A stretch of DNA of 64,000 bases, taken from the IMG/VR virus record IMGVR_UViG_3300047554_000447, positions 1 through 64,000 of that record; one strand, written 5' to 3'. The notes beneath the pieces were generated by a model that made no database searches, was not told the origin of the DNA, and saw only the letters and a list, made by a program, of their open reading frames with translations. Source of the DNA: a virus. The position numbers and the translations under genes are program-made. Shown here one piece after another: positions 1 through 64,000 of the stretch (the stretch's first letter is position 1; each line of letters starts with the position of its first letter).

Positions 1-1
1 G

Positions 2-145
2 GAATTTCCAGAGGTAGAAACTTTCAAACTAGAAAGTGATAATTCCAGCGGTATTGGATCTGTTCTAAAATTAATTGTAACTACAAAGGTTATAGGCAGA
101 GATGCTGATATTACTTTTGAGATTTCAGGCGTAGAAAATTGGTAA
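2..145 (+). CDS. 3' end of a hypothetical protein (truncated by the window edge)
   Basis: Open frame EFPEVETFKLESDNSSGIGSV...ISGVENW* ending in TAA at 143-145, followed by the GGAGG RBS of the next gene. Confidence 0.6.
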   Translation, partial: EFPEVETFKLESDNSSGIGSVLKLIVTTKVIGRDADITFEISGVENW

Positions 146-160
146 AGAAAGGAGGGCAAG

Positions 161-766
161 ATGCCTAGTGTATTTTTAGTCAGCGACACGCACTTCGGTC
201 ACACAGGTGTTTGCCGCTTCACACGTAACGATGGTGTTACAAAGTTGCGTCCCTGGGACGATCCTGCAGAAATGGACGAAGCCATGATCAAGGCTTGGAA
301 CGAAAGGGTCAAGCCCACAGACAAGGTCTATCATTTAGGTGATGTGGTTATCAACCGTAAGGCATTAAGTACCTTAGCCCGTTTGAACGGGGACAAGGTC
401 TTAATCCGCGGTAACCACGACATCTTTAGAGATGACGAGTACCGTCAATACTTTAGAGAGTTACGGGCATATCATGTTATGAACGGAATGATCTTAAGCC
501 ACATTCCTGTACATAGCGATAGCTTAGGTCGTTTTGGTGTTAACATTCACGGGCACTTACACGCTAACCGTGTCAAGAAAGCTCGTGGTGTTGATGCAAG
601 GACTGGTGAAGTTTTATACAGCGATGAAAACGATGTTCGTTATCATTGTGTATGTGTAGAACAAACACCCGATTTTGCACCTATCTTATTCGAAGATGTT
701 ATTGCACGTATCGAAGCGGAGGGCGGCAGTGTAGGCTTTCGCAACGGCAACGGACCTACAATGTAA
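161..766 (+). CDS. Calcineurin-like metallophosphoesterase
   Basis: Motifs SDTHFGH, LGDV, GNHD, SH, HGHLH; AGGAGG RBS upstream. Confidence 0.9.
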   Translation: MPSVFLVSDTHFGHTGVCRFTRNDGVTKLRPWDDPAEMDEAMIKAWNERVKPTDKVYHLGDVVINRKALSTLARLNGDKVLIRGNHDIFRDDEYRQYFRELRAYHVMNGMILSHIPVHSDSLGRFGVNIHGHLHANRVKKARGVDARTGEVLYSDENDVRYHCVCVEQTPDFAPILFEDVIARIEAEGGSVGFRNGNGPTM

Positions 767-775
767 GGAAAAAGA

Positions 776-871
776 ATGTCTTATCGTAAATATTATTTCA
801 AACAAATGATTAGGACCGGTAAGGCATTCTTTGCCTACTCAAAGGGTTTTATTTTGAATAGGAAAGTATAA
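776..871 (+). CDS. Small basic hypothetical protein (31 aa, MSYRKYYFKQMIRTGKAFF...)
   Basis: Fills the gap between two genes, AGGA upstream, TAATG stop/start overlap with the next gene; not in the ORF track. Confidence 0.55.
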   Translation: MSYRKYYFKQMIRTGKAFFAYSKGFILNRKV

Positions 872-1335
872 TGCCAAAATGTTATCAACTAATTGGAGTT
901 CCAGGTAGTGGAAAATCTACCTGGGTATCTAACCAAGCATGGTCATTGACCTGTGCTTATGTTAGCACAGATAAATGGGTAGAATTGTATGCTAAAGAAG
1001 TAGGAAAGACCTATAGCGAAGTGTTTACTGACTATATGCCCACTGCTGTAGATCTAATGGCCAAGGAAGTAATTTTAAACCGTGATCTAGGCAGAGATAT
1101 AATTTGGGACCAAACATCAACTACTGTAAAAAGCCGTTTAAAGAAATTTAATATGTTGCCCAATTATGAACACATTGCCATAGTGTTTAAGACTCCTGAA
1201 CACAAGGAACTAATGCGTAGGTTAATGAGTCGACCTGGCAAGGAGATTCCGGATCATGTTATTGCCAGTATGATAGCCAGCTTTGAAATGCCCACCGAAG
1301 AAGAAGGCTTTAAAGAAATTTGGCATGCAAGTTAA
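871..1335 (+). CDS. P-loop kinase, polynucleotide-kinase/AAA_33-like
   Basis: Walker A GVPGSGKST, VSTD, IIWDQT, RLMSR lid, EEGF C-terminus. Confidence 0.85.
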   Translation: MPKCYQLIGVPGSGKSTWVSNQAWSLTCAYVSTDKWVELYAKEVGKTYSEVFTDYMPTAVDLMAKEVILNRDLGRDIIWDQTSTTVKSRLKKFNMLPNYEHIAIVFKTPEHKELMRRLMSRPGKEIPDHVIASMIASFEMPTEEEGFKEIWHAS

Positions 1336-1360
1336 TAGGTGCTTCGGCACCTATTTTTTT
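1334..1360 (+). terminator. Rho-independent terminator
   Basis: AATAGGTGC-TTCG-GCACCTATT perfect stem with a UUCG tetraloop, then a T run. Confidence 0.9.
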
Positions 1361-1387
1361 GACCTAAAAATTTAAATGCTATATAAT
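1359..1387 (+). promoter_or_regulatory. sigma70-type promoter
   Basis: TTGACC-N17-TATAAT just upstream of the ATG at 1393. Confidence 0.75.
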
Positions 1388-1392
1388 AAGCC

Positions 1393-1926
1393 ATGACTAA
1401 ATTTTCTCAAAGCCCAGAAAGAATGACCTTCCAAAAAGAAGGCTATGTTAAGCGACAGGAAGAAAGAGGCGAGCCAGTAAACGAAGAGTATCTTGATTAT
1501 TTTGAAAAGGTGATCAATCAGCATGATCACAGGTTTGATGACCCAGCGTCGCGAGTGCGGAATCTTGAGTGGGATCTCCTAACCACAGAATGGATTTTAG
1601 AAAAGGTTCGAGCTAGCGAAACCTATGCTCAGAATTTATATGCGGCTATGTGTAACAACGACTTTACCAAGCGTGAAATGTGGCCTATTCTCAAAGAAGA
1701 AAAATGGTCATGCTCATGGCGCTATGCTGGTGGTATTGTTGCAGACATGCGGCAAGAGGGTGACTACATTGATTATTATTGCTCAGGTATCCGCGGTGGT
1801 GATTTTCCTGATTCAATTGATGTACCGTACGAACAGAAAAAATTTGTTCCTGAGTCGGTAGTTACTGAAGAGATTGAAGCTGATCTATACAAATTAGGTT
1901 GGATAGTTATTAAGGATGAAGAATGA
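1393..1926 (+). CDS. Conserved phage hypothetical protein
   Basis: 177 aa ORF with YAQNLYAAMCNN and WSCSWRYAGG motifs; no family recognised. Confidence 0.75.
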   Translation: MTKFSQSPERMTFQKEGYVKRQEERGEPVNEEYLDYFEKVINQHDHRFDDPASRVRNLEWDLLTTEWILEKVRASETYAQNLYAAMCNNDFTKREMWPILKEEKWSCSWRYAGGIVADMRQEGDYIDYYCSGIRGGDFPDSIDVPYEQKKFVPESVVTEEIEADLYKLGWIVIKDEE

Positions 1927-2303
1927 CACAGTTAAAAGGATATGTTGAAAAGGGTTGGGGATACGAATTAATTTTCGCATCTACTGACAAATACTGCGGT
2001 AAGCTCATGTGCTTTACTAAACCAGGTGCAAAATTCAGTATGCATTTTCACAGAGAAAAAGATGAAACATGGTTTGTGAACGCTGGTCAGTTTATGTTAA
2101 GATATATTGATACACAGACTGCCGAGCTAAAAGAGCTACTATTAAAAGAAGGTGATGTGTGGCATAACCCTCCCCTACAGCCGCATCAAGTTGAAGCACT
2201 TCAACCAAACTCTATAATCTTTGAAGTAAGCACAGCAGATTCAGTAGAAGATAACTACAGGATCGCACCAGGCGACAGCCAAAAGAAAAAGGAAGAGAAA
2301 TGA
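1923..2303 (+). CDS. Cupin-fold protein (sugar isomerase-like)
   Basis: KGWGYE, SMHFHREKDETW, PHQ and EVST cupin motifs. Confidence 0.8.
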   Translation: MTQLKGYVEKGWGYELIFASTDKYCGKLMCFTKPGAKFSMHFHREKDETWFVNAGQFMLRYIDTQTAELKELLLKEGDVWHNPPLQPHQVEALQPNSIIFEVSTADSVEDNYRIAPGDSQKKKEEK

Positions 2304-2902
2304 AGAGAATTTTCTTTACCGGAGTACCCGGAAGTCGTTGGAGTGGTATAGCACAGATCATTGAAGATAATGTGCCAGGATTTAATACCACTGATAGAGA
2401 TGCAGAAAAAGAATATTCTCATCATGCATTTACTGGCCACAAAGGTGCATACTTTGGTACAGGTATGGAGTTTGAGGCGTACTTAGATAATCCAGAGTAC
2501 TTAGATCGGCCTTGGAAGGAACCGGGCGGAACTAGGTTGATCAAGAGCCACGACTGGGCCACCATGCTAGACCAGATTCAAGAAAAATATCCCGATGACT
2601 CTATCATGTTAGTATATCGTCCTGATATGACTAGTTACGCATGGTGGCACGAAGCTGGCGGCTTTCAAATCAAATATCCAGACTATCGTGCTTACAAGGA
2701 CAGCACTACAATGTTAGCTCACATCATGGAACAGAACAAGTGCATCTTAAAATTTGCTAGAAAGCATAATGCAGTATGGCATCACTTTGGTCGTGATTTT
2801 GTCTATAAATATTTCAATGTAAAAATTGAGGAAGTTGATAATCGATACGAAGATTGTCTAGTTTCTATTATAGGAAATCATGCAAGTAATACTGTTAACT
2901 GA
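2300..2902 (+). CDS. Sulfotransferase-fold-like P-loop protein, paralogue 1
   Basis: IFFTGVPGSRWS, LIKSH and MLVYRPD are placed like the 5'-PSB, catalytic His and 3'-PB motifs; similar to 8672 and 9990. Confidence 0.55.
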   Translation: MKRIFFTGVPGSRWSGIAQIIEDNVPGFNTTDRDAEKEYSHHAFTGHKGAYFGTGMEFEAYLDNPEYLDRPWKEPGGTRLIKSHDWATMLDQIQEKYPDDSIMLVYRPDMTSYAWWHEAGGFQIKYPDYRAYKDSTTMLAHIMEQNKCILKFARKHNAVWHHFGRDFVYKYFNVKIEEVDNRYEDCLVSIIGNHASNTVN

Positions 2903-4301
2903 TGTTACATTACCGGGCTATCTAAAATATGCAGGACCTTTTCGAATTGCTTCAGAATTAAGATCCAATGGGTTTACAGTCCAAATAATCGATTATGCTA
3001 CCCAGTGGTCAACTACAGAATTAAAAAATATTCTCAGAGACTATATCTCTGATCAAACCTTGTGGGTAGGATTTACTACCACTTTTAATTCTCCTTCGAT
3101 TAGTAGAATTAACAGGATGACCAAATCGGTGGATGTAAATAAAAACATTTACGTACATTATCTAGGTAGAAATGATATTCCGGAAATTCTAGATTTTATA
3201 AAAACTATTAATCCTAAAACAAAAATTGTTGCAGGCGGGCATCAAGCAGATAAATTTAGCCTAGAAAAAATGATTGATCACGTAGTGATAGGACAAGGAG
3301 AAACAGCCGCAGTTCATCTAACTAAATCATTGCTAGATAATCAGAAAGTAGAAAAATATCTTAACGAAAGTAAATTTCCTTATAATAATTTTATTTCCAG
3401 TACTATCGAATATGTTCCAGAAGATATAATCTTTCCTGGCGAGCACCTATCCATAGAATTTTCTCGAGGCTGTACTTTCAAATGTAGTTTTTGCAATTAT
3501 CCGTTGATCGGTCGAGATCTATGGGATTTTTGTAAACCGCCGACATTAATAGCTAGCGAAATACAAAGGAACTACGATCTTTTTAAAACACAAGGGTATC
3601 TTGTCACAGACGATACCATAAACGACAGCGAAGAAAAAATTGAACAGTTACACAAAGAAATAACTAAACTTCCGTTCTCGCTAACATTGTCCTCTTATGC
3701 CAGGCTAGATCTTCTCATAGCAAAGCCAAGAACTTTAGACCTACTATATGAAATGGGATTTAGAAATTTCTTTTTTGGAATAGAAACATTTAATCACGAC
3801 GCTGGAAAAGCTATCGGTAAAGGAATGCATCCTGATAAACTCAAAGCAGGTCTGGAAGATATTAAACGTAGATATCCTGATTTTTTAATCAGTGCAGGTA
3901 TTATATTTGGCTTACCCTATGAATCTCGAGACAGCATGTTGAATACTATAGAATATCTCAAATCTTCCCCTATTGATAATGTTTCGATAGCACCTTACGG
4001 AGTGACACGAACAAGCACTATCGGATCGAATCCAGAAAAATATCAATTTAAAGTTAACGGAAATTTAGACTGGACCAGCGCATGGACTACATCTGCAGAA
4101 GTAATCGATCTAGCTAAACAAGCAGATCAAATCCTCAGACCAAAGAACAAGGCAAACTGGACTTTTTTAAGTCGCCTCATGAACCTCGGCTACAGCTACC
4201 AGTACCTAGGAAATACTCCACTAACAGATATAATCTTCGATGCTGAAGAGCGAAAAGAAACATTAAGAATTCAGTACTACAAAAAAATTAGAAAATCTTA
4301 A
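2880..4301 (+). CDS. B12-binding radical SAM protein
   Basis: SRGCTFKCSFC (CxxxCxxC), N-terminal GGH and GQGE B12-domain motifs, DD, GIET. Confidence 0.85.
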   Translation: MQVILLTDVTLPGYLKYAGPFRIASELRSNGFTVQIIDYATQWSTTELKNILRDYISDQTLWVGFTTTFNSPSISRINRMTKSVDVNKNIYVHYLGRNDIPEILDFIKTINPKTKIVAGGHQADKFSLEKMIDHVVIGQGETAAVHLTKSLLDNQKVEKYLNESKFPYNNFISSTIEYVPEDIIFPGEHLSIEFSRGCTFKCSFCNYPLIGRDLWDFCKPPTLIASEIQRNYDLFKTQGYLVTDDTINDSEEKIEQLHKEITKLPFSLTLSSYARLDLLIAKPRTLDLLYEMGFRNFFFGIETFNHDAGKAIGKGMHPDKLKAGLEDIKRRYPDFLISAGIIFGLPYESRDSMLNTIEYLKSSPIDNVSIAPYGVTRTSTIGSNPEKYQFKVNGNLDWTSAWTTSAEVIDLAKQADQILRPKNKANWTFLSRLMNLGYSYQYLGNTPLTDIIFDAEERKETLRIQYYKKIRKS

Positions 4302-5035
4302 AGTTTTTTGTATTCAAAATACAATCTATCGTTGTTGTCTTTCTTAAAAGTTTCAAGATGCAGATTGTAGGTTTTAGAGAACTCATGAGCAATTTCAAAA
4401 CTCCAGGGAAATATATCAACGTAAGGTCCGTTGGGCCACAGTATTCCGGGGTTGGCTCTAAAGTACATTTTGCCGCCGGGCATTAAAATTTCAACAAGTC
4501 GCTTGAATCTAGTTTCAATGTCTTGTTTACTGTTGAAATTTAAACTGCCAAACACAATAATATGATCAAAACTTTCTGGGTCTACCTTAAATTCTAAAAT
4601 GTCAACCATGTAGTCTGCACAGTTATTGTAAGGATCAATTCCCACAAGATTTTCGATGCGGCCTTTAAACGGATTATATCCACAGCCGAAGTCTAGTACA
4701 GCCTTAGGTTTTTCTTTATTGATAGCATCTACTAAAGCCCATCCGCTGTACTGATAAACTTCAGTGGTGGGTTTCCAAATTTCTCCAAAGAACCTATTTA
4801 GGTATCGTTTATCTAAACGATCAACAACCTCTTCAACGGTTCCTTTTAAATCTATGCTGTCGAATTGTAATTCTTCTTTAATACGATCTTCAAACTTTTG
4901 AAATCTTGCAGGTGTCCAGGGCAGAAAGTCAATCCTGGTATTTTCGCAAAGAGTTTCTCTAATTGAATCATACTTGGGTAAACTAAAAGCAGATTCTAAA
5001 TTTTCATGGATTAACTTAAAAATTCTGGTATTCAT
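4298..5035 (-). CDS. Class I SAM methyltransferase with an N-terminal ACP-like helical extension
   Basis: VLDFGCG, GID, FDHI and LMPGG motifs; start moved to the ATG at 5035 (MNTRIF), which has a GAGG RBS. Confidence 0.75.
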   Translation of the reverse strand: MNTRIFKLIHENLESAFSLPKYDSIRETLCENTRIDFLPWTPARFQKFEDRIKEELQFDSIDLKGTVEEVVDRLDKRYLNRFFGEIWKPTTEVYQYSGWALVDAINKEKPKAVLDFGCGYNPFKGRIENLVGIDPYNNCADYMVDILEFKVDPESFDHIIVFGSLNFNSKQDIETRFKRLVEILMPGGKMYFRANPGILWPNGPYVDIFPWSFEIAHEFSKTYNLHLETFKKDNNDRLYFEYKKL

Positions 5036-5142
5036 ACAAAATTTCCTCTTTATGGTAAATATTTTTGTGATTGAGAAAAAATCTCCGTTTCTGAGAAATT
5101 TTTTATCACACAAGCATATATAGTTATCAAGGAGAAAAATAT

Positions 5143-6201
5143 ATGAAAAAAATCTTGGCTGCGGCCTTACTGTATGTTGGATTCGCTACTGCACATGCAG
5201 ATTACACATTAATTGTTCCGCAGGAGCCTGGAAAAGGTACTAGCGTATGGGCGGAAATCGTTGCAAGAAATTTGAGCAAGTATACAGATGAACCAGTAGT
5301 AGTTCGTCATATTCCGGGTGCTAGAGACATTCCAGGATTTAACGAGTTTCATAATAAACTAAGAAACGATCCAAAGACTATTATGGTTGCTCACGGCGGA
5401 AATGGTGTTAGCTTCTTGCTTGATAAAGTTGATTATGATTACCGCCAATATGACAGCATTGGAATGATGAACTTAGATATCGTAGTAGGGAAAAACAAAG
5501 ACATTGACGATAAAACAGGAACCTTTAAAGTTGCTGGTGGTTCGGGACTTGAACCCGACGGTATGGCCATGGCTATGATGGCCTGTGGACCACAGCCTAG
5601 CACCGATGCGTACCTAGCATGTTTTAAGAAACGTATCGTATGGGTCAACGGTGTTAAAGGCAACGAAAGACGCTTAGGATTCATGAGGGGTGAATTTAAC
5701 ACTACTAGAGAATCTGCCGCGGCATGGATCAAGCACTACACAGGTGAAAAAGCAGATCCAAAGAACATTATTTGGTTCACACATGGTATCTACGATTTAT
5801 CAAAGAAAAAACAAATCGCCGACCCTAACTTCCCTAACACACAATTTGAAGAACAGTACAAGTCAGTGTGGGGTGAGTATCCGAAAGGAGAATTGTATGA
5901 AGCGTATCGACTCACACGTAACTGGCGTGACGTTATTCAAAAATCTCTTTGGGTAAACAAAGGTAATCCTAACACAGAAAAACTTCGCTCTGCTCTTAGA
6001 AAGATGATCACAGACCCTGAGGCAGTAGCCGCTCTAGAAAAAGACACAGGAAAATATCCTTGGATCATCGGTAACGACGGTAACAAGGTCATCGGAGAGT
6101 TAGAAAAGCTCATCACTAAAAAGTCACTAGAAACAGCAGTAAAGTGGAATCAAGAAGCCTACGGATTCCCTTCTGTGTTTAAACCAGAATTGTTAAAATA
6201 A
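5143..6201 (+). CDS. tctC: TctC/Bug-family tripartite tricarboxylate transporter substrate-binding protein
   Basis: Signal peptide ending AHA; LIVPQEPGKGT and VVVRHIPGA resemble the Bug N-terminal motifs; adjacent to TctA. Confidence 0.75.
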   Translation: MKKILAAALLYVGFATAHADYTLIVPQEPGKGTSVWAEIVARNLSKYTDEPVVVRHIPGARDIPGFNEFHNKLRNDPKTIMVAHGGNGVSFLLDKVDYDYRQYDSIGMMNLDIVVGKNKDIDDKTGTFKVAGGSGLEPDGMAMAMMACGPQPSTDAYLACFKKRIVWVNGVKGNERRLGFMRGEFNTTRESAAAWIKHYTGEKADPKNIIWFTHGIYDLSKKKQIADPNFPNTQFEEQYKSVWGEYPKGELYEAYRLTRNWRDVIQKSLWVNKGNPNTEKLRSALRKMITDPEAVAALEKDTGKYPWIIGNDGNKVIGELEKLITKKSLETAVKWNQEAYGFPSVFKPELLK

Positions 6202-6204
6202 TAA

Positions 6205-7644
6205 ATGGAATATTTTGTCTGGATCCTACTAGGAAGCCTTTATGGACTCCTAGTAGGAGTTATTCCGATAGCTGGTGTTACCACAGCCCTAATCACTGTC
6301 TTTAGTTTTGGATCTTATTTTTTAGCAGATCCTTATCTAGGTATCGTGTTTTTGACCAGCATCATAGCGGCCTGTGCTAGTGCTGATAGTTACACTTCTA
6401 TCCTTACCGGAATACCTGGCGCATCAACTACTGCGGCCTGTGTGATAGATGGTTACCCAATGACTAAAAACGGCGAGGCTGGGAGAGCTATGGGTATTGC
6501 CATTTTTGACAGTACCTTTAGCGGAGTATTCTACGGTATCCTAGCCTTTACACTTTTACCGTTTTACGGAAAAATAATATTGTTATTTGGCATACCGGAA
6601 TTTGCAGGATTCATGTTTTTATCGTTGGCCTGTGTGGGATTCGTTACCAGCAAGAATCCTTATAAAAGTGTATTAGCTATTGCTATTGGATTATTCATAG
6701 GATTAATCGGACAAGAGCCCAGCACCGGAGCACCTAGGTTTATCTTTGGTTGGGATTATCTAGAAGCAGGTGTACAAATAATTCCTTTGATATCAGGCCT
6801 GTTCGGTCTTCCAGAATTAATCTTTGGATTCAAAGGCATGCGGTCTCAGACCGTGACCTTGGACAACTACTGGCAACAACTACGTGTTGGGATGAAAGAC
6901 TGTATAACAAATTGGAAAGACATGTTTCGGGGAGGAGTCATTGGTTTCGCCACTGGTCTGTTACCCGGAGTCGGCGGTGCTGTCGGAGATTTTCTTGCAT
7001 ACGGCGCGACCAAAGCTAAACACCCTAATGAAGAATTTGGCAACGGAAATCCCAAAGGCCTATTAGGTTGTGAAGGGGCAAATAATGCACAGAAAGTTTC
7101 AAGTCTAATACCTACTGTGCTATTTGGGATTCCGGCCGCGCCCTTTGCGGCTATAATGATGGCCATCTGTATGTATTTTGGTATTGAGTTAGGTAGTCCC
7201 GAACTAGTATCTGATTCTAAATTTGCGTGGAGTTTAGTTTTAGGATTTGTTGGCGGAACCATACTAGTGGCTATTTTTAGTATATTCTTGATGAAGTTTA
7301 TAATCAAACTTCTAAGTGTACCGTATTGGATCTATGCTTCAGTTATCATCGCTATCATAATATATGCGAATATGGAGTACACAGGCACTTGGCGAGATTT
7401 AGCTATATTAGGTATTTGCTCTTTGTTAGGTATTATGTTAAAATACTTTGATATCAGCAGGCCTGCCGTACTAGTAACCTTTGTGATCGCTGAGAGATTA
7501 GAAAGCTATACAAAACAGACTATGCAACTCTACGATCTAGGAGATCTACTCACTCGTCCTATTTTTGTAGTATGTATTATAGTAGCCTTCTATATCATTT
7601 ACAGAAGTATTAGACATAAAAATCTAGGGATTAATTATACTTGA
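6205..7644 (+). CDS. tctA: TctA tripartite tricarboxylate transporter large permease
   Basis: Polytopic membrane protein with GIPG..DGYPM, GLLPGVG, EGANNA and LFGIP signatures. Confidence 0.9.
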   Translation: MEYFVWILLGSLYGLLVGVIPIAGVTTALITVFSFGSYFLADPYLGIVFLTSIIAACASADSYTSILTGIPGASTTAACVIDGYPMTKNGEAGRAMGIAIFDSTFSGVFYGILAFTLLPFYGKIILLFGIPEFAGFMFLSLACVGFVTSKNPYKSVLAIAIGLFIGLIGQEPSTGAPRFIFGWDYLEAGVQIIPLISGLFGLPELIFGFKGMRSQTVTLDNYWQQLRVGMKDCITNWKDMFRGGVIGFATGLLPGVGGAVGDFLAYGATKAKHPNEEFGNGNPKGLLGCEGANNAQKVSSLIPTVLFGIPAAPFAAIMMAICMYFGIELGSPELVSDSKFAWSLVLGFVGGTILVAIFSIFLMKFIIKLLSVPYWIYASVIIAIIIYANMEYTGTWRDLAILGICSLLGIMLKYFDISRPAVLVTFVIAERLESYTKQTMQLYDLGDLLTRPIFVVCIIVAFYIIYRSIRHKNLGINYT

Positions 7645-7997
7645 TAGAATTATTACTTACTAACATTATCTATGTTTCCTATAGGCTCATAGTCAGTGGA
7701 CCCATAGTAAAAATCCTAAACAACTACTTGCCGTACTATGCGGCAGTATTTGTTATGGCTCAACTAAGTTTTGCCTACGACACTTTCGTATTTGGTCACT
7801 ATTTTAATGCGCAAGAGTTGCCTGATATATTCAACTATATAAAGTCGGATATACTTTACACTTTACGAGTACTTGCCGCCTGGTGGTTAATCAAACGCAT
7901 ATGGGATCTAGTTAAGAACTATTGGCTATCTGTTTTCATTGGTGCTGAAATAACCTTCGTCTGTGATTATTTTATCTTCAGAGATTTATTTCATTAA
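7641..7997 (+). CDS. Small membrane protein (possible TctB substitute)
   Basis: Hydrophobic 118 aa ORF overlapping the tctA stop; TTG start. Confidence 0.55.
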   Translation: MIELLLTNIIYVSYRLIVSGPIVKILNNYLPYYAAVFVMAQLSFAYDTFVFGHYFNAQELPDIFNYIKSDILYTLRVLAAWWLIKRIWDLVKNYWLSVFIGAEITFVCDYFIFRDLFH

Positions 7998-8021
7998 ATA
8001 TCTGTCTAACAGAGGTTATAC

Positions 8022-8675
8022 ATGGAAAGTAATTGGGATATACAACGAGCAAAATCTAAGTACCATTTTGACAACACCATAATAGATCCTAACTGGGATA
8101 AAGTCCAACATTTAGGTTCTTTTAGTGGAGATTGGTCTAAGGAAGTAGCTGAAGCGATTGAAACTGCTAGACCCGCTACTTGGAGGAATAGGTCAAAGAC
8201 TGGTGCGCCAAACAAGCTCGTTGATGCCGAGGAGTATGATTTAATCAATGCTGGTGCCGATCCTAATATGGTATTTTCAAATCTCGAATACAACCTAGCA
8301 CCAGTATTTCAAAAAATCACTGATTTCTTTGGTCTCTTCAACGAAGAAAGTAGGGTTCATGTACAATGGCCTGGACAGGTTTTTATTAAACATATAGATA
8401 AATTAGAAAAGTTTTATCCTAGCGATCCCAACAGAGTGATCAGAATAATGATCATGCTCACAGACTGGGATCAGGGTCATTACAACCAATATGGTAATTT
8501 TGTTTACCAACAATGGAGAGCCGGAGAAGCTCATACCTTTGACTGGCAAAATGTTCCGCATAGTTCGGCAAACTCGGGATTGACTCCTAGAGTCAGCTTA
8601 CTAGTCACTGGTGTCAAAACAGAGAGAACTGAACAGGCTTTAATCGAACTTAAAAATAACAAAATTATTGTATGA
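8022..8675 (+). CDS. Fe(II)/2OG-oxygenase-like (double-stranded beta-helix) protein, paralogue 1
   Basis: QWPGQ..HID, distal PHSSAN and R.SL; similar to 10685. Confidence 0.65.
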   Translation: MESNWDIQRAKSKYHFDNTIIDPNWDKVQHLGSFSGDWSKEVAEAIETARPATWRNRSKTGAPNKLVDAEEYDLINAGADPNMVFSNLEYNLAPVFQKITDFFGLFNEESRVHVQWPGQVFIKHIDKLEKFYPSDPNRVIRIMIMLTDWDQGHYNQYGNFVYQQWRAGEAHTFDWQNVPHSSANSGLTPRVSLLVTGVKTERTEQALIELKNNKIIV

Positions 8676-9373
8676 TCGACGAAAGTAAAATTATTTTTTA
8701 TACAGGTGTTCCTGGTTCTAAATGGAGTGCGTTTGCTCATGTGCTAACTCACACACCGTATCTGAATATCAATACCTCTGATTACGACGAGTCTAAGACC
8801 TATACTCACTACGACACTGGATTCTCAGGCATCAGCCATCAAGGAGCGTACTGGGGACAAGGCAACGGCATAGGCGAAAGATTTCACGAAATAGATAAAC
8901 TTTCGAAACAAGAAATTATCGACGAGATTGAAAAGCCCTATAAAGATAAAAATTGGGATCAATATAGAATCATTAAGTGTCATCAATTTGCTCTAAATCT
9001 CAACTACATTAAAAACACTTTTCCAAAAAGTAAAATACTTGTTGTGATGAGAGATGACAGTATTAGTTATTGGTCATGGATGAAAGCTGGGGGATTTGAA
9101 AAGATTACCTATCCGAATTACAGTGAATACTATAAAGATCCGGATACGATAAAAGCAAAGATTCTAGAGGAAAACTATTATACTAGAAAGTTTGTACAAG
9201 AAAACAATCTCAAGATAGATGTTGTTAGAGAACAGTATTTTAGAGATAGATGGGGAGTTACTAAAGCTAACGATGAGCTGACTAACTATATCAGTTCTTT
9301 AGAAGGTCGCCCAGACAAAGAGATAAATTTTAGATATACACTAGACATCACTGTAAGCGAGTATAATTTTTAA
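8672..9373 (+). CDS. Sulfotransferase-fold-like P-loop protein, paralogue 2
   Basis: IFYTGVPGSKWS, IIKCH, FPKSKILVVMRD. Confidence 0.55.
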   Translation: MIDESKIIFYTGVPGSKWSAFAHVLTHTPYLNINTSDYDESKTYTHYDTGFSGISHQGAYWGQGNGIGERFHEIDKLSKQEIIDEIEKPYKDKNWDQYRIIKCHQFALNLNYIKNTFPKSKILVVMRDDSISYWSWMKAGGFEKITYPNYSEYYKDPDTIKAKILEENYYTRKFVQENNLKIDVVREQYFRDRWGVTKANDELTNYISSLEGRPDKEINFRYTLDITVSEYNF

Positions 9374-9993
9374 TGTCAATTTTAAATACTAACCTAGCAG
9401 ATAAATTCAATCCGAGTTCGTGGGCAGGATGGAAAGCCTGGAAACACTACAAGCACACCGGATTTAATCTCATCGATGAAGTAAATGCTTTGGACCCTGA
9501 CCTAGTCATTGATGTTGGATGTGGTCATAATCGTTTCAAGGGACATATTAAAAACATCATCGGTTTTGATCAAGAACCTTTTCCCTTTGTTGATATCGTA
9601 GCTAACATAGAAGATATTAATTTTAGACTCGAATCGGCAGATGCAGTTCTAGCCCTAGGTAGTATTCAATTCGGTACTAGAGAGTTAGTCCAAAAACACT
9701 TTACTAAAGTTGTAAGTTGGGTCAAACCTGGCGGATATATTGTAATGAGGACCATGAGAGATTCTGTTTCTTCATATCATCATCAAGAATCTCACTACAT
9801 CTGGACCGACGACGATATTATTAATATCGGCAATGATCACAGCCTAGAGATTATCAAAGGTCCATTTGTTGAAGAAGTGTTGGATGCGTTTAATGAAGTT
9901 AGAAGTACACGCATGGCATGGTGGTATAAAAAACCGGGCGAGCTAAAAAAATATAAAATTGATCCGTATAACTGTAAAGTAGAACAGCGATGA
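9373..9993 (+). CDS. Class I SAM methyltransferase, paralogue of 4298-5035
   Basis: VIDVGCGHNRFKG, GFD, VKPGG. Confidence 0.8.
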   Translation: MSILNTNLADKFNPSSWAGWKAWKHYKHTGFNLIDEVNALDPDLVIDVGCGHNRFKGHIKNIIGFDQEPFPFVDIVANIEDINFRLESADAVLALGSIQFGTRELVQKHFTKVVSWVKPGGYIVMRTMRDSVSSYHHQESHYIWTDDDIINIGNDHSLEIIKGPFVEEVLDAFNEVRSTRMAWWYKKPGELKKYKIDPYNCKVEQR

Positions 9994-10685
9994 TTATTAA
10001 TGATTTAAAATTTCATTTCGTAGCAGGATGCCCTGGTTCAGCATGGAGCATGATCAGCCAGCGATTCAAGAGAGCATTTAAAGATAAGTTTGACAACTCA
10101 GATGAAGTTGGACAAAGAAGTTATAACTTACCTGAAGAACATAAATCACAATATACTGTGATCGCAGAAAACTGGCAGGCAACTACACATAAAGGCATGT
10201 ACTTTGGTCCTTATCACGAGTACGGTGAGGATTTTGATGATCTTAGAAAATATTCTTCCGTTGATGATTTTTACAAAGAGTGCCTAAAGCCCTATAAAGA
10301 TGTTCTTGCCCCTTATAAGTTAATCAAAAGTCACTGGTTTTCATATAACTTAGATTGGCTATGGGATAACTGTAAAGGACATTCTATCATGCTAGTATGG
10401 AGAGATTCCGTACAAGCAGAAGACTGGTGGTATAAGATGGGAGGCTGGAGCATTGACTATCCTATCTACACTTGGTATGAAAACACAGAAAGAATGCGAC
10501 AACAAATCGAAGAAGAAAATAAACTAATTATGGAATTTGGAACAAGAAAAAATGTTCAATGGTATGACTATGATCACGACGGTGTATGGTTAGAAAAGAG
10601 GTTTAACATACCTCCATTGTCAAAACCTCAGGCATATCCTAATTTCGTTGATGCACCTAAAGTAGCTATAATGGATATCGTATAA
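9990..10685 (+). CDS. Sulfotransferase-fold-like P-loop protein, paralogue 3
   Basis: FVAGCPGSAWS, LIKSH, MLVWRDS, GGWSIDYP. Confidence 0.55.
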   Translation: MIINDLKFHFVAGCPGSAWSMISQRFKRAFKDKFDNSDEVGQRSYNLPEEHKSQYTVIAENWQATTHKGMYFGPYHEYGEDFDDLRKYSSVDDFYKECLKPYKDVLAPYKLIKSHWFSYNLDWLWDNCKGHSIMLVWRDSVQAEDWWYKMGGWSIDYPIYTWYENTERMRQQIEEENKLIMEFGTRKNVQWYDYDHDGVWLEKRFNIPPLSKPQAYPNFVDAPKVAIMDIV

Positions 10686-11665
10686 TGAGTAAAAATCTAA
10701 TAAGAATTATACCCCACGATGAATGGGTTGAGAAGCAAAGAGATTTAACCATTCGACAAGCAGAGTGGGAAAAGGCTCGTGACAAGTGGATGGAGTTTCA
10801 GGGGCCACCTCCAGGACCACCACCGAGAAATTGGAATGATCCCGAGACAGGTAAACCTAGTCGTTGGTTACAAGCTAAGAGCTTTAGTAATTACGACGAA
10901 ACTAGATTTGGTCCTGATCCTATCGACAGCGTCATTGATAGACTAGGTATCTTTGAAGGTCTAGACTTTGCACCGGATATCAAATATGGTGAAGAAGGAA
11001 ACTTTGGAGCCACTACACTAATTGATCGTACTGGGACCCCAGAGTACAGAGATGAGATGAGCAGTCACTATCCTATTACTATGGTTAATGATGCTGAAAA
11101 GATCGGCATCGACTTAGATAACTTTCCTATGTTTGACGGTGCTCTAGTAGAGGACCGATCATCTTGTAGAAGGATTTCAGACTTCATTGGCCTAGATTAT
11201 GAAACTGCAAACGCCGGTGCTCGTCGAGACTACGGATATGAGAGCTTTCATATGCAACGTCCTGGTCAAATGCTGATGTATCATCATGATCTTTACTATG
11301 CCGTAATACGTGACGTAGATATGGAACTTGCATGGAAACCAGAGAAACTTAGAAGATTCGTAATCTTCATGGAAGACTGGATTCCGGGGCATATCTGGAT
11401 CGCAGGAAATTCTACTTATAGTCATTGGCGCAAGGGAGAATGCATTAGTTGGAACTGGCAGGACATGCCGCACGGTACTGCTAATCTAAGTCCAAAGACT
11501 AGATACAGCGTACACCTAACTGGTTACATGACAGAGTCTAGTTGGGAATTTTATAATCGTGGAAATAAAGATATGCGGTATCGCCCTAATGCGATTGGAG
11601 GCTTTGATGCGTATCAAGTTAAAGAAGATGGCTCTGAAGAGTTAATTTACGCAAAAGGAAAGTAA
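10685..11665 (+). CDS. Fe(II)/2OG-oxygenase-like protein, paralogue 2, with an N-terminal extension
   Basis: QRPGQ..HHD, WQDMPHGTAN, RYS. Confidence 0.65.
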   Translation: MSKNLIRIIPHDEWVEKQRDLTIRQAEWEKARDKWMEFQGPPPGPPPRNWNDPETGKPSRWLQAKSFSNYDETRFGPDPIDSVIDRLGIFEGLDFAPDIKYGEEGNFGATTLIDRTGTPEYRDEMSSHYPITMVNDAEKIGIDLDNFPMFDGALVEDRSSCRRISDFIGLDYETANAGARRDYGYESFHMQRPGQMLMYHHDLYYAVIRDVDMELAWKPEKLRRFVIFMEDWIPGHIWIAGNSTYSHWRKGECISWNWQDMPHGTANLSPKTRYSVHLTGYMTESSWEFYNRGNKDMRYRPNAIGGFDAYQVKEDGSEELIYAKGK

Positions 11666-11666
11666 T

Positions 11667-12227
11667 ATGAGATTACATTTATTCTTAGGATCAGTTGGTG
11701 CAAACTTTTTAAAAGTTTCAGAAAAGATCCAGCCTTTGCTAATAGAAAAAAATAATTCATCAGAAAAACACATTGAAATTAAATTCGGTGGTTATGGAAA
11801 CTGGGATGAAACAAAGGCCTATAACTATGATGGCTGGAATAAAAGATTAAAGAAATTTATTCACAATAATCCCTCAGTCGAGGATGTTATTATTCTAGGC
11901 CCTGGCGCATTGTTAAATGCTAAACGATTTATTGAAGACTATCAAGATGTTAGTCTTTATTTCTTAGAAAAGAATACAGATCTAATTTCACCTGAAGAGT
12001 TATTAGAAAACTTTTATCAAAAATTTCAAGACAGTATAAATGCAGATAAAACTGCTTGGTTGAATTTTATTGATAAAACTAACACTATCTACAATGAATT
12101 AAAGACTCAGTATCAGCCTTCGATGACACTCTTTGGGGGATTCTTGTTAGAGGAAAACAGTATAAATTTAAATCTCGAGCTTAAACAAGAATATATGAAA
12201 ATAGGTCTTGTTAAATTAAATGCTTGA
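11667..12227 (+). CDS. Hypothetical protein
   Basis: 186 aa ORF tightly coupled to the upstream gene; no family recognised. Confidence 0.6.
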   Translation: MRLHLFLGSVGANFLKVSEKIQPLLIEKNNSSEKHIEIKFGGYGNWDETKAYNYDGWNKRLKKFIHNNPSVEDVIILGPGALLNAKRFIEDYQDVSLYFLEKNTDLISPEELLENFYQKFQDSINADKTAWLNFIDKTNTIYNELKTQYQPSMTLFGGFLLEENSINLNLELKQEYMKIGLVKLNA

Positions 12228-13005
12228 AATTTTCGTTTAGTTTAGAATTAAGATATGATTCAATCGATCTAATATCTAACCTAGCCCAAGTAAGTGACAA
12301 TGAATTACTTACTGGGCTATTTTTTTTGGCGTCCAAATCTGCTAGTTCTAGTTTAATATCTGTAAGATATTCTTGATCATAGATAGGATTATAAAAAAAT
12401 TCATTATGCTTTTGGAAGCACCATAAATCTCTTATAGAAGGTTTTAGATTTTTTGTTTCTACGTCTTTAATTAATTTTGAAAAATTGGATAGATAACTAC
12501 TCGGTTTAATATCCGTGTTTTCTATCTTTGCAGGAAACAGCGAGGTTGTTTGAAAATATCTTAAAGCAACGCTATCAACATCGTCGTCTATTAAATTTAT
12601 AATCTTACTGTTAGGAAATCGAGATCGAATGTTTTTAGGAGCGTCATGCACCACCCATGTTAGAAAATGATGTTCTAAAATCTGGTCAGCGTTAACCGAC
12701 TGCATGAGCTTAGGCCATACAACAGAGTAATAATAATCTACGTCATCCTCTGACCAATATTTTTCAACCCTTTCTCCAACTAATGGGACAACGCCAAGGG
12801 GTAATAATCTATCATAATGATATTGACTAATGTCTTTACCTTTAATAATGTTGTTACGTTCAGCATCCCAAGGATGTATTCCGTTATTAGCATGCGAATA
12901 CCAGTAGACGTTTTCTGCACATGATACTATCCTGCCAAGCCGATGTCCGCCGTTGCCAGCACTGGCACAGATAAACAGTAAACGATCACTGTTTTTATAA
13001 TCCAT
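12211..13005 (-). CDS. Hypothetical protein, possibly a divergent sulfotransferase fold
   Basis: LLFICASAGNGGH N-terminal loop, VVH, RFPNSKIINL. Confidence 0.5.
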   Translation of the reverse strand: MDYKNSDRLLFICASAGNGGHRLGRIVSCAENVYWYSHANNGIHPWDAERNNIIKGKDISQYHYDRLLPLGVVPLVGERVEKYWSEDDVDYYYSVVWPKLMQSVNADQILEHHFLTWVVHDAPKNIRSRFPNSKIINLIDDDVDSVALRYFQTTSLFPAKIENTDIKPSSYLSNFSKLIKDVETKNLKPSIRDLWCFQKHNEFFYNPIYDQEYLTDIKLELADLDAKKNSPVSNSLSLTWARLDIRSIESYLNSKLNENFKHLI

Positions 13006-13576
13006 GCCTATCCTTAAATTCTGTTCTTAGTTTAAAATACATATCAAGATCGAGTTCCCAGACTGACTGCTCAGTATAGAACAACATCATTTTATCGACT
13101 AGCTTAGTAACAAGACCTTGCCTTTCTAAAAGATTAAACACCCTATGGCTTTTCTCCATAGAGGATATACTGTTAGTCCAATTGGTAGTGATTACAAACC
13201 TCTTGTATCCTACTTCTTGCCCGTATTTGATTTGTAAAGGAACGTGATAAAAGAATGGGATAGATCCCATGTGTGTTTTGCTCATTATTCCATGATAGTT
13301 TTTATACTGCGGAAGTTCTGCACCTCTAAACAGTATCCTATAGACATCTGAACCTACTTCTTTTAAGGGATGGCAACCACTAACTGAAATTATTTCATTT
13401 TCTAATCTGCTGGTATAAAATGCGCCGCCGAGATCTAAACACCAATCTAATTTCATGCTTTGTAGACTACGATTGTTAGCATAACCTGCAAGATCACAAG
13501 AACTACAAAATTTTAATAAATCTTCTTTTTGAGATCTATCGTAGATTGTTGTTATTAACCTTTTTTCGGCGCCCAT
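12995..13576 (-). CDS. Hypothetical protein, possibly GNAT-like
   Basis: ENEIISVSG..RILFRG pattern; overlaps both neighbours in a minus-strand operon. Confidence 0.45.
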   Translation of the reverse strand: MGAEKRLITTIYDRSQKEDLLKFCSSCDLAGYANNRSLQSMKLDWCLDLGGAFYTSRLENEIISVSGCHPLKEVGSDVYRILFRGAELPQYKNYHGIMSKTHMGSIPFFYHVPLQIKYGQEVGYKRFVITTNWTNSISSMEKSHRVFNLLERQGLVTKLVDKMMLFYTEQSVWELDLDMYFKLRTEFKDRHGL

Positions 13577-14286
13577 AGATCAATATCCTTGTTAGTCCTT
13601 CCTTGATAAAACATAAAATCATCTTTCATAACTACCAGGTCTTTAGTTGGATACCAGCCATTAAAAATTGATAAGTCACCTCTAACTATTAGCTCGTTAT
13701 TAACTATCTTCCAGTCACACCAGAATGTATTACCTAATAAGGTAGAATCAGGTGGTGAAATATTTTTGATCGCTTTTACCTGTGCTAGACTAGTAAACAC
13801 AGTATTAATGGCTATAGGCCCAACTTCGCTCATACCCCAGTTAGTCATAAAAGTTGCTCCTCGGTCAACAAAGGCTTCTATGATATCCCAGGTCACAGGG
13901 TCAGCACCGCAGGTGACCCACACACCAGACAAATCTAAAGTTTTAAAACCTTTGGTCAACATTATTGCTTTGGCGTGTAGCGGAGTGATGTGGGTATGGG
14001 TGTATTTTTTAATCTTTTTTACAAACTCGTAGGCATTAAATGGTTCTATGTCAACATGAGCACCAATGCTTAACGCTGGTAAAGTTTGAGCTAACAATCC
14101 GCCGGCATGAGTTATTTTACAGCAGGTATATATTCTACTCTGTTTGGTAATGTGCTGGGCTTGTAAAGCTATCTGATTGGCGAATATCAACTTATCAGTT
14201 GTTTGATAAAAATCATTAGGCTTACCGCTAGTTCCAGAACTAGAAATGATTACACCTTCTTTGAGTATTTTTTGATAATTTATCAT
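13555..14286 (-). CDS. Truncated AMP-binding (adenylate-forming) enzyme
   Basis: A3 SSSGTSGKP, HAGG, A5 WGMSEVG, A7 WYPTKD and A8 GR; only 243 aa. Confidence 0.8.
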   Translation of the reverse strand: MINYQKILKEGVIISSSGTSGKPNDFYQTTDKLIFANQIALQAQHITKQSRIYTCCKITHAGGLLAQTLPALSIGAHVDIEPFNAYEFVKKIKKYTHTHITPLHAKAIMLTKGFKTLDLSGVWVTCGADPVTWDIIEAFVDRGATFMTNWGMSEVGPIAINTVFTSLAQVKAIKNISPPDSTLLGNTFWCDWKIVNNELIVRGDLSIFNGWYPTKDLVVMKDDFMFYQGRTNKDIDLWAPKKG

Positions 14287-14325
14287 TGAATATTTAATTT
14301 AAGAAACCATGTTCATCAAAGGTTC

Positions 14326-14354
14326 TTGACTAACAAGGATACATACTGTAGAAT
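14326..14354 (+). promoter_or_regulatory. sigma70-type promoter
   Basis: TTGACT-N17-TAGAAT. Confidence 0.55.
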
Positions 14355-14383
14355 TATAGCATCTTTAAAGTAAATATACTACT

Positions 14384-14554
14384 ATGAAAACTACATATTT
14401 GGCTGAAGAAATTTTTGAAGAAATTCCAGGCGACCCAGACAATGTCATTATGAAATTGCCCCCGGAGCTCTGTGAACAAATGGGTTGGAAGGAAGGAGAT
14501 ACTCTAGATATCACTGTTGAAGATGGTGCTATATCTATCAAGAAACATGGCTAA
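14384..14554 (+). CDS. AbrB/MazE (SpoVT)-like swapped-hairpin protein (56 aa)
   Basis: MKTTYLAEEIFEEIPGDPDNVIMKLPPELCEQMGWKEGDTLDITVEDGAISIKKHG; the LP.E....GW..GD pattern is typical of the AbrB fold; not in the ORF track. Confidence 0.7.
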   Translation: MKTTYLAEEIFEEIPGDPDNVIMKLPPELCEQMGWKEGDTLDITVEDGAISIKKHG

Positions 14555-14768
14555 AAATTCAGAACTCTTAGAACTCATAGGCATCGTCACAGATGTATTG
14601 CCCAACTCTACTTTTAGAGTAAAGGTAGAACAAACAGAACATCAACTGCTTTGTTATATGGGCGGCAAATTAAAACAGCATAAGATTAAAATCATCCTGG
14701 GTGATAAAGTAAAAATGGAAGTTAGTCCTTACGATCTGACTAAAGGGCGAATCGTTTTTAGGTTGTAA
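14547..14768 (+). CDS. infA: Translation initiation factor IF-1
   Basis: LPNSTFRV, GK, IKIILGDKV, SPYDLTKGRIVFR; start at ATG 14547. Confidence 0.95.
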   Translation: MAKNSELLELIGIVTDVLPNSTFRVKVEQTEHQLLCYMGGKLKQHKIKIILGDKVKMEVSPYDLTKGRIVFRL

Positions 14769-14769
14769 C

Positions 14770-15444
14770 GTGAACTCAATTCTCTACGCTACTCGTGAAA
14801 TATGCGTACAGGTAATGTCTAAGGTACGCCACGGCTCGAGCTTGCGTAGCATCTTATCAAAAATAAGAAAAGAATTTAAACGTAAAAATTTAGATATCAA
14901 GTTAACTTCTCGAAGAGAAACGAATCTAGAACCAAATGAATTTTACGTTAATGCATATTATGATGTAGAAGAAGATCGAAATCACGAATGTGCCATTGAA
15001 GTGTTTGTACACCATAATATCGAAGATGCTGAATTTAAATTTGAACAGGCTAGCCAGCTGTTGGTTCAAATTTATGATGCGGTTGTACACGAGTTCAAAC
15101 ATCAAGAACAAGGTCGAAAGCGTCGATACCGTCCTAACACATATCTGCTAGATGAATCTTCTAACAAAAGCTACCTAGGAGATCCGGATGAAATCGATGC
15201 GTATGCTCTAAGTATCGCTATCGAACTTATAAGAAACCTAGGAAGGACTCGTAGCATACAATATCTGCATCGTGCTAGCCAATTAGCACAAATTCGTCCA
15301 AAAGGCCTTTATGCTAGCCCAAACTTGCTTTCTTACTTTGGAGAATTCCAAAGCATCGATCATCCCGTTATTCGAAAACTAATCAAAAAAGTATATTTGA
15401 ATCTAATTGACATTGACAAGTCTGCCGTTTTCTACTATAATTAA
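14770..15444 (+). CDS. HExxH zincin-like hypothetical protein
   Basis: VVHEFKHQEQ, then YLGDPDEIDAYA; paralogue of 21445. Confidence 0.65.
   Translation: MNSILYATREICVQVMSKVRHGSSLRSILSKIRKEFKRKNLDIKLTSRRETNLEPNEFYVNAYYDVEEDRNHECAIEVFVHHNIEDAEFKFEQASQLLVQIYDAVVHEFKHQEQGRKRRYRPNTYLLDESSNKSYLGDPDEIDAYALSIAIELIRNLGRTRSIQYLHRASQLAQIRPKGLYASPNLLSYFGEFQSIDHPVIRKLIKKVYLNLIDIDKSAVFYYN
15413..15441 (+). promoter_or_regulatory. Consensus sigma70 promoter
   Basis: TTGACA-N17-TATAAT. Confidence 0.85.
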
Positions 15445-15473
15445 GCATCGTTCAACAGTTTTGAAAGCGACAA

Positions 15474-16163
15474 ATGAGCCAAAATTTTCCTACTCAACGA
15501 GTACTAGAGTTGGCCTGTGCGGCACAGCGCGAAAACAAATCCTATATAAAAGAAGCAGAAAGCGTCTTCGATAATGAAGGCAAATTCTTGTTCGTCAAGC
15601 ACGACAACAAAACTTTAATTAAATTTGCTCTTGGAATTTTCAAAGGTGGTGCTTCGCCTGAATTCTCTCCACAGGCTATTTTCATCCAAGACTGCGATAA
15701 GGCTCAAGCAGAAGAAATTAAAAAGTATTTTCGGCGCCTTATGTTTAGTGCAATCAAAGGCGACAACGAATTCCAAACAGAAGTTAATACTCTGTTGTTC
15801 AACGAGGAAGTTCCTGCTAGCAAAATTGGATATATTGCTTGTCTACCTAGCGTTTGGCTAAGAGACCTTTCTAGAAACACAATTGAAAAGAAAACCAAAG
15901 AAGTCATTAATGAATATATCGAAGAAGTGGACAAATGGGTCCTTGACAAAGACTGCGAAATATTGCAGTGTGTTCGCTCAAAAAACTTTGATGCTTGGAA
16001 TGTTGATGCTATCATTGACAATAAGTTAGTCAGTTGGTTTTCAAAAAAACCGTTGACTGTTGGTGATTGTGTAGTTGTAAAAGCCAAAGTAAAAGAACAC
16101 AGCGTTCATTGGTTAACAAAAAAGTTTCAAACTAGGCTCAACTATGTAAAGGCTGTCCAATAG
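15474..16163 (+). CDS. Conserved phage hypothetical protein (C-terminus possibly OB-fold)
   Basis: 229 aa; LACAA N-terminal motif shared with 20051. Confidence 0.7.
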   Translation: MSQNFPTQRVLELACAAQRENKSYIKEAESVFDNEGKFLFVKHDNKTLIKFALGIFKGGASPEFSPQAIFIQDCDKAQAEEIKKYFRRLMFSAIKGDNEFQTEVNTLLFNEEVPASKIGYIACLPSVWLRDLSRNTIEKKTKEVINEYIEEVDKWVLDKDCEILQCVRSKNFDAWNVDAIIDNKLVSWFSKKPLTVGDCVVVKAKVKEHSVHWLTKKFQTRLNYVKAVQ

Positions 16164-16171
16164 GAGGAATT

Positions 16172-17230
16172 ATGGCTACAAAACAACAAAAAGAAGAATT
16201 GATTGAAATATTAAAATTTACACCAATAAAGGTGCAGATGCTTATCCAAGGATACGGTGGAGAATCGTATGCTGGTCGTGTTGAAAGAAAAATCTACGAA
16301 TACTTTAAAGAACGTAAACTAGACATTGGAGAATATGCCAGCGACTGGGATAACGGTATGAAAGTTCCGGACGATATGCAACCATTTCCTGCTGGTAGTG
16401 CATATGAATGCAACGGCATGTTTCACGCATCTGGGCCTGAACTTTCCGACCTAAATACCATTACCATTACCGATGATAAAGGTAATACTATTTGGGAACA
16501 CGATCTAGGATGGAGTTCCTTAGAAGATTCAGGAGTAGTTGTTGAACAATTCAGCGATGTTGACTTTGATGACCTAGAGCCAGGTGAAGTCGCGTTCTGG
16601 GGAGGCTCGGGCGAAAAAGGTTGTTTCTTTGATTGCGAGTTTACACTTACGCAACCGTTTGATCCTAAGAAACTTGTCATAAAATTTGAATCCTGCGACG
16701 GTTGGCATATTGTTAATTTTGTAGAATATGACGGTGAAGAACTAGACGGCTCTGGTGGCTACTCCACAACCGGTAAATGGGCTGAAAGCAAATGGATCCT
16801 CGGTGGCGATGAAGAAGTCTACGAAGCCGAAGAATTCGACGCTGATGAAGATGATAACGATGAAAGTTCAGCTGATTACGAATGCGTTCAATGCGATTGG
16901 AAAGGCTCTGTGGACGAAGTATCTTACAATGACAATGACGAAATGGTCTGTCCAGAATGTGGAGAACCACTCGAAGCAAAAGATAGCGGGTTTGATTGGA
17001 GCCCAGGCGAAGAACTTGAAAAGATCTGGGAAGATCAAAAGACTAACTGGTTCGATAAAGATGTTAAACCAGCATACAACGGCCAGTATGAAGTTCTAGT
17101 TGAGGGTGCTGTATGGCCGAACAGTGGTCCTAGAATGGCCGATTGGGATGGTAAAAATTGGAAGACTGGTATCTTAACAGTTAAGATTACGCAGTGGCGG
17201 GGACTAAACTTTAATCCAAATGAGGTATAA
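16172..17230 (+). CDS. Acidic hypothetical protein with a zinc ribbon
   Basis: CVQC...CPEC and a D/E-rich linker; GGAGG RBS. Confidence 0.75.
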   Translation: MATKQQKEELIEILKFTPIKVQMLIQGYGGESYAGRVERKIYEYFKERKLDIGEYASDWDNGMKVPDDMQPFPAGSAYECNGMFHASGPELSDLNTITITDDKGNTIWEHDLGWSSLEDSGVVVEQFSDVDFDDLEPGEVAFWGGSGEKGCFFDCEFTLTQPFDPKKLVIKFESCDGWHIVNFVEYDGEELDGSGGYSTTGKWAESKWILGGDEEVYEAEEFDADEDDNDESSADYECVQCDWKGSVDEVSYNDNDEMVCPECGEPLEAKDSGFDWSPGEELEKIWEDQKTNWFDKDVKPAYNGQYEVLVEGAVWPNSGPRMADWDGKNWKTGILTVKITQWRGLNFNPNEV

Positions 17231-17282
17231 ATGGAAAAGCTCTATCGCATCACTCCTCTAGAAAAAAAATCAGTAGAATATC

Positions 17283-17311
17283 TTGACAACTTTTGATTAT
17301 CCTGTTATAAT
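17283..17311 (+). promoter_or_regulatory. Consensus sigma70 promoter
   Basis: TTGACA-N17-TATAAT with extended -10 TG. Confidence 0.8.
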
Positions 17312-17489
17312 TAAATGGAACAATCAGAATAATCTTTGGTGGAATGAAACCTGTGCCCAAGTTTTAGAAGTTTTTGGGCTACCTGGACATAGGTTTGTGT
17401 ATCATCCCTACGAAGATCATATGGTGTTTGAATTTAAATCAGAAAAGGATCAAAGGTTGTGTAAAATCTTGCTTTCGGAAAAGTTATGA
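17283..17489 (+). CDS. Small hypothetical protein
   Basis: 68 aa ORF with TTG start and ATGA overlap with the next gene; start uncertain. Confidence 0.55.
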   Translation: MTTFDYPVIIKWNNQNNLWWNETCAQVLEVFGLPGHRFVYHPYEDHMVFEFKSEKDQRLCKILLSEKL

Positions 17490-18337
17490 AAATCAAATTA
17501 GTCAGCGATCTACATTTAGAGTTTTCGGACATCAACATCAAAAACGATGAAAATTGTGATGTTCTGATCCTCTCTGGCGATATCATGGTTGCCGAAGATC
17601 TGCATGACCACCCCTACGTTCCTAGTGTCTATGAATACGGTGCGTTTGCTGACTTAGGTCGTAAACAACAACGGGTACAGAGATTCCGAGACTTTTTGAA
17701 GCGTTGCTCCTTTCAATTCCCACATGTGGTTTACGTGGCAGGCAATCACGAATTTTATCACGGCAAATGGGTCAAGGGTATACAGTATCTTAGAGATGAA
17801 TGCGCCCAGTTTCCTAATGTCTACTTCTTAGAGCGTGACTGCAAAAAGATTGACGACGTTATGTTTGTCGGTGGTACATTATGGACTAACATGAACAAAG
17901 GCGATCCGCTTACACTTCATGCTGTTCGCGACATGATGAACGACTTCCGTATCATCAAGAACGATGAAAAAGGTTACACTAACCTGAAGCCTGCAGATAC
18001 TGTAGTTCGCCATCGTCAAACACTTGACTACATTAAGAGTGTGATTTCAGAAAAGCACGATGAAAAATTTGTTGTTGTAGGGCATCACAGCCCAAGCCTT
18101 CAAAGCATTCATCCGCAGTATGCACATGACAGCTTAATGAACGGTGCTTATCACAGTGACTTGAGCGAGTTTATTTTGGATCATCCGCAGATCAAACTGT
18201 GGACACACGGGCATACTCATCATCCTTTTGATTACATGATCGGTGAGACTCGTATTGTATGTAACCCACGTGGTTACGAAAACGACGGTTACAGCGAGCA
18301 AACTGGCTGGAACCCTAACATTATTTTGGAGATTTAA
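17486..18337 (+). CDS. Calcineurin-like metallophosphoesterase
   Basis: SDLHLE, GDI, AGNHE, GHHSP, HGHTH, NPRGY. Confidence 0.9.
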   Translation: MKIKLVSDLHLEFSDINIKNDENCDVLILSGDIMVAEDLHDHPYVPSVYEYGAFADLGRKQQRVQRFRDFLKRCSFQFPHVVYVAGNHEFYHGKWVKGIQYLRDECAQFPNVYFLERDCKKIDDVMFVGGTLWTNMNKGDPLTLHAVRDMMNDFRIIKNDEKGYTNLKPADTVVRHRQTLDYIKSVISEKHDEKFVVVGHHSPSLQSIHPQYAHDSLMNGAYHSDLSEFILDHPQIKLWTHGHTHHPFDYMIGETRIVCNPRGYENDGYSEQTGWNPNIILEI

Positions 18338-18478
18338 ATGGAACCTGATATCGCAGAAATACTTCGCTCATCTGCTAAAAACATTAGCGAATTGTTTCAT
18401 ATGTTGGCAAATAAAGTAGAAGCGTTGGAAAAAGAAAATGCAGAACTTAGAAGTCGAATTGAAAACAAAAATGCCTAA
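18338..18478 (+). CDS. Small coiled-coil hypothetical protein (46 aa)
   Basis: MEPDIAEILRSSAKN...VEALEKENAELRSRIENKNA; abuts both neighbours; not in the ORF track. Confidence 0.65.
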   Translation: MEPDIAEILRSSAKNISELFHMLANKVEALEKENAELRSRIENKNA

Positions 18479-18761
18479 TCAATTAACTGAAAAAGAACTA
18501 AAACTTTTTAAAAAATGGCTCAAAGGCCATTTAGCTTTTGGTCCTGTAACAGTGACGTTTACTAAAAAAGACGGCACTGAACGAGTCATGGAGTGTACTA
18601 CCAATACCTCTTTGATTCCACAAGAACCAATCGTTGAAAGTCTAGAGCCTAAAAGAGAAAAGAAACCTAATGATGAGATCTGTCCAGTCTACGATCTAGA
18701 ATCAAAACACTGGAAAAGTTTCCGTTGGGATTCAATCAAACAAGTTCGGTTTACTCTATGA
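18471..18761 (+). CDS. WYL_2 / SH3 beta-barrel phage protein
   Basis: VTFTKKDGTERVM.CT and YDLE..HWKSFR motifs. Confidence 0.75.
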   Translation: MPNQLTEKELKLFKKWLKGHLAFGPVTVTFTKKDGTERVMECTTNTSLIPQEPIVESLEPKREKKPNDEICPVYDLESKHWKSFRWDSIKQVRFTL

Positions 18762-19060
18762 ACGGCTTGATAGATGAAAATGGTGTATCGATCTGGGACG
18801 CAGAATGTCCTTATGATCCAGACGAACCTTTAGAAAGCCAAAGCATGATCATGACCTATAAAGGATCTAAGCAATTCTACTGGTCATATGTTACTATAGT
18901 CGACGCATTGTCTATGGGCGTTGATGTATTTTTAAAGAAGTCTATGCCTGATGAAACTGTTAGTCAAGAAGCGCAATTAGAGCTGAAAACTTTCTTTGAG
19001 CATTGGGTCAAGTTGGTGAAGAATGAAGGTAACATATATAGCCTAGGGGACGAGGAATGA
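18758..19060 (+). CDS. Hypothetical protein
   Basis: ATGA-coupled ORF. Confidence 0.6.
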   Translation: MNGLIDENGVSIWDAECPYDPDEPLESQSMIMTYKGSKQFYWSYVTIVDALSMGVDVFLKKSMPDETVSQEAQLELKTFFEHWVKLVKNEGNIYSLGDEE

Positions 19061-19290
19061 AAACATACGTTAGCGATACCTGTGAAGTTATCTGCGAAGA
19101 CAATGGAAATAAAGTCACAGCAGAGATATTAGCCTTCAATGAAAAAAGAAATCTCACTGTTTCTCTCAATCGAAGCATAAAACTTCTTCTAACATGGAAC
19201 GGTAGAGTCTACGAGGGCAAAGCCGGCCCGTTGAGTTTTGTCAGCGATGGTCCTACAGTAACCGTAACTAAAACTTCTTCAAGAGGTTAA
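19057..19290 (+). CDS. Hypothetical protein
   Basis: ATGA-coupled 77 aa ORF with GAGG RBS. Confidence 0.65.
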   Translation: MKTYVSDTCEVICEDNGNKVTAEILAFNEKRNLTVSLNRSIKLLLTWNGRVYEGKAGPLSFVSDGPTVTVTKTSSRG

Positions 19291-19291
19291 C

Positions 19292-19606
19292 ATGCCTCAT
19301 TCTTTTGTAGCATATTTTGATACTCTAGGGTTTGAGTGGATATTTGATGCTAGCCAACATGAAAAGAAATCGATGTGGGCTACTTTGAAAGGAACTGCTC
19401 TTGACTTCCCTATACCGAGATATGCTATACTTAGGGCACAGGCTAATCCACAGCGTTTTCCAGAAATTTGGGCGTTCGATTCTGAATTATCTTTAAACGA
19501 ATTGGATGAGATAGCCAAAGAAGATCCACAAGGTCTAGCTGATGTTATTAGACAAGAAGGTCGCCCTATATTTGTAACACCGAAACAGAAAGAAGTAATC
19601 AAATGA
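19292..19606 (+). CDS. Hypothetical protein
   Basis: 104 aa ORF in the operon; RAQANPQR motif. Confidence 0.65.
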   Translation: MPHSFVAYFDTLGFEWIFDASQHEKKSMWATLKGTALDFPIPRYAILRAQANPQRFPEIWAFDSELSLNELDEIAKEDPQGLADVIRQEGRPIFVTPKQKEVIK

Positions 19607-20058
19607 AAATTGGACTTAGTTATAGCCGATGCATCCGAGATATTGTCGATGGCAAAGTAAACATCGAAGATGTTCTTGTCATTGTTGCTCGTACAGATTT
19701 TGATCCCCACAATGACAAACAGTGGGAAAGCATTTGGCAGGGCTATGGCGGCGGCAGTGATGGCAACATGATGCGAGGCTTCTTTGCTGGTAGTCATCCA
19801 GAGTGGGCAGGATACACAGACGAGGATGAGGACCGTTTCCGTTCAGCAAGTATTGAACTTTGGGAACAAGGTAAGTTTCACCAACCTCGAAAGTTTGGTG
19901 CTCATCCTCGCCGCTTGCCCTACTACTGGCTAGAAACTTTCTTGCCCGACAACGAGCTAGATCGTAATCCTGCGGCTAAAAAGGCTTTTGAAAAGTTTCA
20001 AATGGTTGCTGGTTTAATCAACGGTTCCAAACTAAACACGGATTCGATTAATGACTAA
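19603..20058 (+). CDS. Hypothetical protein
   Basis: MKIGLSYSRCIRDI...GKFHQPR; ATGA-coupled. Confidence 0.7.
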   Translation: MKIGLSYSRCIRDIVDGKVNIEDVLVIVARTDFDPHNDKQWESIWQGYGGGSDGNMMRGFFAGSHPEWAGYTDEDEDRFRSASIELWEQGKFHQPRKFGAHPRRLPYYWLETFLPDNELDRNPAAKKAFEKFQMVAGLINGSKLNTDSIND

Positions 20059-20764
20059 TATACTTGCTCAGATTCAAGCTAGAAAAGACGAATTCGACTT
20101 TGAAGCTCTGTCAGTGTTTAAAGAACGCAGTACTGATTTCAAAGAAGATCCGTTAGTACTAGCCTGTGCCGCAAAAAAATTATCAGACGAGGGCAAACCA
20201 TTTGCTGGCCTTCAAGATCCCGAAACTCTAGACTCTATCACAGATGACCTTAGGGTCTATGCCGAAACGGTTCGAGATTACTACACAAAAAAATATTTTT
20301 GGAAGGCCATGTCTGGTGGGAATCTCAGCGACTATCGTAGACGTCTTATCAACTTATTGGAAAACAGAATTAAATCTTGCTCTGACAAAGATTGTGGTAT
20401 ATATTTTAAATTACCATATTTCTTTGAAGAAGACATGATTTACGATACATTTACCAAAAAATATAATACTACAGATGTGCCATCTGTTCGGTATGGCATT
20501 AATGCTTCTAAAGAAGATCTATCTCTAACATTCTTAAAAAGCACAGTGTCTAGACAACAGAAAAGAAAAATTGAAAGATTCTGGTTTACTGATCAAACCT
20601 ACTTATTTTGTGTAGCGATTGATCAGTCTAACCCGTTGATGGAAATGTTTAGGAAATTCCTAGAAGAATCCGAAACAGTTCATCTACAGGCTTTTCGAAC
20701 AGCGGATAGAATCGATAATATGCATTTCTATAACCTTTATAAATTTAACTTCAAGAGGATTTAA
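20051..20764 (+). CDS. Hypothetical protein, distant paralogue of 15474
   Basis: LACAA, AE..RDYY and G...LP motifs. Confidence 0.65.
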
Positions 20765-20765
20765 T

Positions 20766-21386
20766 ATGCCACATTTAGTACCTATGGTTGTTGAGCAAGA
20801 AGCTCGTGGCGAGCGTAGTTATGACATTTACAGTCGACTACTTAAAGATCGCATTGTTATGCTAGATACTGATGTAAATGAACACAGTTCTAGTATCATT
20901 GTTGCTCAATTGTTGTTCTTAGAAAGCCAGGGCACTGAGGACATCCAATTCTTTATTAACAGTCCAGGCGGTAGCGTAACTGCTGGCTTGGCTATCTATG
21001 ATACTATGCAGTTTATTAGGCCCGCTGTATCTACGATCGTTCTAGGACAGGCATGTAGTATGGGCAGTTTTCTAGCACAAGCGGGTGCTAAGGGCAAACG
21101 TTTCGTCCTTCCCGAAAGTCGTACGATGATCCATCGTGTTAGTTCCGGTACTCCGGGTACCCGTGGTTCAGTTCACGTGCAAGAGCTACAGTTCGAAGAT
21201 GCTAAACGCACCTACGAAGAAAGCCAACGCATTAACAAACGTCTAACAGAACTGTATGTTAAACACAATACAGCAGGTAAAACCTACGAAGAACTGTTCA
21301 ATGACATGAAATTTGATACGTTTTTAAGTGCGGATGAAGCTGTAAAATATGGGTTGGCTGACAAAGTCATTGAAAAACGCCCATAA
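20766..21386 (+). CDS. clpP: ATP-dependent Clp protease proteolytic subunit
   Basis: [26 protein letters not shown] (Ser), MIH (His), [13 protein letters not shown]. Confidence 0.95.
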
Positions 21387-21444
21387 TATGCGCAGTTAAT
21401 TCATGAGCCTAGTACACTATAAATACAATTACTAGGAGTGTGCT

Positions 21445-22173
21445 ATGGCTCGCAAGGGTTTTAACTGGAGTCTACTAGATCGAAATACATTGTATTCGCT
21501 GTTCTATAAGCTGAAACCTGAGCTTGTAGATCGACGCCTAACCTTTACTGAAATAACCAAGATCATTAGCAAACACGTTAAGTCTCATATACCTATTAAA
21601 GTCACTAGCAGTAGATTTTCTCCCGTGAGAAAAGGTGAAATGTGGATTGGCGGTGTTTATCACTCTGACTATGATCGACAAGGTAAAAGCAAATTCATAG
21701 AGCTACAACTAGCATATCCTCAAGATGCTTCAACTATGAAGATGAGCAATTACAGATTTGAAAGAATCTGTACCGTTTTCGCAGATATCGTACTGCACGA
21801 AGTTATTCATACTAGACAGTTTAGAGCTAGAAAGTTTAAAGCTATTCCGGGTTACCAAAGTACTGCCTACTATGCAAGAACACGCAAAGAACAAGAGTAC
21901 TATGGTGATAGAGATGAAATGGGTGCCCATTCTTTCAATCTAGCACAGGATATGATTGATAAGTTTGGCATGAATCCTAGTGCTATCCGACAATACCTAG
22001 ACAGTAATGTTCAAAAAAGAGTAAGACCAAATGGTTGGGGAAGATTTATGAAAGCATTTGAATATAATCACGACCACCCAAAAGTCCGTCAAATGAAGAA
22101 AAAAATCATGAGTCAGTTGGAATATGCCGAACGAGGTAAGCCATTTAAGACCACTGACTACTTGACATACTAA
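21445..22173 (+). CDS. HExxH zincin-like hypothetical protein
   Basis: VLHEVIHTRQ, YYGDRDEMGAH; preceded by TATAAATA at 21418-21425. Confidence 0.65.
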   Translation: MARKGFNWSLLDRNTLYSLFYKLKPELVDRRLTFTEITKIISKHVKSHIPIKVTSSRFSPVRKGEMWIGGVYHSDYDRQGKSKFIELQLAYPQDASTMKMSNYRFERICTVFADIVLHEVIHTRQFRARKFKAIPGYQSTAYYARTRKEQEYYGDRDEMGAHSFNLAQDMIDKFGMNPSAIRQYLDSNVQKRVRPNGWGRFMKAFEYNHDHPKVRQMKKKIMSQLEYAERGKPFKTTDYLTY

Positions 22174-22190
22174 TCTGTTTCCTGTATAAT
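22162..22190 (+). promoter_or_regulatory. Consensus sigma70 promoter
   Basis: TTGACA-N17-TATAAT upstream of the ligase gene. Confidence 0.85.
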
Positions 22191-22220
22191 ACTAGTATTG
22201 CAAAAATACTAGGATTACAA

Positions 22221-23537
22221 ATGAGCGACCCTTGTCAATACGTTATTTCAGCACTTGAAACTCATAATAGTCGTTTGGACAAAGAAGCGATTATCGAAGT
22301 CCAAATGACTCAGAAGAACGATGAGTTCTTCGAAGGTTGCAGACTTGCACTAGATCCAATGATCACATTTGGACTCAAACAAATTCCGGAGAAAACAAAT
22401 GAAGATGGTACTGGGCTACCTTGGGATGGTTTTATTAGTGTTGTTAAGCGTTTGGCTAATCGTGAACTCACCGGTAACGTTGCTCGGAGTGCCGTTGAGG
22501 CATTGATGAACACTGCCACTAAGGCAGAGTGGAATGGCTGGTATCGTCGCATCCTTATTAAAGATCTTCGTTGCGGTGTTTCAGAAAAGACCGTTAACAA
22601 AGTCGTAGAAAAGAAAAATCCAAATTATGCAGTTCCTGTTTTTAGTTGCCAGCTTGCTCATGATAGTGCTAATCATGAAGGCAAGGTCGGAGGGGAAAAA
22701 CTTATTGAAGTCAAGCTCGATGGTGTTCGGGTTATTACTATTGTCTATCCAAATGGGCGTGTTGATCAATTTAGTCGCAATGGTAAAGAGTTGGTAAACT
22801 TTGAGACTATCAAAGAACAAATGTCCAAGACCGCAGGCCACTATAATGTACCTATGGTCTTTGATGGCGAAGTAATGTCTAGCAGTTTCCAAGACTTAAT
22901 GAAGCAGGTGCATCGCAAGAGTGATGTTAAGGCCGATGATGCTATTTTGCATCTTTTTGATATCCTAACACTTGAAGACTTCGAAGCTGGCGTTGCTCAT
23001 GTTCCCCAACTGTTAAGAAGTGAAACCCTAATCGGTTGGCACAATACCAATAAGGCACTATTGCCTAACGTTGAAGTAGTAGCTCACGAAGTTGTTAATA
23101 TCAGCGAACCTGAAGGTGCTGAAAGGTTTAAAGCTATCAATCAAATGGCCATCGAAGGTGGCTATGAAGGCATTATGATTAAAGAAATTAATGCTCCGTA
23201 CGAATGTAAAAGAACTGTTAATTGGCTTAAACTCAAACCGTTTATTGAGGTAAGTCTTAATGTTGTTGCTGTAGAAGAAGGTACAGGCAAGAACGTTGGT
23301 CGGTTAGGTGCATTAGTTTGTGAGGGTGAAGATGACGGAAAAAGAATTCGTGTTAATGTGGGGTCTGGGTTTTCTGATGATTCCCGTAATGATTATTGGA
23401 TTTCCCGTGATAAAGTGGTTGGGAAGATCGTTGAAGTCCGTGCCGATGCGATTACGCAAAATCAAGATGGAAGTTACTCTTTACGCTTTCCGCGCTTCTT
23501 ACATTTTAGAGGGTTTGCCAATGGCGAGAAAATTTGA
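22221..23537 (+). CDS. lig: ATP-dependent DNA ligase
   Basis: KLDGVR (motif I), FDGE, FD, EGIMIK, WLKLK, VGSGF, SLRFPRF. Confidence 0.95.
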   Translation: MSDPCQYVISALETHNSRLDKEAIIEVQMTQKNDEFFEGCRLALDPMITFGLKQIPEKTNEDGTGLPWDGFISVVKRLANRELTGNVARSAVEALMNTATKAEWNGWYRRILIKDLRCGVSEKTVNKVVEKKNPNYAVPVFSCQLAHDSANHEGKVGGEKLIEVKLDGVRVITIVYPNGRVDQFSRNGKELVNFETIKEQMSKTAGHYNVPMVFDGEVMSSSFQDLMKQVHRKSDVKADDAILHLFDILTLEDFEAGVAHVPQLLRSETLIGWHNTNKALLPNVEVVAHEVVNISEPEGAERFKAINQMAIEGGYEGIMIKEINAPYECKRTVNWLKLKPFIEVSLNVVAVEEGTGKNVGRLGALVCEGEDDGKRIRVNVGSGFSDDSRNDYWISRDKVVGKIVEVRADAITQNQDGSYSLRFPRFLHFRGFANGEKI

Positions 23538-23769
23538 TATACGTCGGTCAATGCACAAAGACATGCTCTATGGTGCTTTGCTAGAGCTGAGTCAAAATGC
23601 TAGAGTTTGGCATGAAAGCTCTGTAAGTCCAGAGTACAGTCACTTGACAGAGGATGGCAAGTCCGCTATCATACACGTCGTTGAAGAAATGTTTCGTGGA
23701 TTGCAGACTATCCACAAACAAGAAGTCAAAGAAGAGGCTAAGAACCAAATGATGGATGCATTAAAATGA
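23521..23769 (+). CDS. Hypothetical protein (82 aa, MARKFDIRR...)
   Basis: Likely true start of track ORF 23320-23769; overlaps the ligase stop. Confidence 0.6.
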   Translation: MARKFDIRRSMHKDMLYGALLELSQNARVWHESSVSPEYSHLTEDGKSAIIHVVEEMFRGLQTIHKQEVKEEAKNQMMDALK

Positions 23770-23954
23770 AAGTTAAAAAAGAAGAACTATGGCAAAGTCC
23801 AAATCAGACTGAGTTTTATGTAGACGATGTTAGAGATGTTGACGGCGAACGCTGGATCTATTACACTAACACTTTTACAAAACAGACTTATAGCTGTTTG
23901 GAATTAGCATTTATTGAAAGATTTCAACCGATTTTAAACAGGAGTTATCGATGA
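23766..23954 (+). CDS. Hypothetical protein
   Basis: ATGA-coupled 62 aa ORF. Confidence 0.6.
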   Translation: MKVKKEELWQSPNQTEFYVDDVRDVDGERWIYYTNTFTKQTYSCLELAFIERFQPILNRSYR

Positions 23955-24097
23955 ACTGTACCGGACAACCGTTGTCAAATACTACTGCTCAATATATTGA
24001 GTTTTGGAATCTATACTGTCAATATAACACAGCGTGGATTGAAGTGTATTTAAATATGTATAAGTGGTGGATGCCACTAATGAATAAAGGAGAATAA
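23951..24097 (+). CDS. Small hypothetical protein (48 aa, MNCTGQPLSN...)
   Basis: GGAG RBS, ATGA overlap, fills the gap; not in the ORF track. Confidence 0.45.
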   Translation: MNCTGQPLSNTTAQYIEFWNLYCQYNTAWIEVYLNMYKWWMPLMNKGE

Positions 24098-24098
24098 A

Positions 24099-24770
24099 AT
24101 GTACGCAGTAACCTATAGGTCAGCTACAGAAATTAATTCAGCTATGGGCCGAGTCTACGGCCACATGGGTCTAGCTGTTCTAACTAGCATGATTATCAGC
24201 TATCTCGTTGGTACTAATGCTTCACTTTTAGAATTTTTCTTTACTGGTGCTATGAAATGGATTGTAATTTTTGCGCCGTTGATTGCGATTCTAGGTGTTA
24301 GTGTTGCTATGGAAAAGATGAGTAAGCCTGCCTTACAAATTTTTTTACACGGGTTTGCCGCGCTGATGGGTTTGAGCTTCGCTACAATCTTTGCTGTTTA
24401 CAACATGGGTAGTATCGTAAGCGCATTTATGAGTGCCGCAGTATTGTTTGGTGTCATGAGCTTCTACGGATATTTTACTAAAAAGAATCTAGATAGCATC
24501 GGGCAATTCATGTTCATTGGATTGATTGCTATTATCATTGCTAGTATTATTAACATCTTTATCGGTAGTACTGTATTCCAAATGGTTATTAGTGCTATTG
24601 CTGTTATTGTGTTCCTTGGCTTAACTGCCTATGACACACAAAAAATTCGAGAAATTGTCAGTTACGACAATGACGGTAAAGCTGAGGTAATGGGTGCGTT
24701 AACACTTTATCTCGATTTTATCAACTTGTTCTTAAGTCTATTACAACTGTTTGGCGGAAAGAAAGACTGA
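24099..24770 (+). CDS. Bax inhibitor-1/YccA family membrane protein
   Basis: Polytopic membrane protein with TAYDTQKI and ALTLYLDFINLF signatures. Confidence 0.92.
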   Translation: MYAVTYRSATEINSAMGRVYGHMGLAVLTSMIISYLVGTNASLLEFFFTGAMKWIVIFAPLIAILGVSVAMEKMSKPALQIFLHGFAALMGLSFATIFAVYNMGSIVSAFMSAAVLFGVMSFYGYFTKKNLDSIGQFMFIGLIAIIIASIINIFIGSTVFQMVISAIAVIVFLGLTAYDTQKIREIVSYDNDGKAEVMGALTLYLDFINLFLSLLQLFGGKKD

Positions 24771-24771
24771 A

Positions 24772-25605
24772 ATGCGTAATCACTATTGGACCTGCTCTAA
24801 GTTTGCTGACTGGCTTCGTGGCACCACTAAGGGCGGAGCCAAGACTAGTGAAGGCTGGGACGAATGGGAAGCTCGTGCCAAGGCCGCATATCCCATTCGT
24901 TGGTGGCTAGCCGAAGAAGGCTTAGACTACCTACAGCGAATCGTTTACTTTATTCCGGACACATTATACAGTGCAAAATACTATATTAATAACCGCTGGG
25001 TTACTCGTACTCATGCTCTTACTGCTCATCCTCGGGATATCAAGCCTGGTACTTGGTCAGATGTTGGGCACCGTTTTCTCCCATGTCTTTTCAATGAGCT
25101 TCAAGATTTTGTAGAAGTTGAACTAGCATGGTGGCACATTGCCTGGGCAGATCCTGCCGAAAAGGCAAAGTATAACGCACCATTCTGGGCCACTGGTTGG
25201 TTCCGTTGGCGTACTTGGCGTTGCCCACAAGCAGGTCTTGATAATCTCAAGTGGCAAAGCGAGCTTCGTCATACTGTTGACGACGGCTGGGAAGAAGGCG
25301 ATCCAAATGTTGGCACACCTACTCCGCAGGCCGAAAGAGCCCTAGAAATACTAGCACTTTACAAGTGGTGGACTGAAGTTTATCGTAATCGTCCAGATCC
25401 TCACGATGCTAGCGGGTGGAGTGAATACTGCGAACGCAAACGCGAGGAAGGCGGTAGTTTTATCGGAGAAGCCAAAGATCCAGAACTTCGTGCGTTCGGT
25501 GAGGCGGCTCTGAAGAAAACGCACGAAATTGAACAAGCATATGAAGCAGAAGACGAAGCTATGTTAATTCGTCTTATCAAAGTGAGACATGCACTTTGGA
25601 CATAA
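24772..25605 (+). CDS. Trp-rich conserved phage hypothetical protein
   Basis: Long ORF, probable start MRNHYW; LYKWW..YRNRPDP motif. Confidence 0.75.
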   Translation: MRNHYWTCSKFADWLRGTTKGGAKTSEGWDEWEARAKAAYPIRWWLAEEGLDYLQRIVYFIPDTLYSAKYYINNRWVTRTHALTAHPRDIKPGTWSDVGHRFLPCLFNELQDFVEVELAWWHIAWADPAEKAKYNAPFWATGWFRWRTWRCPQAGLDNLKWQSELRHTVDDGWEEGDPNVGTPTPQAERALEILALYKWWTEVYRNRPDPHDASGWSEYCERKREEGGSFIGEAKDPELRAFGEAALKKTHEIEQAYEAEDEAMLIRLIKVRHALWT

Positions 25606-25630
25606 ATATTTTTGAAAGGAGGTTGTTACT

Positions 25631-25876
25631 ATGAAACAACTATTAATCGCAGTAGGTCTAGCAGTAGCATTTGCAGGTACCGCAGTAGCCAAGGAAGAAA
25701 CTAAAGATGTTAAAGCCAATGGCAAGACAGTAGAAGTTAGGGTTCCAAAAAGCTCTAAGATTGATTGCAAAGTCGAGGCTAACAAAGCTAAGACAGAGTG
25801 CAAGAAACCTACTAAGGAAATGCCTAAGGTTGAAAAACCAAAAGCTGAAGCACCAAAAGACGCACCTAAGAAGTAA
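25631..25876 (+). CDS. Small secreted Lys-rich protein
   Basis: Sec signal (MKQLLIAVGLAVAFAGTAVA), two Cys, AGGAGG RBS. Confidence 0.7.
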   Translation: MKQLLIAVGLAVAFAGTAVAKEETKDVKANGKTVEVRVPKSSKIDCKVEANKAKTECKKPTKEMPKVEKPKAEAPKDAPKK

Positions 25877-25878
25877 AT

Positions 25879-25924
25879 AAGGCCCGCTCCTCTATGACTT
25901 AGTCACACGAGCGGGTTTTCTTTT
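25879..25924 (+). terminator. Rho-independent terminator
   Basis: GGCCCGCTC...GAGCGGGTT stem with an inner TGAC-TTA-GTCA hairpin, followed by TTTTCTTTT. Confidence 0.7.
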
Positions 25925-25945
25925 GGCCACAAGATAATTAACTAT

Positions 25946-26701
25946 ATGTATTTTGATAACTGTAAGAGGCTTGTTGTATTCGGCGATTCGTTAACCTACG
26001 GTCACGGTCTTCCAGATGCCGATAATTTAAAATTTGAAAAGCCAAGCAGTTTGTCTTGGGCTAACACAGTGGCTATGAATTACGGCCTTGAATTATATAA
26101 TAAGGCGATACCCGGAAGTGGTAATGATTCAATGTTTCGAGCCTTTAACGAATATTTAATTGGTATATTTGCCAACGATCACCATAATGCTACTCGTAGA
26201 TTTTCAGCAGTCTACAAGCCTGGCGATGCTGTAATCATTGGTTTAAGCAATCTATGGCGCACTGAAGTTTATGATTTTAGACATCAACGATACGAAAGAA
26301 TACTAGTCAACAGCGAATATTTTTATGATCCTGATCTAGAAAAATCTGTTAGGTACATTATGGCCGCTGAAAGCGAGGATAGTCTAATTTCAAAGATGCT
26401 ACAACAGATACACAATATAGTTTCAATGTGTAGACATTATAATATACCGGTGTTGTTATTCCATGCTCTGCCACCAATCGATCATAAAACTAACAGCGAC
26501 ATTATCAATCAAACATATATCCCACCATCGTGCCAATCAATGTTAAAACGTACAAATTGTCGAGAGTGGCTCACTGAAGTTATGCACAACGAAATATCTT
26601 TAAAGTTAGGTAGAGATCATTTTTTACCCTGCGGACACCCTAGTGCATCCGGTCAAGACTTCTGGGGTAAAAGATTAATCAATTATATTGAGGATTTATG
26701 A
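25946..26701 (+). CDS. SGNH/GDSL hydrolase-like protein
   Basis: FGDSLTYG, AIPGSGN, C-terminal GHP. Confidence 0.75.
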   Translation: MYFDNCKRLVVFGDSLTYGHGLPDADNLKFEKPSSLSWANTVAMNYGLELYNKAIPGSGNDSMFRAFNEYLIGIFANDHHNATRRFSAVYKPGDAVIIGLSNLWRTEVYDFRHQRYERILVNSEYFYDPDLEKSVRYIMAAESEDSLISKMLQQIHNIVSMCRHYNIPVLLFHALPPIDHKTNSDIINQTYIPPSCQSMLKRTNCREWLTEVMHNEISLKLGRDHFLPCGHPSASGQDFWGKRLINYIEDL

Positions 26702-27897
26702 AAGTAAAAATATTTGTAGAAGAAGGCGATCGAGTTCCGTATGTGAACGGATTTAAAAAAGAAATCGCTGAAAAAATTATCATACCTCAGTATTATCCCG
26801 AAGGATTTTTTGGTCTATACGGCCCTCCATTCTTTAGAACATACGAACCTGTAAATGCTATTCCCGAAGATAAATTCTATTATCCAATAATTGTTAGTTT
26901 ATGGTTGATCATTGATAATATTGAGCACCTCGAAATACCAACTGAAATTATTTCTTGTATTAAATCTCAACAGGCAAAGATATTATTAGTAAATCCATTT
27001 GAGGGTTGGGAGTGGAGTTACTGGGAATCTCTAGTAGAGAAAATCGCAGATAAATTTAATTTATCATCAGACGATTTTGTCTGCCTAACAGGCAATCACT
27101 CTCCTCTAACTAATTTAAAATCTATCGTGTTTAATTTTTGGGAGTTTGGTTATCAATATAATCTCTTAGAAGAACATAGATTAAAATTTATCGAATCAGT
27201 TAAGAATCTAGACGCTAAACCTTATAAGTTTATCTGTCTAAATCGCAGGCCTCATTTTCACAGACTGGCTCTAGTACAGATGTTGTTTGATATCAAAGAT
27301 CAAGGAATCCTAACCTGTGCAAAACAAGGAGCAATCGCACCCGAATATTTTACTATGCATCTTAATAGATTGCAAAAATACGACGAAGGAATACATGATC
27401 GATTCGTTAAAAATATACTTCCAGTATTGCCGTTGACCGTCGACGACGGCATTGATGTTGAGATAGAAAATCCTGCACTGGATACTAAGTATGATAAATT
27501 TTTCGATAGTTATATTCATATAGTAACAGAAACATTTTTTGAACAACTCAATAATAGAATGTTTTTCAGTGAAAAGGCTTTTAAGCCGATGGCTATGTTA
27601 CAGCCATTTGTGTTTGTTGGTCAACGTCACTCATTAAAAACTCTCAGAGACTTAGGATACAAAACATTTCAACCATATATAGATGAAAGCTACGATGAAA
27701 TCGTCGATGACCACGACCGTATGCAGGCTGTGGTAAAAGAGATAAAAAGATTAACGGCTCTTGAACATGATCAGCTATGGGTACTAATACAGCGTATTCG
27801 CCCTATTATTGAACATAATTTTCTGCACATTTATACTAGAGCTGATATTATCAAAGAACAATTAAAATCTGAATTAATTAAAGGATTAGAAAAATGA
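26698..27897 (+). CDS. Putative glycosyltransferase-like protein (GT-B-type C-terminus)
   Basis: FICLNRR..HR, IVTET, FSEK..KP, GYKTF...DESYD; adjacent to ugd. Confidence 0.5.
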   Translation: MKVKIFVEEGDRVPYVNGFKKEIAEKIIIPQYYPEGFFGLYGPPFFRTYEPVNAIPEDKFYYPIIVSLWLIIDNIEHLEIPTEIISCIKSQQAKILLVNPFEGWEWSYWESLVEKIADKFNLSSDDFVCLTGNHSPLTNLKSIVFNFWEFGYQYNLLEEHRLKFIESVKNLDAKPYKFICLNRRPHFHRLALVQMLFDIKDQGILTCAKQGAIAPEYFTMHLNRLQKYDEGIHDRFVKNILPVLPLTVDDGIDVEIENPALDTKYDKFFDSYIHIVTETFFEQLNNRMFFSEKAFKPMAMLQPFVFVGQRHSLKTLRDLGYKTFQPYIDESYDEIVDDHDRMQAVVKEIKRLTALEHDQLWVLIQRIRPIIEHNFLHIYTRADIIKEQLKSELIKGLEK

Positions 27898-29123
27898 AAA
27901 TTGCGATGATTGGTTGCGGCAAATTAGGTTTACCCTGCGCCGAAGTGATGAGTCAACACTACGACGTAGTTGGCTACGATGTTGTTAAGGACCCGACTGC
28001 ACAAATACCTTTACTGGATTCCATTAAGGAAGCAGTCACTGGAAAAGATTTAATTTTCGTTGCAGTTCCCACGCCTCATGACCCAGAATACGGCGGTAGT
28101 AAACCTATCGCTGAAATGCCTTCTAAAGATTTTGACTACACTATAGTTAAGCAGGTATTATCCGATATCAATCAATATGTAAACAAGAATCAGTTAGTGG
28201 TACTAATTTCTACAGTGCTTCCGGGAACAGTAAGAGAACATCTCGCACCGAGGATCACTAATGCTAGATTTATCTATAATCCTTATTTGATTGCTATGGG
28301 ATCGGTTAAATGGGACATGGTCAACCCAGAATGTCTAATCGTTGGTACAGAAGACGGCTCACGCACTGGTGACGCAGGACTATTGATTGATTTTTACAAG
28401 CCGATCATGGAAAATGATCCTCAGATTAATGTAGGCACATGGGACGAAGCAGAAGCTATTAAGATCTTTTATAACACATTTATTTCAGCTAAGATTGGTT
28501 TGGTTAACATGATCCAAGATGTTGCTGAAAAGAATGGTAACATTAATGTAGACGTAGTAACTGATGCACTCAAGGCCGCAACACAAAGGATTACCGGGCC
28601 TCGTTATCTAACTGCTGGTATGGGAGATGGTGGTGCTTGTCATCCTCGAGACAACATCGCTTTAAGGTATCTAGCAGAAAGATTAGATCTAGGCTACGAC
28701 TTATTCCATGCAATTATGCACAGCCGAGACATGCAGGCTAAGAACATGGCTTTAAAATTAGTCAACTTGGCTAAAGAACATAAGCTACCTGTGGTCATAC
28801 ACGGTCGTGCTTATAAGCCCTATGTTCCATATACCATCGGATCTTACTCAGAATTAGTTGCTCATTTCGTTATGGATGAGGGTGTAGAACTACAGTATGC
28901 AGATCCAGAAACTGGAGACTTTGTCCAGAATGGTTTGGCGGCTGTTATTCTTTTAGCCCATAACCCAACCGTAACCTATTTTGGTACTGGTGTTGCTGTA
29001 AAACCACATGATTTCTATTTTGAGCCCGGAATTGGTTCTGTATTTTTGGACCCGTGGCGCATGACGCCGGATATTACTGGAATGACTGTTATCCATTACG
29101 GAAATACCCGAGTCCAAAAGTGA
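27894..29123 (+). CDS. ugd: UDP-glucose/GDP-mannose 6-dehydrogenase
   Basis: GCGKLG Rossmann motif, VAVPTP, STVLPGT, EAIK..YN, GGACHPRD catalytic Cys. Confidence 0.9.
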   Translation: MKIAMIGCGKLGLPCAEVMSQHYDVVGYDVVKDPTAQIPLLDSIKEAVTGKDLIFVAVPTPHDPEYGGSKPIAEMPSKDFDYTIVKQVLSDINQYVNKNQLVVLISTVLPGTVREHLAPRITNARFIYNPYLIAMGSVKWDMVNPECLIVGTEDGSRTGDAGLLIDFYKPIMENDPQINVGTWDEAEAIKIFYNTFISAKIGLVNMIQDVAEKNGNINVDVVTDALKAATQRITGPRYLTAGMGDGGACHPRDNIALRYLAERLDLGYDLFHAIMHSRDMQAKNMALKLVNLAKEHKLPVVIHGRAYKPYVPYTIGSYSELVAHFVMDEGVELQYADPETGDFVQNGLAAVILLAHNPTVTYFGTGVAVKPHDFYFEPGIGSVFLDPWRMTPDITGMTVIHYGNTRVQK

Positions 29124-29152
29124 TTGACACAAATATCAAATGGTCGTATAAT
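29124..29152 (+). promoter_or_regulatory. Consensus sigma70 promoter
   Basis: TTGACA-N17-TATAAT. Confidence 0.85.
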
Positions 29153-29186
29153 ATAGATATTGTTAATAACAACGGAGCAATCAAAA

Positions 29187-30389
29187 ATGGCTAAAGCCGC
29201 AACCAAAACTCGTGTTACTAAAAAGCAAGTTCAAGCCCACCGTACTCGTGCCGTAAAAGACACTAGTCCGAATTGGGAGGGTTGCGAATCATGGGATGGC
29301 GATAAGTTTCACAAGTATTTTCGTCATGCTATGGACTACCATCGTCTTGAGAGCGAAATTAAAACCTACAAACCTATCGTAGTTAAATGGATGGAAAGCC
29401 AAGGTTGCGCTAAAGCAGACATCGCCGCTATCAAGAAAGTTAAAGATAATCGCATCAGCACTACTATGGGAGCTGTTGCTCACTGTCTTACTCGCGGTAT
29501 GACCCCTCAACGTGCAGATTTTAATAACGGACGTGATACTGCTGAATGGTTACGTGCAGAAATTGTCAAGGTTATCGCCGACGGTAAAGACGACATTGAC
29601 CCGGAAGTTGCGGCCGCTGAAAAAGAAGCGTCAAAGGCCAATGTCTATGTTCCAACTATTCAAGAACGTGTTCGCGAAGCCGCTTCACGAATGACTGAGG
29701 AGATTGAAGACGCTCTCGAGAGCTTTAACGCAGATGCAGAAAACTTTGATCCTAAAGCGTTCAAACTGCTAAACCTTCTCAAAGGTAAAGGTGTAAAGGC
29801 CGCACATGCTCGTATTATTAAAGACTTCTACTCTAGAGATTTAGACGAGCTTCTTGAGTTAGCTAGTGGCAAAGCAGATGAGCAACTTCGTGAAGGTTAC
29901 AGTCACCGTAGTCGCAAACAGATTAAGAACTTGATAGTGTTCTATCAAGAAATCCATGCGGCCTGTGACATGCTCATGCAAGAAGCAAAGGTTAACAAAA
30001 AGCCGCGAGCTCGCAAGACAGTTCCAGCTGAAAAGATCGTAGGTAAGCTCAAGTACATGAAAACCAACGAGCCTCTCAAGTTAGTCTCTATCAATCCTAC
30101 AGATATTTTGGGTGCTAAAGAATTGTGGATTTACAATACTAAGACTCGTAAACTGGGCAAATATGTAGCTTCAGAATTTAACGATCTTGGCGTTAAAGGT
30201 ACTTCAATTACCGGGTTTGATGAGAATGCCAGCATACAAAAGACTCTGCGTAAGCCTGAAGAAAAGCTCAAAGAGTTTAAAGCGGCTGGCAAGGTCGCAT
30301 TACGCAAGTTCTTAGAGGATATCAACGCTGTTGATACCAAAATGAACGGCCGCATTAACGAAGAAACTATCCTTTTAAAAGTAGCGTAA
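29187..30389 (+). CDS. Conserved basic phage hypothetical protein
   Basis: Probable ATG at 29187 after GGAG; C-terminal KTLRKP..GRINE motif. Confidence 0.75.
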   Translation: MAKAATKTRVTKKQVQAHRTRAVKDTSPNWEGCESWDGDKFHKYFRHAMDYHRLESEIKTYKPIVVKWMESQGCAKADIAAIKKVKDNRISTTMGAVAHCLTRGMTPQRADFNNGRDTAEWLRAEIVKVIADGKDDIDPEVAAAEKEASKANVYVPTIQERVREAASRMTEEIEDALESFNADAENFDPKAFKLLNLLKGKGVKAAHARIIKDFYSRDLDELLELASGKADEQLREGYSHRSRKQIKNLIVFYQEIHAACDMLMQEAKVNKKPRARKTVPAEKIVGKLKYMKTNEPLKLVSINPTDILGAKELWIYNTKTRKLGKYVASEFNDLGVKGTSITGFDENASIQKTLRKPEEKLKEFKAAGKVALRKFLEDINAVDTKMNGRINEETILLKVA

Positions 30390-30434
30390 GGTTCGGTAGG
30401 GCCATAAGATAAATACTCGAAAGAGAGTATTCTT

Positions 30435-31811
30435 ATGGCCCTAAACATCTATGAACCTATGAAATTTCGTAGTCAAGGTATTGAAGACCTTGCTACGCAC
30501 GAAACGCTAGTTATCACTAACGGAAAAATCACTGTCGACACAGTCGAGCCTAAAAAAGCGGTGTCTTTTGCGGGTGCGAATTTTGCTGAAATCGAAGGTA
30601 ATGGCATCCGCTGGACTGACGGTCGCAAGGCAAAAACACTAGCATTTAAGGAATCAAAGCTCTGGACAGATTTAACTCTTAATCTAGACGAAGAACAAGA
30701 ATACCAAATCAATAACACTACAGTTTTGAGCTTCACAGAGCTAGGCTCAACTGTTACTAAAAGTAACCTAAAACAAGTAGGTGTTCTTAAAAATCTAAGA
30801 GTAGCCGGAAATGCGTCCTTTGGAGACTTTGCCTATGCTATGGGCAGTCTAAATCGCTTTGGTATTAACACAGATGCGCCGGGTGCGGCTCTAGGCATTG
30901 TTGAAAATTCTGTAGAGATTTTGCTAGGAAGTTTAAAACAAGACACAGCGATCTTTGGAACACACAGCAACGATCATTTAGAAATCATCACTGATAATAC
31001 TACTAGAATAACTGTTACAAATTCTGGTGAAGTTGTTATCGGGTCTGCTAATCATAAGAACGGAATACTTCGTGTAAATGGTACCCTGTATGCTGATGCG
31101 ATCGTTACAGAAAGATCTAGTCCATTAGTTTTTAAAGAATCAGACACTAGCTCAAACTACGGTAAAGGAATTATTTGGGCAGGTAAAACTGGTCCAAACA
31201 AACAGCTAGTATATCAGGCTAACCCAGATCGCATTTGGTCAACTGATATTATTGACCTAGCACAAGAGAAATACTTTGCTATTGAAAACCAGATGGTCTT
31301 AAGCAAGACTAGCCTAGGCACTAGCGTAGTTGAAAGCTCATTAACAAAATTAGGTATACTTAAAGATCTACAAGTTGCTGGCGATGCGGCGATCACTAGA
31401 AAACTTTCAACTAGCAGAATCGAAATAGGCAAGTTCGCTGTCGATGAAAACCGTTTAGAGTTTGATAGAAACTTTAGCATCCAGCAAGGTACACTAAGTG
31501 AATTTAGAATCGGATCAGATATCACTATCGGTAACAGCGACAACACAACTAGAGCCGTATCAGTTTACGGTAGACTCGCAGTCGGAACTGCTAGACCCGG
31601 TGATGATGTTTCATTAACTGTGTCAGGACCTGTTAGTTTTGAAAACAAGAAGTTTAAGGTAGGATCTGGAATCCCAACATTTGGTGATTACAACAAAGGA
31701 GATGTTGTTTGGAATGACGATCCAAAGGCCGGCAGTCACATAGGCTGGGTCTGTATCACTGCTGGTTCTCCAGGATTCTGGTTGCCGTTCGGCTATATCG
31801 GCTCACGATGA
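30435..31811 (+). CDS. Virion structural / tail-fibre-like protein
   Basis: beta-rich with an internal duplication and C-terminal GDVVWN..GWVC..W..FG; TAAATA upstream at 30410. Confidence 0.65.
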   Translation: MALNIYEPMKFRSQGIEDLATHETLVITNGKITVDTVEPKKAVSFAGANFAEIEGNGIRWTDGRKAKTLAFKESKLWTDLTLNLDEEQEYQINNTTVLSFTELGSTVTKSNLKQVGVLKNLRVAGNASFGDFAYAMGSLNRFGINTDAPGAALGIVENSVEILLGSLKQDTAIFGTHSNDHLEIITDNTTRITVTNSGEVVIGSANHKNGILRVNGTLYADAIVTERSSPLVFKESDTSSNYGKGIIWAGKTGPNKQLVYQANPDRIWSTDIIDLAQEKYFAIENQMVLSKTSLGTSVVESSLTKLGILKDLQVAGDAAITRKLSTSRIEIGKFAVDENRLEFDRNFSIQQGTLSEFRIGSDITIGNSDNTTRAVSVYGRLAVGTARPGDDVSLTVSGPVSFENKKFKVGSGIPTFGDYNKGDVVWNDDPKAGSHIGWVCITAGSPGFWLPFGYIGSR

Positions 31812-31812
31812 T

Positions 31813-32403
31813 GTGAAAAATATATGGGTAGTAGGCAACGGTCAGAGTAGATCTAGCGTTGCCCTAAATCAATTAAACGGTCTCGTTATTGGTTGTAACG
31901 CAATTCATAGAGATCATATCTGTGATGAATATGTTGCTGTAGATCGTAGAATGGTCGACGAAATACTCAACAACGAATTAAATCACAACATTCCAGTTTA
32001 CACTAGACCAGACTGGATAAACTATTATCAAGAAACTCCTAGCGTAAAGGAGTTGCCAAGACTTCCTTTTGATGGAACAAACAAAGCAGATCAAGCATTT
32101 CATTGGAACTCGGGACCATACGCTGTATTAGTTGCCGCAAATAAAGCACCTGAAAACATTCATCTCGTAGGCTTCGACCTATGGAGTAAGACTAGTTTTG
32201 TCAATAACATTTATAAAAACACACAAAACTATGCGGCGCACGATTCGAGAAAAGTAAGTCCAGATTTTTGGATCTACCAATTAAAAAAATTATTTGAACA
32301 CTTTGATGAAATAGAATTTATACAACATCAACAAACAGATTGGCAAATTCCCAAGCCTTGGATGGCGATCAAGAACTTGACAATTAGATACGATATTGTA
32401 TAA
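31813..32403 (+). CDS. MptE/sialyltransferase-like nucleotide-binding fold protein
   Basis: VVGNGQSR, IGCN, SG..A, HLVGFD. Confidence 0.55.
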   Translation: MKNIWVVGNGQSRSSVALNQLNGLVIGCNAIHRDHICDEYVAVDRRMVDEILNNELNHNIPVYTRPDWINYYQETPSVKELPRLPFDGTNKADQAFHWNSGPYAVLVAANKAPENIHLVGFDLWSKTSFVNNIYKNTQNYAAHDSRKVSPDFWIYQLKKLFEHFDEIEFIQHQQTDWQIPKPWMAIKNLTIRYDIV

Positions 32404-32404
32404 T
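32377..32404 (+). promoter_or_regulatory. sigma70 promoter for queD
   Basis: TTGACA-N16-TATAAT. Confidence 0.75.
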
Positions 32405-32410
32405 TACTAT

Positions 32411-32482
32411 TAGAGGACTTCGACGTTCACCCCTCTTTAAATACTCTGCATGTCATCAAACTTGCTACTTTTATAAGGAGAC
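32411..32482 (+). ncRNA. Candidate preQ1-like riboswitch / pseudoknotted 5' leader
   Basis: AGAGG/CCTCT stem, with loop GACGT able to pair with downstream ATGTC; lies between the promoter and the queD RBS. Confidence 0.4.
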
Positions 32483-32487
32483 TAGAG

Positions 32488-33012
32488 ATGGCAAAATATC
32501 TTTCTACAAAAACATACGGCAATGACCGAGGTCTTAGTTGTTGCTTTAGACAATGGCGTTCGACACATAGTCATTGCTCATTACTACATGGATACTCAAT
32601 CGGTATCAAACTAATTTTTGAATCAGAAACACTAGACGACCGTAACTGGGTCATGGACTTCGGTGGGCTTAAGGCATTCAAAGAGTGGAGCGAGTATATG
32701 TTCGATCATACTCTTGTAATCGCAGAAGACGATCCTCATCGAGCTATGTTCGAAAAAATGGCTGAACTTGGTCTCCAAGATCAAGGAGGTGTCTGTGATA
32801 TTCGTATCGTTCCTGCTGTGGGCTGTGAGAAGTTTTCCGAACTTGCTTATAAAGAAATGGAAACGATCTTACACATTTTCAAAACCGGCAACGACTATTA
32901 TTGCCCTAATGGACAAATATTCAAAGCAAGATATCCTGTTGGTCAAGGTGTTAAACTTCGTTCAGTTGAAGTTTTTGAACACGCAGGTAATTCCGCAGTA
33001 TACGAGATCTAA
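32488..33012 (+). CDS. queD: 6-carboxytetrahydropterin synthase (PTPS/QueD)
   Basis: HCSLLHGYS, WVMDFGGLK, FDHT, E, VEVFE. Confidence 0.88.
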   Translation: MAKYLSTKTYGNDRGLSCCFRQWRSTHSHCSLLHGYSIGIKLIFESETLDDRNWVMDFGGLKAFKEWSEYMFDHTLVIAEDDPHRAMFEKMAELGLQDQGGVCDIRIVPAVGCEKFSELAYKEMETILHIFKTGNDYYCPNGQIFKARYPVGQGVKLRSVEVFEHAGNSAVYEI

Positions 33013-33013
33013 T

Positions 33014-33151
33014 ATGATATACATATCAATTTTAGTTCTTGTAATATATGCTTTAATCTCTATAGACTACACAGCTCTAAAAATATATCTTGAAAAATTT
33101 GAAGAGGAATATATTTTAGAAATGCTAGCAGACTACGCAAGGACTAGATGA
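33014..33151 (+). CDS. Small membrane-anchored protein (45 aa)
   Basis: MIYISILVLVIYALIS..., probable true start within track ORF 32768-33151. Confidence 0.5.
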   Translation: MIYISILVLVIYALISIDYTALKIYLEKFEEEYILEMLADYARTR

Positions 33152-33843
33152 ATAAGTGGATTGTTTGCCTTAAACATGGGCAGAAATATTCTGTTGATTA
33201 TGTAAACAGACTCTACAACATGACTAAACGGCATTCCACTGTGCCGTTTGGTTTTGCTTGTATCACGGAGGATCCAAGCGGAATGGATCCAAACATCGTA
33301 CATATACCACTACCAAATCATAAGTTATCTGGTTGGTGGTATAAACCCTGGGTTTTCAGCAAAGAGATTCCTCTGGACGGAACACTATTGTTCATGGATC
33401 TAGATTTGGTTATCATTAAGAACATTGACAACCTTTGGTCTTACAGGCCTGGAAATTTCTGTATCATACGCGACTTTAATCGCAGTAGTATCAAAGATTG
33501 GCGTAAATTCAATAGTTCAGTCTTTAGGATAGAAAAAGGACAGCACCCCCAAGTTTGGGAAAATCTGATCAAAGATCTTGATCAGACAAAACGTATGCAT
33601 GGAGATCAAGATTGGATTTTCAGTCAACTGAGAAATTCTCATGTGTTTTGGCCCGAAGAATGGATTCAAAGTTATAAATGGGAAGTCCGAAACAAATCCG
33701 ACGTAGTCAGAGTTGGTAACAAAAGAATCTTTAAAGATGTAGCCAATCCACCTATACACGGTGACACCAACATCCTAGTATTCCACGGCGATCCAAAACC
33801 CGAAGAAGTCCAAGATCCTGTAGTCGTTCAAAACTGGCGATAA
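33148..33843 (+). CDS. GT-A fold glycosyltransferase (GT8-like)
   Basis: DLD (DxD), FNSSV, GDQDWI, VFHGDPKP. Confidence 0.8.
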   Translation: MNKWIVCLKHGQKYSVDYVNRLYNMTKRHSTVPFGFACITEDPSGMDPNIVHIPLPNHKLSGWWYKPWVFSKEIPLDGTLLFMDLDLVIIKNIDNLWSYRPGNFCIIRDFNRSSIKDWRKFNSSVFRIEKGQHPQVWENLIKDLDQTKRMHGDQDWIFSQLRNSHVFWPEEWIQSYKWEVRNKSDVVRVGNKRIFKDVANPPIHGDTNILVFHGDPKPEEVQDPVVVQNWR

Positions 33844-33846
33844 CTC

Positions 33847-33875
33847 TTGACCTGCTGTCTTTGTTATGCTATAAT
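33847..33875 (+). promoter_or_regulatory. sigma70 promoter
   Basis: TTGACC-N17-TATAAT with extended -10 TG. Confidence 0.75.
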
Positions 33876-33880
33876 AAGGT

Positions 33881-34498
33881 ATGAACTACGGTCACTATCC
33901 AATTTTCCCAACGCTAGTTAGTTGTTTCGATCTCAGCGATCATCCGGCGTTGCCTAGCGTAGTGGACATTATCGAAAATGGAGATCACAGTCTTCGACCT
34001 CACGGATTACTTAATAATGGTCTCAGCAGTATTGGAAATACCGATTTCCTTGCATCGGCTGAATTAAAGGATATTAAAAGTGCTATTCAAGACGCTGTTA
34101 ATATCTATACACAAGAAGCTGGTCTAGAATCCTGCACCGTGGCTCACAGCTGGTTTAATATTTTACATTCAGGGCATGAGGTAAAGCCCCATCGACACGA
34201 AGGTAGCGTAGTCAGCGGAGCATTTTATCCTTTTGTAGAAGAAGGTAGCGTGGGATTAAATTTTGAAAGTCCGTTGAAACCTGTAAAGATGAATGATATC
34301 GCAGAAAAGCAAACACAGTATACGTCTTATACTAGTACTATTCAAGTTAAGTCGGGTCTGTTGATTATTTTTCCTAGCTGGTTAATCCATTATACAGAAC
34401 AAAATCAAACTTCAAAAAGATTCACCATTAGCTTTAACACTATTAGAAATTCACTAAGAGACAATATCATTAAACTTTCTAAGGAAATCGATGACTAA
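33881..34498 (+). CDS. Putative 2OG-Fe(II) oxygenase (TIGR02466-like)
   Basis: IFPT, SWFN, PHRH..SG.FY, IFPSWL.H, R.TISFN. Confidence 0.85.
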   Translation: MNYGHYPIFPTLVSCFDLSDHPALPSVVDIIENGDHSLRPHGLLNNGLSSIGNTDFLASAELKDIKSAIQDAVNIYTQEAGLESCTVAHSWFNILHSGHEVKPHRHEGSVVSGAFYPFVEEGSVGLNFESPLKPVKMNDIAEKQTQYTSYTSTIQVKSGLLIIFPSWLIHYTEQNQTSKRFTISFNTIRNSLRDNIIKLSKEIDD

Positions 34499-35507
34499 AA
34501 AAATTGGCTTTGCCTGCAAGTGGATTGACGAACCGAGACAGGTAGACGGCATTCGGCCCAAGGATCCTGCTAAGGTTTACAATACGGGTGCTACAACTGT
34601 GGCTTGGCTTAATCGTCAGACTCAAGATGTAGCAGAAGATAAACTGTGGAGCCTAATGGAACAAAACATTGAGGCTACTAGAAAATTAGTTGAAAAGGTA
34701 GGGGGATTAAATGAACATCTTAGAATGGTACGTATCAGTTCTGATATCCTACCAGTTTACACTGAGCCTTCTTGGTGTTATTTTTGGCGTAAGCCTGACG
34801 TTAGGAATTATCTCGAAAAACACTTTAGTGAGGTTGGCAGGGTGGCTAGGAGTAGTGATGTCCGTTTATCTTTTCATCCCGGCCAGTTTACAGTTTTGGC
34901 AAGTGATAATGCAGACATTGTTACTCGGAGTATCGACGAATTTGAATATCACGTAGATATGGCTCGATGGATGGGCTACGGACAGAAGTTTCAAGATATG
35001 AAGATTAATGTTCATATTGCCGGTCGACAAGGTCCAGACGGCATCAGACGTGCATATCAACGACTAAGTCCAGAAGCACGTAACACACTAACTATCGAAA
35101 ATGAAGAAATTACACATAATCTTGACACCTGCTTGGAACTTGCTGATCTCGTTCCGATTGTACTTGACATACACCATCACTGGATTAATTCCGGAGAGTA
35201 TATTGATCCCGCTGATAGCCGTGTTAAGAAGGTTATTGATTCTTGGCGTGGTGTTCGTCCTACTTGCCACTTTAGTGTTTCACGGGAAGAATATTTTGAT
35301 GGCCATTCCGGACACCAGCGCCCCGATCTTCGGACGCTACTAGAATCAGGACACAAAAAAGCAAAACTCAGAGCACATTCTGATTTCTACTGGAATACAG
35401 CAGTTAACGAATGGGCGCTGAGTTTTTGGGATAACTTTGATATCATGTGCGAAAGCAAGGCTAAGAATCTAGCCAGCTTCACACTCTTCGAACAATCTAA
35501 AAAATAA
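34491..35507 (+). CDS. uvsE: UV damage endonuclease UvsE/UVDE
   Basis: IGFAC, RISSD, SFHPGQF, IENEE, LDIHHH, HFS, RAHSD, MCESKAK. Confidence 0.92.
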   Translation: MTKKIGFACKWIDEPRQVDGIRPKDPAKVYNTGATTVAWLNRQTQDVAEDKLWSLMEQNIEATRKLVEKVGGLNEHLRMVRISSDILPVYTEPSWCYFWRKPDVRNYLEKHFSEVGRVARSSDVRLSFHPGQFTVLASDNADIVTRSIDEFEYHVDMARWMGYGQKFQDMKINVHIAGRQGPDGIRRAYQRLSPEARNTLTIENEEITHNLDTCLELADLVPIVLDIHHHWINSGEYIDPADSRVKKVIDSWRGVRPTCHFSVSREEYFDGHSGHQRPDLRTLLESGHKKAKLRAHSDFYWNTAVNEWALSFWDNFDIMCESKAKNLASFTLFEQSKK

Positions 35508-35511
35508 TAAA

Positions 35512-35769
35512 TTATTCAGCTGTTGAAGTTTTAGCTTTAGGTTTACGACCGCCCTTTTTTGCTCCGCCAGCCGCTGGCTTTTTACCTTGTGGCTTTTTTG
35601 CAGGCTTAGGTTTTGGTTCTTCGATTGGAAGAGCCACTGCCGGTGCAGTTTCAACAACGGGTGGTTGTTCTACTTTAGCTTCGGGTGTAGTTTCAACCTT
35701 ATATGGGCATTCCTCTTTAACAGGTTCTGCTGGTTTGCCCACAAAGAATTCTTTAATTGCTTTGAACAT
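35512..35769 (-). CDS. K/P/A-rich low-complexity small protein
   Basis: GGAGG RBS and TAAATA on the minus strand upstream; histone-like basic tail. Confidence 0.6.
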   Translation of the reverse strand: MFKAIKEFFVGKPAEPVKEECPYKVETTPEAKVEQPPVVETAPAVALPIEEPKPKPAKKPQGKKPAAGGAKKGGRKPKAKTSTAE

Positions 35770-35810
35770 AATGTTCCTCCTTGTGAAATTATTTATAACT
35801 AAATATTACT

Positions 35811-36377
35811 ATGGCTTATAATTTCATCAAAAACGTTATCCTAAACGAAAATACACCTAGTAAAAAATTAGAATTACTGCCTTTACCTTACAGTAAAGGC
35901 GACTTAGAGCCTGCGATTTCTGAAGAAACTATCAATTATCATTATAGCAAACTAGCCAAAGCATATGTTGATCGTTATAATGATCGAGAAGGCGACCTAG
36001 ACTTCAATGAAGCGGGTGCGTTTTTACACAATTTGTTGTTCCCTCAATATAAAAAAGCAGAGGGAAAAAACGATCCTGATGGATCTGCCGGGGAATTCAT
36101 TATCAAGAAATATAAAACTTTTGAAAAATTTAAAGAAGAATTTTCAAAGGTAGCCATGGGTATACAAGGCAGTGGATGGGTGTACTTGGCTAAGAACGGC
36201 GAGATTAAAACCATTAAAAATCACCAGATTAAAAATGATATAATTCTACTTATTGATTGGTGGGAACATGCATGGGCCTTAGACTATCAATCAGATAAGA
36301 AAAAGTATCTAGAAAATCAGTGGAAGATTATTAACTGGAACGTGATTAGTTCTAGGGTCGGGCTTACAAGCGACTGA
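35811..36377 (+). CDS. sod: Fe/Mn superoxide dismutase
   Basis: LPY..LEP.IS, YH, LHN, GSGW, DWWEHA, INW. Confidence 0.92.
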   Translation: MAYNFIKNVILNENTPSKKLELLPLPYSKGDLEPAISEETINYHYSKLAKAYVDRYNDREGDLDFNEAGAFLHNLLFPQYKKAEGKNDPDGSAGEFIIKKYKTFEKFKEEFSKVAMGIQGSGWVYLAKNGEIKTIKNHQIKNDIILLIDWWEHAWALDYQSDKKKYLENQWKIINWNVISSRVGLTSD

Positions 36378-36651
36378 TATCCGCAGTACTAGATACTGGC
36401 ATATCCCAAATAGTGCGCCGCTCGGCGCCTTTTTTTTGAGCAAATCTTTTCGCATCACAGTTATCGCAACAGTGAAAATAATTATTACTGAGTCGCTTTG
36501 GATCCATAGATCCTTTTAACCTTTTAAAAAATTCCCCGCAGTTGTCGCAACGAAATATCGCATAAGTGCGATATCTAGAATAAGCATGCTCGTGACCTAG
36601 CTTACTTGTTCTAGTGTATTTGTGTAGATCTTGCTCTGTTTTGATGAACAT
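36364..36651 (-). CDS. Small zinc-binding hypothetical protein
   Basis: CDNC...CDNC; TAAATA upstream on the minus strand. Confidence 0.65.
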   Translation of the reverse strand: MFIKTEQDLHKYTRTSKLGHEHAYSRYRTYAIFRCDNCGEFFKRLKGSMDPKRLSNNYFHCCDNCDAKRFAQKKGAERRTIWDMPVSSTADISRL

Positions 36652-36688
36652 ATTGTATTTACATTAAGGTTATAAAATTAAAAGGTAA

Positions 36689-44101
<7,413 letters not shown>

Positions 44102-44113
44102 TCGGAGCGTGTA

Positions 44114-46846
44114 ATGTCACAACAATTAATTAATATAGGTACAGCAGATCAAGGTAACGGCGACCCTATTCGCACAGCATTTAACAAAGTAAATGAAAAC
44201 TTTACTGAGCTGTTTGAACAAGTGTCGGCTAGCGTAGTAGTAGATACTACACCTCCGGCAGCACCTAGTGAAGGAAACCTATGGTGGGATCCCGAAGGCG
44301 GTAGACTTTATATTTCATATGATTCTAATTGGATCGATGCTAGTCCAGTTGATGGTGTTGGCATTAGTTCAACTAATGAATTAGTTAATGGTGCTTACAC
44401 AGTTAGCCTAGGTAGTAATGGAACTGTAACTTTTCCAGATTTGCTCACTATTGCTAACAGCGTTATTGGAAAATCAAGTTCAGTTACAGTTACTGAAGAA
44501 ACCACAGACGGAACTATTAGTCAGACTACAACTACAGAATCACAGATTGAAATAGAAGCCGAAAGTATTGTTATTGCAAAAAGAGTTAGGCAGGTCACAG
44601 ATGACACAGTTGTTGTTACCACTGACGAAGCAGGTTCTTCTGTAACAGTAAACAACTCGGGCGTCTTTATTAAGAAGTATGCGGAACCTGACGGTCCTAA
44701 TAATACTTCCTACTTTCAAGTCAGAACAAACAACGGTGCTATATTAGAAGCCGTTGAAGAAAATGTTGCTGACGAAACCTACGGTAGGGTCATCGCCGCA
44801 CAGGGCGTAGTTGAAATCGCTACCAGAGCAGATGGCGTTGAAAAGAATTGGGGATTTAGCTATGACGGTACTATGGTCGTTCCAACTAACAGTACCGTCC
44901 TAGGAACAAATGATCTTACTATTAGAACTGAAAGTGATGGGAATTCGGGTCTGTTCCTTAACAGTAGTCCGTTAGTTGGCACAGCAGTCCTATATGCTAC
45001 CAATAATGCTATAATCACTGCTGACTACGATGGCAATCGCAAAGATTGGAACTTTGACAAGTCGGGAACAATAACAGTTCCATTACTACTGCCAAAGATA
45101 TTTACAGCAGTACTGGATGAAGAACATATGGTTGTGCCTATTACGCTTGAGGGAGATCCTTGGCAGTATGGTGTAGAGTTTGCTGTAAACCCAGACGGGT
45201 CTGTACAAACACAAATGGATGATCCTAATCCTACTGTAGATCCTGGATATGTACAAGGTTCTGTTTTTAGATTCACTGAAGCGGATCACGGCATTCCCGG
45301 TTACACATTTGACATAACACTTAATTTTACTTTTGACGAAGAAGCTGAAGTATTTGTTACTAATCCATCAGTTACTGCACCTCCGGAGTATCCCGCAACT
45401 GTAGAATCACCGGGTGCTATTAAACTTAGTGCAACTGGGTCAACTGTTGTTCCTGGACAGCAAATTATAGCTAGTGACGCACAAGGTGGTATTACCAATG
45501 ATTATATAACTGTGTGGGTAGAAGGCGGTGGCACAAACTATCCCGAGATAGTTGCAGTACAGCCTGGCTGGACTGTAGTAGGCGAAGGACTTAACTATGT
45601 AAGCGTCACCAATGCAGAACTGATTACTCAATTTCCAGGTTCTGTTATATATAGAATAACCACTGCCATTTCTAGTGCAAAAATGGGATATGAATATACC
45701 TTTATTGAGCCCGACAGTTCAGAACCAGATCTACAAAATTGGGTATTTGGCACAGATGGTCAACTAACCGTTCCTGGTGCAATCTTTAGAGATGGCGGAT
45801 TGTATATGAACAGTAGCGGGTCTACAACTGCCGCATCTGTTTTTGTAAGCGGTAATTCTGGTGGTGTAATTCTAAGAACAGCAGATAACGCCCAACAAGT
45901 CAGTTACGACTTAACATTAGATGTCAACGGCGAAACATCATTTCCAGGTAGATTGAATTTTTCAGATGGGTCTACACTTGGTGACAACATACTAACAGGT
46001 GCTGTTGACAGTGATCTAGGACTAGAAATCAAGCGTATGGTTACAGTTTCTGGTGCACATATGGGACCAAATAGTCCAGACGTATTACTAGTGGATATAA
46101 CAGAAGATGATGACATCACGATAGTACAGGCGGGTTGGGAATTAAATACTGGTTCAGAAATTGCACCAATTTGGTTACCTGTAGAAACTGTTAGCCGTAA
46201 TGAAAACATTTACTATTTGATAGCAGTCTCTGGTGTTACGTTTGAAACTGGTGTTACCTATACCTTTAGAAATCCTGTACCAGAGTCACAAACATGGTTC
46301 ATCAGAAATCAAACTGGTGGACTAGTGGCGCCAGGCGGTGCTATCATTACTAACGAAACAGCACCATTAGGCGGTGGTGGTACTTACAGAGAGTTAGCTA
46401 TTGAACTGCCTACACCAGACGAATTAAATGAACACCGCTGGGTGTTTGACAATGACGGTGACTTTACTACTCCAGGTAACATTACAGTAACAGGAGGACT
46501 ATTCACAACCTACGGTGTTGTAGTTGATGTTGCTGTTAATGCTGACAACTATCTTGGCCTACACGCTAATCCTAATGCCGGAGTACTGGTAAGATCGTCT
46601 GATACAGAGTTAAACTACTCAGATTGGAAATTTGAGGTAGGCGGCAGTGTAACATTCCCAGACACAAGTGTACAAACAACAGCATATCCTGGCACACTGG
46701 CCGCGGCAAGACTTCCGTATTATGATAATACCGAGGCAAGAGATACAGCGATCACTAGTCCAGAGAACGGCATGATAGTCATAGTCGGTGGTGATGTGTA
46801 TTTCTACGGTGCGGCACAGTGGCGTCAACTCACAGTAGCGGCTTAA
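44114..46846 (+). CDS. Tail/baseplate fibre protein
   Basis: gp9-like N-terminus (INIG..GNGDPIRTAFNKVNENF), GNLWWD module, repeated WxF..DG.LT.P. Confidence 0.75.
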   Translation: MSQQLINIGTADQGNGDPIRTAFNKVNENFTELFEQVSASVVVDTTPPAAPSEGNLWWDPEGGRLYISYDSNWIDASPVDGVGISSTNELVNGAYTVSLGSNGTVTFPDLLTIANSVIGKSSSVTVTEETTDGTISQTTTTESQIEIEAESIVIAKRVRQVTDDTVVVTTDEAGSSVTVNNSGVFIKKYAEPDGPNNTSYFQVRTNNGAILEAVEENVADETYGRVIAAQGVVEIATRADGVEKNWGFSYDGTMVVPTNSTVLGTNDLTIRTESDGNSGLFLNSSPLVGTAVLYATNNAIITADYDGNRKDWNFDKSGTITVPLLLPKIFTAVLDEEHMVVPITLEGDPWQYGVEFAVNPDGSVQTQMDDPNPTVDPGYVQGSVFRFTEADHGIPGYTFDITLNFTFDEEAEVFVTNPSVTAPPEYPATVESPGAIKLSATGSTVVPGQQIIASDAQGGITNDYITVWVEGGGTNYPEIVAVQPGWTVVGEGLNYVSVTNAELITQFPGSVIYRITTAISSAKMGYEYTFIEPDSSEPDLQNWVFGTDGQLTVPGAIFRDGGLYMNSSGSTTAASVFVSGNSGGVILRTADNAQQVSYDLTLDVNGETSFPGRLNFSDGSTLGDNILTGAVDSDLGLEIKRMVTVSGAHMGPNSPDVLLVDITEDDDITIVQAGWELNTGSEIAPIWLPVETVSRNENIYYLIAVSGVTFETGVTYTFRNPVPESQTWFIRNQTGGLVAPGGAIITNETAPLGGGGTYRELAIELPTPDELNEHRWVFDNDGDFTTPGNITVTGGLFTTYGVVVDVAVNADNYLGLHANPNAGVLVRSSDTELNYSDWKFEVGGSVTFPDTSVQTTAYPGTLAAARLPYYDNTEARDTAITSPENGMIVIVGGDVYFYGAAQWRQLTVAA

Positions 46847-46876
46847 CCAATAAATATAAGATACGGAGCAAATTAA

Positions 46877-48478
46877 ATGACAGTACTAACATTTCCAAGT
46901 AATCCAACAGAGGGTCAGATATATGATGCTCCAAATGGAATACAATACGTCTACGATGGCGTTAAGTGGGCAGGAGAAACCACAACTTCTTCGTCTGTAG
47001 CAGTTACAGGTGCCACGCAAGATCGCGTTGCTCCTATGTTTGTTAACGGTAACAACAATGGAATTACTTTTACATACGATGACGTTACAAACACAATGAC
47101 TGCAACTGTTACTTCAACAGTTGGAGATACATTATCAAATAACAGTCACGAGTTTACTTTAGAAAGTGACGGTACTCTAACATTAGACGGCGAACCGTTT
47201 GCTATTCCGGACGTTAGTAACTTTATCACAAGTTCGGCATTAACTGGCTATGCAACAGAAAATTATGTAACTACTAGAGGATACATTACTAGCAACGGAT
47301 TGCCAAGTCAAACAAATAATAGTGGAAAATATCTAACCACCGACGGAACGACTTTAAGTTGGGGTACTGTTGCTAGTGGAACTACTGATAGTTTAACTAA
47401 CGGTTCTAATCAAGTTGTACTTGAAGCAGACGGTAGTATCACATTCCCAACACTGACAACTACTAACTGGAACGACAACGAAAACGATGTAAGTGGCCCT
47501 ACACTAAAATTAGGTAACGATCCTACAAGTCAAGTTGTTATTACAGGACCTACACCTAACAGCGATAATGCTAGTGCCCAACGATTAGTCATACAAGGCC
47601 AACAGGGCTATGGCGGTGAAAACAATACCAAAGGCGAAGGTGGCGACGTTTATATCTGGGCAGGGTCAGGCGGCGATGGCGGAGCTATTGATCCGCGAGG
47701 CAATGGCGGTGACGTTAAACTTCGTGGCGGACTAGGTGGTAACGAGGGTGGATACATTCGCATAGAATCAGGTGATGCTCAAGCAGACAGTGGCTACGGT
47801 GGATTCCTAGATCTCAACGCAGGCAATGCTGGTGCTACAGGCGGCACTGGTGGCAATGTTAATATTAATGCTGGCGGCGGCAACGCACTCGGCGGTAATG
47901 TTAATATTAATGCCGGTCAAGGAGATACTAACACTGGCGGTACCATCAACATCAGTGGTGGCTACGGTAGTGTTACTGGTGGCAATGTTGAAATCGTTGC
48001 AGGCGGTGGCACAACTTCAGGTAATGTTTCTGTATCCACAGGTAACGGTGGCTGGGTATTTAAGCAGGATGGCTCATTTAGCCTTAACTACGATGAAGTA
48101 CACATTGCCACTAACAACTGGGGCATAGGAGTAGGCGGCGGAACTGGAGCAACTGGCGTAGTTTATACGGCTAAGAATTCAGATCTTTCCAGCATTAGAG
48201 TTCATGCTACTATTGAAGGTGATGAAGACGGTGATGCTACTGGATTTCACATACAGGCCTGTGACATGATGATTGTTAGAAGAATATCAAATACTAATGT
48301 TAATACTGTTGACTCTGTGGTATACGGTGTTATCTACACTGGCGCAGGTCCGTTGGCCTCATTAGACGCACAATGGAACAGTGTATCAAATAAGATTGAA
48401 ATTACAGCAACCCCAACTAGCACAACCAACAATGTGTATGTAAAAATATATGCTACAGAAGTAGCCCGTGGCGATTAA
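46877..48478 (+). CDS. Tail fibre protein with Gly-rich repeats
   Basis: FPSNPTEGQ..YDGVKW head, SGKYLTTDGTTLSW motif, GGNVNINAG repeats. Confidence 0.75.
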   Translation: MTVLTFPSNPTEGQIYDAPNGIQYVYDGVKWAGETTTSSSVAVTGATQDRVAPMFVNGNNNGITFTYDDVTNTMTATVTSTVGDTLSNNSHEFTLESDGTLTLDGEPFAIPDVSNFITSSALTGYATENYVTTRGYITSNGLPSQTNNSGKYLTTDGTTLSWGTVASGTTDSLTNGSNQVVLEADGSITFPTLTTTNWNDNENDVSGPTLKLGNDPTSQVVITGPTPNSDNASAQRLVIQGQQGYGGENNTKGEGGDVYIWAGSGGDGGAIDPRGNGGDVKLRGGLGGNEGGYIRIESGDAQADSGYGGFLDLNAGNAGATGGTGGNVNINAGGGNALGGNVNINAGQGDTNTGGTINISGGYGSVTGGNVEIVAGGGTTSGNVSVSTGNGGWVFKQDGSFSLNYDEVHIATNNWGIGVGGGTGATGVVYTAKNSDLSSIRVHATIEGDEDGDATGFHIQACDMMIVRRISNTNVNTVDSVVYGVIYTGAGPLASLDAQWNSVSNKIEITATPTSTTNNVYVKIYATEVARGD

Positions 48479-48493
48479 AAGGAATAATATAAC

Positions 48494-51400
48494 ATGGCAA
48501 AGAAAGCATTTGAAATTCAAAGTAGCGACCTAAAGTTAGGTGGTGTTAATCTACAAGCAGGTACAACTGGTGTTGTTATTCCTGGAGTTACACAAGCAAC
48601 AAACTATCGTGTAGAAGAAGTTAATGACAACGGTGACCAAACTACAACATTTACTAGTGCTCCTATTGTTATTGACTATGTAACATACTTAGATTATGAT
48701 AACAACGGAACATCAACAGGTAGAGCAGAATATATTGTAGAAGAACTAGATGACGATGGGTATATTGACGAAATTGAGGTAACTGATCAAGGATCATATA
48801 CAAGCCAAGAACTCTACAATGAAGGTAATGATTTATATGCCTACACTGGTTTAGAAAGTAATCCGTTTACATCATTTGTTGGTTCAGATTGGACACAGAT
48901 TCCTTTCCGTCCTAAGATGCGAGCCGGTGAAGTTGAAAACATTGGCGGAGGAGGCATTGGTGACCTAAGTATTGGTGACAACGATGAATCTATTCTGTCA
49001 GACAATGGCGATACCTTTGTTAACTTTAACGGCTTTGATGGCAAACTTGTTATTGGAACGAACGCAGATAAAAACCTGATAGTTAGTTTGAATGAAAACA
49101 ATACATCCAAAGAATGGGAATTTGGCACAGACGGTAGTCTAACATTCCCAGATGGAACGGTTCAAACAACCGCCTACACTGGACAAACTAGTAGTACAGG
49201 TCTGCAATATCGTGGATTCTACGCTAGCCTAAACCAAGTATCTGAACAGGACGAAGATCCATCTATCAATCAGATTGTGTTAAGTCGCAGTAGCAGTATG
49301 GTAGGTAGCAACACCGATACAGATACCGGCAACGAAGGGTTTACTGTTTCAGGGTTGAGCGGTAGCAACATAGTAGCAACTATTAATCTCTACGGTGCTG
49401 ACCCAGACAACTATATAGACAGCAGTGACATTGTATCTTTTATCACAGAATATGTTGACAGAGTTCTGTACAATGGTAATACCGTTCGCACATCAGTGTC
49501 CAGCATACAATCAGCGTTTAACAGCAATCAAACAGCACTGATTAACAGCTTGCCCGACAACACTCTAAAAGAGGAAGTAAACTTTCGCGGTATACAAAGC
49601 GTATTTGACACTACCGAATTTACCAACACTGGTTCTGGTACTGGGGCTGTGTTTTTCTTTGCTGGTGATCCCGAGTATGGTAACACCTTAACTTATGATA
49701 ATCAACTCCAGAGTAAAATAGTTGTTATTCCAGGATCAGGTTATCAAGTAAATGATGTAATCACTGTACCGGGCACAACCTTGGGAGGTGCTACACCAAG
49801 CGATGATATGAGCATCACGGTATCGGTCATTAACGGATCGGGAGGTATTGTAGAATTTACAATATCAGGGCAGATGACTGCTGAAAACTATTCCAACTGC
49901 TATGTCAAGCACTATATCGAAGCTGGTGCCGATGACGCCTATGACCAGGGTAACTTTATTGGCACCAACCTCAATCGTTGTGTGTTTACAGCTAGTTCTA
50001 CTAATCAAAATGAGCTAGTGGTCAGTAGTGTGGATTCAGGTAGTTTAGCACCATTCATGGTAATCAACCAGTCCGATGCCCCCGGTGACTGGCCTATGAT
50101 TCTATGGCAAAAGAGCGGTACCCCTGGCGGAGTGGGAACTTATATCACAGGTGGATATGATAGTTTAGAAGCCGGTCAATCATCAAAGACCTATACAGCC
50201 TATGGTCTATACTACGGTATCAACGAAGTAGTTTCCGGATCAGACACTGATTGGGGCACAGATAGTAGCTATGGCAGTATGGTCAACAACTCAGTGGGCA
50301 TATTCTCTACCGTGGCTGTAAACTGCAATATATCCAGCTTTGTGTATCGTGGTGAATTTGGTGCGGATGATGATGGTGTTAAAACACTAACATCTCAGCT
50401 GGCCCTAGGTGGCGTATCAGATATTGGAGATGGTAGTGTATATCAAGTAGCTAATGGTAATCTAATAGCCGCCTATAATAATACCCTAACTGACGGTAGA
50501 CCAACTTGGTTGTCTATCACTCCAAGAAGCCCAGATCGTGAAACACTGGACACACACTATGGCTTTGACAGTAACGGTATGTGGTTTACAGGTGACAATG
50601 AAGATACAGCAGAACAACAGCCAGCATATCCAATACACACCACTGCCAGTTTCCCAGCAGATGCCAAGACAGTGGTAGAATTTGATATCAGTTTAGTCAG
50701 TGGCAACGAAGACTGGGGCGTTTGCGTTTACCCAGCAGATGGCATTCCAGTTTGGTCTTGGCAACCGCATCCATCAAGAATTGCCGCTACGGTTGACACT
50801 GACACTGAGGATGATATTGTAGCACAAGCAGAATTAAACGGCTTAAGTGATAATGCTTCAGGTGCTTTTGTACTACCTGCGGCGATTGACCGAGCAAGAT
50901 TTACCTACGATCCTTTAGCAGAATTAACTACATTTGAATTGTTAAACGCAGATGGGTTGACAACATCTAGATGTCAAGTACCAGGACGCCTTGCTCCAGG
51001 TAAGGAATATAAGATCGGTTTTGACGCAGACTGGGACAACGCAGGTGTTGGAGAGAAGAGTTACTTTACTAACTTGAACATTACTGTAGGTGACACTAGT
51101 GTTACTAAGACCACAGAGTTTACTATCTCTGGTGAAGTTAAGTTACCTAACACCATCAAAGGCTTTGTCAACATGCAGGGTCCTTGGAGTAACAGTGAAA
51201 ACGACACTGAGTTTCAATGTGTAACCACACACGATGGCTTTGCCTATATGGGCGGTGAAACAGATTGGATCGATAATAACAACGGAAGAATAGACAAGTA
51301 CTCATTGACCACAGGTGAACTAGTATGGTCAAAAATAATAGGTGCTGGTCGCAATGCTCAATTCAACATCAGTTGGACAGGTGGTGCTTATACTTTAGAC

Positions 51401-53986
51401 AGCGTTTCGTTCAGCGGCGAAGGATATCGTACAGGCGAACTACTATACATAGCCGGCGACAATTTTACCGGTGGTGACGCTGTAGTAAACCGTGCCACAA
51501 TCACAGTAACAGAAGCAACAACTGACTCTGGCAACATTGTTTCAGCCACTATCGCAGGTACAGCACCTAGTGGTACTGGTACTGTTACAAATATTGGTGA
51601 AAATTTTCCAGACGCAATGGGGTTTCCTATTTCGCTAGAGTATGACGCAGTCAACGACAATCTTGTAGTGTTAAGTTATCAAACAAGTTTGTCAGGTGAT
51701 GCTACTGATATGTACTTAGATCAAGCCACAGTACTTAGACTAGACCCAGCAAGTGGAGATGTTGTTGACAATGTAACGCTAACTGACCAGGGAGATATGT
51801 ACCCTTATGATGTGGCTACACACCCAACAACAGGTGCTGCCGCAGTAGTTGGAGAAAAATTTAACGAGTACATTCAGTTTGGCACACTAACTATGTTGGC
51901 CACAGGCAACGGTTACTTTGACATATTGAAATCTAATCTAGACGAAGAACACTGGCCAGGTAATCTAATACCAAGTGAACCTGTGGGCAATTTCTTGATT
52001 ACTGGAACAGGTATTACTGGAACAGCAAGCATTAGTACAGTTAACTACTATCCAGGTATAGCCTGTACACCACGACAAGGATCAGGTGCTGTATTTGATG
52101 TCATAGCTAATGATGGTGATCCTGGCATTTATTCTGTTACTGTAACTAATGGCGGTTCTAACTATCTTGTTGGACATAAGATTAAGATTTTAGGAAGTCA
52201 ACTAGGCGGCACAGATGTTACTAACGATTTAATTCTTACAGTGACTGCGATTAATCCAGCAGTTACAGTAAGTGTAAGTGGAACCGCAGATGGCGGAGCA
52301 CAAACAACCTATACTGGAGTTAGTGGATCTAACTACCAGGTAGGCAGCGGATTGGTTTTAGATATTAATGTTGACACAATATCTGGCTCAATAACAACTA
52401 ATATCATGACTGCGGGTTCCAACTATGTAAGCGGCGATGTGGCTATCATTGATGGTGCAACCTATGCCAACGGTGTTACAACAACAGACGATACTGAAGT
52501 AACAGTTGTTGGCGTAGGCGGTAGCGGTGATGTAACCAGTGTTGCTACAAGTAACACTCCTCCAACTGATGCTGTTAGAATCCGTGTTGACGGCATTGAC
52601 TTTACCACAGTTGGCGGTTCTTGGTCAATGAAACTGAACCTACAAGGTGAAGCCTTTGTATGGACCCCAGACTGGAACAAAGCCATTGGCGGCGGCGTCA
52701 ACGATCTATTCCAAGCAGTTGTTTACAGCAAGAACGGTGATAGTATATACGCTGTAGGTAATGGATATTATGAAGTTGGTTATAGTCAAAGTCTAGTGGT
52801 CAAGTTTGCCACTAGCGATGGTACTATTGACTTTAGCAAGTATCTTAACAGTGATGAAGTAGATGCCTATGCTACTGGTGTAGCCACAATAGGCACTAGC
52901 GACATTGTAGTTTCTGGTTATGAATATGTTGTTAGTCTTTCTAGACCTCAACAATTTGTTGCTAGAATGACTTCAAGCGGCACAGTTGTTTGGAAGAAAT
53001 TCTACGGTGACGGTAACTGGGGAAATTGGCTGGACGACAACTGTGATGTACAAGTAGACAGTGACGACAATATCTATGTCACACTTGATTTAGGCGATGA
53101 CAATCCTAATTGGTCTAATACTGGATTTACTGTGACTAAACTAGATTCAAATGGTAATCTAATATGGAGTAGATGTCTAAGCGGTAACGACAGTTCCTAC
53201 CTAGGCAACACCAACGGCAATCGCTGGAGCAGTATCCACGGTGATCAGTTAATAGTAGCGGGTTACACCAATGAAACAGACGATAACTACCACAACGGCT
53301 TATGGGCCAGTTTCCCCACAGACGGATTTGCCTACTTAGGTGGAGAAGGTGAGTTTGTTCAAATGGGAGCATTCCGTTTCAGCCAGGGTAGAATAAAAGA
53401 CGGAGAATTAACTACATTCACAGGCGGCAGTTTTACCGCGTCGGAACAGCCGCAAAACATCACAGCCGTTGCTGACCTTAGAGGATATGCTACTAGAGAT
53501 CCTCAGGATTCGTTACCACAACATCTACACAAGATGGTAGATCTTAACCACGGTGGACTAGTGTTTGGTGATGGTACTAAACAGATCACTGCCGCAGATC
53601 AAGTTCCGCAGATTAGAGCAGACAATGACTATTATATTACTGTCAACGACAGTGGCAAGCACATCTACTTTAGAAACAACGGCGGCACTGTTTATATCCC
53701 AGGATGGTGGTCTAAGAGTTTACCTGTAGGATTTACATTTACTATTGTTAACCGTGCAGGCGAGGATTGTTATGTAAGTTTAGAAGATGGCGGACCTATT
53801 ACAACAGGTACAATCCTTGGTGCTGGTAGAAATCTAGAATATCCATCGTGGGGTATTCCAGACAGCGGTACGGGCAGTATGGTAACACTGATCAAAATAG
53901 AAGATGGACACAACTATGATAATGGTAGCCAAGACGGACAAGTTTGGATGATCAGTGGTCCTAGCGACACTTACATCAACGACTAA
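48494..53986 (+). CDS. Large acidic virion protein (1830 aa) with beta-propeller-like repeats
   Basis: TFPDGTVQTTA motif, GSNY..GD/H repeats, K.DSNGNLIW repeats. Confidence 0.7.
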   Translation: MAKKAFEIQSSDLKLGGVNLQAGTTGVVIPGVTQATNYRVEEVNDNGDQTTTFTSAPIVIDYVTYLDYDNNGTSTGRAEYIVEELDDDGYIDEIEVTDQGSYTSQELYNEGNDLYAYTGLESNPFTSFVGSDWTQIPFRPKMRAGEVENIGGGGIGDLSIGDNDESILSDNGDTFVNFNGFDGKLVIGTNADKNLIVSLNENNTSKEWEFGTDGSLTFPDGTVQTTAYTGQTSSTGLQYRGFYASLNQVSEQDEDPSINQIVLSRSSSMVGSNTDTDTGNEGFTVSGLSGSNIVATINLYGADPDNYIDSSDIVSFITEYVDRVLYNGNTVRTSVSSIQSAFNSNQTALINSLPDNTLKEEVNFRGIQSVFDTTEFTNTGSGTGAVFFFAGDPEYGNTLTYDNQLQSKIVVIPGSGYQVNDVITVPGTTLGGATPSDDMSITVSVINGSGGIVEFTISGQMTAENYSNCYVKHYIEAGADDAYDQGNFIGTNLNRCVFTASSTNQNELVVSSVDSGSLAPFMVINQSDAPGDWPMILWQKSGTPGGVGTYITGGYDSLEAGQSSKTYTAYGLYYGINEVVSGSDTDWGTDSSYGSMVNNSVGIFSTVAVNCNISSFVYRGEFGADDDGVKTLTSQLALGGVSDIGDGSVYQVANGNLIAAYNNTLTDGRPTWLSITPRSPDRETLDTHYGFDSNGMWFTGDNEDTAEQQPAYPIHTTASFPADAKTVVEFDISLVSGNEDWGVCVYPADGIPVWSWQPHPSRIAATVDTDTEDDIVAQAELNGLSDNASGAFVLPAAIDRARFTYDPLAELTTFELLNADGLTTSRCQVPGRLAPGKEYKIGFDADWDNAGVGEKSYFTNLNITVGDTSVTKTTEFTISGEVKLPNTIKGFVNMQGPWSNSENDTEFQCVTTHDGFAYMGGETDWIDNNNGRIDKYSLTTGELVWSKIIGAGRNAQFNISWTGGAYTLDSVSFSGEGYRTGELLYIAGDNFTGGDAVVNRATITVTEATTDSGNIVSATIAGTAPSGTGTVTNIGENFPDAMGFPISLEYDAVNDNLVVLSYQTSLSGDATDMYLDQATVLRLDPASGDVVDNVTLTDQGDMYPYDVATHPTTGAAAVVGEKFNEYIQFGTLTMLATGNGYFDILKSNLDEEHWPGNLIPSEPVGNFLITGTGITGTASISTVNYYPGIACTPRQGSGAVFDVIANDGDPGIYSVTVTNGGSNYLVGHKIKILGSQLGGTDVTNDLILTVTAINPAVTVSVSGTADGGAQTTYTGVSGSNYQVGSGLVLDINVDTISGSITTNIMTAGSNYVSGDVAIIDGATYANGVTTTDDTEVTVVGVGGSGDVTSVATSNTPPTDAVRIRVDGIDFTTVGGSWSMKLNLQGEAFVWTPDWNKAIGGGVNDLFQAVVYSKNGDSIYAVGNGYYEVGYSQSLVVKFATSDGTIDFSKYLNSDEVDAYATGVATIGTSDIVVSGYEYVVSLSRPQQFVARMTSSGTVVWKKFYGDGNWGNWLDDNCDVQVDSDDNIYVTLDLGDDNPNWSNTGFTVTKLDSNGNLIWSRCLSGNDSSYLGNTNGNRWSSIHGDQLIVAGYTNETDDNYHNGLWASFPTDGFAYLGGEGEFVQMGAFRFSQGRIKDGELTTFTGGSFTASEQPQNITAVADLRGYATRDPQDSLPQHLHKMVDLNHGGLVFGDGTKQITAADQVPQIRADNDYYITVNDSGKHIYFRNNGGTVYIPGWWSKSLPVGFTFTIVNRAGEDCYVSLEDGGPITTGTILGAGRNLEYPSWGIPDSGTGSMVTLIKIEDGHNYDNGSQDGQVWMISGPSDTYIND

Positions 53987-53995
53987 GGAACTAGG

Positions 53996-54667
53996 ATGAG
54001 TATTATACAAACATTGATGACGTCTACATTGGGAGGGCCTGTAGCAGACGGAGCAGTTGGAGATTACGTCTGGGACATTACAAACGAATCTTATACCAGA
54101 CCAAGCGGTGGTACTGATCCAGTATTGACATCACTGCTGATGCCAAATAATTCAACTAAAAATGTACACGTCTTTAGTGGAACTAACTATATTTCAACAC
54201 AAGGGCACGGTATTGCTTCGTTTTATTTTAACATATGGTTTTATCCTACCGGCAACCATGTGGGACTAATGACTGAACAAGGCGGTCCTGTTGAAAATAC
54301 TGTTTACTTTTACAATGCTCTTGAAATAGGTCTATCAGGAAATATCAACGCAGGAGTATGGAATGGAGGAAATATCACCTACGTTACTACTACAGAGTCT
54401 GTTACACTAAACGCATGGAATCATTTGTATTTTTATTACAACAACGGTGCTACTGAGATAGGTGTTGCATTAAATGGTAATCCCCCTCACTTAACCAATG
54501 TAACTCGACAAGCCCCGACTACTTCCTACTTCTTATTTGGTGCTCAATGCTCAACCTATATGACAAGTAATGTTAGGTTTGCTGGAAAACTAGGAGATGT
54601 TACGGGCAGTTCCTATATTCCAGGATCTACTTACAACGACACTAAGACTGTTTACGGACTAACTTAA
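53996..54667 (+). CDS. LamG/concanavalin A-like lectin-domain virion protein
   Basis: FNIWFYP, LNAWNHL, ALNG, FAGKLG. Confidence 0.65.
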   Translation: MSIIQTLMTSTLGGPVADGAVGDYVWDITNESYTRPSGGTDPVLTSLLMPNNSTKNVHVFSGTNYISTQGHGIASFYFNIWFYPTGNHVGLMTEQGGPVENTVYFYNALEIGLSGNINAGVWNGGNITYVTTTESVTLNAWNHLYFYYNNGATEIGVALNGNPPHLTNVTRQAPTTSYFLFGAQCSTYMTSNVRFAGKLGDVTGSSYIPGSTYNDTKTVYGLT

Positions 54668-55254
54668 CGAATACCCTGTTCTTTGAGTTTACGACAAGTA
54701 TCGCATCTTCCGCAAGGTGCGATATTTTTTTCTGTGTAGATTGGACGACGGCAGGACCAAAACATATTCTTCAATGTGTCTGGTAGGCTGTCATAAATCT
54801 CACGCTTGGTCATATCCAGTACAGGATAGATTTTACTTACAGGTGTGAACGCGGCCAGTATTTTGTCAGCACGTTTACGGCGTTCTTCAAGTGCGTGATT
54901 ACCATCGTTGGCCTGCATACCCATGGCAACTTTTACTATGTTAGGATTTGCTGAACAGATGTAACCAGCAAAGAAGTTCATAGTATCACTGTCGTATAAA
55001 AAGTTAAGTCCATAAGGTTGTGTACCTATTTCGCTTTCACTGTAGTCAAACTTAAACCCTAGGCGTTTAAGTTCTTTTAGAACCATAGGAACTACAATGC
55101 CTTCAGCACGATCTCTAAGTTCTATATTCTTGTTATGTACGTGATGTATATGGACAGCATAGTCTTTATATTCATCTTCGGTGAGTAACTTGTATATCAT
55201 ACCCAGGCTGTCTAAGCCGCCTGAGTACATGGCTAGGATTGTAGGTTGTTCCAT
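54664..55254 (-). CDS. QueC-like PP-loop ATPase
   Basis: SGGLDS, TKREI, WSC...PCGRCDTC zinc site. Confidence 0.75.
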   Translation of the reverse strand: MEQPTILAMYSGGLDSLGMIYKLLTEDEYKDYAVHIHHVHNKNIELRDRAEGIVVPMVLKELKRLGFKFDYSESEIGTQPYGLNFLYDSDTMNFFAGYICSANPNIVKVAMGMQANDGNHALEERRKRADKILAAFTPVSKIYPVLDMTKREIYDSLPDTLKNMFWSCRRPIYTEKNIAPCGRCDTCRKLKEQGIR

Positions 55255-55688
55255 ATGTAAAATGTGTAAACTTCGTTAATAGGGTGTTCTTTTGGCTCGG
55301 GTGTTAGATCATTAGCACGGGGGAAGTAACAGGCATACTTTGTGGGCCAGTTAGGATTTAAGAACGCACGGGCTACAAACCTATCACAGTTAGGTAGCAC
55401 AACTTCTAGCAATCTTTTACAGTAATCTTCACCAAATGCTAGAGCACCATCTACTATAATTGTGTCCCAGTGTTCATCTAATGTAAACCAATCACGGTTC
55501 TTAATTTTGGGATTATTGTACTTGGGTTCTAAATCCCAAGCTTCATCTGCTAATGGCAGAAGTAACTGTGTGCTACCTAATAGTAGAACACTTCCAGTAC
55601 AGTAGTGTTCAAATACTGAATAATCGTTGTTATTAGGGGCCGCAGGCCACTTTAGTGTGGTCCAATAAGGATCTGTATGCACATTCAT
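55233..55688 (-). CDS. Hypothetical protein (degenerate methyltransferase-like)
   Basis: VLLLGST, WDTIIVDG; overlaps the start of the QueC-like gene. Confidence 0.55.
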   Translation of the reverse strand: MNVHTDPYWTTLKWPAAPNNNDYSVFEHYCTGSVLLLGSTQLLLPLADEAWDLEPKYNNPKIKNRDWFTLDEHWDTIIVDGALAFGEDYCKRLLEVVLPNCDRFVARAFLNPNWPTKYACYFPRANDLTPEPKEHPINEVYTFYIWNNLQS

Positions 55689-55693
55689 ACGGA

Positions 55694-55711
55694 TATTTAT
55701 AGGGTTAAATA
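55694..55711. promoter_or_regulatory. Back-to-back TAAATA late-promoter-like motifs
   Basis: TATTTA at 55694-55699 and TAAATA at 55706-55711 between divergent start codons. Confidence 0.6.
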
Positions 55712-55715
55712 CTAG

Positions 55716-56423
55716 ATGATAATATTTTTAATGACACTAGTGCTCACGCACATTACCATTGCCTGTGTTACACTTTATCTGCATCGCAGTCAAGCACACA
55801 GAGCAGTAGAATTTAATCCAGTAGTTGCACACTTTATGCGTTTTTGGCTGTGGCTAACTACAGGAATGGTTACAAAACAATGGGTTGCCATACACCGCAA
55901 ACACCATAGATTTACAGATCAAGAGGGAGATCCGCACAGTCCCTTAGTCTATGGCATCAAGCGTGTGTTCTTCAAAGGTGCCGGACTTTATCATTCCGCT
56001 AGTAAAGATCGCGAAATGGTGGAACAGTACGGTATAGGCACACCTAGTGACTGGATTGAACGGAATTTGTACAGCTCACATAGCCGCCTCGGTATTCTTC
56101 TAATGCTGATCATAGATCTACTGTTCTTTGGACCGTGGGGCTTAATAGTGTGGGCTGTACAAATGCTATGGATTCCGTTTTGGGCGGCTGGAGTAGTAAA
56201 CGGTATCGGACATTGGTGGGGATATCGCAACGGTGAAACTAAAGATGCTAGCCGTAACATCAGTCCTTGGGGCATTATTATTGGTGGTGAAGAATTGCAC
56301 AACAATCATCATCTTGCACCAGCTAGTGCTAAACTAAGTGCAAAACCCTGGGAATTTGATCTAGGATGGTTTTATATACGCACTTTAAGCCTGCTAGGTT
56401 TAGCAAAAGTGCGAACCAGCTAA
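55716..56423 (+). CDS. Membrane-bound fatty acid (delta-9-type) desaturase
   Basis: Three His boxes HRSQAH, HRKHH and HNNHH; DPHSP; WEFDLGW. Confidence 0.92.
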   Translation: MIIFLMTLVLTHITIACVTLYLHRSQAHRAVEFNPVVAHFMRFWLWLTTGMVTKQWVAIHRKHHRFTDQEGDPHSPLVYGIKRVFFKGAGLYHSASKDREMVEQYGIGTPSDWIERNLYSSHSRLGILLMLIIDLLFFGPWGLIVWAVQMLWIPFWAAGVVNGIGHWWGYRNGETKDASRNISPWGIIIGGEELHNNHHLAPASAKLSAKPWEFDLGWFYIRTLSLLGLAKVRTS

Positions 56424-56446
56424 ATATACTATAATGAGAGCGAGAT

Positions 56447-57025
56447 ATGGCATTACAGACTGTTAATCTAGGAACATACGCTAACGACGGCACAGGTGAC
56501 GATCTTCGCACGGCGTTTGAGAAAGTTAATTCTAATTTATCTGAACTTTTTGGTTCTTTGTATGGAGCTAACGTTGGTTCTACTCCACCAACTTCGGGCG
56601 TAGAAGAAGGCGAACTATGGTGGAACACAGTCGACGGGCGATTATACATACGTTACGGATCTGTATGGGTTGAAGCAAGCCCACGAGAAATACCCCCAGC
56701 ATCTATTAACAATCTAGTCGAGGATACTAGTCCTGAACTAGGAGGAAATTTAAACCTTAACGGGTTTAATATACAAGGAACTGGTTCTATCATTGGCGAG
56801 TTAACAGGTAATGCATCTACTGCATCTGCATGGGTAACTCCAAGAACATTAACTCTAGCTGGGGACGTCACTGGTTCAGCTACAGTCGACGGAAGTCAAA
56901 ATATCACATTAAATGCTACTGTAGTAGGTGGCACGGGCGGCGGAACTATTGAACTAGGTGGAGACCTAGACTTTGGTACATTTACCGAGCCTTTAGAATT
57001 TGCGCTAGATGCAGGAACATTTTAA
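56447..57025 (+). CDS. Baseplate/tail protein with a gp9-like N-terminus
   Basis: NLGTYANDGTGDDLRTAFEKVNSN, GELWWN, DTSPELGGNL. Confidence 0.75.
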   Translation: MALQTVNLGTYANDGTGDDLRTAFEKVNSNLSELFGSLYGANVGSTPPTSGVEEGELWWNTVDGRLYIRYGSVWVEASPREIPPASINNLVEDTSPELGGNLNLNGFNIQGTGSIIGELTGNASTASAWVTPRTLTLAGDVTGSATVDGSQNITLNATVVGGTGGGTIELGGDLDFGTFTEPLEFALDAGTF

Positions 57026-57042
57026 GGATTTAGGAGAACACA

Positions 57043-59082
57043 ATGGCTTTAAAAATTAGAAGAGGCCTTGAATCAGACAGATTAGGTTTTACACCTGCAG
57101 AAGGTGAGCTTCTCTATACTACTGATCAGAAAAGACTGTACGTCGGCGACGGTACCACTGCTGGCGGAACACTAGTCACAGGTAGTGGCGGAAGTGGTTA
57201 CATCAACACCGGAACTGCGGAACAATTAGCATTTTATCCTGTCAACGGTGCAGAAATTGATAGCGTAAGTGCAGTGACCTGGGATGGTGACGTACTTGAT
57301 GTCGATTCTCCGTTAACTGTTTCAGCTCTTGGTGCTGAAAAGTTAAGAATGTATGCTTATACCACAGATGCATTCATCGAAACTGCTACAGATATTGATT
57401 TAAGAATTAAATCAAGAGTCATCGATTTCGGTGACGAATCAGATAATACCAGTAACAGGATCAGAATCCTAAACGGTGCCTCCGGCGTTAGTCTAGCTTT
57501 TTTAAAGTCATCAGTTACTAGTGCAGAAACTCCAAGTTTACTCACTCTTAATAGATCAAGAGGAACGCTGAGCGCACCACTAACTGTTGCCAACGGCGAC
57601 AAACTATTTGATCTAAGATACACAGCTTTTGACGGTACAGATGATGTAGCTGTTAGTGCTGTACGAACTGAAGTGTCCGGAACAGTATCAACTGGTAAAG
57701 TACCAGGCAGATTGAGATTCTTAACTGCTAATGCAACCACTGGTGCGTTAACTACAGCATTTGTTGTTGAATCAGATCAGACTGTTAAGTTTACGCAGGG
57801 TGTTATATTCGACGCCGCACCTTCTGGTCTAGTGTTTACCAACACTGACGAGACACATAATCATTATTCTAGTAACTCATCTAGCCGCAACTTTACCTTT
57901 GCTAAACACAGAGGAAGTTCTAGCGCACCAACTACTGTTCAAAATAACGATACACTCTATACTGTTAGATTCCAGGGCTATGACGGAACAGCCTTGCAGA
58001 CTGCCGCGTTTATTAGAGGCGAAGTCAACGGTGCGCCAGGTACTGGTCGAGTCCCGGGAAGAATAAGATTCTCTACTACAGACATAAACGGTGTTACTGC
58101 GACTGCTATGGTTATTAATAATCAGCAGGATGTTTACATTACAAATAATGCTGTAGTTGGTGGTAACATTGATAACGGTCAAATTAGACTTAGCGGTAAT
58201 TACATATCAACTTATGTGTCAAATGCTAACTTAGAATTAAGAGCTAACGGTTCTGGAAAGGTTATCATTGAAGGACTACAATATCCAAACACAGACGGAA
58301 CCAATGGTCAAGTTCTTACCACTAACGGTGCTGGACTTTTATCGTGGACTAGTGTAAGTGGATCTGGAACTGGGTCGGTTACATTTACCGGATCAAATAT
58401 TGATACTACAGATTCTTCAGGTATTAGCTTTACACCGGCAGTAGTTTTTAATTCCGATGTTCTAGTCGATAATGATCTTAGAGTTTCTAATACAGTATAT
58501 GCAGAAGAATTCGTTAGCACATCTGTTGGTACTCCAGAAATTACATCAGCTACTACTATCGATCTAAATGCAGGTGTTGCTGTAAGAATTACTGGTGGAA
58601 CCTTAAGACTTAAGAGCTACAGTAGCACAGAAAGAAATGCGCTGGTTGCCGCAAACGGTGATGCAATCTATAACAGCACAACAAATGCAGTTGAATTTTA
58701 TCAAAACGGTGTATGGGGCGGACCGACTGCTTCATTAAGTGGAACCATTGTTATCACCGACGGTGGTGGTATTACTCTTGACGGTACTGGACCACATTTA
58801 ATCGGTGCTCTAGATGATTTAGAAATTTCATCAGGAACAAGTATTAGTTTAGTTTCTCTAGGTGTTATGAGTTTATCATCAGTCGGACCAATCGATATTG
58901 ATTCCGGCACTGGCAGCAATCCTATCACTATTAAGAGTGGACCACTAATTTTAGAAACATCTCTTCCTCCTGCAACAGCAAGTTCAACCGGAGTTCGAGG
59001 AACTATTGCATGGGATGCGGACTATGTCTATGTCTGTACTGCAACCAATACATGGAAACGTTCAGCACTAACAACTTGGTAA
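57043..59082 (+). CDS. Tail fibre protein with an Mtd-N/hyaluronidase-type N-terminus
   Basis: LKIRRG..PAEGEL.YTTD.KRLYVGDG; GQVLTTNG; C-terminal YVCTATNTWKR. Confidence 0.75.
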   Translation: MALKIRRGLESDRLGFTPAEGELLYTTDQKRLYVGDGTTAGGTLVTGSGGSGYINTGTAEQLAFYPVNGAEIDSVSAVTWDGDVLDVDSPLTVSALGAEKLRMYAYTTDAFIETATDIDLRIKSRVIDFGDESDNTSNRIRILNGASGVSLAFLKSSVTSAETPSLLTLNRSRGTLSAPLTVANGDKLFDLRYTAFDGTDDVAVSAVRTEVSGTVSTGKVPGRLRFLTANATTGALTTAFVVESDQTVKFTQGVIFDAAPSGLVFTNTDETHNHYSSNSSSRNFTFAKHRGSSSAPTTVQNNDTLYTVRFQGYDGTALQTAAFIRGEVNGAPGTGRVPGRIRFSTTDINGVTATAMVINNQQDVYITNNAVVGGNIDNGQIRLSGNYISTYVSNANLELRANGSGKVIIEGLQYPNTDGTNGQVLTTNGAGLLSWTSVSGSGTGSVTFTGSNIDTTDSSGISFTPAVVFNSDVLVDNDLRVSNTVYAEEFVSTSVGTPEITSATTIDLNAGVAVRITGGTLRLKSYSSTERNALVAANGDAIYNSTTNAVEFYQNGVWGGPTASLSGTIVITDGGGITLDGTGPHLIGALDDLEISSGTSISLVSLGVMSLSSVGPIDIDSGTGSNPITIKSGPLILETSLPPATASSTGVRGTIAWDADYVYVCTATNTWKRSALTTW

Positions 59083-59086
59083 TATT

Positions 59087-60646
59087 ATGGAAAAAGAATA
59101 CATTGTCAGTCTTAAAAAAGGTGTTGACTATGATGCATTTTGGAACGAGATTGAAAATGCATCAGACGAGGACGGGTTTGTTCCTAGTCGCAGAGTCGAT
59201 ATTGTAAACAATAGAGATGCTAGTCTGCGTAGTTGTCACTACGCTCTAACTGACAGTGAAGCAGAATTACTACGACAAGATCCAAGAGTATTTGGTGTTG
59301 AGATTCCGCCACAACAGCGTGACGATCTAGTTATTGGACACAATGCTAGACAGTCTTCAAATTTTACTAAAACAACCAGTGACAGTGGAAACTATGTCAA
59401 TTGGGGGTTAAGACGTTGTATTTCGCAGAGTAATCCCTACGGAACTTCTACAACAGTTTCCGGTGACTACACTTACACTCTCGACGGTACAGGCGTTGAT
59501 GTTGTCATCCACGATTCTGGACTGCAAGTCGATCATCCAGAATTCACAGATGCCAATGGTACAAGCAGAGTGCAATTAATAGATTGGTATTCTGCTAGCG
59601 GTGTATCTGGAACACAATCAGTTAATCACTATAGAGACTACGACGGACACGGAACACACGTTGGCGGAATCGTAGCTGGAAAAACCTACGGATGGGCCAA
59701 GAACGCTAGGATATATTCTTTAAAGGTCAATGGTTTAGAAGGCTCCGGTGATACAGGTACTGGTATTAGCATCACCGACTGTTTTGATGTTGTCAAATTA
59801 TGGCACAGAAATAAACCTGTCGATCCAGTCACTGGTTACAAAAGACCTACTATAGTAAACATGAGCTGGGGATATGGCTCGTATTTTTCTAACATCACGG
59901 GTGGTTCTTATAGAGGAGTCACATGGACTGGAACATCTAGAGACACTAGCAAAGGTATGATCGGTTCTTCCTCGTTATTTGGATACAGACACTCTGTAAG
60001 AGTTTCATCAGTTGATTCCGATCTACAGGAATTAATCGACGAAGGAGTCCATGTTTGTATTGCGGCAGGTAACAGTTATCAAAAGATAGATGTATCCGGA
60101 GGTCTTGACTACGACAACTATTATACTAGCTCTTTGTATGGCAATGTTTATTACCATAGAGGATCTAGTCCTTACAGTACAGAAGCATTTATGGTAGGCA
60201 GCATTGACTCTACTTCTTATTCCTCAGCATTAGATCAAAAGAGTGTGTTTAGCGAATCGGGTCCGGGCGTTGACATCTATGCGCCAGGTTCAGACATCAT
60301 GAGTTCTTGTAGCACCACTAATGCGTTTGGTGCATTATCGTATTACCTAAACAGTAGTTACAAACAAACAAACATCAGCGGAACTAGCATGGCTAGTCCT
60401 CAGGTCTGTGGTGTTGGCGCATTATACCTACAATTATATCCTCAGGCCAGCAATGAACAATTAAAGACACTAGTACACAATAGTACTGTTACTAGTACCA
60501 TGTATGATACTGGCCTAGACAATGATTATACTAATCAAAGATCTATACGAGGCGGTCCAACAAGATATCTTTACATGCCTTACAACAGCGAAGTCGGCGT
60601 AAGGACCTCTGGAAGTGTTTCCTTATTGAATATAAATTTTAGGTAA
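59087..60646 (+). CDS. Subtilisin-like S8 serine protease
   Basis: Triad motifs DSG, HGTHVGG and GTSMASP; oxyanion AAGN; N-terminal EYIVSLK prodomain. Confidence 0.92.
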   Translation: MEKEYIVSLKKGVDYDAFWNEIENASDEDGFVPSRRVDIVNNRDASLRSCHYALTDSEAELLRQDPRVFGVEIPPQQRDDLVIGHNARQSSNFTKTTSDSGNYVNWGLRRCISQSNPYGTSTTVSGDYTYTLDGTGVDVVIHDSGLQVDHPEFTDANGTSRVQLIDWYSASGVSGTQSVNHYRDYDGHGTHVGGIVAGKTYGWAKNARIYSLKVNGLEGSGDTGTGISITDCFDVVKLWHRNKPVDPVTGYKRPTIVNMSWGYGSYFSNITGGSYRGVTWTGTSRDTSKGMIGSSSLFGYRHSVRVSSVDSDLQELIDEGVHVCIAAGNSYQKIDVSGGLDYDNYYTSSLYGNVYYHRGSSPYSTEAFMVGSIDSTSYSSALDQKSVFSESGPGVDIYAPGSDIMSSCSTTNAFGALSYYLNSSYKQTNISGTSMASPQVCGVGALYLQLYPQASNEQLKTLVHNSTVTSTMYDTGLDNDYTNQRSIRGGPTRYLYMPYNSEVGVRTSGSVSLLNINFR

Positions 60647-60650
60647 AACA

Positions 60651-63005
60651 ATGGCACTGGCAATATGGACAGAAAAATCAGGATACAGCCTTGGAACTAT
60701 CAACGAACGAAGTGTTGTGGATCTAGCTTTACCGATAACCTATGAAAATACGTTTGACGACAGTAGCCTAGTTACCTTCCAAGTTATCACTGGATCTTTG
60801 CCGCCAGGACTTCGAATAGACGAAGATAGGATCGTTGGAACACCGTTTGAAGTTGCAAGGACAACTGATTTCAAATTTGTTATACGTGCTTCTTACAATG
60901 GTCAAATTTCAGACAGAACATTTATAATAACCATTGAAGGTCCAGACGAACCAGCATGGTTAACCGCTGACGGGTCGTTGCCCATTGGTCCAAATGATGC
61001 TTATTATATTTTAGATAGTTCATACATAGATTTCCAATTGTCAGTGATCGATCGAGACACTGCGGCCGGGCAAGAATTAAAATTTTTCATAGCCAGTGAT
61101 GACGGAGAATTACCTCCGGGTCTGGTATTAACAGATTCAGGAAGAATAGTTGGGTGGGTGCAGCCAGCACTAGCTATCGGCCTAAATGACGGTAACGGAT
61201 TCTTTGACACAGGTCTCTACGATACAGTTGCCTACGATTTCGGTTATAGATCATCAAACGGTTATGACAGTTATGTATATGATTTAAGCATCTATGATTT
61301 TAGCGCACCTAGTCAGAGTCCAAAAAAATTAAACAGAAACTACGAATTTATCGTCACAGTAACAGACGGTGATTCTGTAACAAAAAGAAAATTTAGAATA
61401 TATGTCGTCGGTGATGATTTCTTTAGAGCTGACAACGTTATCACTACTTCGGGAACAGGAGTATTTACTGCTGACATAACTTATGTACGTGCTCCTATAT
61501 GGGTGACTCCGGCGGATCTAGGAATTAGACGAGCTAACAATTACCAAACATTTAAATTAGAAACCTACGAAGACTTAGATCTAGGACCAGTTGTCTACTC
61601 TTTAGATACTACAAATCCAGATCTGACTGCTAGTCGATTGCCACCGGGTATGCAATTTGATCCTGGCTCAGCAGAAGTGTTCGGGGTGATTCCTTATCAA
61701 CCAGCGATCACTAAAACTTATAGATTTACCGTGACTGCAACACGCCTTAGCGAAACCGAAGAAGTTGCTATTAGTAAAAGAACGTTCACTGTTCAAGTCA
61801 TCGGTGAAGTCGATAGTGTGATGTCTTGGACTACTAGTGAAGATCTCGGATCCATTGGGGCTAACTACATCAGCAACTTATCTGTAACAGCTACCAGCAC
61901 TCTTGTAGATTCTGTGATTATCTATACTATACAAAGTGGATCTCTACCTCCAGGATTAACACTAAATCTCGACGGCGAAATCGTAGGTAAAGTGAATCAG
62001 TTTGGTTCTGTTGAAGATCCTGGAATAATTACTTTCGATGGCGGAGATCTAACCTTTGATGTAAACGAAACTACCTTTGACAAAGTTTATGTGTTTACGA
62101 TTTTAGCTAGAGACATCGCAGGCTATAGTGCTATATCACAGACATTTACTCTAACTATAGAAACACCCAACGATAGACTTTACAGCAATATCTTTACGAG
62201 ACCTTTCTTAAAACAAGATCAGAGAACCTTGTTTAAGTCGTTCATCACTGATGCTGATGTGTTTGACATCACCGCAATTTATAGACCAAGTGATCCGAAC
62301 TTTGGTGTGCAACCAGATTTAAAAATGTTAGTATATGGCGGTATCGAAACTAAAACTGCCGCACAGTATGTTTCAGTAATTGGCCAAAATCACAAGAAAA
62401 AACGATTTATATTCGGTGATATTAAAAAAGCCAAGGCTAATCTTCCAGGTACAACAGATACAGTCTACGAAGTGGTCTACATTGAAATGATCGACCCGCT
62501 AGAAAAAGACGGAGTATATCTAGATCCAGCGACTGCTACCGAATTTAGTCCTTTTGCTATCACTGTTGATCAGACTAATATATTCTACGGCGGCCCCTAT
62601 GATTATTCAATTAGGAACTGGGGCGAGCCAAAACCGTTTTCTGTAAGTGCAGATAGAAGCGACATGTTTGCAGGTGACCCAAAAACTATATTAAAACAGC
62701 CATCGAGTATTTCGTTATGGAGATATAGGATCGAGCAGTTAGGGCTAACTGAACGTAATTATCTACCTCTTTGGATGAGAACCATACAAGACGGTTCGGT
62801 CCAAGAACTTGGCTACACCCCAGCTATACCCCTATGCTACTGCAAACCAGGAAGAGCTGACGATATTATATTAAATATCAAGAATAAGGCTTTTGATTTT
62901 AGCCAAATTGACTACACCATTGACAGATACATAATAGATTCTGTCACCGGTGATAACACAGATAAATATCTCGTGTTTAGAAACGACAGGACAACAATAT
63001 CATGA
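60651..63005 (+). CDS. Virion protein with putative Ig-like (He_PIG) repeats
   Basis: Four (G)xLPPG(L/M) repeats each followed by beta-strand F...A motifs. Confidence 0.75.
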   Translation: MALAIWTEKSGYSLGTINERSVVDLALPITYENTFDDSSLVTFQVITGSLPPGLRIDEDRIVGTPFEVARTTDFKFVIRASYNGQISDRTFIITIEGPDEPAWLTADGSLPIGPNDAYYILDSSYIDFQLSVIDRDTAAGQELKFFIASDDGELPPGLVLTDSGRIVGWVQPALAIGLNDGNGFFDTGLYDTVAYDFGYRSSNGYDSYVYDLSIYDFSAPSQSPKKLNRNYEFIVTVTDGDSVTKRKFRIYVVGDDFFRADNVITTSGTGVFTADITYVRAPIWVTPADLGIRRANNYQTFKLETYEDLDLGPVVYSLDTTNPDLTASRLPPGMQFDPGSAEVFGVIPYQPAITKTYRFTVTATRLSETEEVAISKRTFTVQVIGEVDSVMSWTTSEDLGSIGANYISNLSVTATSTLVDSVIIYTIQSGSLPPGLTLNLDGEIVGKVNQFGSVEDPGIITFDGGDLTFDVNETTFDKVYVFTILARDIAGYSAISQTFTLTIETPNDRLYSNIFTRPFLKQDQRTLFKSFITDADVFDITAIYRPSDPNFGVQPDLKMLVYGGIETKTAAQYVSVIGQNHKKKRFIFGDIKKAKANLPGTTDTVYEVVYIEMIDPLEKDGVYLDPATATEFSPFAITVDQTNIFYGGPYDYSIRNWGEPKPFSVSADRSDMFAGDPKTILKQPSSISLWRYRIEQLGLTERNYLPLWMRTIQDGSVQELGYTPAIPLCYCKPGRADDIILNIKNKAFDFSQIDYTIDRYIIDSVTGDNTDKYLVFRNDRTTIS

Positions 63006-63577
63006 CAAGTGCTATTTCATACGAATCTATAGATGAAAATTACCCGGTAGCGGGACAAGACAATAACAGCCAAGGATTTAGGGATAATTTCTCTTATATC
63101 AAAGATGGCCTAGCTACTGCGGCTAGTGAGTTAACTGATCTTCAAACTAAATCGGTGCTGACAGCTGAATTAGGTGTCGACGGAGGCCCTGCTGCCAACG
63201 ACCTAAACGGGAGTATCATTTTTAATGTAGAAACTCGACAAGTGTACGGAACAGTAAGATCAGCCACTGATGACAATACTATTTCTCTAGCCGATGCAGA
63301 ATATCATCTATTGAGTTTTAATTCGTCGACAACGATAACACTTAGCGGTTGGCCAGTTGACGGATCTTTATGGACTAAGATTCGTTTAGAACTTAAAAAC
63401 ATTTCCTCGTCACCTGTAACCATTGACTTTACTGCTCCCGGCGGTGCGGCTATAAAAACCAATGCGGAATCTCTACCAATTGAACTAGCAGTGGGCGACA
63501 GCTCGTACTTTGTTGAAGCATGGTCTGCTGATAACGGTTCAACTGTGTTTATTAACTATATCGGCGAGTTTGTATAA
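63002..63577 (+). CDS. Putative structural protein
   Basis: IDENYPVAGQDNNSQGFRDNF N-terminus; TAAATA upstream at 62963. Confidence 0.65.
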   Translation: MTSAISYESIDENYPVAGQDNNSQGFRDNFSYIKDGLATAASELTDLQTKSVLTAELGVDGGPAANDLNGSIIFNVETRQVYGTVRSATDDNTISLADAEYHLLSFNSSTTITLSGWPVDGSLWTKIRLELKNISSSPVTIDFTAPGGAAIKTNAESLPIELAVGDSSYFVEAWSADNGSTVFINYIGEFV

Positions 63578-63807
63578 TGCATCCATTAGCTGAAGATTTT
63601 TCCAAATTAAAAGATGCTGAGATCGAATCAAGAATTCAAGATCTCAGCAAAAAATATTGGCAATCACACAATCCAGCTATTCAACAGCAGATCACTCTTT
63701 TCTTAGACATATACCAAGAAGAGTTACGATCTCGTAGAGCTAAACTTTGGCAACAAGAATTCCAAAAACGCGACAAAGGACTTGACGAACTGATCAAAGT
63801 CAACTAA
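63577..63807 (+). CDS. Small coiled-coil hypothetical protein
   Basis: TAATG-coupled 76 aa ORF. Confidence 0.65.
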   Translation: MHPLAEDFSKLKDAEIESRIQDLSKKYWQSHNPAIQQQITLFLDIYQEELRSRRAKLWQQEFQKRDKGLDELIKVN

Positions 63808-63810
63808 AAT
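63782..63810 (+). promoter_or_regulatory. sigma70-type promoter
   Basis: TTGACG-N17-TAAAAT. Confidence 0.55.
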
Positions 63811-63816
63811 AGTTAG

Positions 63817-64000
63817 ATGAAATCTGACTATTACAGTAATCCAATATTTCAAGACGCTGACATCTTTGAGTTATTATACAAGGGTGATCTCAATTCTCTT
63901 GGCAATATTATTGCAGATGCTAGTACCGATGTTGAGAAACTCAAAGAATTATCAGATATTAAACTAATACTGTCTACTCAAATACCCGACTCTGTTGATA
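63817..64000 (+). CDS. 5' part of a gene running off the window (MKSDYYSNPIFQDADIFELL...)
   Basis: Open frame from ATG 63817 to the window end, downstream of a promoter. Confidence 0.6.
   Translation, partial: MKSDYYSNPIFQDADIFELLYKGDLNSLGNIIADASTDVEKLKELSDIKLILSTQIPDSVD

Follow-up and report, generated by a model that had tools for sequence, protein, structure and literature searches.

Several described systems resemble parts of the phage locus analyzed here. In tripartite tricarboxylate transporters (TctCBA), canonical TctC-type binding proteins carry the loop GG(S/T)xD, and Bordetella and other Burkholderiales encode orphan 'Bug' binding proteins without a permease. Cyanophage pstS provides the precedent of a phage-supplied periplasmic binding protein that boosts host uptake. 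Among enzymes, cytosolic sulfotransferases possess a Lys-x-His motif, TauD and AtsK perform 2-oxoglutarate (2OG)-dependent cleavage of sulfonates and sulfate esters, and Nod-factor tailoring combines the NodH sulfotransferase, NodPQ-mediated PAPS synthesis and the NodS methyltransferase. In viruses, tctA has been listed as a putative auxiliary metabolic gene (AMG) in SUP05 viruses, as a 'protein domain hit only' (PMC4164917), and appears in a review table of viral AMGs (PMC6359870); where these two papers treat the gene, they state its role as unknown and describe no linked enzymes. A passage of the former also reports that 2OG oxygenase genes are common in cyanophages (PMC4164917).

Here, we describe an island in a freshwater giant phage that differs from these earlier tctA listings: its transporter genes are full length, and a conserved trio of enzymes accompanies them across hundreds of contigs. 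The conserved core comprises a TctC-type binding protein, an HxD-motif 2OG/Fe(II) oxygenase (HxD), a small sulfotransferase-fold protein (GPGS) and a SAM methyltransferase (MT); our literature search found no published description of this module. We propose that an organic anion, once imported, undergoes hydroxylation, sulfation and methylation in the cytoplasm, and that the island is a hypervariable auxiliary-metabolism island assembled from separable modules, an explanation to which, taken as a whole, we give an even chance of being correct.

Layout and provenance of the island

The window analyzed is the first 64,000 nucleotides of an IMG/VR phage record (IMGVR_UViG_3300047554_000447; 86,348 b, ~24% complete), in which PHROGs for tail-fibre, virion and DNA-ligase proteins lie downstream of the island. 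Near-identical DNA is found in freshwater/aquatic metagenomes from at least five studies besides the possible source. In a second, independent freshwater study, contigs cover 2580-5462 and 5435-14549 at ~98% identity, and because the latter interval is carried in one unbroken contig, we exclude a chimera. Sixteen ORFs occupy 1923-14286 with ends that overlap or nearly abut, in agreement with the original prediction of tightly coupled genes over ~12 kb:

1334-1355: terminator-like hairpin, directly before the promoter at 1359..1387
1359..1387, +: sigma70-like promoter TTGACC-17-TATAAT, 11/12 consensus matches (consensus match only)
1923..2303, +: small cupin, 126 aa (PF07883, 1.3e-7)
2300..2902, +: GPGS1, sulfotransferase-fold paralog (GVPGSRWS)
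2880..4301, +: B12-binding radical SAM enzyme (PF04055 and PF02310)
4298..5113, -: MT1, class I SAM methyltransferase
5143..6201, +: SBP1, divergent TctC-type periplasmic binding protein, signal-peptide-like N-terminus
6205..7644, +: TctA, large membrane subunit of a tripartite tricarboxylate transporter (PF01970, 1.1e-93)
7641..7997, +: small protein, 118 aa, four hydrophobic peaks
8022..8675, +: HxD1, 2OG/Fe(II) oxygenase (H124-x-D126...H180, R190)
8672..9373, +: GPGS2, sulfotransferase-fold paralog (GVPGSKWS), the copy used for modelling
9373..9993, +: MT2, class I SAM methyltransferase (Methyltransf_11, 7.8e-5)
9990..10685, +: GPGS3, sulfotransferase-fold paralog (GCPGSAWS), loop without a basic residue
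10685..11665, +: HxD2, oxygenase paralog with a proline-rich N-terminal extension
11667..12227, +: putative protein, 186 aa, no family
12211..13005, -: 264-aa protein, P-loop-like N-terminus, cassette member 1
12995..13576, -: GNAT-like protein (weak; PDB 3t9y, E 0.001), cassette member 2
13555..14286, -: mini adenylate-forming enzyme, 243 aa (PF00501, 1.2e-11), cassette member 3

The sequence of the promoter-like element suggests that the left transcription unit probably begins there; promoter-like counts in the region are no higher than in shuffles. Because of its sequence and a homologue (L046:7587-8321), MT1 probably starts at the ATG at 5035.

A conserved core within a mosaic

The HxD family occurs at 436 confirmed viral loci in IMG/VR and is absent from 50,697 GenBank phage records (tblastn). 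Of the best 80 of these 436 loci, taken without dereplication, 68 encode a binding protein; GPGS is found in 66, a methyltransferase in 63 and TctA in just 26. When 1,710 ORFs drawn from 89 sources were clustered without supervision, HxD was present in 84 sources, GPGS in 69, MT in 67, the binding proteins SBP2 and SBP1 in 38 and 35, and TctA in 34, with the next family in only 19. Dozens of viral contigs repeat the same sets of genes in an unchanged order, a grouping that exceeds chance. Positions relative to HxD are likewise fixed: binding proteins and TctA share its strand in every scored locus and GPGS does so in 76/81, and the commonest order, MT(-) SBP GPGS HxD (10 of 14 listed loci), places the binding protein within the operon, between MT and GPGS. 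The core genes are thus linked to transporter components across IMG/VR in conserved rather than shuffled order, and are not a recent copy of a bacterial operon; the nearest bacterial operons have only GPGS and MT in common, at 31-41% identity and with other partners. Counting against our explanation, 12 of the 80 loci have no detectable binding protein; HxD lies near the locus end in three of these, four represent a single phage type in near-identical copies, and three have other genes inserted.

The original prediction of a single island built around the transporter captured the linked core but overstated the rest. While the binding protein is nearly always present, TctA, where it occurs (26/80), always accompanies the divergent binding protein, and 38/80 loci encode a canonical PF03401 binding protein without TctA, much like the orphan Bug genes. 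None of the 80 loci encodes the cupin or the B12-radical SAM enzyme, and the 264-aa, GNAT-like and mini-adenylating proteins form a separate cassette, found together in 12-13/80 (13, 12 and 12, respectively). Phages closely related to this one, with a flanking phosphoesterase 90-96% identical, differ widely from it in the genes that this site contains. Since TctA is in the minority, the accessory genes and cassette are separable, and relatives vary, we view the 12 kb as a mosaic of modules rather than one fixed pathway. Taken further, the absence of the cupin and B12-radical SAM genes from these 80 loci, the variable contents beside a 90-96% identical phosphoesterase, L028-31 loci without TTT genes, and L011/L012 loci where TctA shows just 30% identity and genes for an FMN oxidoreductase and radical SAM/SPASM proteins are present could mean that a recombination hot spot has gathered unrelated accessory genes with no joint function. 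We consider this very improbable: the four core families keep their order and strand over dozens of loci, fusions join GPGS to MT and the 264-aa family to the GNAT-like family, and the GPGS-MT pair is kept in bacteria too.

Both strain-specific accessory genes were correctly recognized. The cupin match exceeds the PF07883 cut-off, that to a WbuC-family cupin model (1.3e-6) falls under its cut-off, and the gene is otherwise found only in the near-identical L010. The B12-radical SAM enzyme matches PF04055 (3.4e-15) and PF02310 (4.9e-8), with CxxxCxxC visible in its translation; its best NCBIfam match is the PhpK family (2.1e-25, far below cut-off), and a RiPP C-methyltransferase model matches at 5.8e-8. 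For the 186-aa protein, family searches gave no significant match, and a homologue occurs in 1/80 loci. In the cassette, the 264-aa and GNAT-like families are fused at L009:7878-9131 and L024:10664-11941. The 264-aa protein had been a candidate fourth sulfotransferase-fold protein, which our comparisons do not support (15% by hhalign to the GPGS family, no PDB sequence match). The suggested GNAT is tentative, with one weak PDB match. The suggested adenylate-forming enzyme matches the AMP-binding profile over positions 167-331 of 384 only; judged by this alignment it is a mini enzyme consisting of the central core of the ANL fold, with homologues of 223-254 aa at 12 loci.

Transporter and core enzymes

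The module resembles TctCBA in its TctA, which is complete (PF01970 profile positions 2-422 of 423) with 12 hydrophobic segments, and in its secreted TctC-type proteins SBP1 and SBP2, both with signal-peptide-like N-termini. It differs in being phage-encoded and always embedded in an enzyme operon, in an SBP1 too divergent for the Pfam model, and in lacking an identifiable TctB. SBP2 matches PF03401 at 6.4e-25, and SBP1, predicted as TctC, has no Pfam match even at E<=10; its assignment is borne out in part, by profile and structural kinship. A PDB profile search matched only three sequences (E 0.015-0.94; titles name only BugD), all of which we take to be Bug/TctC-type binding proteins, hhalign to PF03401-bearing phage binding proteins gave 96.9% over 107 columns, and an Atlas structure search gave TM 0.80 to a bacterial TctC cluster. 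The canonical GG(S/T)xD loop is replaced by PGKGTS in SBP1 and PGAGNE in SBP2, suggesting that their ligand may not be an ordinary carboxylate. The predicted small membrane protein of 118 aa has its hydrophobic peaks, but no segment over a stricter cut-off and no Pfam match at E<=10. Its homologues, in 6 viral loci and L013, always directly precede HxD, in two loci without TctA, and from position only it may be TctB-like.

The predicted HxD...H pair, 28% identical over 227 residues, has the 2OG/Fe(II) oxygenase fold. For HxD1 (model pLDDT 94), all 50 listed rows of a VIA structure comparison are 2OG/Fe(II) oxygenases (Z 8.3-11.9), and H124, D126, H180 and R190 are invariant in 28 sequences. 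Among these rows the nearest structures are amino-acid and protein hydroxylases, including prolyl hydroxylases and Asp/Asn beta-hydroxylase; TauD and AtsK appear in none of the 50 rows shown. Like the cyanophage oxygenases these enzymes are phage-borne, but they have fixed partners, are absent from the GenBank phage records searched, and in the window match no Pfam, NCBIfam or PHROG model. The two methyltransferases, also as predicted, are paralogous class I enzymes (32% identical over 105 residues) with an invariant DxGCG motif; Pfam matches are weak, and only MT2 exceeds the cut-off (Methyltransf_11, 23.7 vs 21.2). Of eight long GPGS relatives, six match both window families in blastp, GPGS in the N-terminal and MT in the C-terminal part, and are natural fusions of the two; GPGS also adjoins MT in isolates of Massilia, Janthinobacterium and Tahibacter. 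That MT works with GPGS in the proposed module shares the evenly balanced confidence of the explanation to which it belongs.

Three sulfotransferase-fold proteins of the three or four originally counted are GxPGSxWS paralogs, mutually 29-38% identical, and close relatives carry arrays of up to 4 HxD, 3 GPGS and 3 MT copies. GPGS1 orthologs (~50% identity) lie beside TctA in L004, L018, L019 and L032-34. The GPGS2 model (pLDDT 95) shares its overall fold with PAPS-dependent sulfotransferases (TPST1/2, mycobacterial Stf1/Stf9, the CurM/olefin-synthase 'activating' domain; Z 9.8-7.9). The top eight VIA rows are all sulfotransferases (Z 9.8-7.2), led by TPST1 (Z 9.8, rmsd 3.7, 175 residues aligned; next Z 9.2), and Foldseek ranks TPST2 first (E 4e-3). 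A glycine-rich loop follows strand 1, and the invariant H104 with a near-invariant Lys two residues earlier resembles the cytosolic Lys-x-His spacing. The top fold matches of oxygenase and GPGS include prolyl hydroxylases and TPST, and a macromolecular target would fit them equally well. GPGS differs from these sulfotransferases in its size (~200-233 aa, smaller than most), in being fused or paired with a methyltransferase, and in sequence: window proteins match no Pfam, NCBIfam or PHROG model, and the paralogs vary (K, R or A) where the phosphosulfate loop should be basic, which counts against our explanation. Out of 1.84 billion cluster representatives, the GPGS profile retrieves just 324. 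No sequence link to canonical sulfotransferases emerged, with no PDB profile match to them and PF13469 annotated on only 2 of 151 listed homologues (1/67 from phages, 1/84 from a bacterial query); UniRef names the Actinomadura GPGS protein 'Sulfotransferase family'.

GPGS proteins could instead be small-molecule kinases or transferases of another group, making the chemistry hydroxylation, phosphorylation and methylation. P-loop kinases share the fold, with nucleotide kinases close behind in the fold list (Z 7.1-5.3), and the only PDB profile matches are adenylate-kinase-like (E 0.28-0.36), through the GxPGS loop. The hydrolase that bacteria pair with GPGS, an alkaline-phosphatase-superfamily enzyme best matching choline sulfatase, arylsulfatase and PehA, has PYTSASHAS in place of C/SxPxR in the stretch aligned to the choline sulfatase nucleophile motif, and so may perform phosphoryl rather than sulfuryl chemistry; the Massilia and Actinomadura proteins also match the Phosphodiest family (1.5e-4 and 2.5e-13, respectively). 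Yet the loop, GxPGS[K/R/A]WS, lacks the Walker A lysine while W18 and S19 are invariant, and the uniform top structure rows, the two PF13469 annotations and an APS-kinase neighbour all favor sulfotransferases, leading us to regard this alternative as quite unlikely.

This neighbour, an APS-kinase/nucleotidyltransferase fusion found near HxD in 14/89 sources, lies on the HxD strand ~0.7-1.9 kb after the HxD start, adjacent or 1-3 ORFs on. It exceeds the PF01583 cut-off (1.4e-10); the PDB entry it matches best is an APS kinase, at 6e-6, and an NMN adenylyltransferase matches the C-terminal half at 1.3e-3. Its absence from the window counts against our explanation. By gene combination, a sulfotransferase-type protein with a SAM methyltransferase and, in these sources, an APS-kinase protein recall Nod-factor tailoring; the phage nucleotidyltransferase half, however, is not a CysD/CysN-type sulfurylase, and the phage loci lack chitin-oligomer genes but have a binding protein and oxygenase. 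In isolate bacteria, GPGS is kept with the sulfatase-family gene, in three also with a methyltransferase. The Actinomadura neighbours include B12-radical SAM, sulfatase-family and ADI-family genes and a BTAD (SARP-type) regulator, and the Massilia operon adjoins an ABC transporter and a PaaK-like ligase.

The hydrolase pairing also bears on nutrient scavenging, in which the binding protein would take up an organic anion containing sulfur or phosphorus, from which the enzymes would free or reroute S or P for replication, as with phage pstS. Freshwater habitat, the known TauD/AtsK reaction type, a weak best PDB match of the methyltransferase to phosphoethanolamine N-methyltransferase (E 1e-3) and the PhpK P-methyltransferases as best family match of the B12-radical SAM enzyme are consistent with this reading. 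We find it improbable: the APS kinase implies that activated sulfate is spent rather than harvested, a GPGS-fused methyltransferase has no obvious role in mineralisation, and, among the structures listed, HxD1 is nearest to amino-acid and protein hydroxylases.

A model for the module

A further alternative, unlikely in our judgment but worth weighing, is that the paralogs decorate a macromolecule, whether a RiPP-like peptide, a protein of virion or host, or a glycan or LPS on the surface, to which the binding protein and transporter would be loosely connected, for example through precursor supply. The best fold matches are protein modifiers (tyrosylprotein sulfotransferases at Z 9.8-9.1, prolyl hydroxylases, Asp/Asn beta-hydroxylase), but matches at Z 8-12 leave the substrate class unfixed. 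The multiple copies in relatives would suit multi-site modification, a related phage's island holds two radical SAM/SPASM enzymes, and the RiPP C-methyltransferase match points to peptides, yet no precursor-peptide-like small ORF or peptidase is among the recurrent families. A glycan is suggested by the WbuC-like cupin, whose family we take to sit in O-antigen clusters, by a UDP-glucose dehydrogenase encoded at 27894-29123 and by the Nod-like combination of sulfation, methylation and PAPS supply, but these families include no glycosyltransferase either. The binding protein is moreover the tightest partner of HxD and lies inside the operon, and the bacterial contexts resemble small-molecule clusters.

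In the small-anion model that we prefer, the binding protein would pick up one particular small organic anion from the surrounding water during infection. This anion would enter through a TTT permease, either phage TctA as here or, where the phage encodes only a binding protein, presumably host TctAB on which that protein docks. In the cytoplasm the 2OG/Fe(II) oxygenase would add a hydroxyl, GPGS would then sulfate the hydroxylated molecule with PAPS as donor, and the methyltransferase would act on the same molecule; we infer inward transport, the class of substrate, sulfation as the reaction of GPGS, this order of steps and possibly a benefit to the phage. Extra copies (3 GPGS, 2 MT and 2 oxygenases) may serve further positions or related substrates, and the mini-adenylating/GNAT-like/264-aa cassette, the cupin and the B12-radical SAM enzyme may add tailoring steps. 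Whatever its product, the core module is common to hundreds of uncultured phages.

Layout, assembly and variability of the island

The IMG/VR virus record is 86,348 bases long, with the window as its first 64 kb, and is rated 24% complete by CheckV. GC content is even across the window (35-44%), no tRNA genes were found within it, and family matches to phage DNA ligase, endonuclease, tail-fibre and virion proteins lie 3' of the island. The island's assembly holds up: a sequencing run of a different study has one contig spanning 2580-5462 and another spanning 5435-14549, the latter with 175 differences from the window over 9,115 bases, and freshwater and other aquatic metagenomes from several studies contain near-identical DNA. 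No RNA run was among the data sets listed with such DNA, which bears neither way on expression. The span 1923-14286 is filled by sixteen ORFs whose ends overlap or nearly abut.

Layout of the ORFs in the island
1923-4301, plus strand: run of genes that includes GPGS1 (2300-2902), the first of three GxPGSxWS paralogs
4298-5113, minus strand: single gene, the SAM methyltransferase MT1
5143-12227, plus strand: run that includes the probable TctC-type binding protein SBP1 (5143-6201), TctA (6205-7644), a small membrane protein (7641-7997), the oxygenase HxD1 (8022-8675), GPGS2 (8672-9373), the methyltransferase MT2 (9373-9993), GPGS3 (9990-10685) and the oxygenase HxD2 (10685-11665)
12211-14286, minus strand: run of o12211 (12211-13005), a GNAT-like protein (12995-13576) and a mini-adenylating enzyme (13555-14286)

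A terminator-like hairpin followed by a consensus promoter (1334-1387) precedes the island, and transcription diverges again 3' of 14286. Sigma70-like and terminator-like elements are no more numerous than in shuffled sequence, and the late-promoter motif TATAAATA is uninformative, with 4 occurrences in the window against 6.8 expected. MT1 probably starts downstream of its listed TTG: the homologues begin at the position that corresponds to the ATG at 5035, a start that leaves a 107-base divergent intergenic region ahead of the binding-protein gene. On the right, a 56-aa ORF (14384-14554, plus strand), which by eye resembles AbrB/MazE-type small DNA-binding domains, lies directly 3' of a sigma70-like promoter (14326-14354) and overlaps the start of a gene for a 73-aa IF-1 homologue (14547-14768, plus strand), whose best PDB matches are all IF-1 (E 2.6e-19 to 3.9e-15).

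On the left, the window encodes a calcineurin-like phosphoesterase (PF00149; 161-766, plus strand) and then an AAA_33 P-loop kinase (871-1335, plus strand). Relatives with a 90-96% identical phosphoesterase carry quite different islands (L011/L012, L028-31), and this gene is therefore a conserved left-flank marker. At the same site, the 99-kb viral contigs L011 and L012 encode a TctA that is only 30% identical, an NMO/FMN-type oxidoreductase, a longer AMP-binding protein (313 aa) and two radical SAM proteins with an N-terminal SPASM domain; no TTT genes were found in L028-31. A conserved flank with differing contents thus marks a hypervariable island, in which optional cassettes are slotted in around a conserved core. 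One such cassette comprises o12211, the GNAT-like protein and the mini-adenylating enzyme. It is tied together by the single proteins into which other phages fuse the o12211 and GNAT-like families: L009:7878-9131 (417 aa), whose gene lies directly 3' of that for the mini-adenylating enzyme, and L024:10664-11941 (425 aa).

A binding protein and three enzyme families across phages

The HxD family, taken as an unbiased anchor, was confirmed in 436 viral loci, and we counted the other island families around it in the best 80.

Island families within 10 kb of HxD in the best 80 of 436 loci (homology, tblastn E ≤ 1e-5; the 80 include near-identical sets such as L028-31, L064/68, L076/77 and others)
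GPGS: 66 of 80
MT: 63 of 80
SBP1 (window-type binding protein): 30 of 80
TctA: 26 of 80
o12211: 13 of 80
GNAT-like protein: 12 of 80
Mini-adenylating enzyme: 12 of 80
Small membrane protein: 6 of 80
Cupin: 0 of 80
B12-radical SAM enzyme: 0 of 80

Loci that appeared to be without TTT genes proved to carry a canonical TctC gene, SBP2 (PF03401, 6.4e-25), exactly between MT and GPGS. With SBP1 and SBP2 combined, a binding protein is present in 68 of the best 80 of 436 loci, and in the same set TctA only ever occurs with SBP1. The original prediction had called for a search of IMG/VR for TctA/TctC co-occurring with the GxPGSxWS family; the binding protein (68) and GPGS (66) are so linked, and TctA is present in 26. 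A separate query with TctA found 11 viral loci, six of which repeat MT, TctA, TctC, GPGS and HxD. Among the 12 of 80 loci that carry no binding protein, three have HxD near the locus end, four are copies of one phage type, three have other genes inserted and two are an identical pair.

Clustering of 1,710 ORFs from 89 sources returned the same families: HxD in 84, GPGS in 69, MT in 67, SBP2 in 38, SBP1 in 35 and TctA in 34, with every other ORF family in at most 19. Across these sources, the families keep set positions and strands relative to HxD, and close relatives of this phage carry larger arrays, with up to four HxD, three GPGS and three MT genes. The differing contents of related islands would suit a reading in which these genes have no joint function at all; set beside so constant an arrangement, we judge that reading very unlikely.

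The L050 locus (5867-9151) and its relatives have several genes inserted between the methyltransferase and GPGS, recognised by eye as encoding a ferritin-like protein, a glutamine-amidotransferase-like protein, a cupin and another two P-loop proteins. Of these families, the amidotransferase-like one is present in 15 of 89 sources. In GenBank phages, megablast with the island and tblastn with HxD1 found no match, the oxygenase family being absent there, and TctA found only seven records at 25-32% identity. The phage-type module also occurs on short contigs from MAGs with the labels Polynucleobacter, Chitinophagales, Flavobacterium, Terrimicrobiaceae and Legionellales. These contigs may be phage sequence binned wrongly with bacteria, and we did not count them as bacterial. 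Four of these (L013, L018, L020 and L021, labelled Chitinophagales, Polynucleobacter, Terrimicrobiaceae and Flavobacterium) are 1.9-6 kb long, consist largely of the phage module and are probably such wrongly binned phage sequence.

TctA itself is as predicted: PF01970 matches at 1.1e-93 over profile positions 2-422 of 423, and the protein has 12 hydrophobic segments. The predicted TctC is probably a TctC-type protein, but a divergent one that draws no Pfam match even at E ≤ 10. A profile of SBP1 matched only three PDB sequences (E 0.015-0.94), all of which we take to be Bug/TctC-type binding proteins; BugD is the sole Bug name in the output. Aligned with the PF03401-bearing SBP2 by hhalign, SBP1 scores 96.9% (E 1.6e-10), over the N-terminal lobe only, and in the Atlas its structure matches a bacterial TctC cluster with a TM score of 0.80. 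Its own Atlas clusters have 602, 230 and 93 members and are 99-100% viral, and a further structural match there has 168 members, 94% viral. At the TctB position, the 118-aa small membrane protein has four hydrophobic peaks and no family match; two of the seven sources with homologues do not encode TctA.

Enzyme families and their bacterial relatives

Both predicted HxD..H proteins are 2OG/Fe(II) oxygenases by fold and iron triad. The HxD model (pLDDT 94) has 309 Foldseek matches at E ≤ 0.001, and all 50 of the 50 matches listed by VIA are 2OG/Fe(II) oxygenases with a double-stranded beta-helix (Z 8.3-11.9). H124, D126, H180 and R190 are invariant in 28 HxD sequences, and we infer that R190 is the basic residue that binds 2OG. 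The two class I SAM methyltransferase assignments also stand, with a Rossmann-type domain and an invariant DxGCG motif I. Their Pfam support is weak, Methyltransf_11 exceeding its cut-off for MT2 only, and the top PDB matches are all methyltransferases, at a weak E of 1e-3. Pfam bears out the cupin, and the B12-radical SAM enzyme has an N-terminal B12-binding domain ahead of its radical SAM core (PF02310, 4.9e-8; PF04055, 3.4e-15), with CxxxCxxC visible in the translation; for its subfamily, all NCBIfam scores fall well short of their cut-offs. Of the adenylate-forming enzyme, the AMP-binding core was upheld but not a full ANL enzyme: the 243-aa protein covers only profile positions 167-331 of 384, neither the full N-terminal domain nor the mobile C-terminal domain was found by profile search, and its homologues in 12 loci are 223-254 aa long. 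The possible GNAT has one PDB GNAT match (E 0.001 over 76 residues) and no Pfam match at E ≤ 10.

The three GxPGSxWS proteins are paralogs, 29-38% identical, and match no sulfotransferase or other family model in Pfam or NCBIfam; PF13469 is recorded on just 1 of 67 and 1 of 84 homologues. Profile searches delimit a compact family of 324 cluster representatives. The predicted structure (pLDDT 95, from a 32-sequence alignment) places GPGS in the sulfotransferase fold. By itself, Foldseek is weak with this model (best E 4e-3); in VIA, the top eight matches are all sulfotransferases (Z 9.8-7.2), led by TPST1 (Z 9.8, rmsd 3.7 Å, 175 residues) and ending with NDST1 (Z 7.2). Nucleotide kinases come next, from Z 7.1. 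The defining features of PAPS sulfotransferases are residues that bind the 3'-phosphate and a 5'-phosphosulfate loop in which a Lys or Arg is conserved; the GPGS loop reads GxPGS[K/R/A]WS, and its basic residue is not conserved. The kinases that follow in the list would fit GPGS being a kinase-type enzyme, which we consider improbable alongside eight leading sulfotransferases. The nearest solved structures of both the oxygenase and GPGS include protein-modifying enzymes, as would suit decoration of a macromolecule, an unlikely reading in our assessment for genes that recur with a binding protein.

Three or four sulfotransferase-fold proteins had been predicted, and the three paralogs retain that assignment through their sulfotransferase-like model. 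The fourth, o12211, was dropped because hhalign to GPGS gives 15% and there is no PDB match. By eye, o12211 seemed to share a P-loop-like motif with a second P-loop family, of 210 aa and present in 15 of 89 sources; this resemblance was not borne out, as that family has no Pfam match.

GPGS and MT probably act together: six of eight long GPGS relatives from the protein-cluster search are single-chain fusions, and the two genes adjoin in the genomes of three isolates (Massilia, Janthinobacterium and Tahibacter).

Single-chain GPGS-MT fusions
P0338, P0356, P0369, P0403, P0408, P0448: GPGS N-terminal, island methyltransferase family C-terminal

P0447 (798 aa) starts with GPGS, the remainder being unrelated and unannotated, and was left out; P0365 has the GPGS half without the MT half. 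A complex prediction for GPGS2 and MT2 scored 0.01, which speaks neither for nor against a complex. In the isolate genomes, the operon runs in the order sulfatase-family protein, GPGS, methyltransferase (L015:6572-9252 in Massilia; L017; L016), with 55-83% identity among the three genomes, and in Massilia and Janthinobacterium it adjoins genes for an ABC transporter and a PaaK-like ligase. The C/SxPxR motif was not found in the aligned stretch of the "sulfatase", which also matched a phosphodiesterase family. A sulfatase- or phosphodiesterase-like partner would be in keeping with scavenging of sulfur or phosphorus, a reading that we likewise hold improbable next to a methyltransferase that occurs fused to GPGS. 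In Actinomadura vinacea (L014:2567-12220), GPGS lies near sulfatase/phosphodiesterase-family, B12-radical SAM and ADI-family genes, a BTAD (SARP-type) regulator and a TraG-like gene. Such surroundings look like those of a biosynthetic gene cluster, and the region may be an uncharacterised one on a mobile element.

Some phage loci also encode a possible source of activated sulfate. In 14 of 89 sources, an APS-kinase fusion is encoded on the HxD strand about 0.7-1.9 kb past the HxD start (for example L003:9294-10094), adjoining HxD or one to three ORFs on; it was not found in the window. N-terminally it is an APS kinase (PF01583, 1.4e-10; best PDB match 2yvu, 6e-6), and its C-terminal half resembles NMN adenylyltransferase (1.3e-3). 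This pairing of APS kinase with a nucleotidyltransferase parallels PAPS synthase in architecture, which argues that the neighbouring GPGS uses PAPS, and the fusion may be an unconventional PAPS synthase.

A proposed model of uptake and tailoring

The components belong to known superfamilies, and we therefore class the region as a phage auxiliary-metabolism island. Viral tctA has been described as a putative AMG from a domain match, with its role stated to be unknown (PMC4164917, PMC6359870), and a sulfotransferase is listed among viral AMGs (PMC8290583). In the full-text literature searched, which takes in few subscription journals, no account of an enzyme module linked to TTT genes in phages came up.

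The best-supported model, in which we place moderate confidence, is a phage-encoded uptake-and-tailoring module. We propose that a secreted binding protein would catch a small organic anion, partnering the phage's own TctA here and presumably a host permease where only SBP2 is encoded. The anion would then be imported and, in the cytoplasm, hydroxylated, sulfated and methylated.

To our knowledge, most of the auxiliary genes described in phages encode a lone enzyme or a lone binding protein. In contrast to such single-gene cases, here a binding protein and three enzymes recur in fixed order. What is new is this conserved pairing, together with two enzyme families without models; indeed, none of the module's three soluble families has a curated model. 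The oxygenase family occurs in at least 436 IMG/VR contigs, and the three Atlas binding-protein clusters total about 900 members, almost purely viral. The two unannotated families defined here, GPGS and HxD, have bacterial relatives in biosynthetic-looking clusters.

A more far-reaching proposal, which we put forward as speculative and rather doubtful, is that giant freshwater phages import a precursor through a phage binding protein and permease and hydroxylate, sulfate and methylate it into a dedicated small molecule that acts during infection. GPGS and the methyltransferase would then be the two halves of an enzyme family that has so far escaped notice and that bacterial biosynthetic clusters also contain. 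If true, the product could be, for example, a signal, an inhibitor of competitors or of host defences, or an activated intermediate with sulfate as leaving group. The module offers a concrete, testable case of a virus that would supply its host with an uptake step as well as the chemistry that follows it, and it may reveal a dissolved organic compound that matters to these abundant lake phages.

Follow-up and report, generated by a model that had tools for sequence, protein, structure and literature searches.

The leader of the queD-like gene of a freshwater jumbo phage, an RNA spanning positions 32412-32493 (+) of the window (the whole stretch of viral DNA that was analyzed, 64,000 nt), contains a small H-type pseudoknot. 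The structure is conserved in well over a hundred uncultured phages, its stems covary, it is tied to the downstream gene, and its pairings compete with others at the start of that gene. The leader is probably a cis-acting translational switch built on this pseudoknot, which would be stabilized by a ligand and would turn translation ON.

Organization of the leader

The features of the leader and its surroundings, in the order in which they occur, are as follows.

32377-32404 (+), sigma-70 promoter with perfect consensus: TTGACA at 32377-82, a 16-nt spacer and TATAAT at 32399-404
32412-32416 (+), P1 5' strand, AGAGG, with its partner at 32432-36
32417-32421 (+), L1, ACUUC; the family form is N-C-U-[U/C/A] plus 0 to 5 variable bases
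32422-32426 (+), P2 5' strand, GACGU, with its partner at 32450-54; five pairs including one G-U
32427-32431 (+), L2, UCACC; the conserved form is U-C-A-N-C, and the final C adjoins the P1 3' strand
32432-32436 (+), P1 3' strand, CCUCU; RNAalifold gives exactly these five P1 pairs
32437-32449 (+), L3, UUAAAUACUCUGC; A at positions 3, 5 and 7, Y at position 8, then the conserved UCUGC
32450-32454 (+), P2 3' strand, AUGUC, the switching sequence; it takes part in the P2 covariation, and 32451-54 also lie in the start-codon helix
32451-32493 (+), expression platform, a long imperfect hairpin with a predicted fold of -9.4 kcal/mol
32451-57 with 32487-93 (+), platform outer helix, UGUCAUC with GAUGGCA, containing the AUG at 32488-90
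32461-70 with 32475-85 (+), platform inner pairs, covering the Shine-Dalgarno (SD) sequence AAGGAG at 32475-80
32488-33012 (+), queD-like gene (174 aa), an open reading frame with its ATG at 32488 and a match to the Pfam PTPS family PF01242

The transcription start is predicted from the promoter to lie at about 32411, so that the RNA would begin at P1. The window holds five perfect sigma-70 sites, every one of them on the + strand, where 0.11 would be expected, and the longest leader among these five promoters is the one before the queD-like gene. Among the relatives, a sigma-70-like promoter ended 3 to 12 nt 5' of P1 in 30 of 153 leaders, most commonly with a gap of 7 nt. The aptamer in the window measures 43 nt from the start of P1 to the end of P2 (32412-32454). 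Its tail through the end of P2 is 18 nt long, with A at alternate positions and an added UCUGC.

When only the window sequence is considered, the pair of 5-bp stems does not exceed chance expectation. The single-sequence fold of the leader had a minimum free energy of -13.9 kcal/mol and a z score of -0.14, and 91 of 200 shuffled sequences folded equally well or better. The comparative data confirmed that the pseudoknot is real, since P1 and P2 both covary over more than 110 distinct homologous leaders. An earlier note on this DNA had drawn an H-type pseudoknot with exactly these two stems, and the covariation bears it out; every base named in it (P1, the loop GACGT, ATGTC and AAGGAG among them) was found to be placed correctly.

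Covariation and invariant bases in homologous leaders

Homologous leaders were gathered in two ways. When phage loci were collected by protein similarity alone, the motif was present in the leader of 72 of the 78 loci. Viral DNA was also searched with a pattern drawn from unpaired bases only, from which the P1 5' strand was left out. Among the 120 matches listed, 117 were real, and a PTPS/QueD homologue (27 to 94% identity) lay directly downstream in 115 of the 120. A perfect 5-bp P1 complement was present in 111 of the 117 real matches, although the pattern was blind to the P1 5' strand. At least 153 distinct aptamers were collected in total. A PTPS homologue lay within 1.1 kb of the aptamer in 151 of 153 cases, and the start codon was located 21 to 43 nt beyond UCUGC and the P2 3' strand in 146 of 151 leaders.

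Covariation was counted on two alignments. Alignment A1, made with MAFFT, has 149 rows that were chosen beforehand for at least four of the five P1 pairs, and it includes one spurious row (L088:9445-9499) and one row that is off by a column (L196). Alignment A2, with 114 distinct rows, has no gaps and a fixed length, and sequence alone served to anchor it. One variable pair of P1 in the 149 rows of A1 was CG (87), AU (40), UA (21) or GU (1), and the other was AU in 126 rows and UA in 17. The closing pair of P1 was G-C in 149 of 149 rows, at a base that the detection patterns required.

P2 was counted on A2 because A1 placed this stem in inconsistent registers. The five core pairs were paired in 82 to 90% of the rows, with four to six pair types each; the pair adjoining L2 was UA in 50 rows, CG in 19, AU in 18 and GC in 10. 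The covariation score of P2 was 0.613, compared with 0.224 for shuffled data. None of 500 shuffles reached this score, and registers slid along the alignment gave at most 0.222. The proportion of paired P2 cells was 71.7% versus 48.9% after shuffling. The core pairs were open in 10 to 18% of the rows, and the exceptions include a large subclass, GGCAU/AGGCC, with an internal mismatch and another subclass with A.A beside L2. Across the family, P2 has 4 to 5 bp (up to 7), the loop of P1 is 13 to 19 nt long and the aptamer measures 43 to 50 nt. Conservation and covariation of P1 and P2 were thus observed in the queD leaders of relatives, where the earlier note had suggested that the structure be checked.

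The unpaired bases of the loop and tail were also conserved. The first four loop bases of the 153 aptamers were CCTT in 41, ACTT in 37, TCTT in 34 and ACTC in 16, with other forms in the remainder. L2 read TCATC in 108 aptamers, TCACC in 25, TCAAC in 14 and TAATC in 6, and its last base was C in all 153, with U before it in 114, C in 25 and A in 14. The invariance of L2 is partly by construction, because the detection patterns required T[CA]A.C, and so is that of the A positions of L3, because the search pattern fixed them. The L2 form, its last C and the G-C closing pair were also seen by eye in all 72 motif leaders collected by protein, which form the one unbiased sample, and the A positions of L3 were likewise present in all motif leaders collected in that way. 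The consensus of the family tail, ahead of the P2 3' strand, is W-U-A-N-A-N-A-Y-UCUGC. A role of UCUGC as an anti-SD element was considered and rejected, as the pairing, judged by eye, was imperfect and would require a second pseudoknot in the window.

The tail sequence bears on a caveat raised in the earlier note, that TAAATA could simply mark a late promoter. In that case, this A/T-rich segment would act as a DNA signal, and the RNA structure would be incidental. The window does read TTTAAATA at 32436-43. However, the segment varies among relatives (ATACAAAT, TTACAAAT, ATATAAAC and others), with A kept only at the alternate positions, and TATAAATA is not enriched in the window, where it was found 4 times against 6.8 expected. 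Moreover, a DNA signal would leave the compensatory changes in two helices unexplained. The caveat is weak, and a late promoter is hardly credible as the explanation of the element.

The invariant bases also help to evaluate a structure that acts without a ligand, as a stabilizer of the 5' end, a translational enhancer or damper, or a thermosensor operating through P2 versus the start-codon helix. In the leaders with a recognizable promoter (30 of 153), the RNA begins close to the transcription start or at it, as 5' stabilizing hairpins do, and competing helices would answer to temperature or ions alone. A stabilizer or thermometer needs pairing, however; it has no need of 15 or more unpaired bases that are invariant and fixed in position. 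Metabolite sensing predicts what was seen, an exclusive link with a single enzyme family in very different phages. A ligand-independent role is, on this evidence, quite improbable.

Regulated gene and constancy of the RNA core

The sequence of the regulated product identifies it as a QueD-like protein of the PTPS family with a T-fold. It scored 46 bits against Pfam PF01242 (cut-off, 22.4; E value, 6e-12) and 36 bits against the NCBIfam QueD equivalog TIGR03367, below the cut-off of 89.25. The protein shares 52% identity with the QueD of Pseudomonas phage Iggy, which sits in a FolE-QueD-QueC-QueE-DpdA cluster, and the two share the motif CCFRQWR...HCSLLHGY. The zinc motif of QueD and PTPS proteins is CxxxHGH; the window protein has CSLLHGY instead, and the Iggy QueD has the same variant. 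The complete relatives encode FolE and a QueE-like radical SAM enzyme, and QueC and TGT/DpdA were not found in their genomes.

The first gene after the aptamer can be a canonical CxxxHGH QueD, a type B paralogue, a cupin or a methyltransferase, and it differs from the window-type protein in 5 of 151 leaders. The RNA core remains unchanged while the regulated protein drops to 27% identity and switches subfamily. A constant core combined with a drifting protein is better explained by an invariant small ligand than by a co-evolving protein partner.

This constancy also bears on the alternative that the pseudoknot senses no metabolite but serves as an operator, bound by an RNA-binding protein of phage or host or by the QueD-like enzyme itself. 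A protein site would be equally compatible with the conserved single-stranded bases and the covarying pseudoknot, the motif is restricted to phages, and phages often use translational repressors. The autoregulated mRNA leader of T4 gene 32 contains a pseudoknot that is the nucleation site of gp32, and it resembles the queD-leader motif as a pseudoknot in a phage 5' leader by which translation of the following gene is controlled. It differs in that it is a protein site without the preQ1-I-like loop and tail pattern, whereas the queD-leader motif is constant across divergent regulated proteins. The constant core over proteins of 27 to 94% identity and several subfamilies, and the 5 of 151 leaders followed by a gene other than that for the window-type protein, argue against an operator. 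Self-regulation would require covariation of protein and RNA, and none was seen; the layout, in addition, matches a known ligand-binding fold. A protein operator is consequently unlikely, although less so than a structure without any partner.

Competing pairings and predicted direction of switching

The leader has the generic hallmarks of a riboswitch, namely, a conserved covarying aptamer, invariant unpaired bases, variable platforms that share an aptamer strand, and related downstream genes in divergent genomes. In the proposed mechanism, the 5-bp P1 would carry the loop, in which the 4 to 5 bases before the conserved UCAYC would pair with the 4 to 5 bases after the tail to form P2. The P2 3' strand could alternatively pair with the start codon, as predicted for the window, or with the SD sequence, as predicted for other phages, and P2 and the sequestering helix would be mutually exclusive.

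The P2 3' strand also supplies the 5' side of a helix whose other side holds the AUG or the ribosome-binding site (RBS). The predicted pairing between the P2 3' strand plus 3 nt and the RBS window averaged 6.0 pairs over 146 leaders, compared with 2.8 for a shuffled 8-mer, and at least three pairs between the P2 3' strand and the RBS window were predicted in 144 of the 146. The platform designs that use this strand include GUCAUC/GAUGGC, GUCAUUGUU/AACAAUGGC, UACCAUAUU/AAUAUGGUA, CCUAUG/CAUAGG and UGUCUU/GAGACA. As modeled, the designs differ but their logic is common, in that all draw on the P2 3' strand. A swap control gave 4.75 versus 6.04 and is weak, because many leaders have the same platform class.

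The outer sequestering duplex of the window was predicted at -5.7 kcal/mol and P2 at -2.8 kcal/mol. Because P2 is predicted to be weaker than the sequestering helix, it would need help to form and the default state would be OFF. Since the two share a strand, formation of the knot should free the start, which is an ON design; we infer the direction of switching from these modeled pairings. A stabilizer of the pseudoknot would release the RBS and turn translation ON. The predicted switch is modest, as blocking the P2 3' strand raised the mean unpaired probability of the RBS window from 0.46 to only 0.58, and an alternative hairpin in the window (-6.8 kcal/mol) is still able to cover the AUG. Two further points count against the ligand-stabilized ON switch that we favor: ON control is unusual for a biosynthetic gene, and the physiological sense of any ligand is not obvious. 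In translational ON riboswitches, such as the adenine (add) riboswitch, an aptamer strand is shared with the helix that hides the SD sequence or the AUG, and the ligand frees the RBS. The logic proposed for the phage leader is the same, but add has a three-way junction rather than a small pseudoknot, another ligand and another gene class.

Relation to the preQ1 riboswitches

Membership of the pseudoknot in preQ1-I, -II or -III was not supported. The Rfam 15 models gave no match to the window at gathering score and none at an E value of ≤10 on 32300-32600, and no match at gathering score was obtained in 20 homologous loci (123,138 bases). The model RF00522 gave no match at an E value of ≤10 on positions 2880-3030 of relative L005 or 2900-3030 of relative L034, and preQ1-III gave none in any Rfam search (window, 20 loci and single relatives). 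The sole Rfam trace was a match of preQ1-II (RF01054) in L034, with 16.4 bits and an E value of 1.7 against a gathering score of 47; much of the identity in this alignment falls in the SD-AUG stretch. The preQ1-type variant proposed in the earlier note, for which a check of this Infernal type had been named, is hence retained for its layout, which resembles preQ1-I, and not for membership, as no Rfam preQ1-I, -II or -III match was found.

According to a review, the P1 stem of preQ1-I has 5 bp with G-C as the closing pair, its tail contains A, and a cytosine sits immediately 5' of the P1 3' strand; this specificity cytosine is preceded by U in type I and by A in types II and III (PMC11625349). 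The minimal preQ1-I aptamer is given elsewhere as about 34 nt with an adenine-rich tail of 12 nt (PMC3273816). Compared with these descriptions, the phage motif is similar in its H-type pseudoknot, its 5-bp P1 with a G-C closing pair, the C directly 5' of the P1 3' strand (mostly after U or A) and the pyrimidines right after the P1 5' strand. It is similar also in the A-containing tail after P1, the 3' end of which pairs with the loop as P2, and in the link to a gene of the queuosine-pathway type. The C at the end of L2 occupies the position of the preQ1-I specificity base and, by this analogy, is a candidate specificity base.

The same descriptions also reveal differences. The phage motif is 43 to 50 nt long with a loop of 13 to 19 nt, compared with an aptamer of 34 nt in preQ1-I, and its tail has alternating A plus an extra invariant UCUGC instead of a run of A. 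Its P2 is a full covarying helix of 4 to 5 bp (up to 7) that does not contain the SD sequence; the 3' strand serves as an anti-start or anti-SD sequence, and the predicted outcome is ON, not the OFF response of preQ1-I, in which the bound ligand masks the SD sequence or produces a terminator. The phage motif, unlike preQ1-I, has no covariance-model match and occurs in phages only. The modes of regulation described for preQ1 riboswitches in the available text of the review are limited to transcriptional pausing and SD occlusion, and "activate" is a word that the text does not contain (PMC11625349). In the same review, preQ1-II is an HLout pseudoknot of four helices that is roughly double the size of class I and restricted to Bacillota (PMC11625349). 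It is like the phage motif in being a pseudoknot before a queuosine-related gene, and the consensus loop of its model begins with CUU. It differs in the four-helix HLout fold and the limitation to Bacillota, as far as described there, and the window gave no match to it.

A true but very divergent preQ1-I member, which would bind preQ1 or preQ0 and repress its gene like all described preQ1 riboswitches, would account for the H-type topology, the G-C-closed 5-bp P1, the C 5' of the P1 3' strand, the A-containing tail and the queD-like gene. Against it stand the lack of an RF00522 match (at an E value of ≤10 on stretches of 131 to 301 nt and at gathering score on the window and 20 loci) and the length of 43 nt versus a 34-nt minimum and the 18-nt tail with the extra conserved UCUGC. 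In addition, the 5-bp covarying P2 lies 21 to 43 nt 5' of the start and competes with RBS sequestration rather than causing it, and the complete genomes lack QueC and TGT/DpdA. Such a member is very unlikely.

Occurrence in phage and cellular genomes

The motif occurred as one strong copy per genome, at 56 to 63 bits in each of five genomes. No second regulated gene was found in these five; the next best model match had 20.3 bits (G004:174030-174063). The motif was absent from nine QueD loci of cultured phages (Iggy, ACP17, X1, Motura, PhiXhv-15, Phosso, R5C, Bhz51 and Me-ZS1), with a best score of 8.1 bits in a model scan with filters off, and blastn of the locus against cultured phages gave three short coding matches only. 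In cellular genomes, one real instance was found among the first 120 matches listed, and the others look like chance. This lone instance (L267) is on a 5.5-kb contig binned as Bacteroidetes. In these scans, the motif was almost entirely limited to viral contigs. The open literature, supplementary lists of candidate motifs possibly excepted, yielded no description of a leader RNA of phage queD/PTPS genes.

Candidate ligands and implications

The stabilizer of the putative switch is most likely a small molecule with a guanine-like face; the invariant bases of the loop and the tail would grip it much as they do in preQ1-I. Candidates from the FolE, QueD and QueE branch are dihydroneopterin triphosphate, CPH4, CDG, preQ0 and preQ1. 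To our knowledge, there is no known riboswitch for dihydroneopterin triphosphate, CPH4 or CDG. More specifically, we suggest tentatively, as a possibility short of even chances, that the leader represents a phage-only riboswitch class that senses an intermediate between GTP and pterins or 7-deazapurines and switches a QueD-like enzyme ON. Such a class may derive from, or have converged on, the preQ1-I fold with inverted logic, and it would serve, in these freshwater jumbo phages, a FolE-QueD-QueE pathway without QueC and DpdA.

ON-type aptamers as small as this one (about 43 nt) would be useful as parts for synthetic regulation. If a ligand is confirmed, the leader would represent a new riboswitch class carried by viruses, not cells, and abundant in freshwater phage metagenomes. 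If the proposed mechanism is true, the output of a preQ1-I-like pocket would have been changed from OFF to ON, and the pocket may also have been adapted to a different guanine-like ligand. The identity of that ligand would reveal which metabolite is monitored by large phages that have FolE, QueD-like and QueE-like enzymes but not QueC or DpdA.

Leader of the queD-like gene in the window

The record of the window is 86 kb long (completeness 24%, CheckV), and the window is its first 64 kb. The stretch recurs in freshwater metagenomes. Its relatives include contigs of 300 to 380 kb, indicating that the window phage is a jumbo phage. The promoter, paired segments and ribosome-binding site (RBS) read by the earlier note were all located in the sequence where it had placed them:

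32377-32382 and 32399-32404, TTGACA and TATAAT, with a 16-nt spacer
32412-32416 and 32432-32436, AGAGG and CCTCT (P1)
32422-32426 and 32450-32454, GACGT and ATGTC (P2)
32475-32480 and 32488, AAGGAG and the ATG

Further features from the analysis are:

32488-33012 (+), PTPS/QueD-family ORF (Pfam PF01242, 46 bits)
1359, 15413, 17283, 22162, 29124, 32377 and 33847 (+), sigma-70 promoters by consensus match, five perfect and two near-perfect

The five perfect sigma-70 promoters, all on the + strand, compare with 0.11 expected, and the promoter of the queD leader is among them. The distance from its -10 element to the ATG is 83 nt; most of the other sigma-70 promoters of the window precede very short leaders of about 5 to 35 nt, some without a visible Shine-Dalgarno sequence (SD). 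That the leader is simply a late promoter has practically no likelihood. The single-sequence RNA fold of the window leader was no better than that of shuffles (z -0.14), and thus one sequence proves nothing.

Occurrence of the leader upstream of PTPS genes

A protein-based scan of IMG/VR gave 595 relatives, of which the best 80 (76-95% identity) were kept; the 78 with at least 130 nt upstream were examined for the leader. It was present in 72 of these 78, immediately 5' of the start in 68, before an N-terminally extended start in three (L007, L009 and L011) and before a second PTPS paralogue standing first in one (L039). The leader was not found in the other six (L008, L015, L040, L041, L061 and L069). 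Upstream of position 3001 in L069, the platform, the helix downstream of the aptamer (AUCAAACUUACUC...GGAGGCAAGAGAUGG), comes straight after the promoter, and the aptamer is gone. This natural variant is a ready-made control for regulation.

A degenerate pattern of loop L2, the P1 3' strand and loop L3, with the P1 5' strand and P2 left out, matched at least 120 viral stretches. A PTPS homologue lay within 900 nt downstream in 115 of the 120 matches listed (tblastn E < 1e-5, 27-94% identity); 117 were real as judged by P1 and the platform, and three were chance matches. Pooling and duplicate removal left at least 153 distinct aptamers. Among the matches listed, 151 of 153 had a PTPS homologue within 1.1 kb, and in 146 of those 151 the start codon was 21-43 nt past UCUGC.

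With a covariance model built from the 149-row aptamer alignment, the record of the window and four large relatives each gave one strong copy (56-63 bits). A weak match (20.3 bits, E 4e-4), the highest after these, was at G004:C1:174030-174063 (+) in the genome of a relative. The motif was not found at nine QueD loci of cultured phages, most of which have no leader at all. Cellular genomes (185,579) yielded one real instance among the 120 matches listed; the 5.5-kb contig that carries it belongs to a metagenome bin.

Structure of the candidate aptamer

RNAalifold predicted exactly P1 from the 149-row alignment. The variable P1 pairs were CG 87, AU 40, UA 21 and GU 1 at one position and AU 126 and UA 17 at the second, in rows pre-selected for at least four of five P1 pairs. 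The unbiased figure is a perfect P1 complement in 111 of the 117 real pattern matches listed. P2 was tested without structure-guided alignment, in 114 distinct, gapless 38-nt rows positioned by the conserved UCA.C and UCUGC. Pairing between the five bases preceding UCA and the five that follow UCUGC holds in 82-90% of rows, and each core pair occurs as four to six pair types (UA 50, CG 19, AU 18 and GC 10 for the pair adjoining L2). The covariation score over seven pairs was 0.613 versus 0.224 in shuffles, none of 500 reaching it, and was at most 0.222 in slid registers; of the 114 rows, only a subclass forms the two outermost pairs (31 and 48 rows). P1 and P2 thus covary across homologous leaders, indicating that the H-type pseudoknot proposed earlier is correct.

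Conservation is also strong in the unpaired parts. L1 starts with N-C-U-[U/C/A], and L3 reads W-U-A-N-A-N-A-Y and then UCUGC, replaced by UCUUC in one class. L2 is UCAUC in 108, UCACC in 25, UCAAC in 14 and UAAUC in 6 of the 153 aptamers among the matches listed. This loop invariance is partly imposed by the search patterns, and the protein-fetched leaders carry the same bases. A purely structural role would not call for so many invariant unpaired bases, and a ligand-free element is improbable. A protein operator would be somewhat less improbable, yet the RNA core stays constant while the proteins behind it diverge, which speaks against self-regulation. We infer a small-molecule ligand for the aptamer.

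Comparison with preQ1 riboswitches

Neither the window nor 20 homologous loci gave a match to any Rfam 15 family at gathering score. Searches of short stretches at E <= 10 gave only noise, including preQ1-II at 16.4 bits versus 47 in L034. The motif shares with preQ1-I, as PMC11625349 describes it, the H-type fold and an A-containing tail. It also appears to share a G-C pair closing P1 and a C (mostly after U or A) that adjoins the P1 3' strand on its 5' side, both partly imposed by the search patterns. It differs in its length (43 nt versus 34 nt in PMC3273816), loop length, fully Watson-Crick and covarying P2, extra UCUGC, position relative to the SD and predicted switching direction. The motif resembles a preQ1-I-type pseudoknot, yet is not a preQ1-I member, and a true preQ1-I OFF switch is very unlikely. 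Of the preQ1-type variant suggested by the earlier note, the fold and its likeness in layout to preQ1-I stood, but the covariance search of the window gave no match to a preQ1 family at gathering score. No prior description was found in the main texts of the literature searched or in Rfam 15.

Expression platform and predicted switch

In the window, UGUCAUC (32451-32457), four of whose seven bases come from the P2 3' strand, is predicted to pair with GAUGGCA (32487-32493), a segment that includes the AUG, and pairs further inside cover the SD. Other phages have the same overlap in other sequences: GUCAUUGUU with AACAAUGGC, UACCAUAUU with AAUAUGGUA (codon 2 changes alongside), CCUAUG with CAUAGG (SD covered) and UGUCUU with GAGACA. 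In partition functions of 146 leaders, the P2 3' strand plus 3 nt formed a mean of 6.0 predicted pairs with the RBS window, and at least three in 144. Shuffled 8-mers gave a mean of 2.8, with at least three in 208 of 438. Swapping 8-mers between leaders gave 4.75, a weak control, since platform classes recur among leaders.

These predictions suggest that P2 formation and RBS sequestration exclude each other. In the window, the sequestering duplex is the stronger (-5.7 versus -2.8 kcal/mol for P2), so that whatever stabilises the pseudoknot would free the start. Together they point, with moderate confidence, to an ON switch. The confidence is only moderate because blocking the P2 3' strand gave only a small rise in the predicted accessibility of the RBS (0.46 to 0.58, 146 leaders) and because an alternative hairpin in the window is predicted to still cover the AUG.

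The platform segment AUCAAACUU[G/A]CU...GGAG[A/G]C[U/A]AGAGAUGG (window 32458-32486 and relatives) is near-unchanged even before proteins that share as little as 28-30% identity with that of the window, as in L090, L113 and L131. This suggests that the leader is swapped as a module or is under further constraint.

Neighbouring genes

The queD-like gene is followed by a 231-aa ORF without a match in Pfam or NCBIfam. In the ESM Atlas it matched viral clusters auto-named glycosyltransferase (feature score 0.99, structure TM 0.94-0.95), which may include its own cluster, so the match is only a lead. Of 152 motif loci, 45 have a homologue in their flanks. A role in glycosylating pterins or bases is conceivable. 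Features of this region are:

33148-33843 (+), 231-aa ORF
33222-33253 (+), 13-pair terminator-like hairpin and T-rich run inside that ORF
27894-29123, 33881-36377 and 36743-44101, UDP-glucose/GDP-mannose dehydrogenase, 2OG-Fe(II) oxygenase, UvdE UV endonuclease, Fe/Mn superoxide dismutase and a 2452-aa ORF

Putatively regulated protein and pathway

Canonical QueD carries CxxxHGH and a first histidine. In the phage QueD-like proteins these are replaced by CxxLHGY and C[CA][FY]RQWR, as also in QueD of Pseudomonas phage Iggy. The window protein is below the NCBIfam QueD cut-off. It is 52% identical to Iggy QueD, which sits in a FolE-QueD-QueC-QueE-DpdA cluster, and both have the unusual motif CCFRQWR...HCSLLHGY. 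In some phages, one aptamer precedes a tandem array of two or three PTPS-family paralogues.

QueD-like variants and tandem PTPS paralogues (sequence comparison): window 32488-33012; L322 3992-4450; L039 2495-3001; L182 6231-7172
Other first genes after the motif: type B paralogue (L039), canonical CxxxHGH QueD (L182), cupin (L169), CmoB-like methyltransferase (L176) and a protein without assigned identity (L183)

FolE and a divergent radical SAM protein are encoded by three near-complete relatives (98-100%). The radical SAM protein matches five QueE models (E 1e-12 to 1e-8) but falls far short of the curated cut-offs. Both enzymes are near the QueD-like gene in these jumbo-phage genomes (G001, locus L331 2023-13048; G002; G003), with a HIT protein, a subtilase and two methyltransferases nearby. 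QueC was not found in the near-complete relatives, with only partial Pfam-family matches of 15-28 bits and none to Iggy QueC; neither were TGT and DpdA. Divergent forms of any of these enzymes could have been missed. The flanks of 152 motif loci contained FolE in 34-36, QueE-like in 26-33, QueC in 1 and DpdA in 0 (tblastn). With FolE and a QueE-like enzyme present and the later enzymes not found, unless too divergent, the pathway in these phages seems either to end at CPH4 or CDG or to branch off there.
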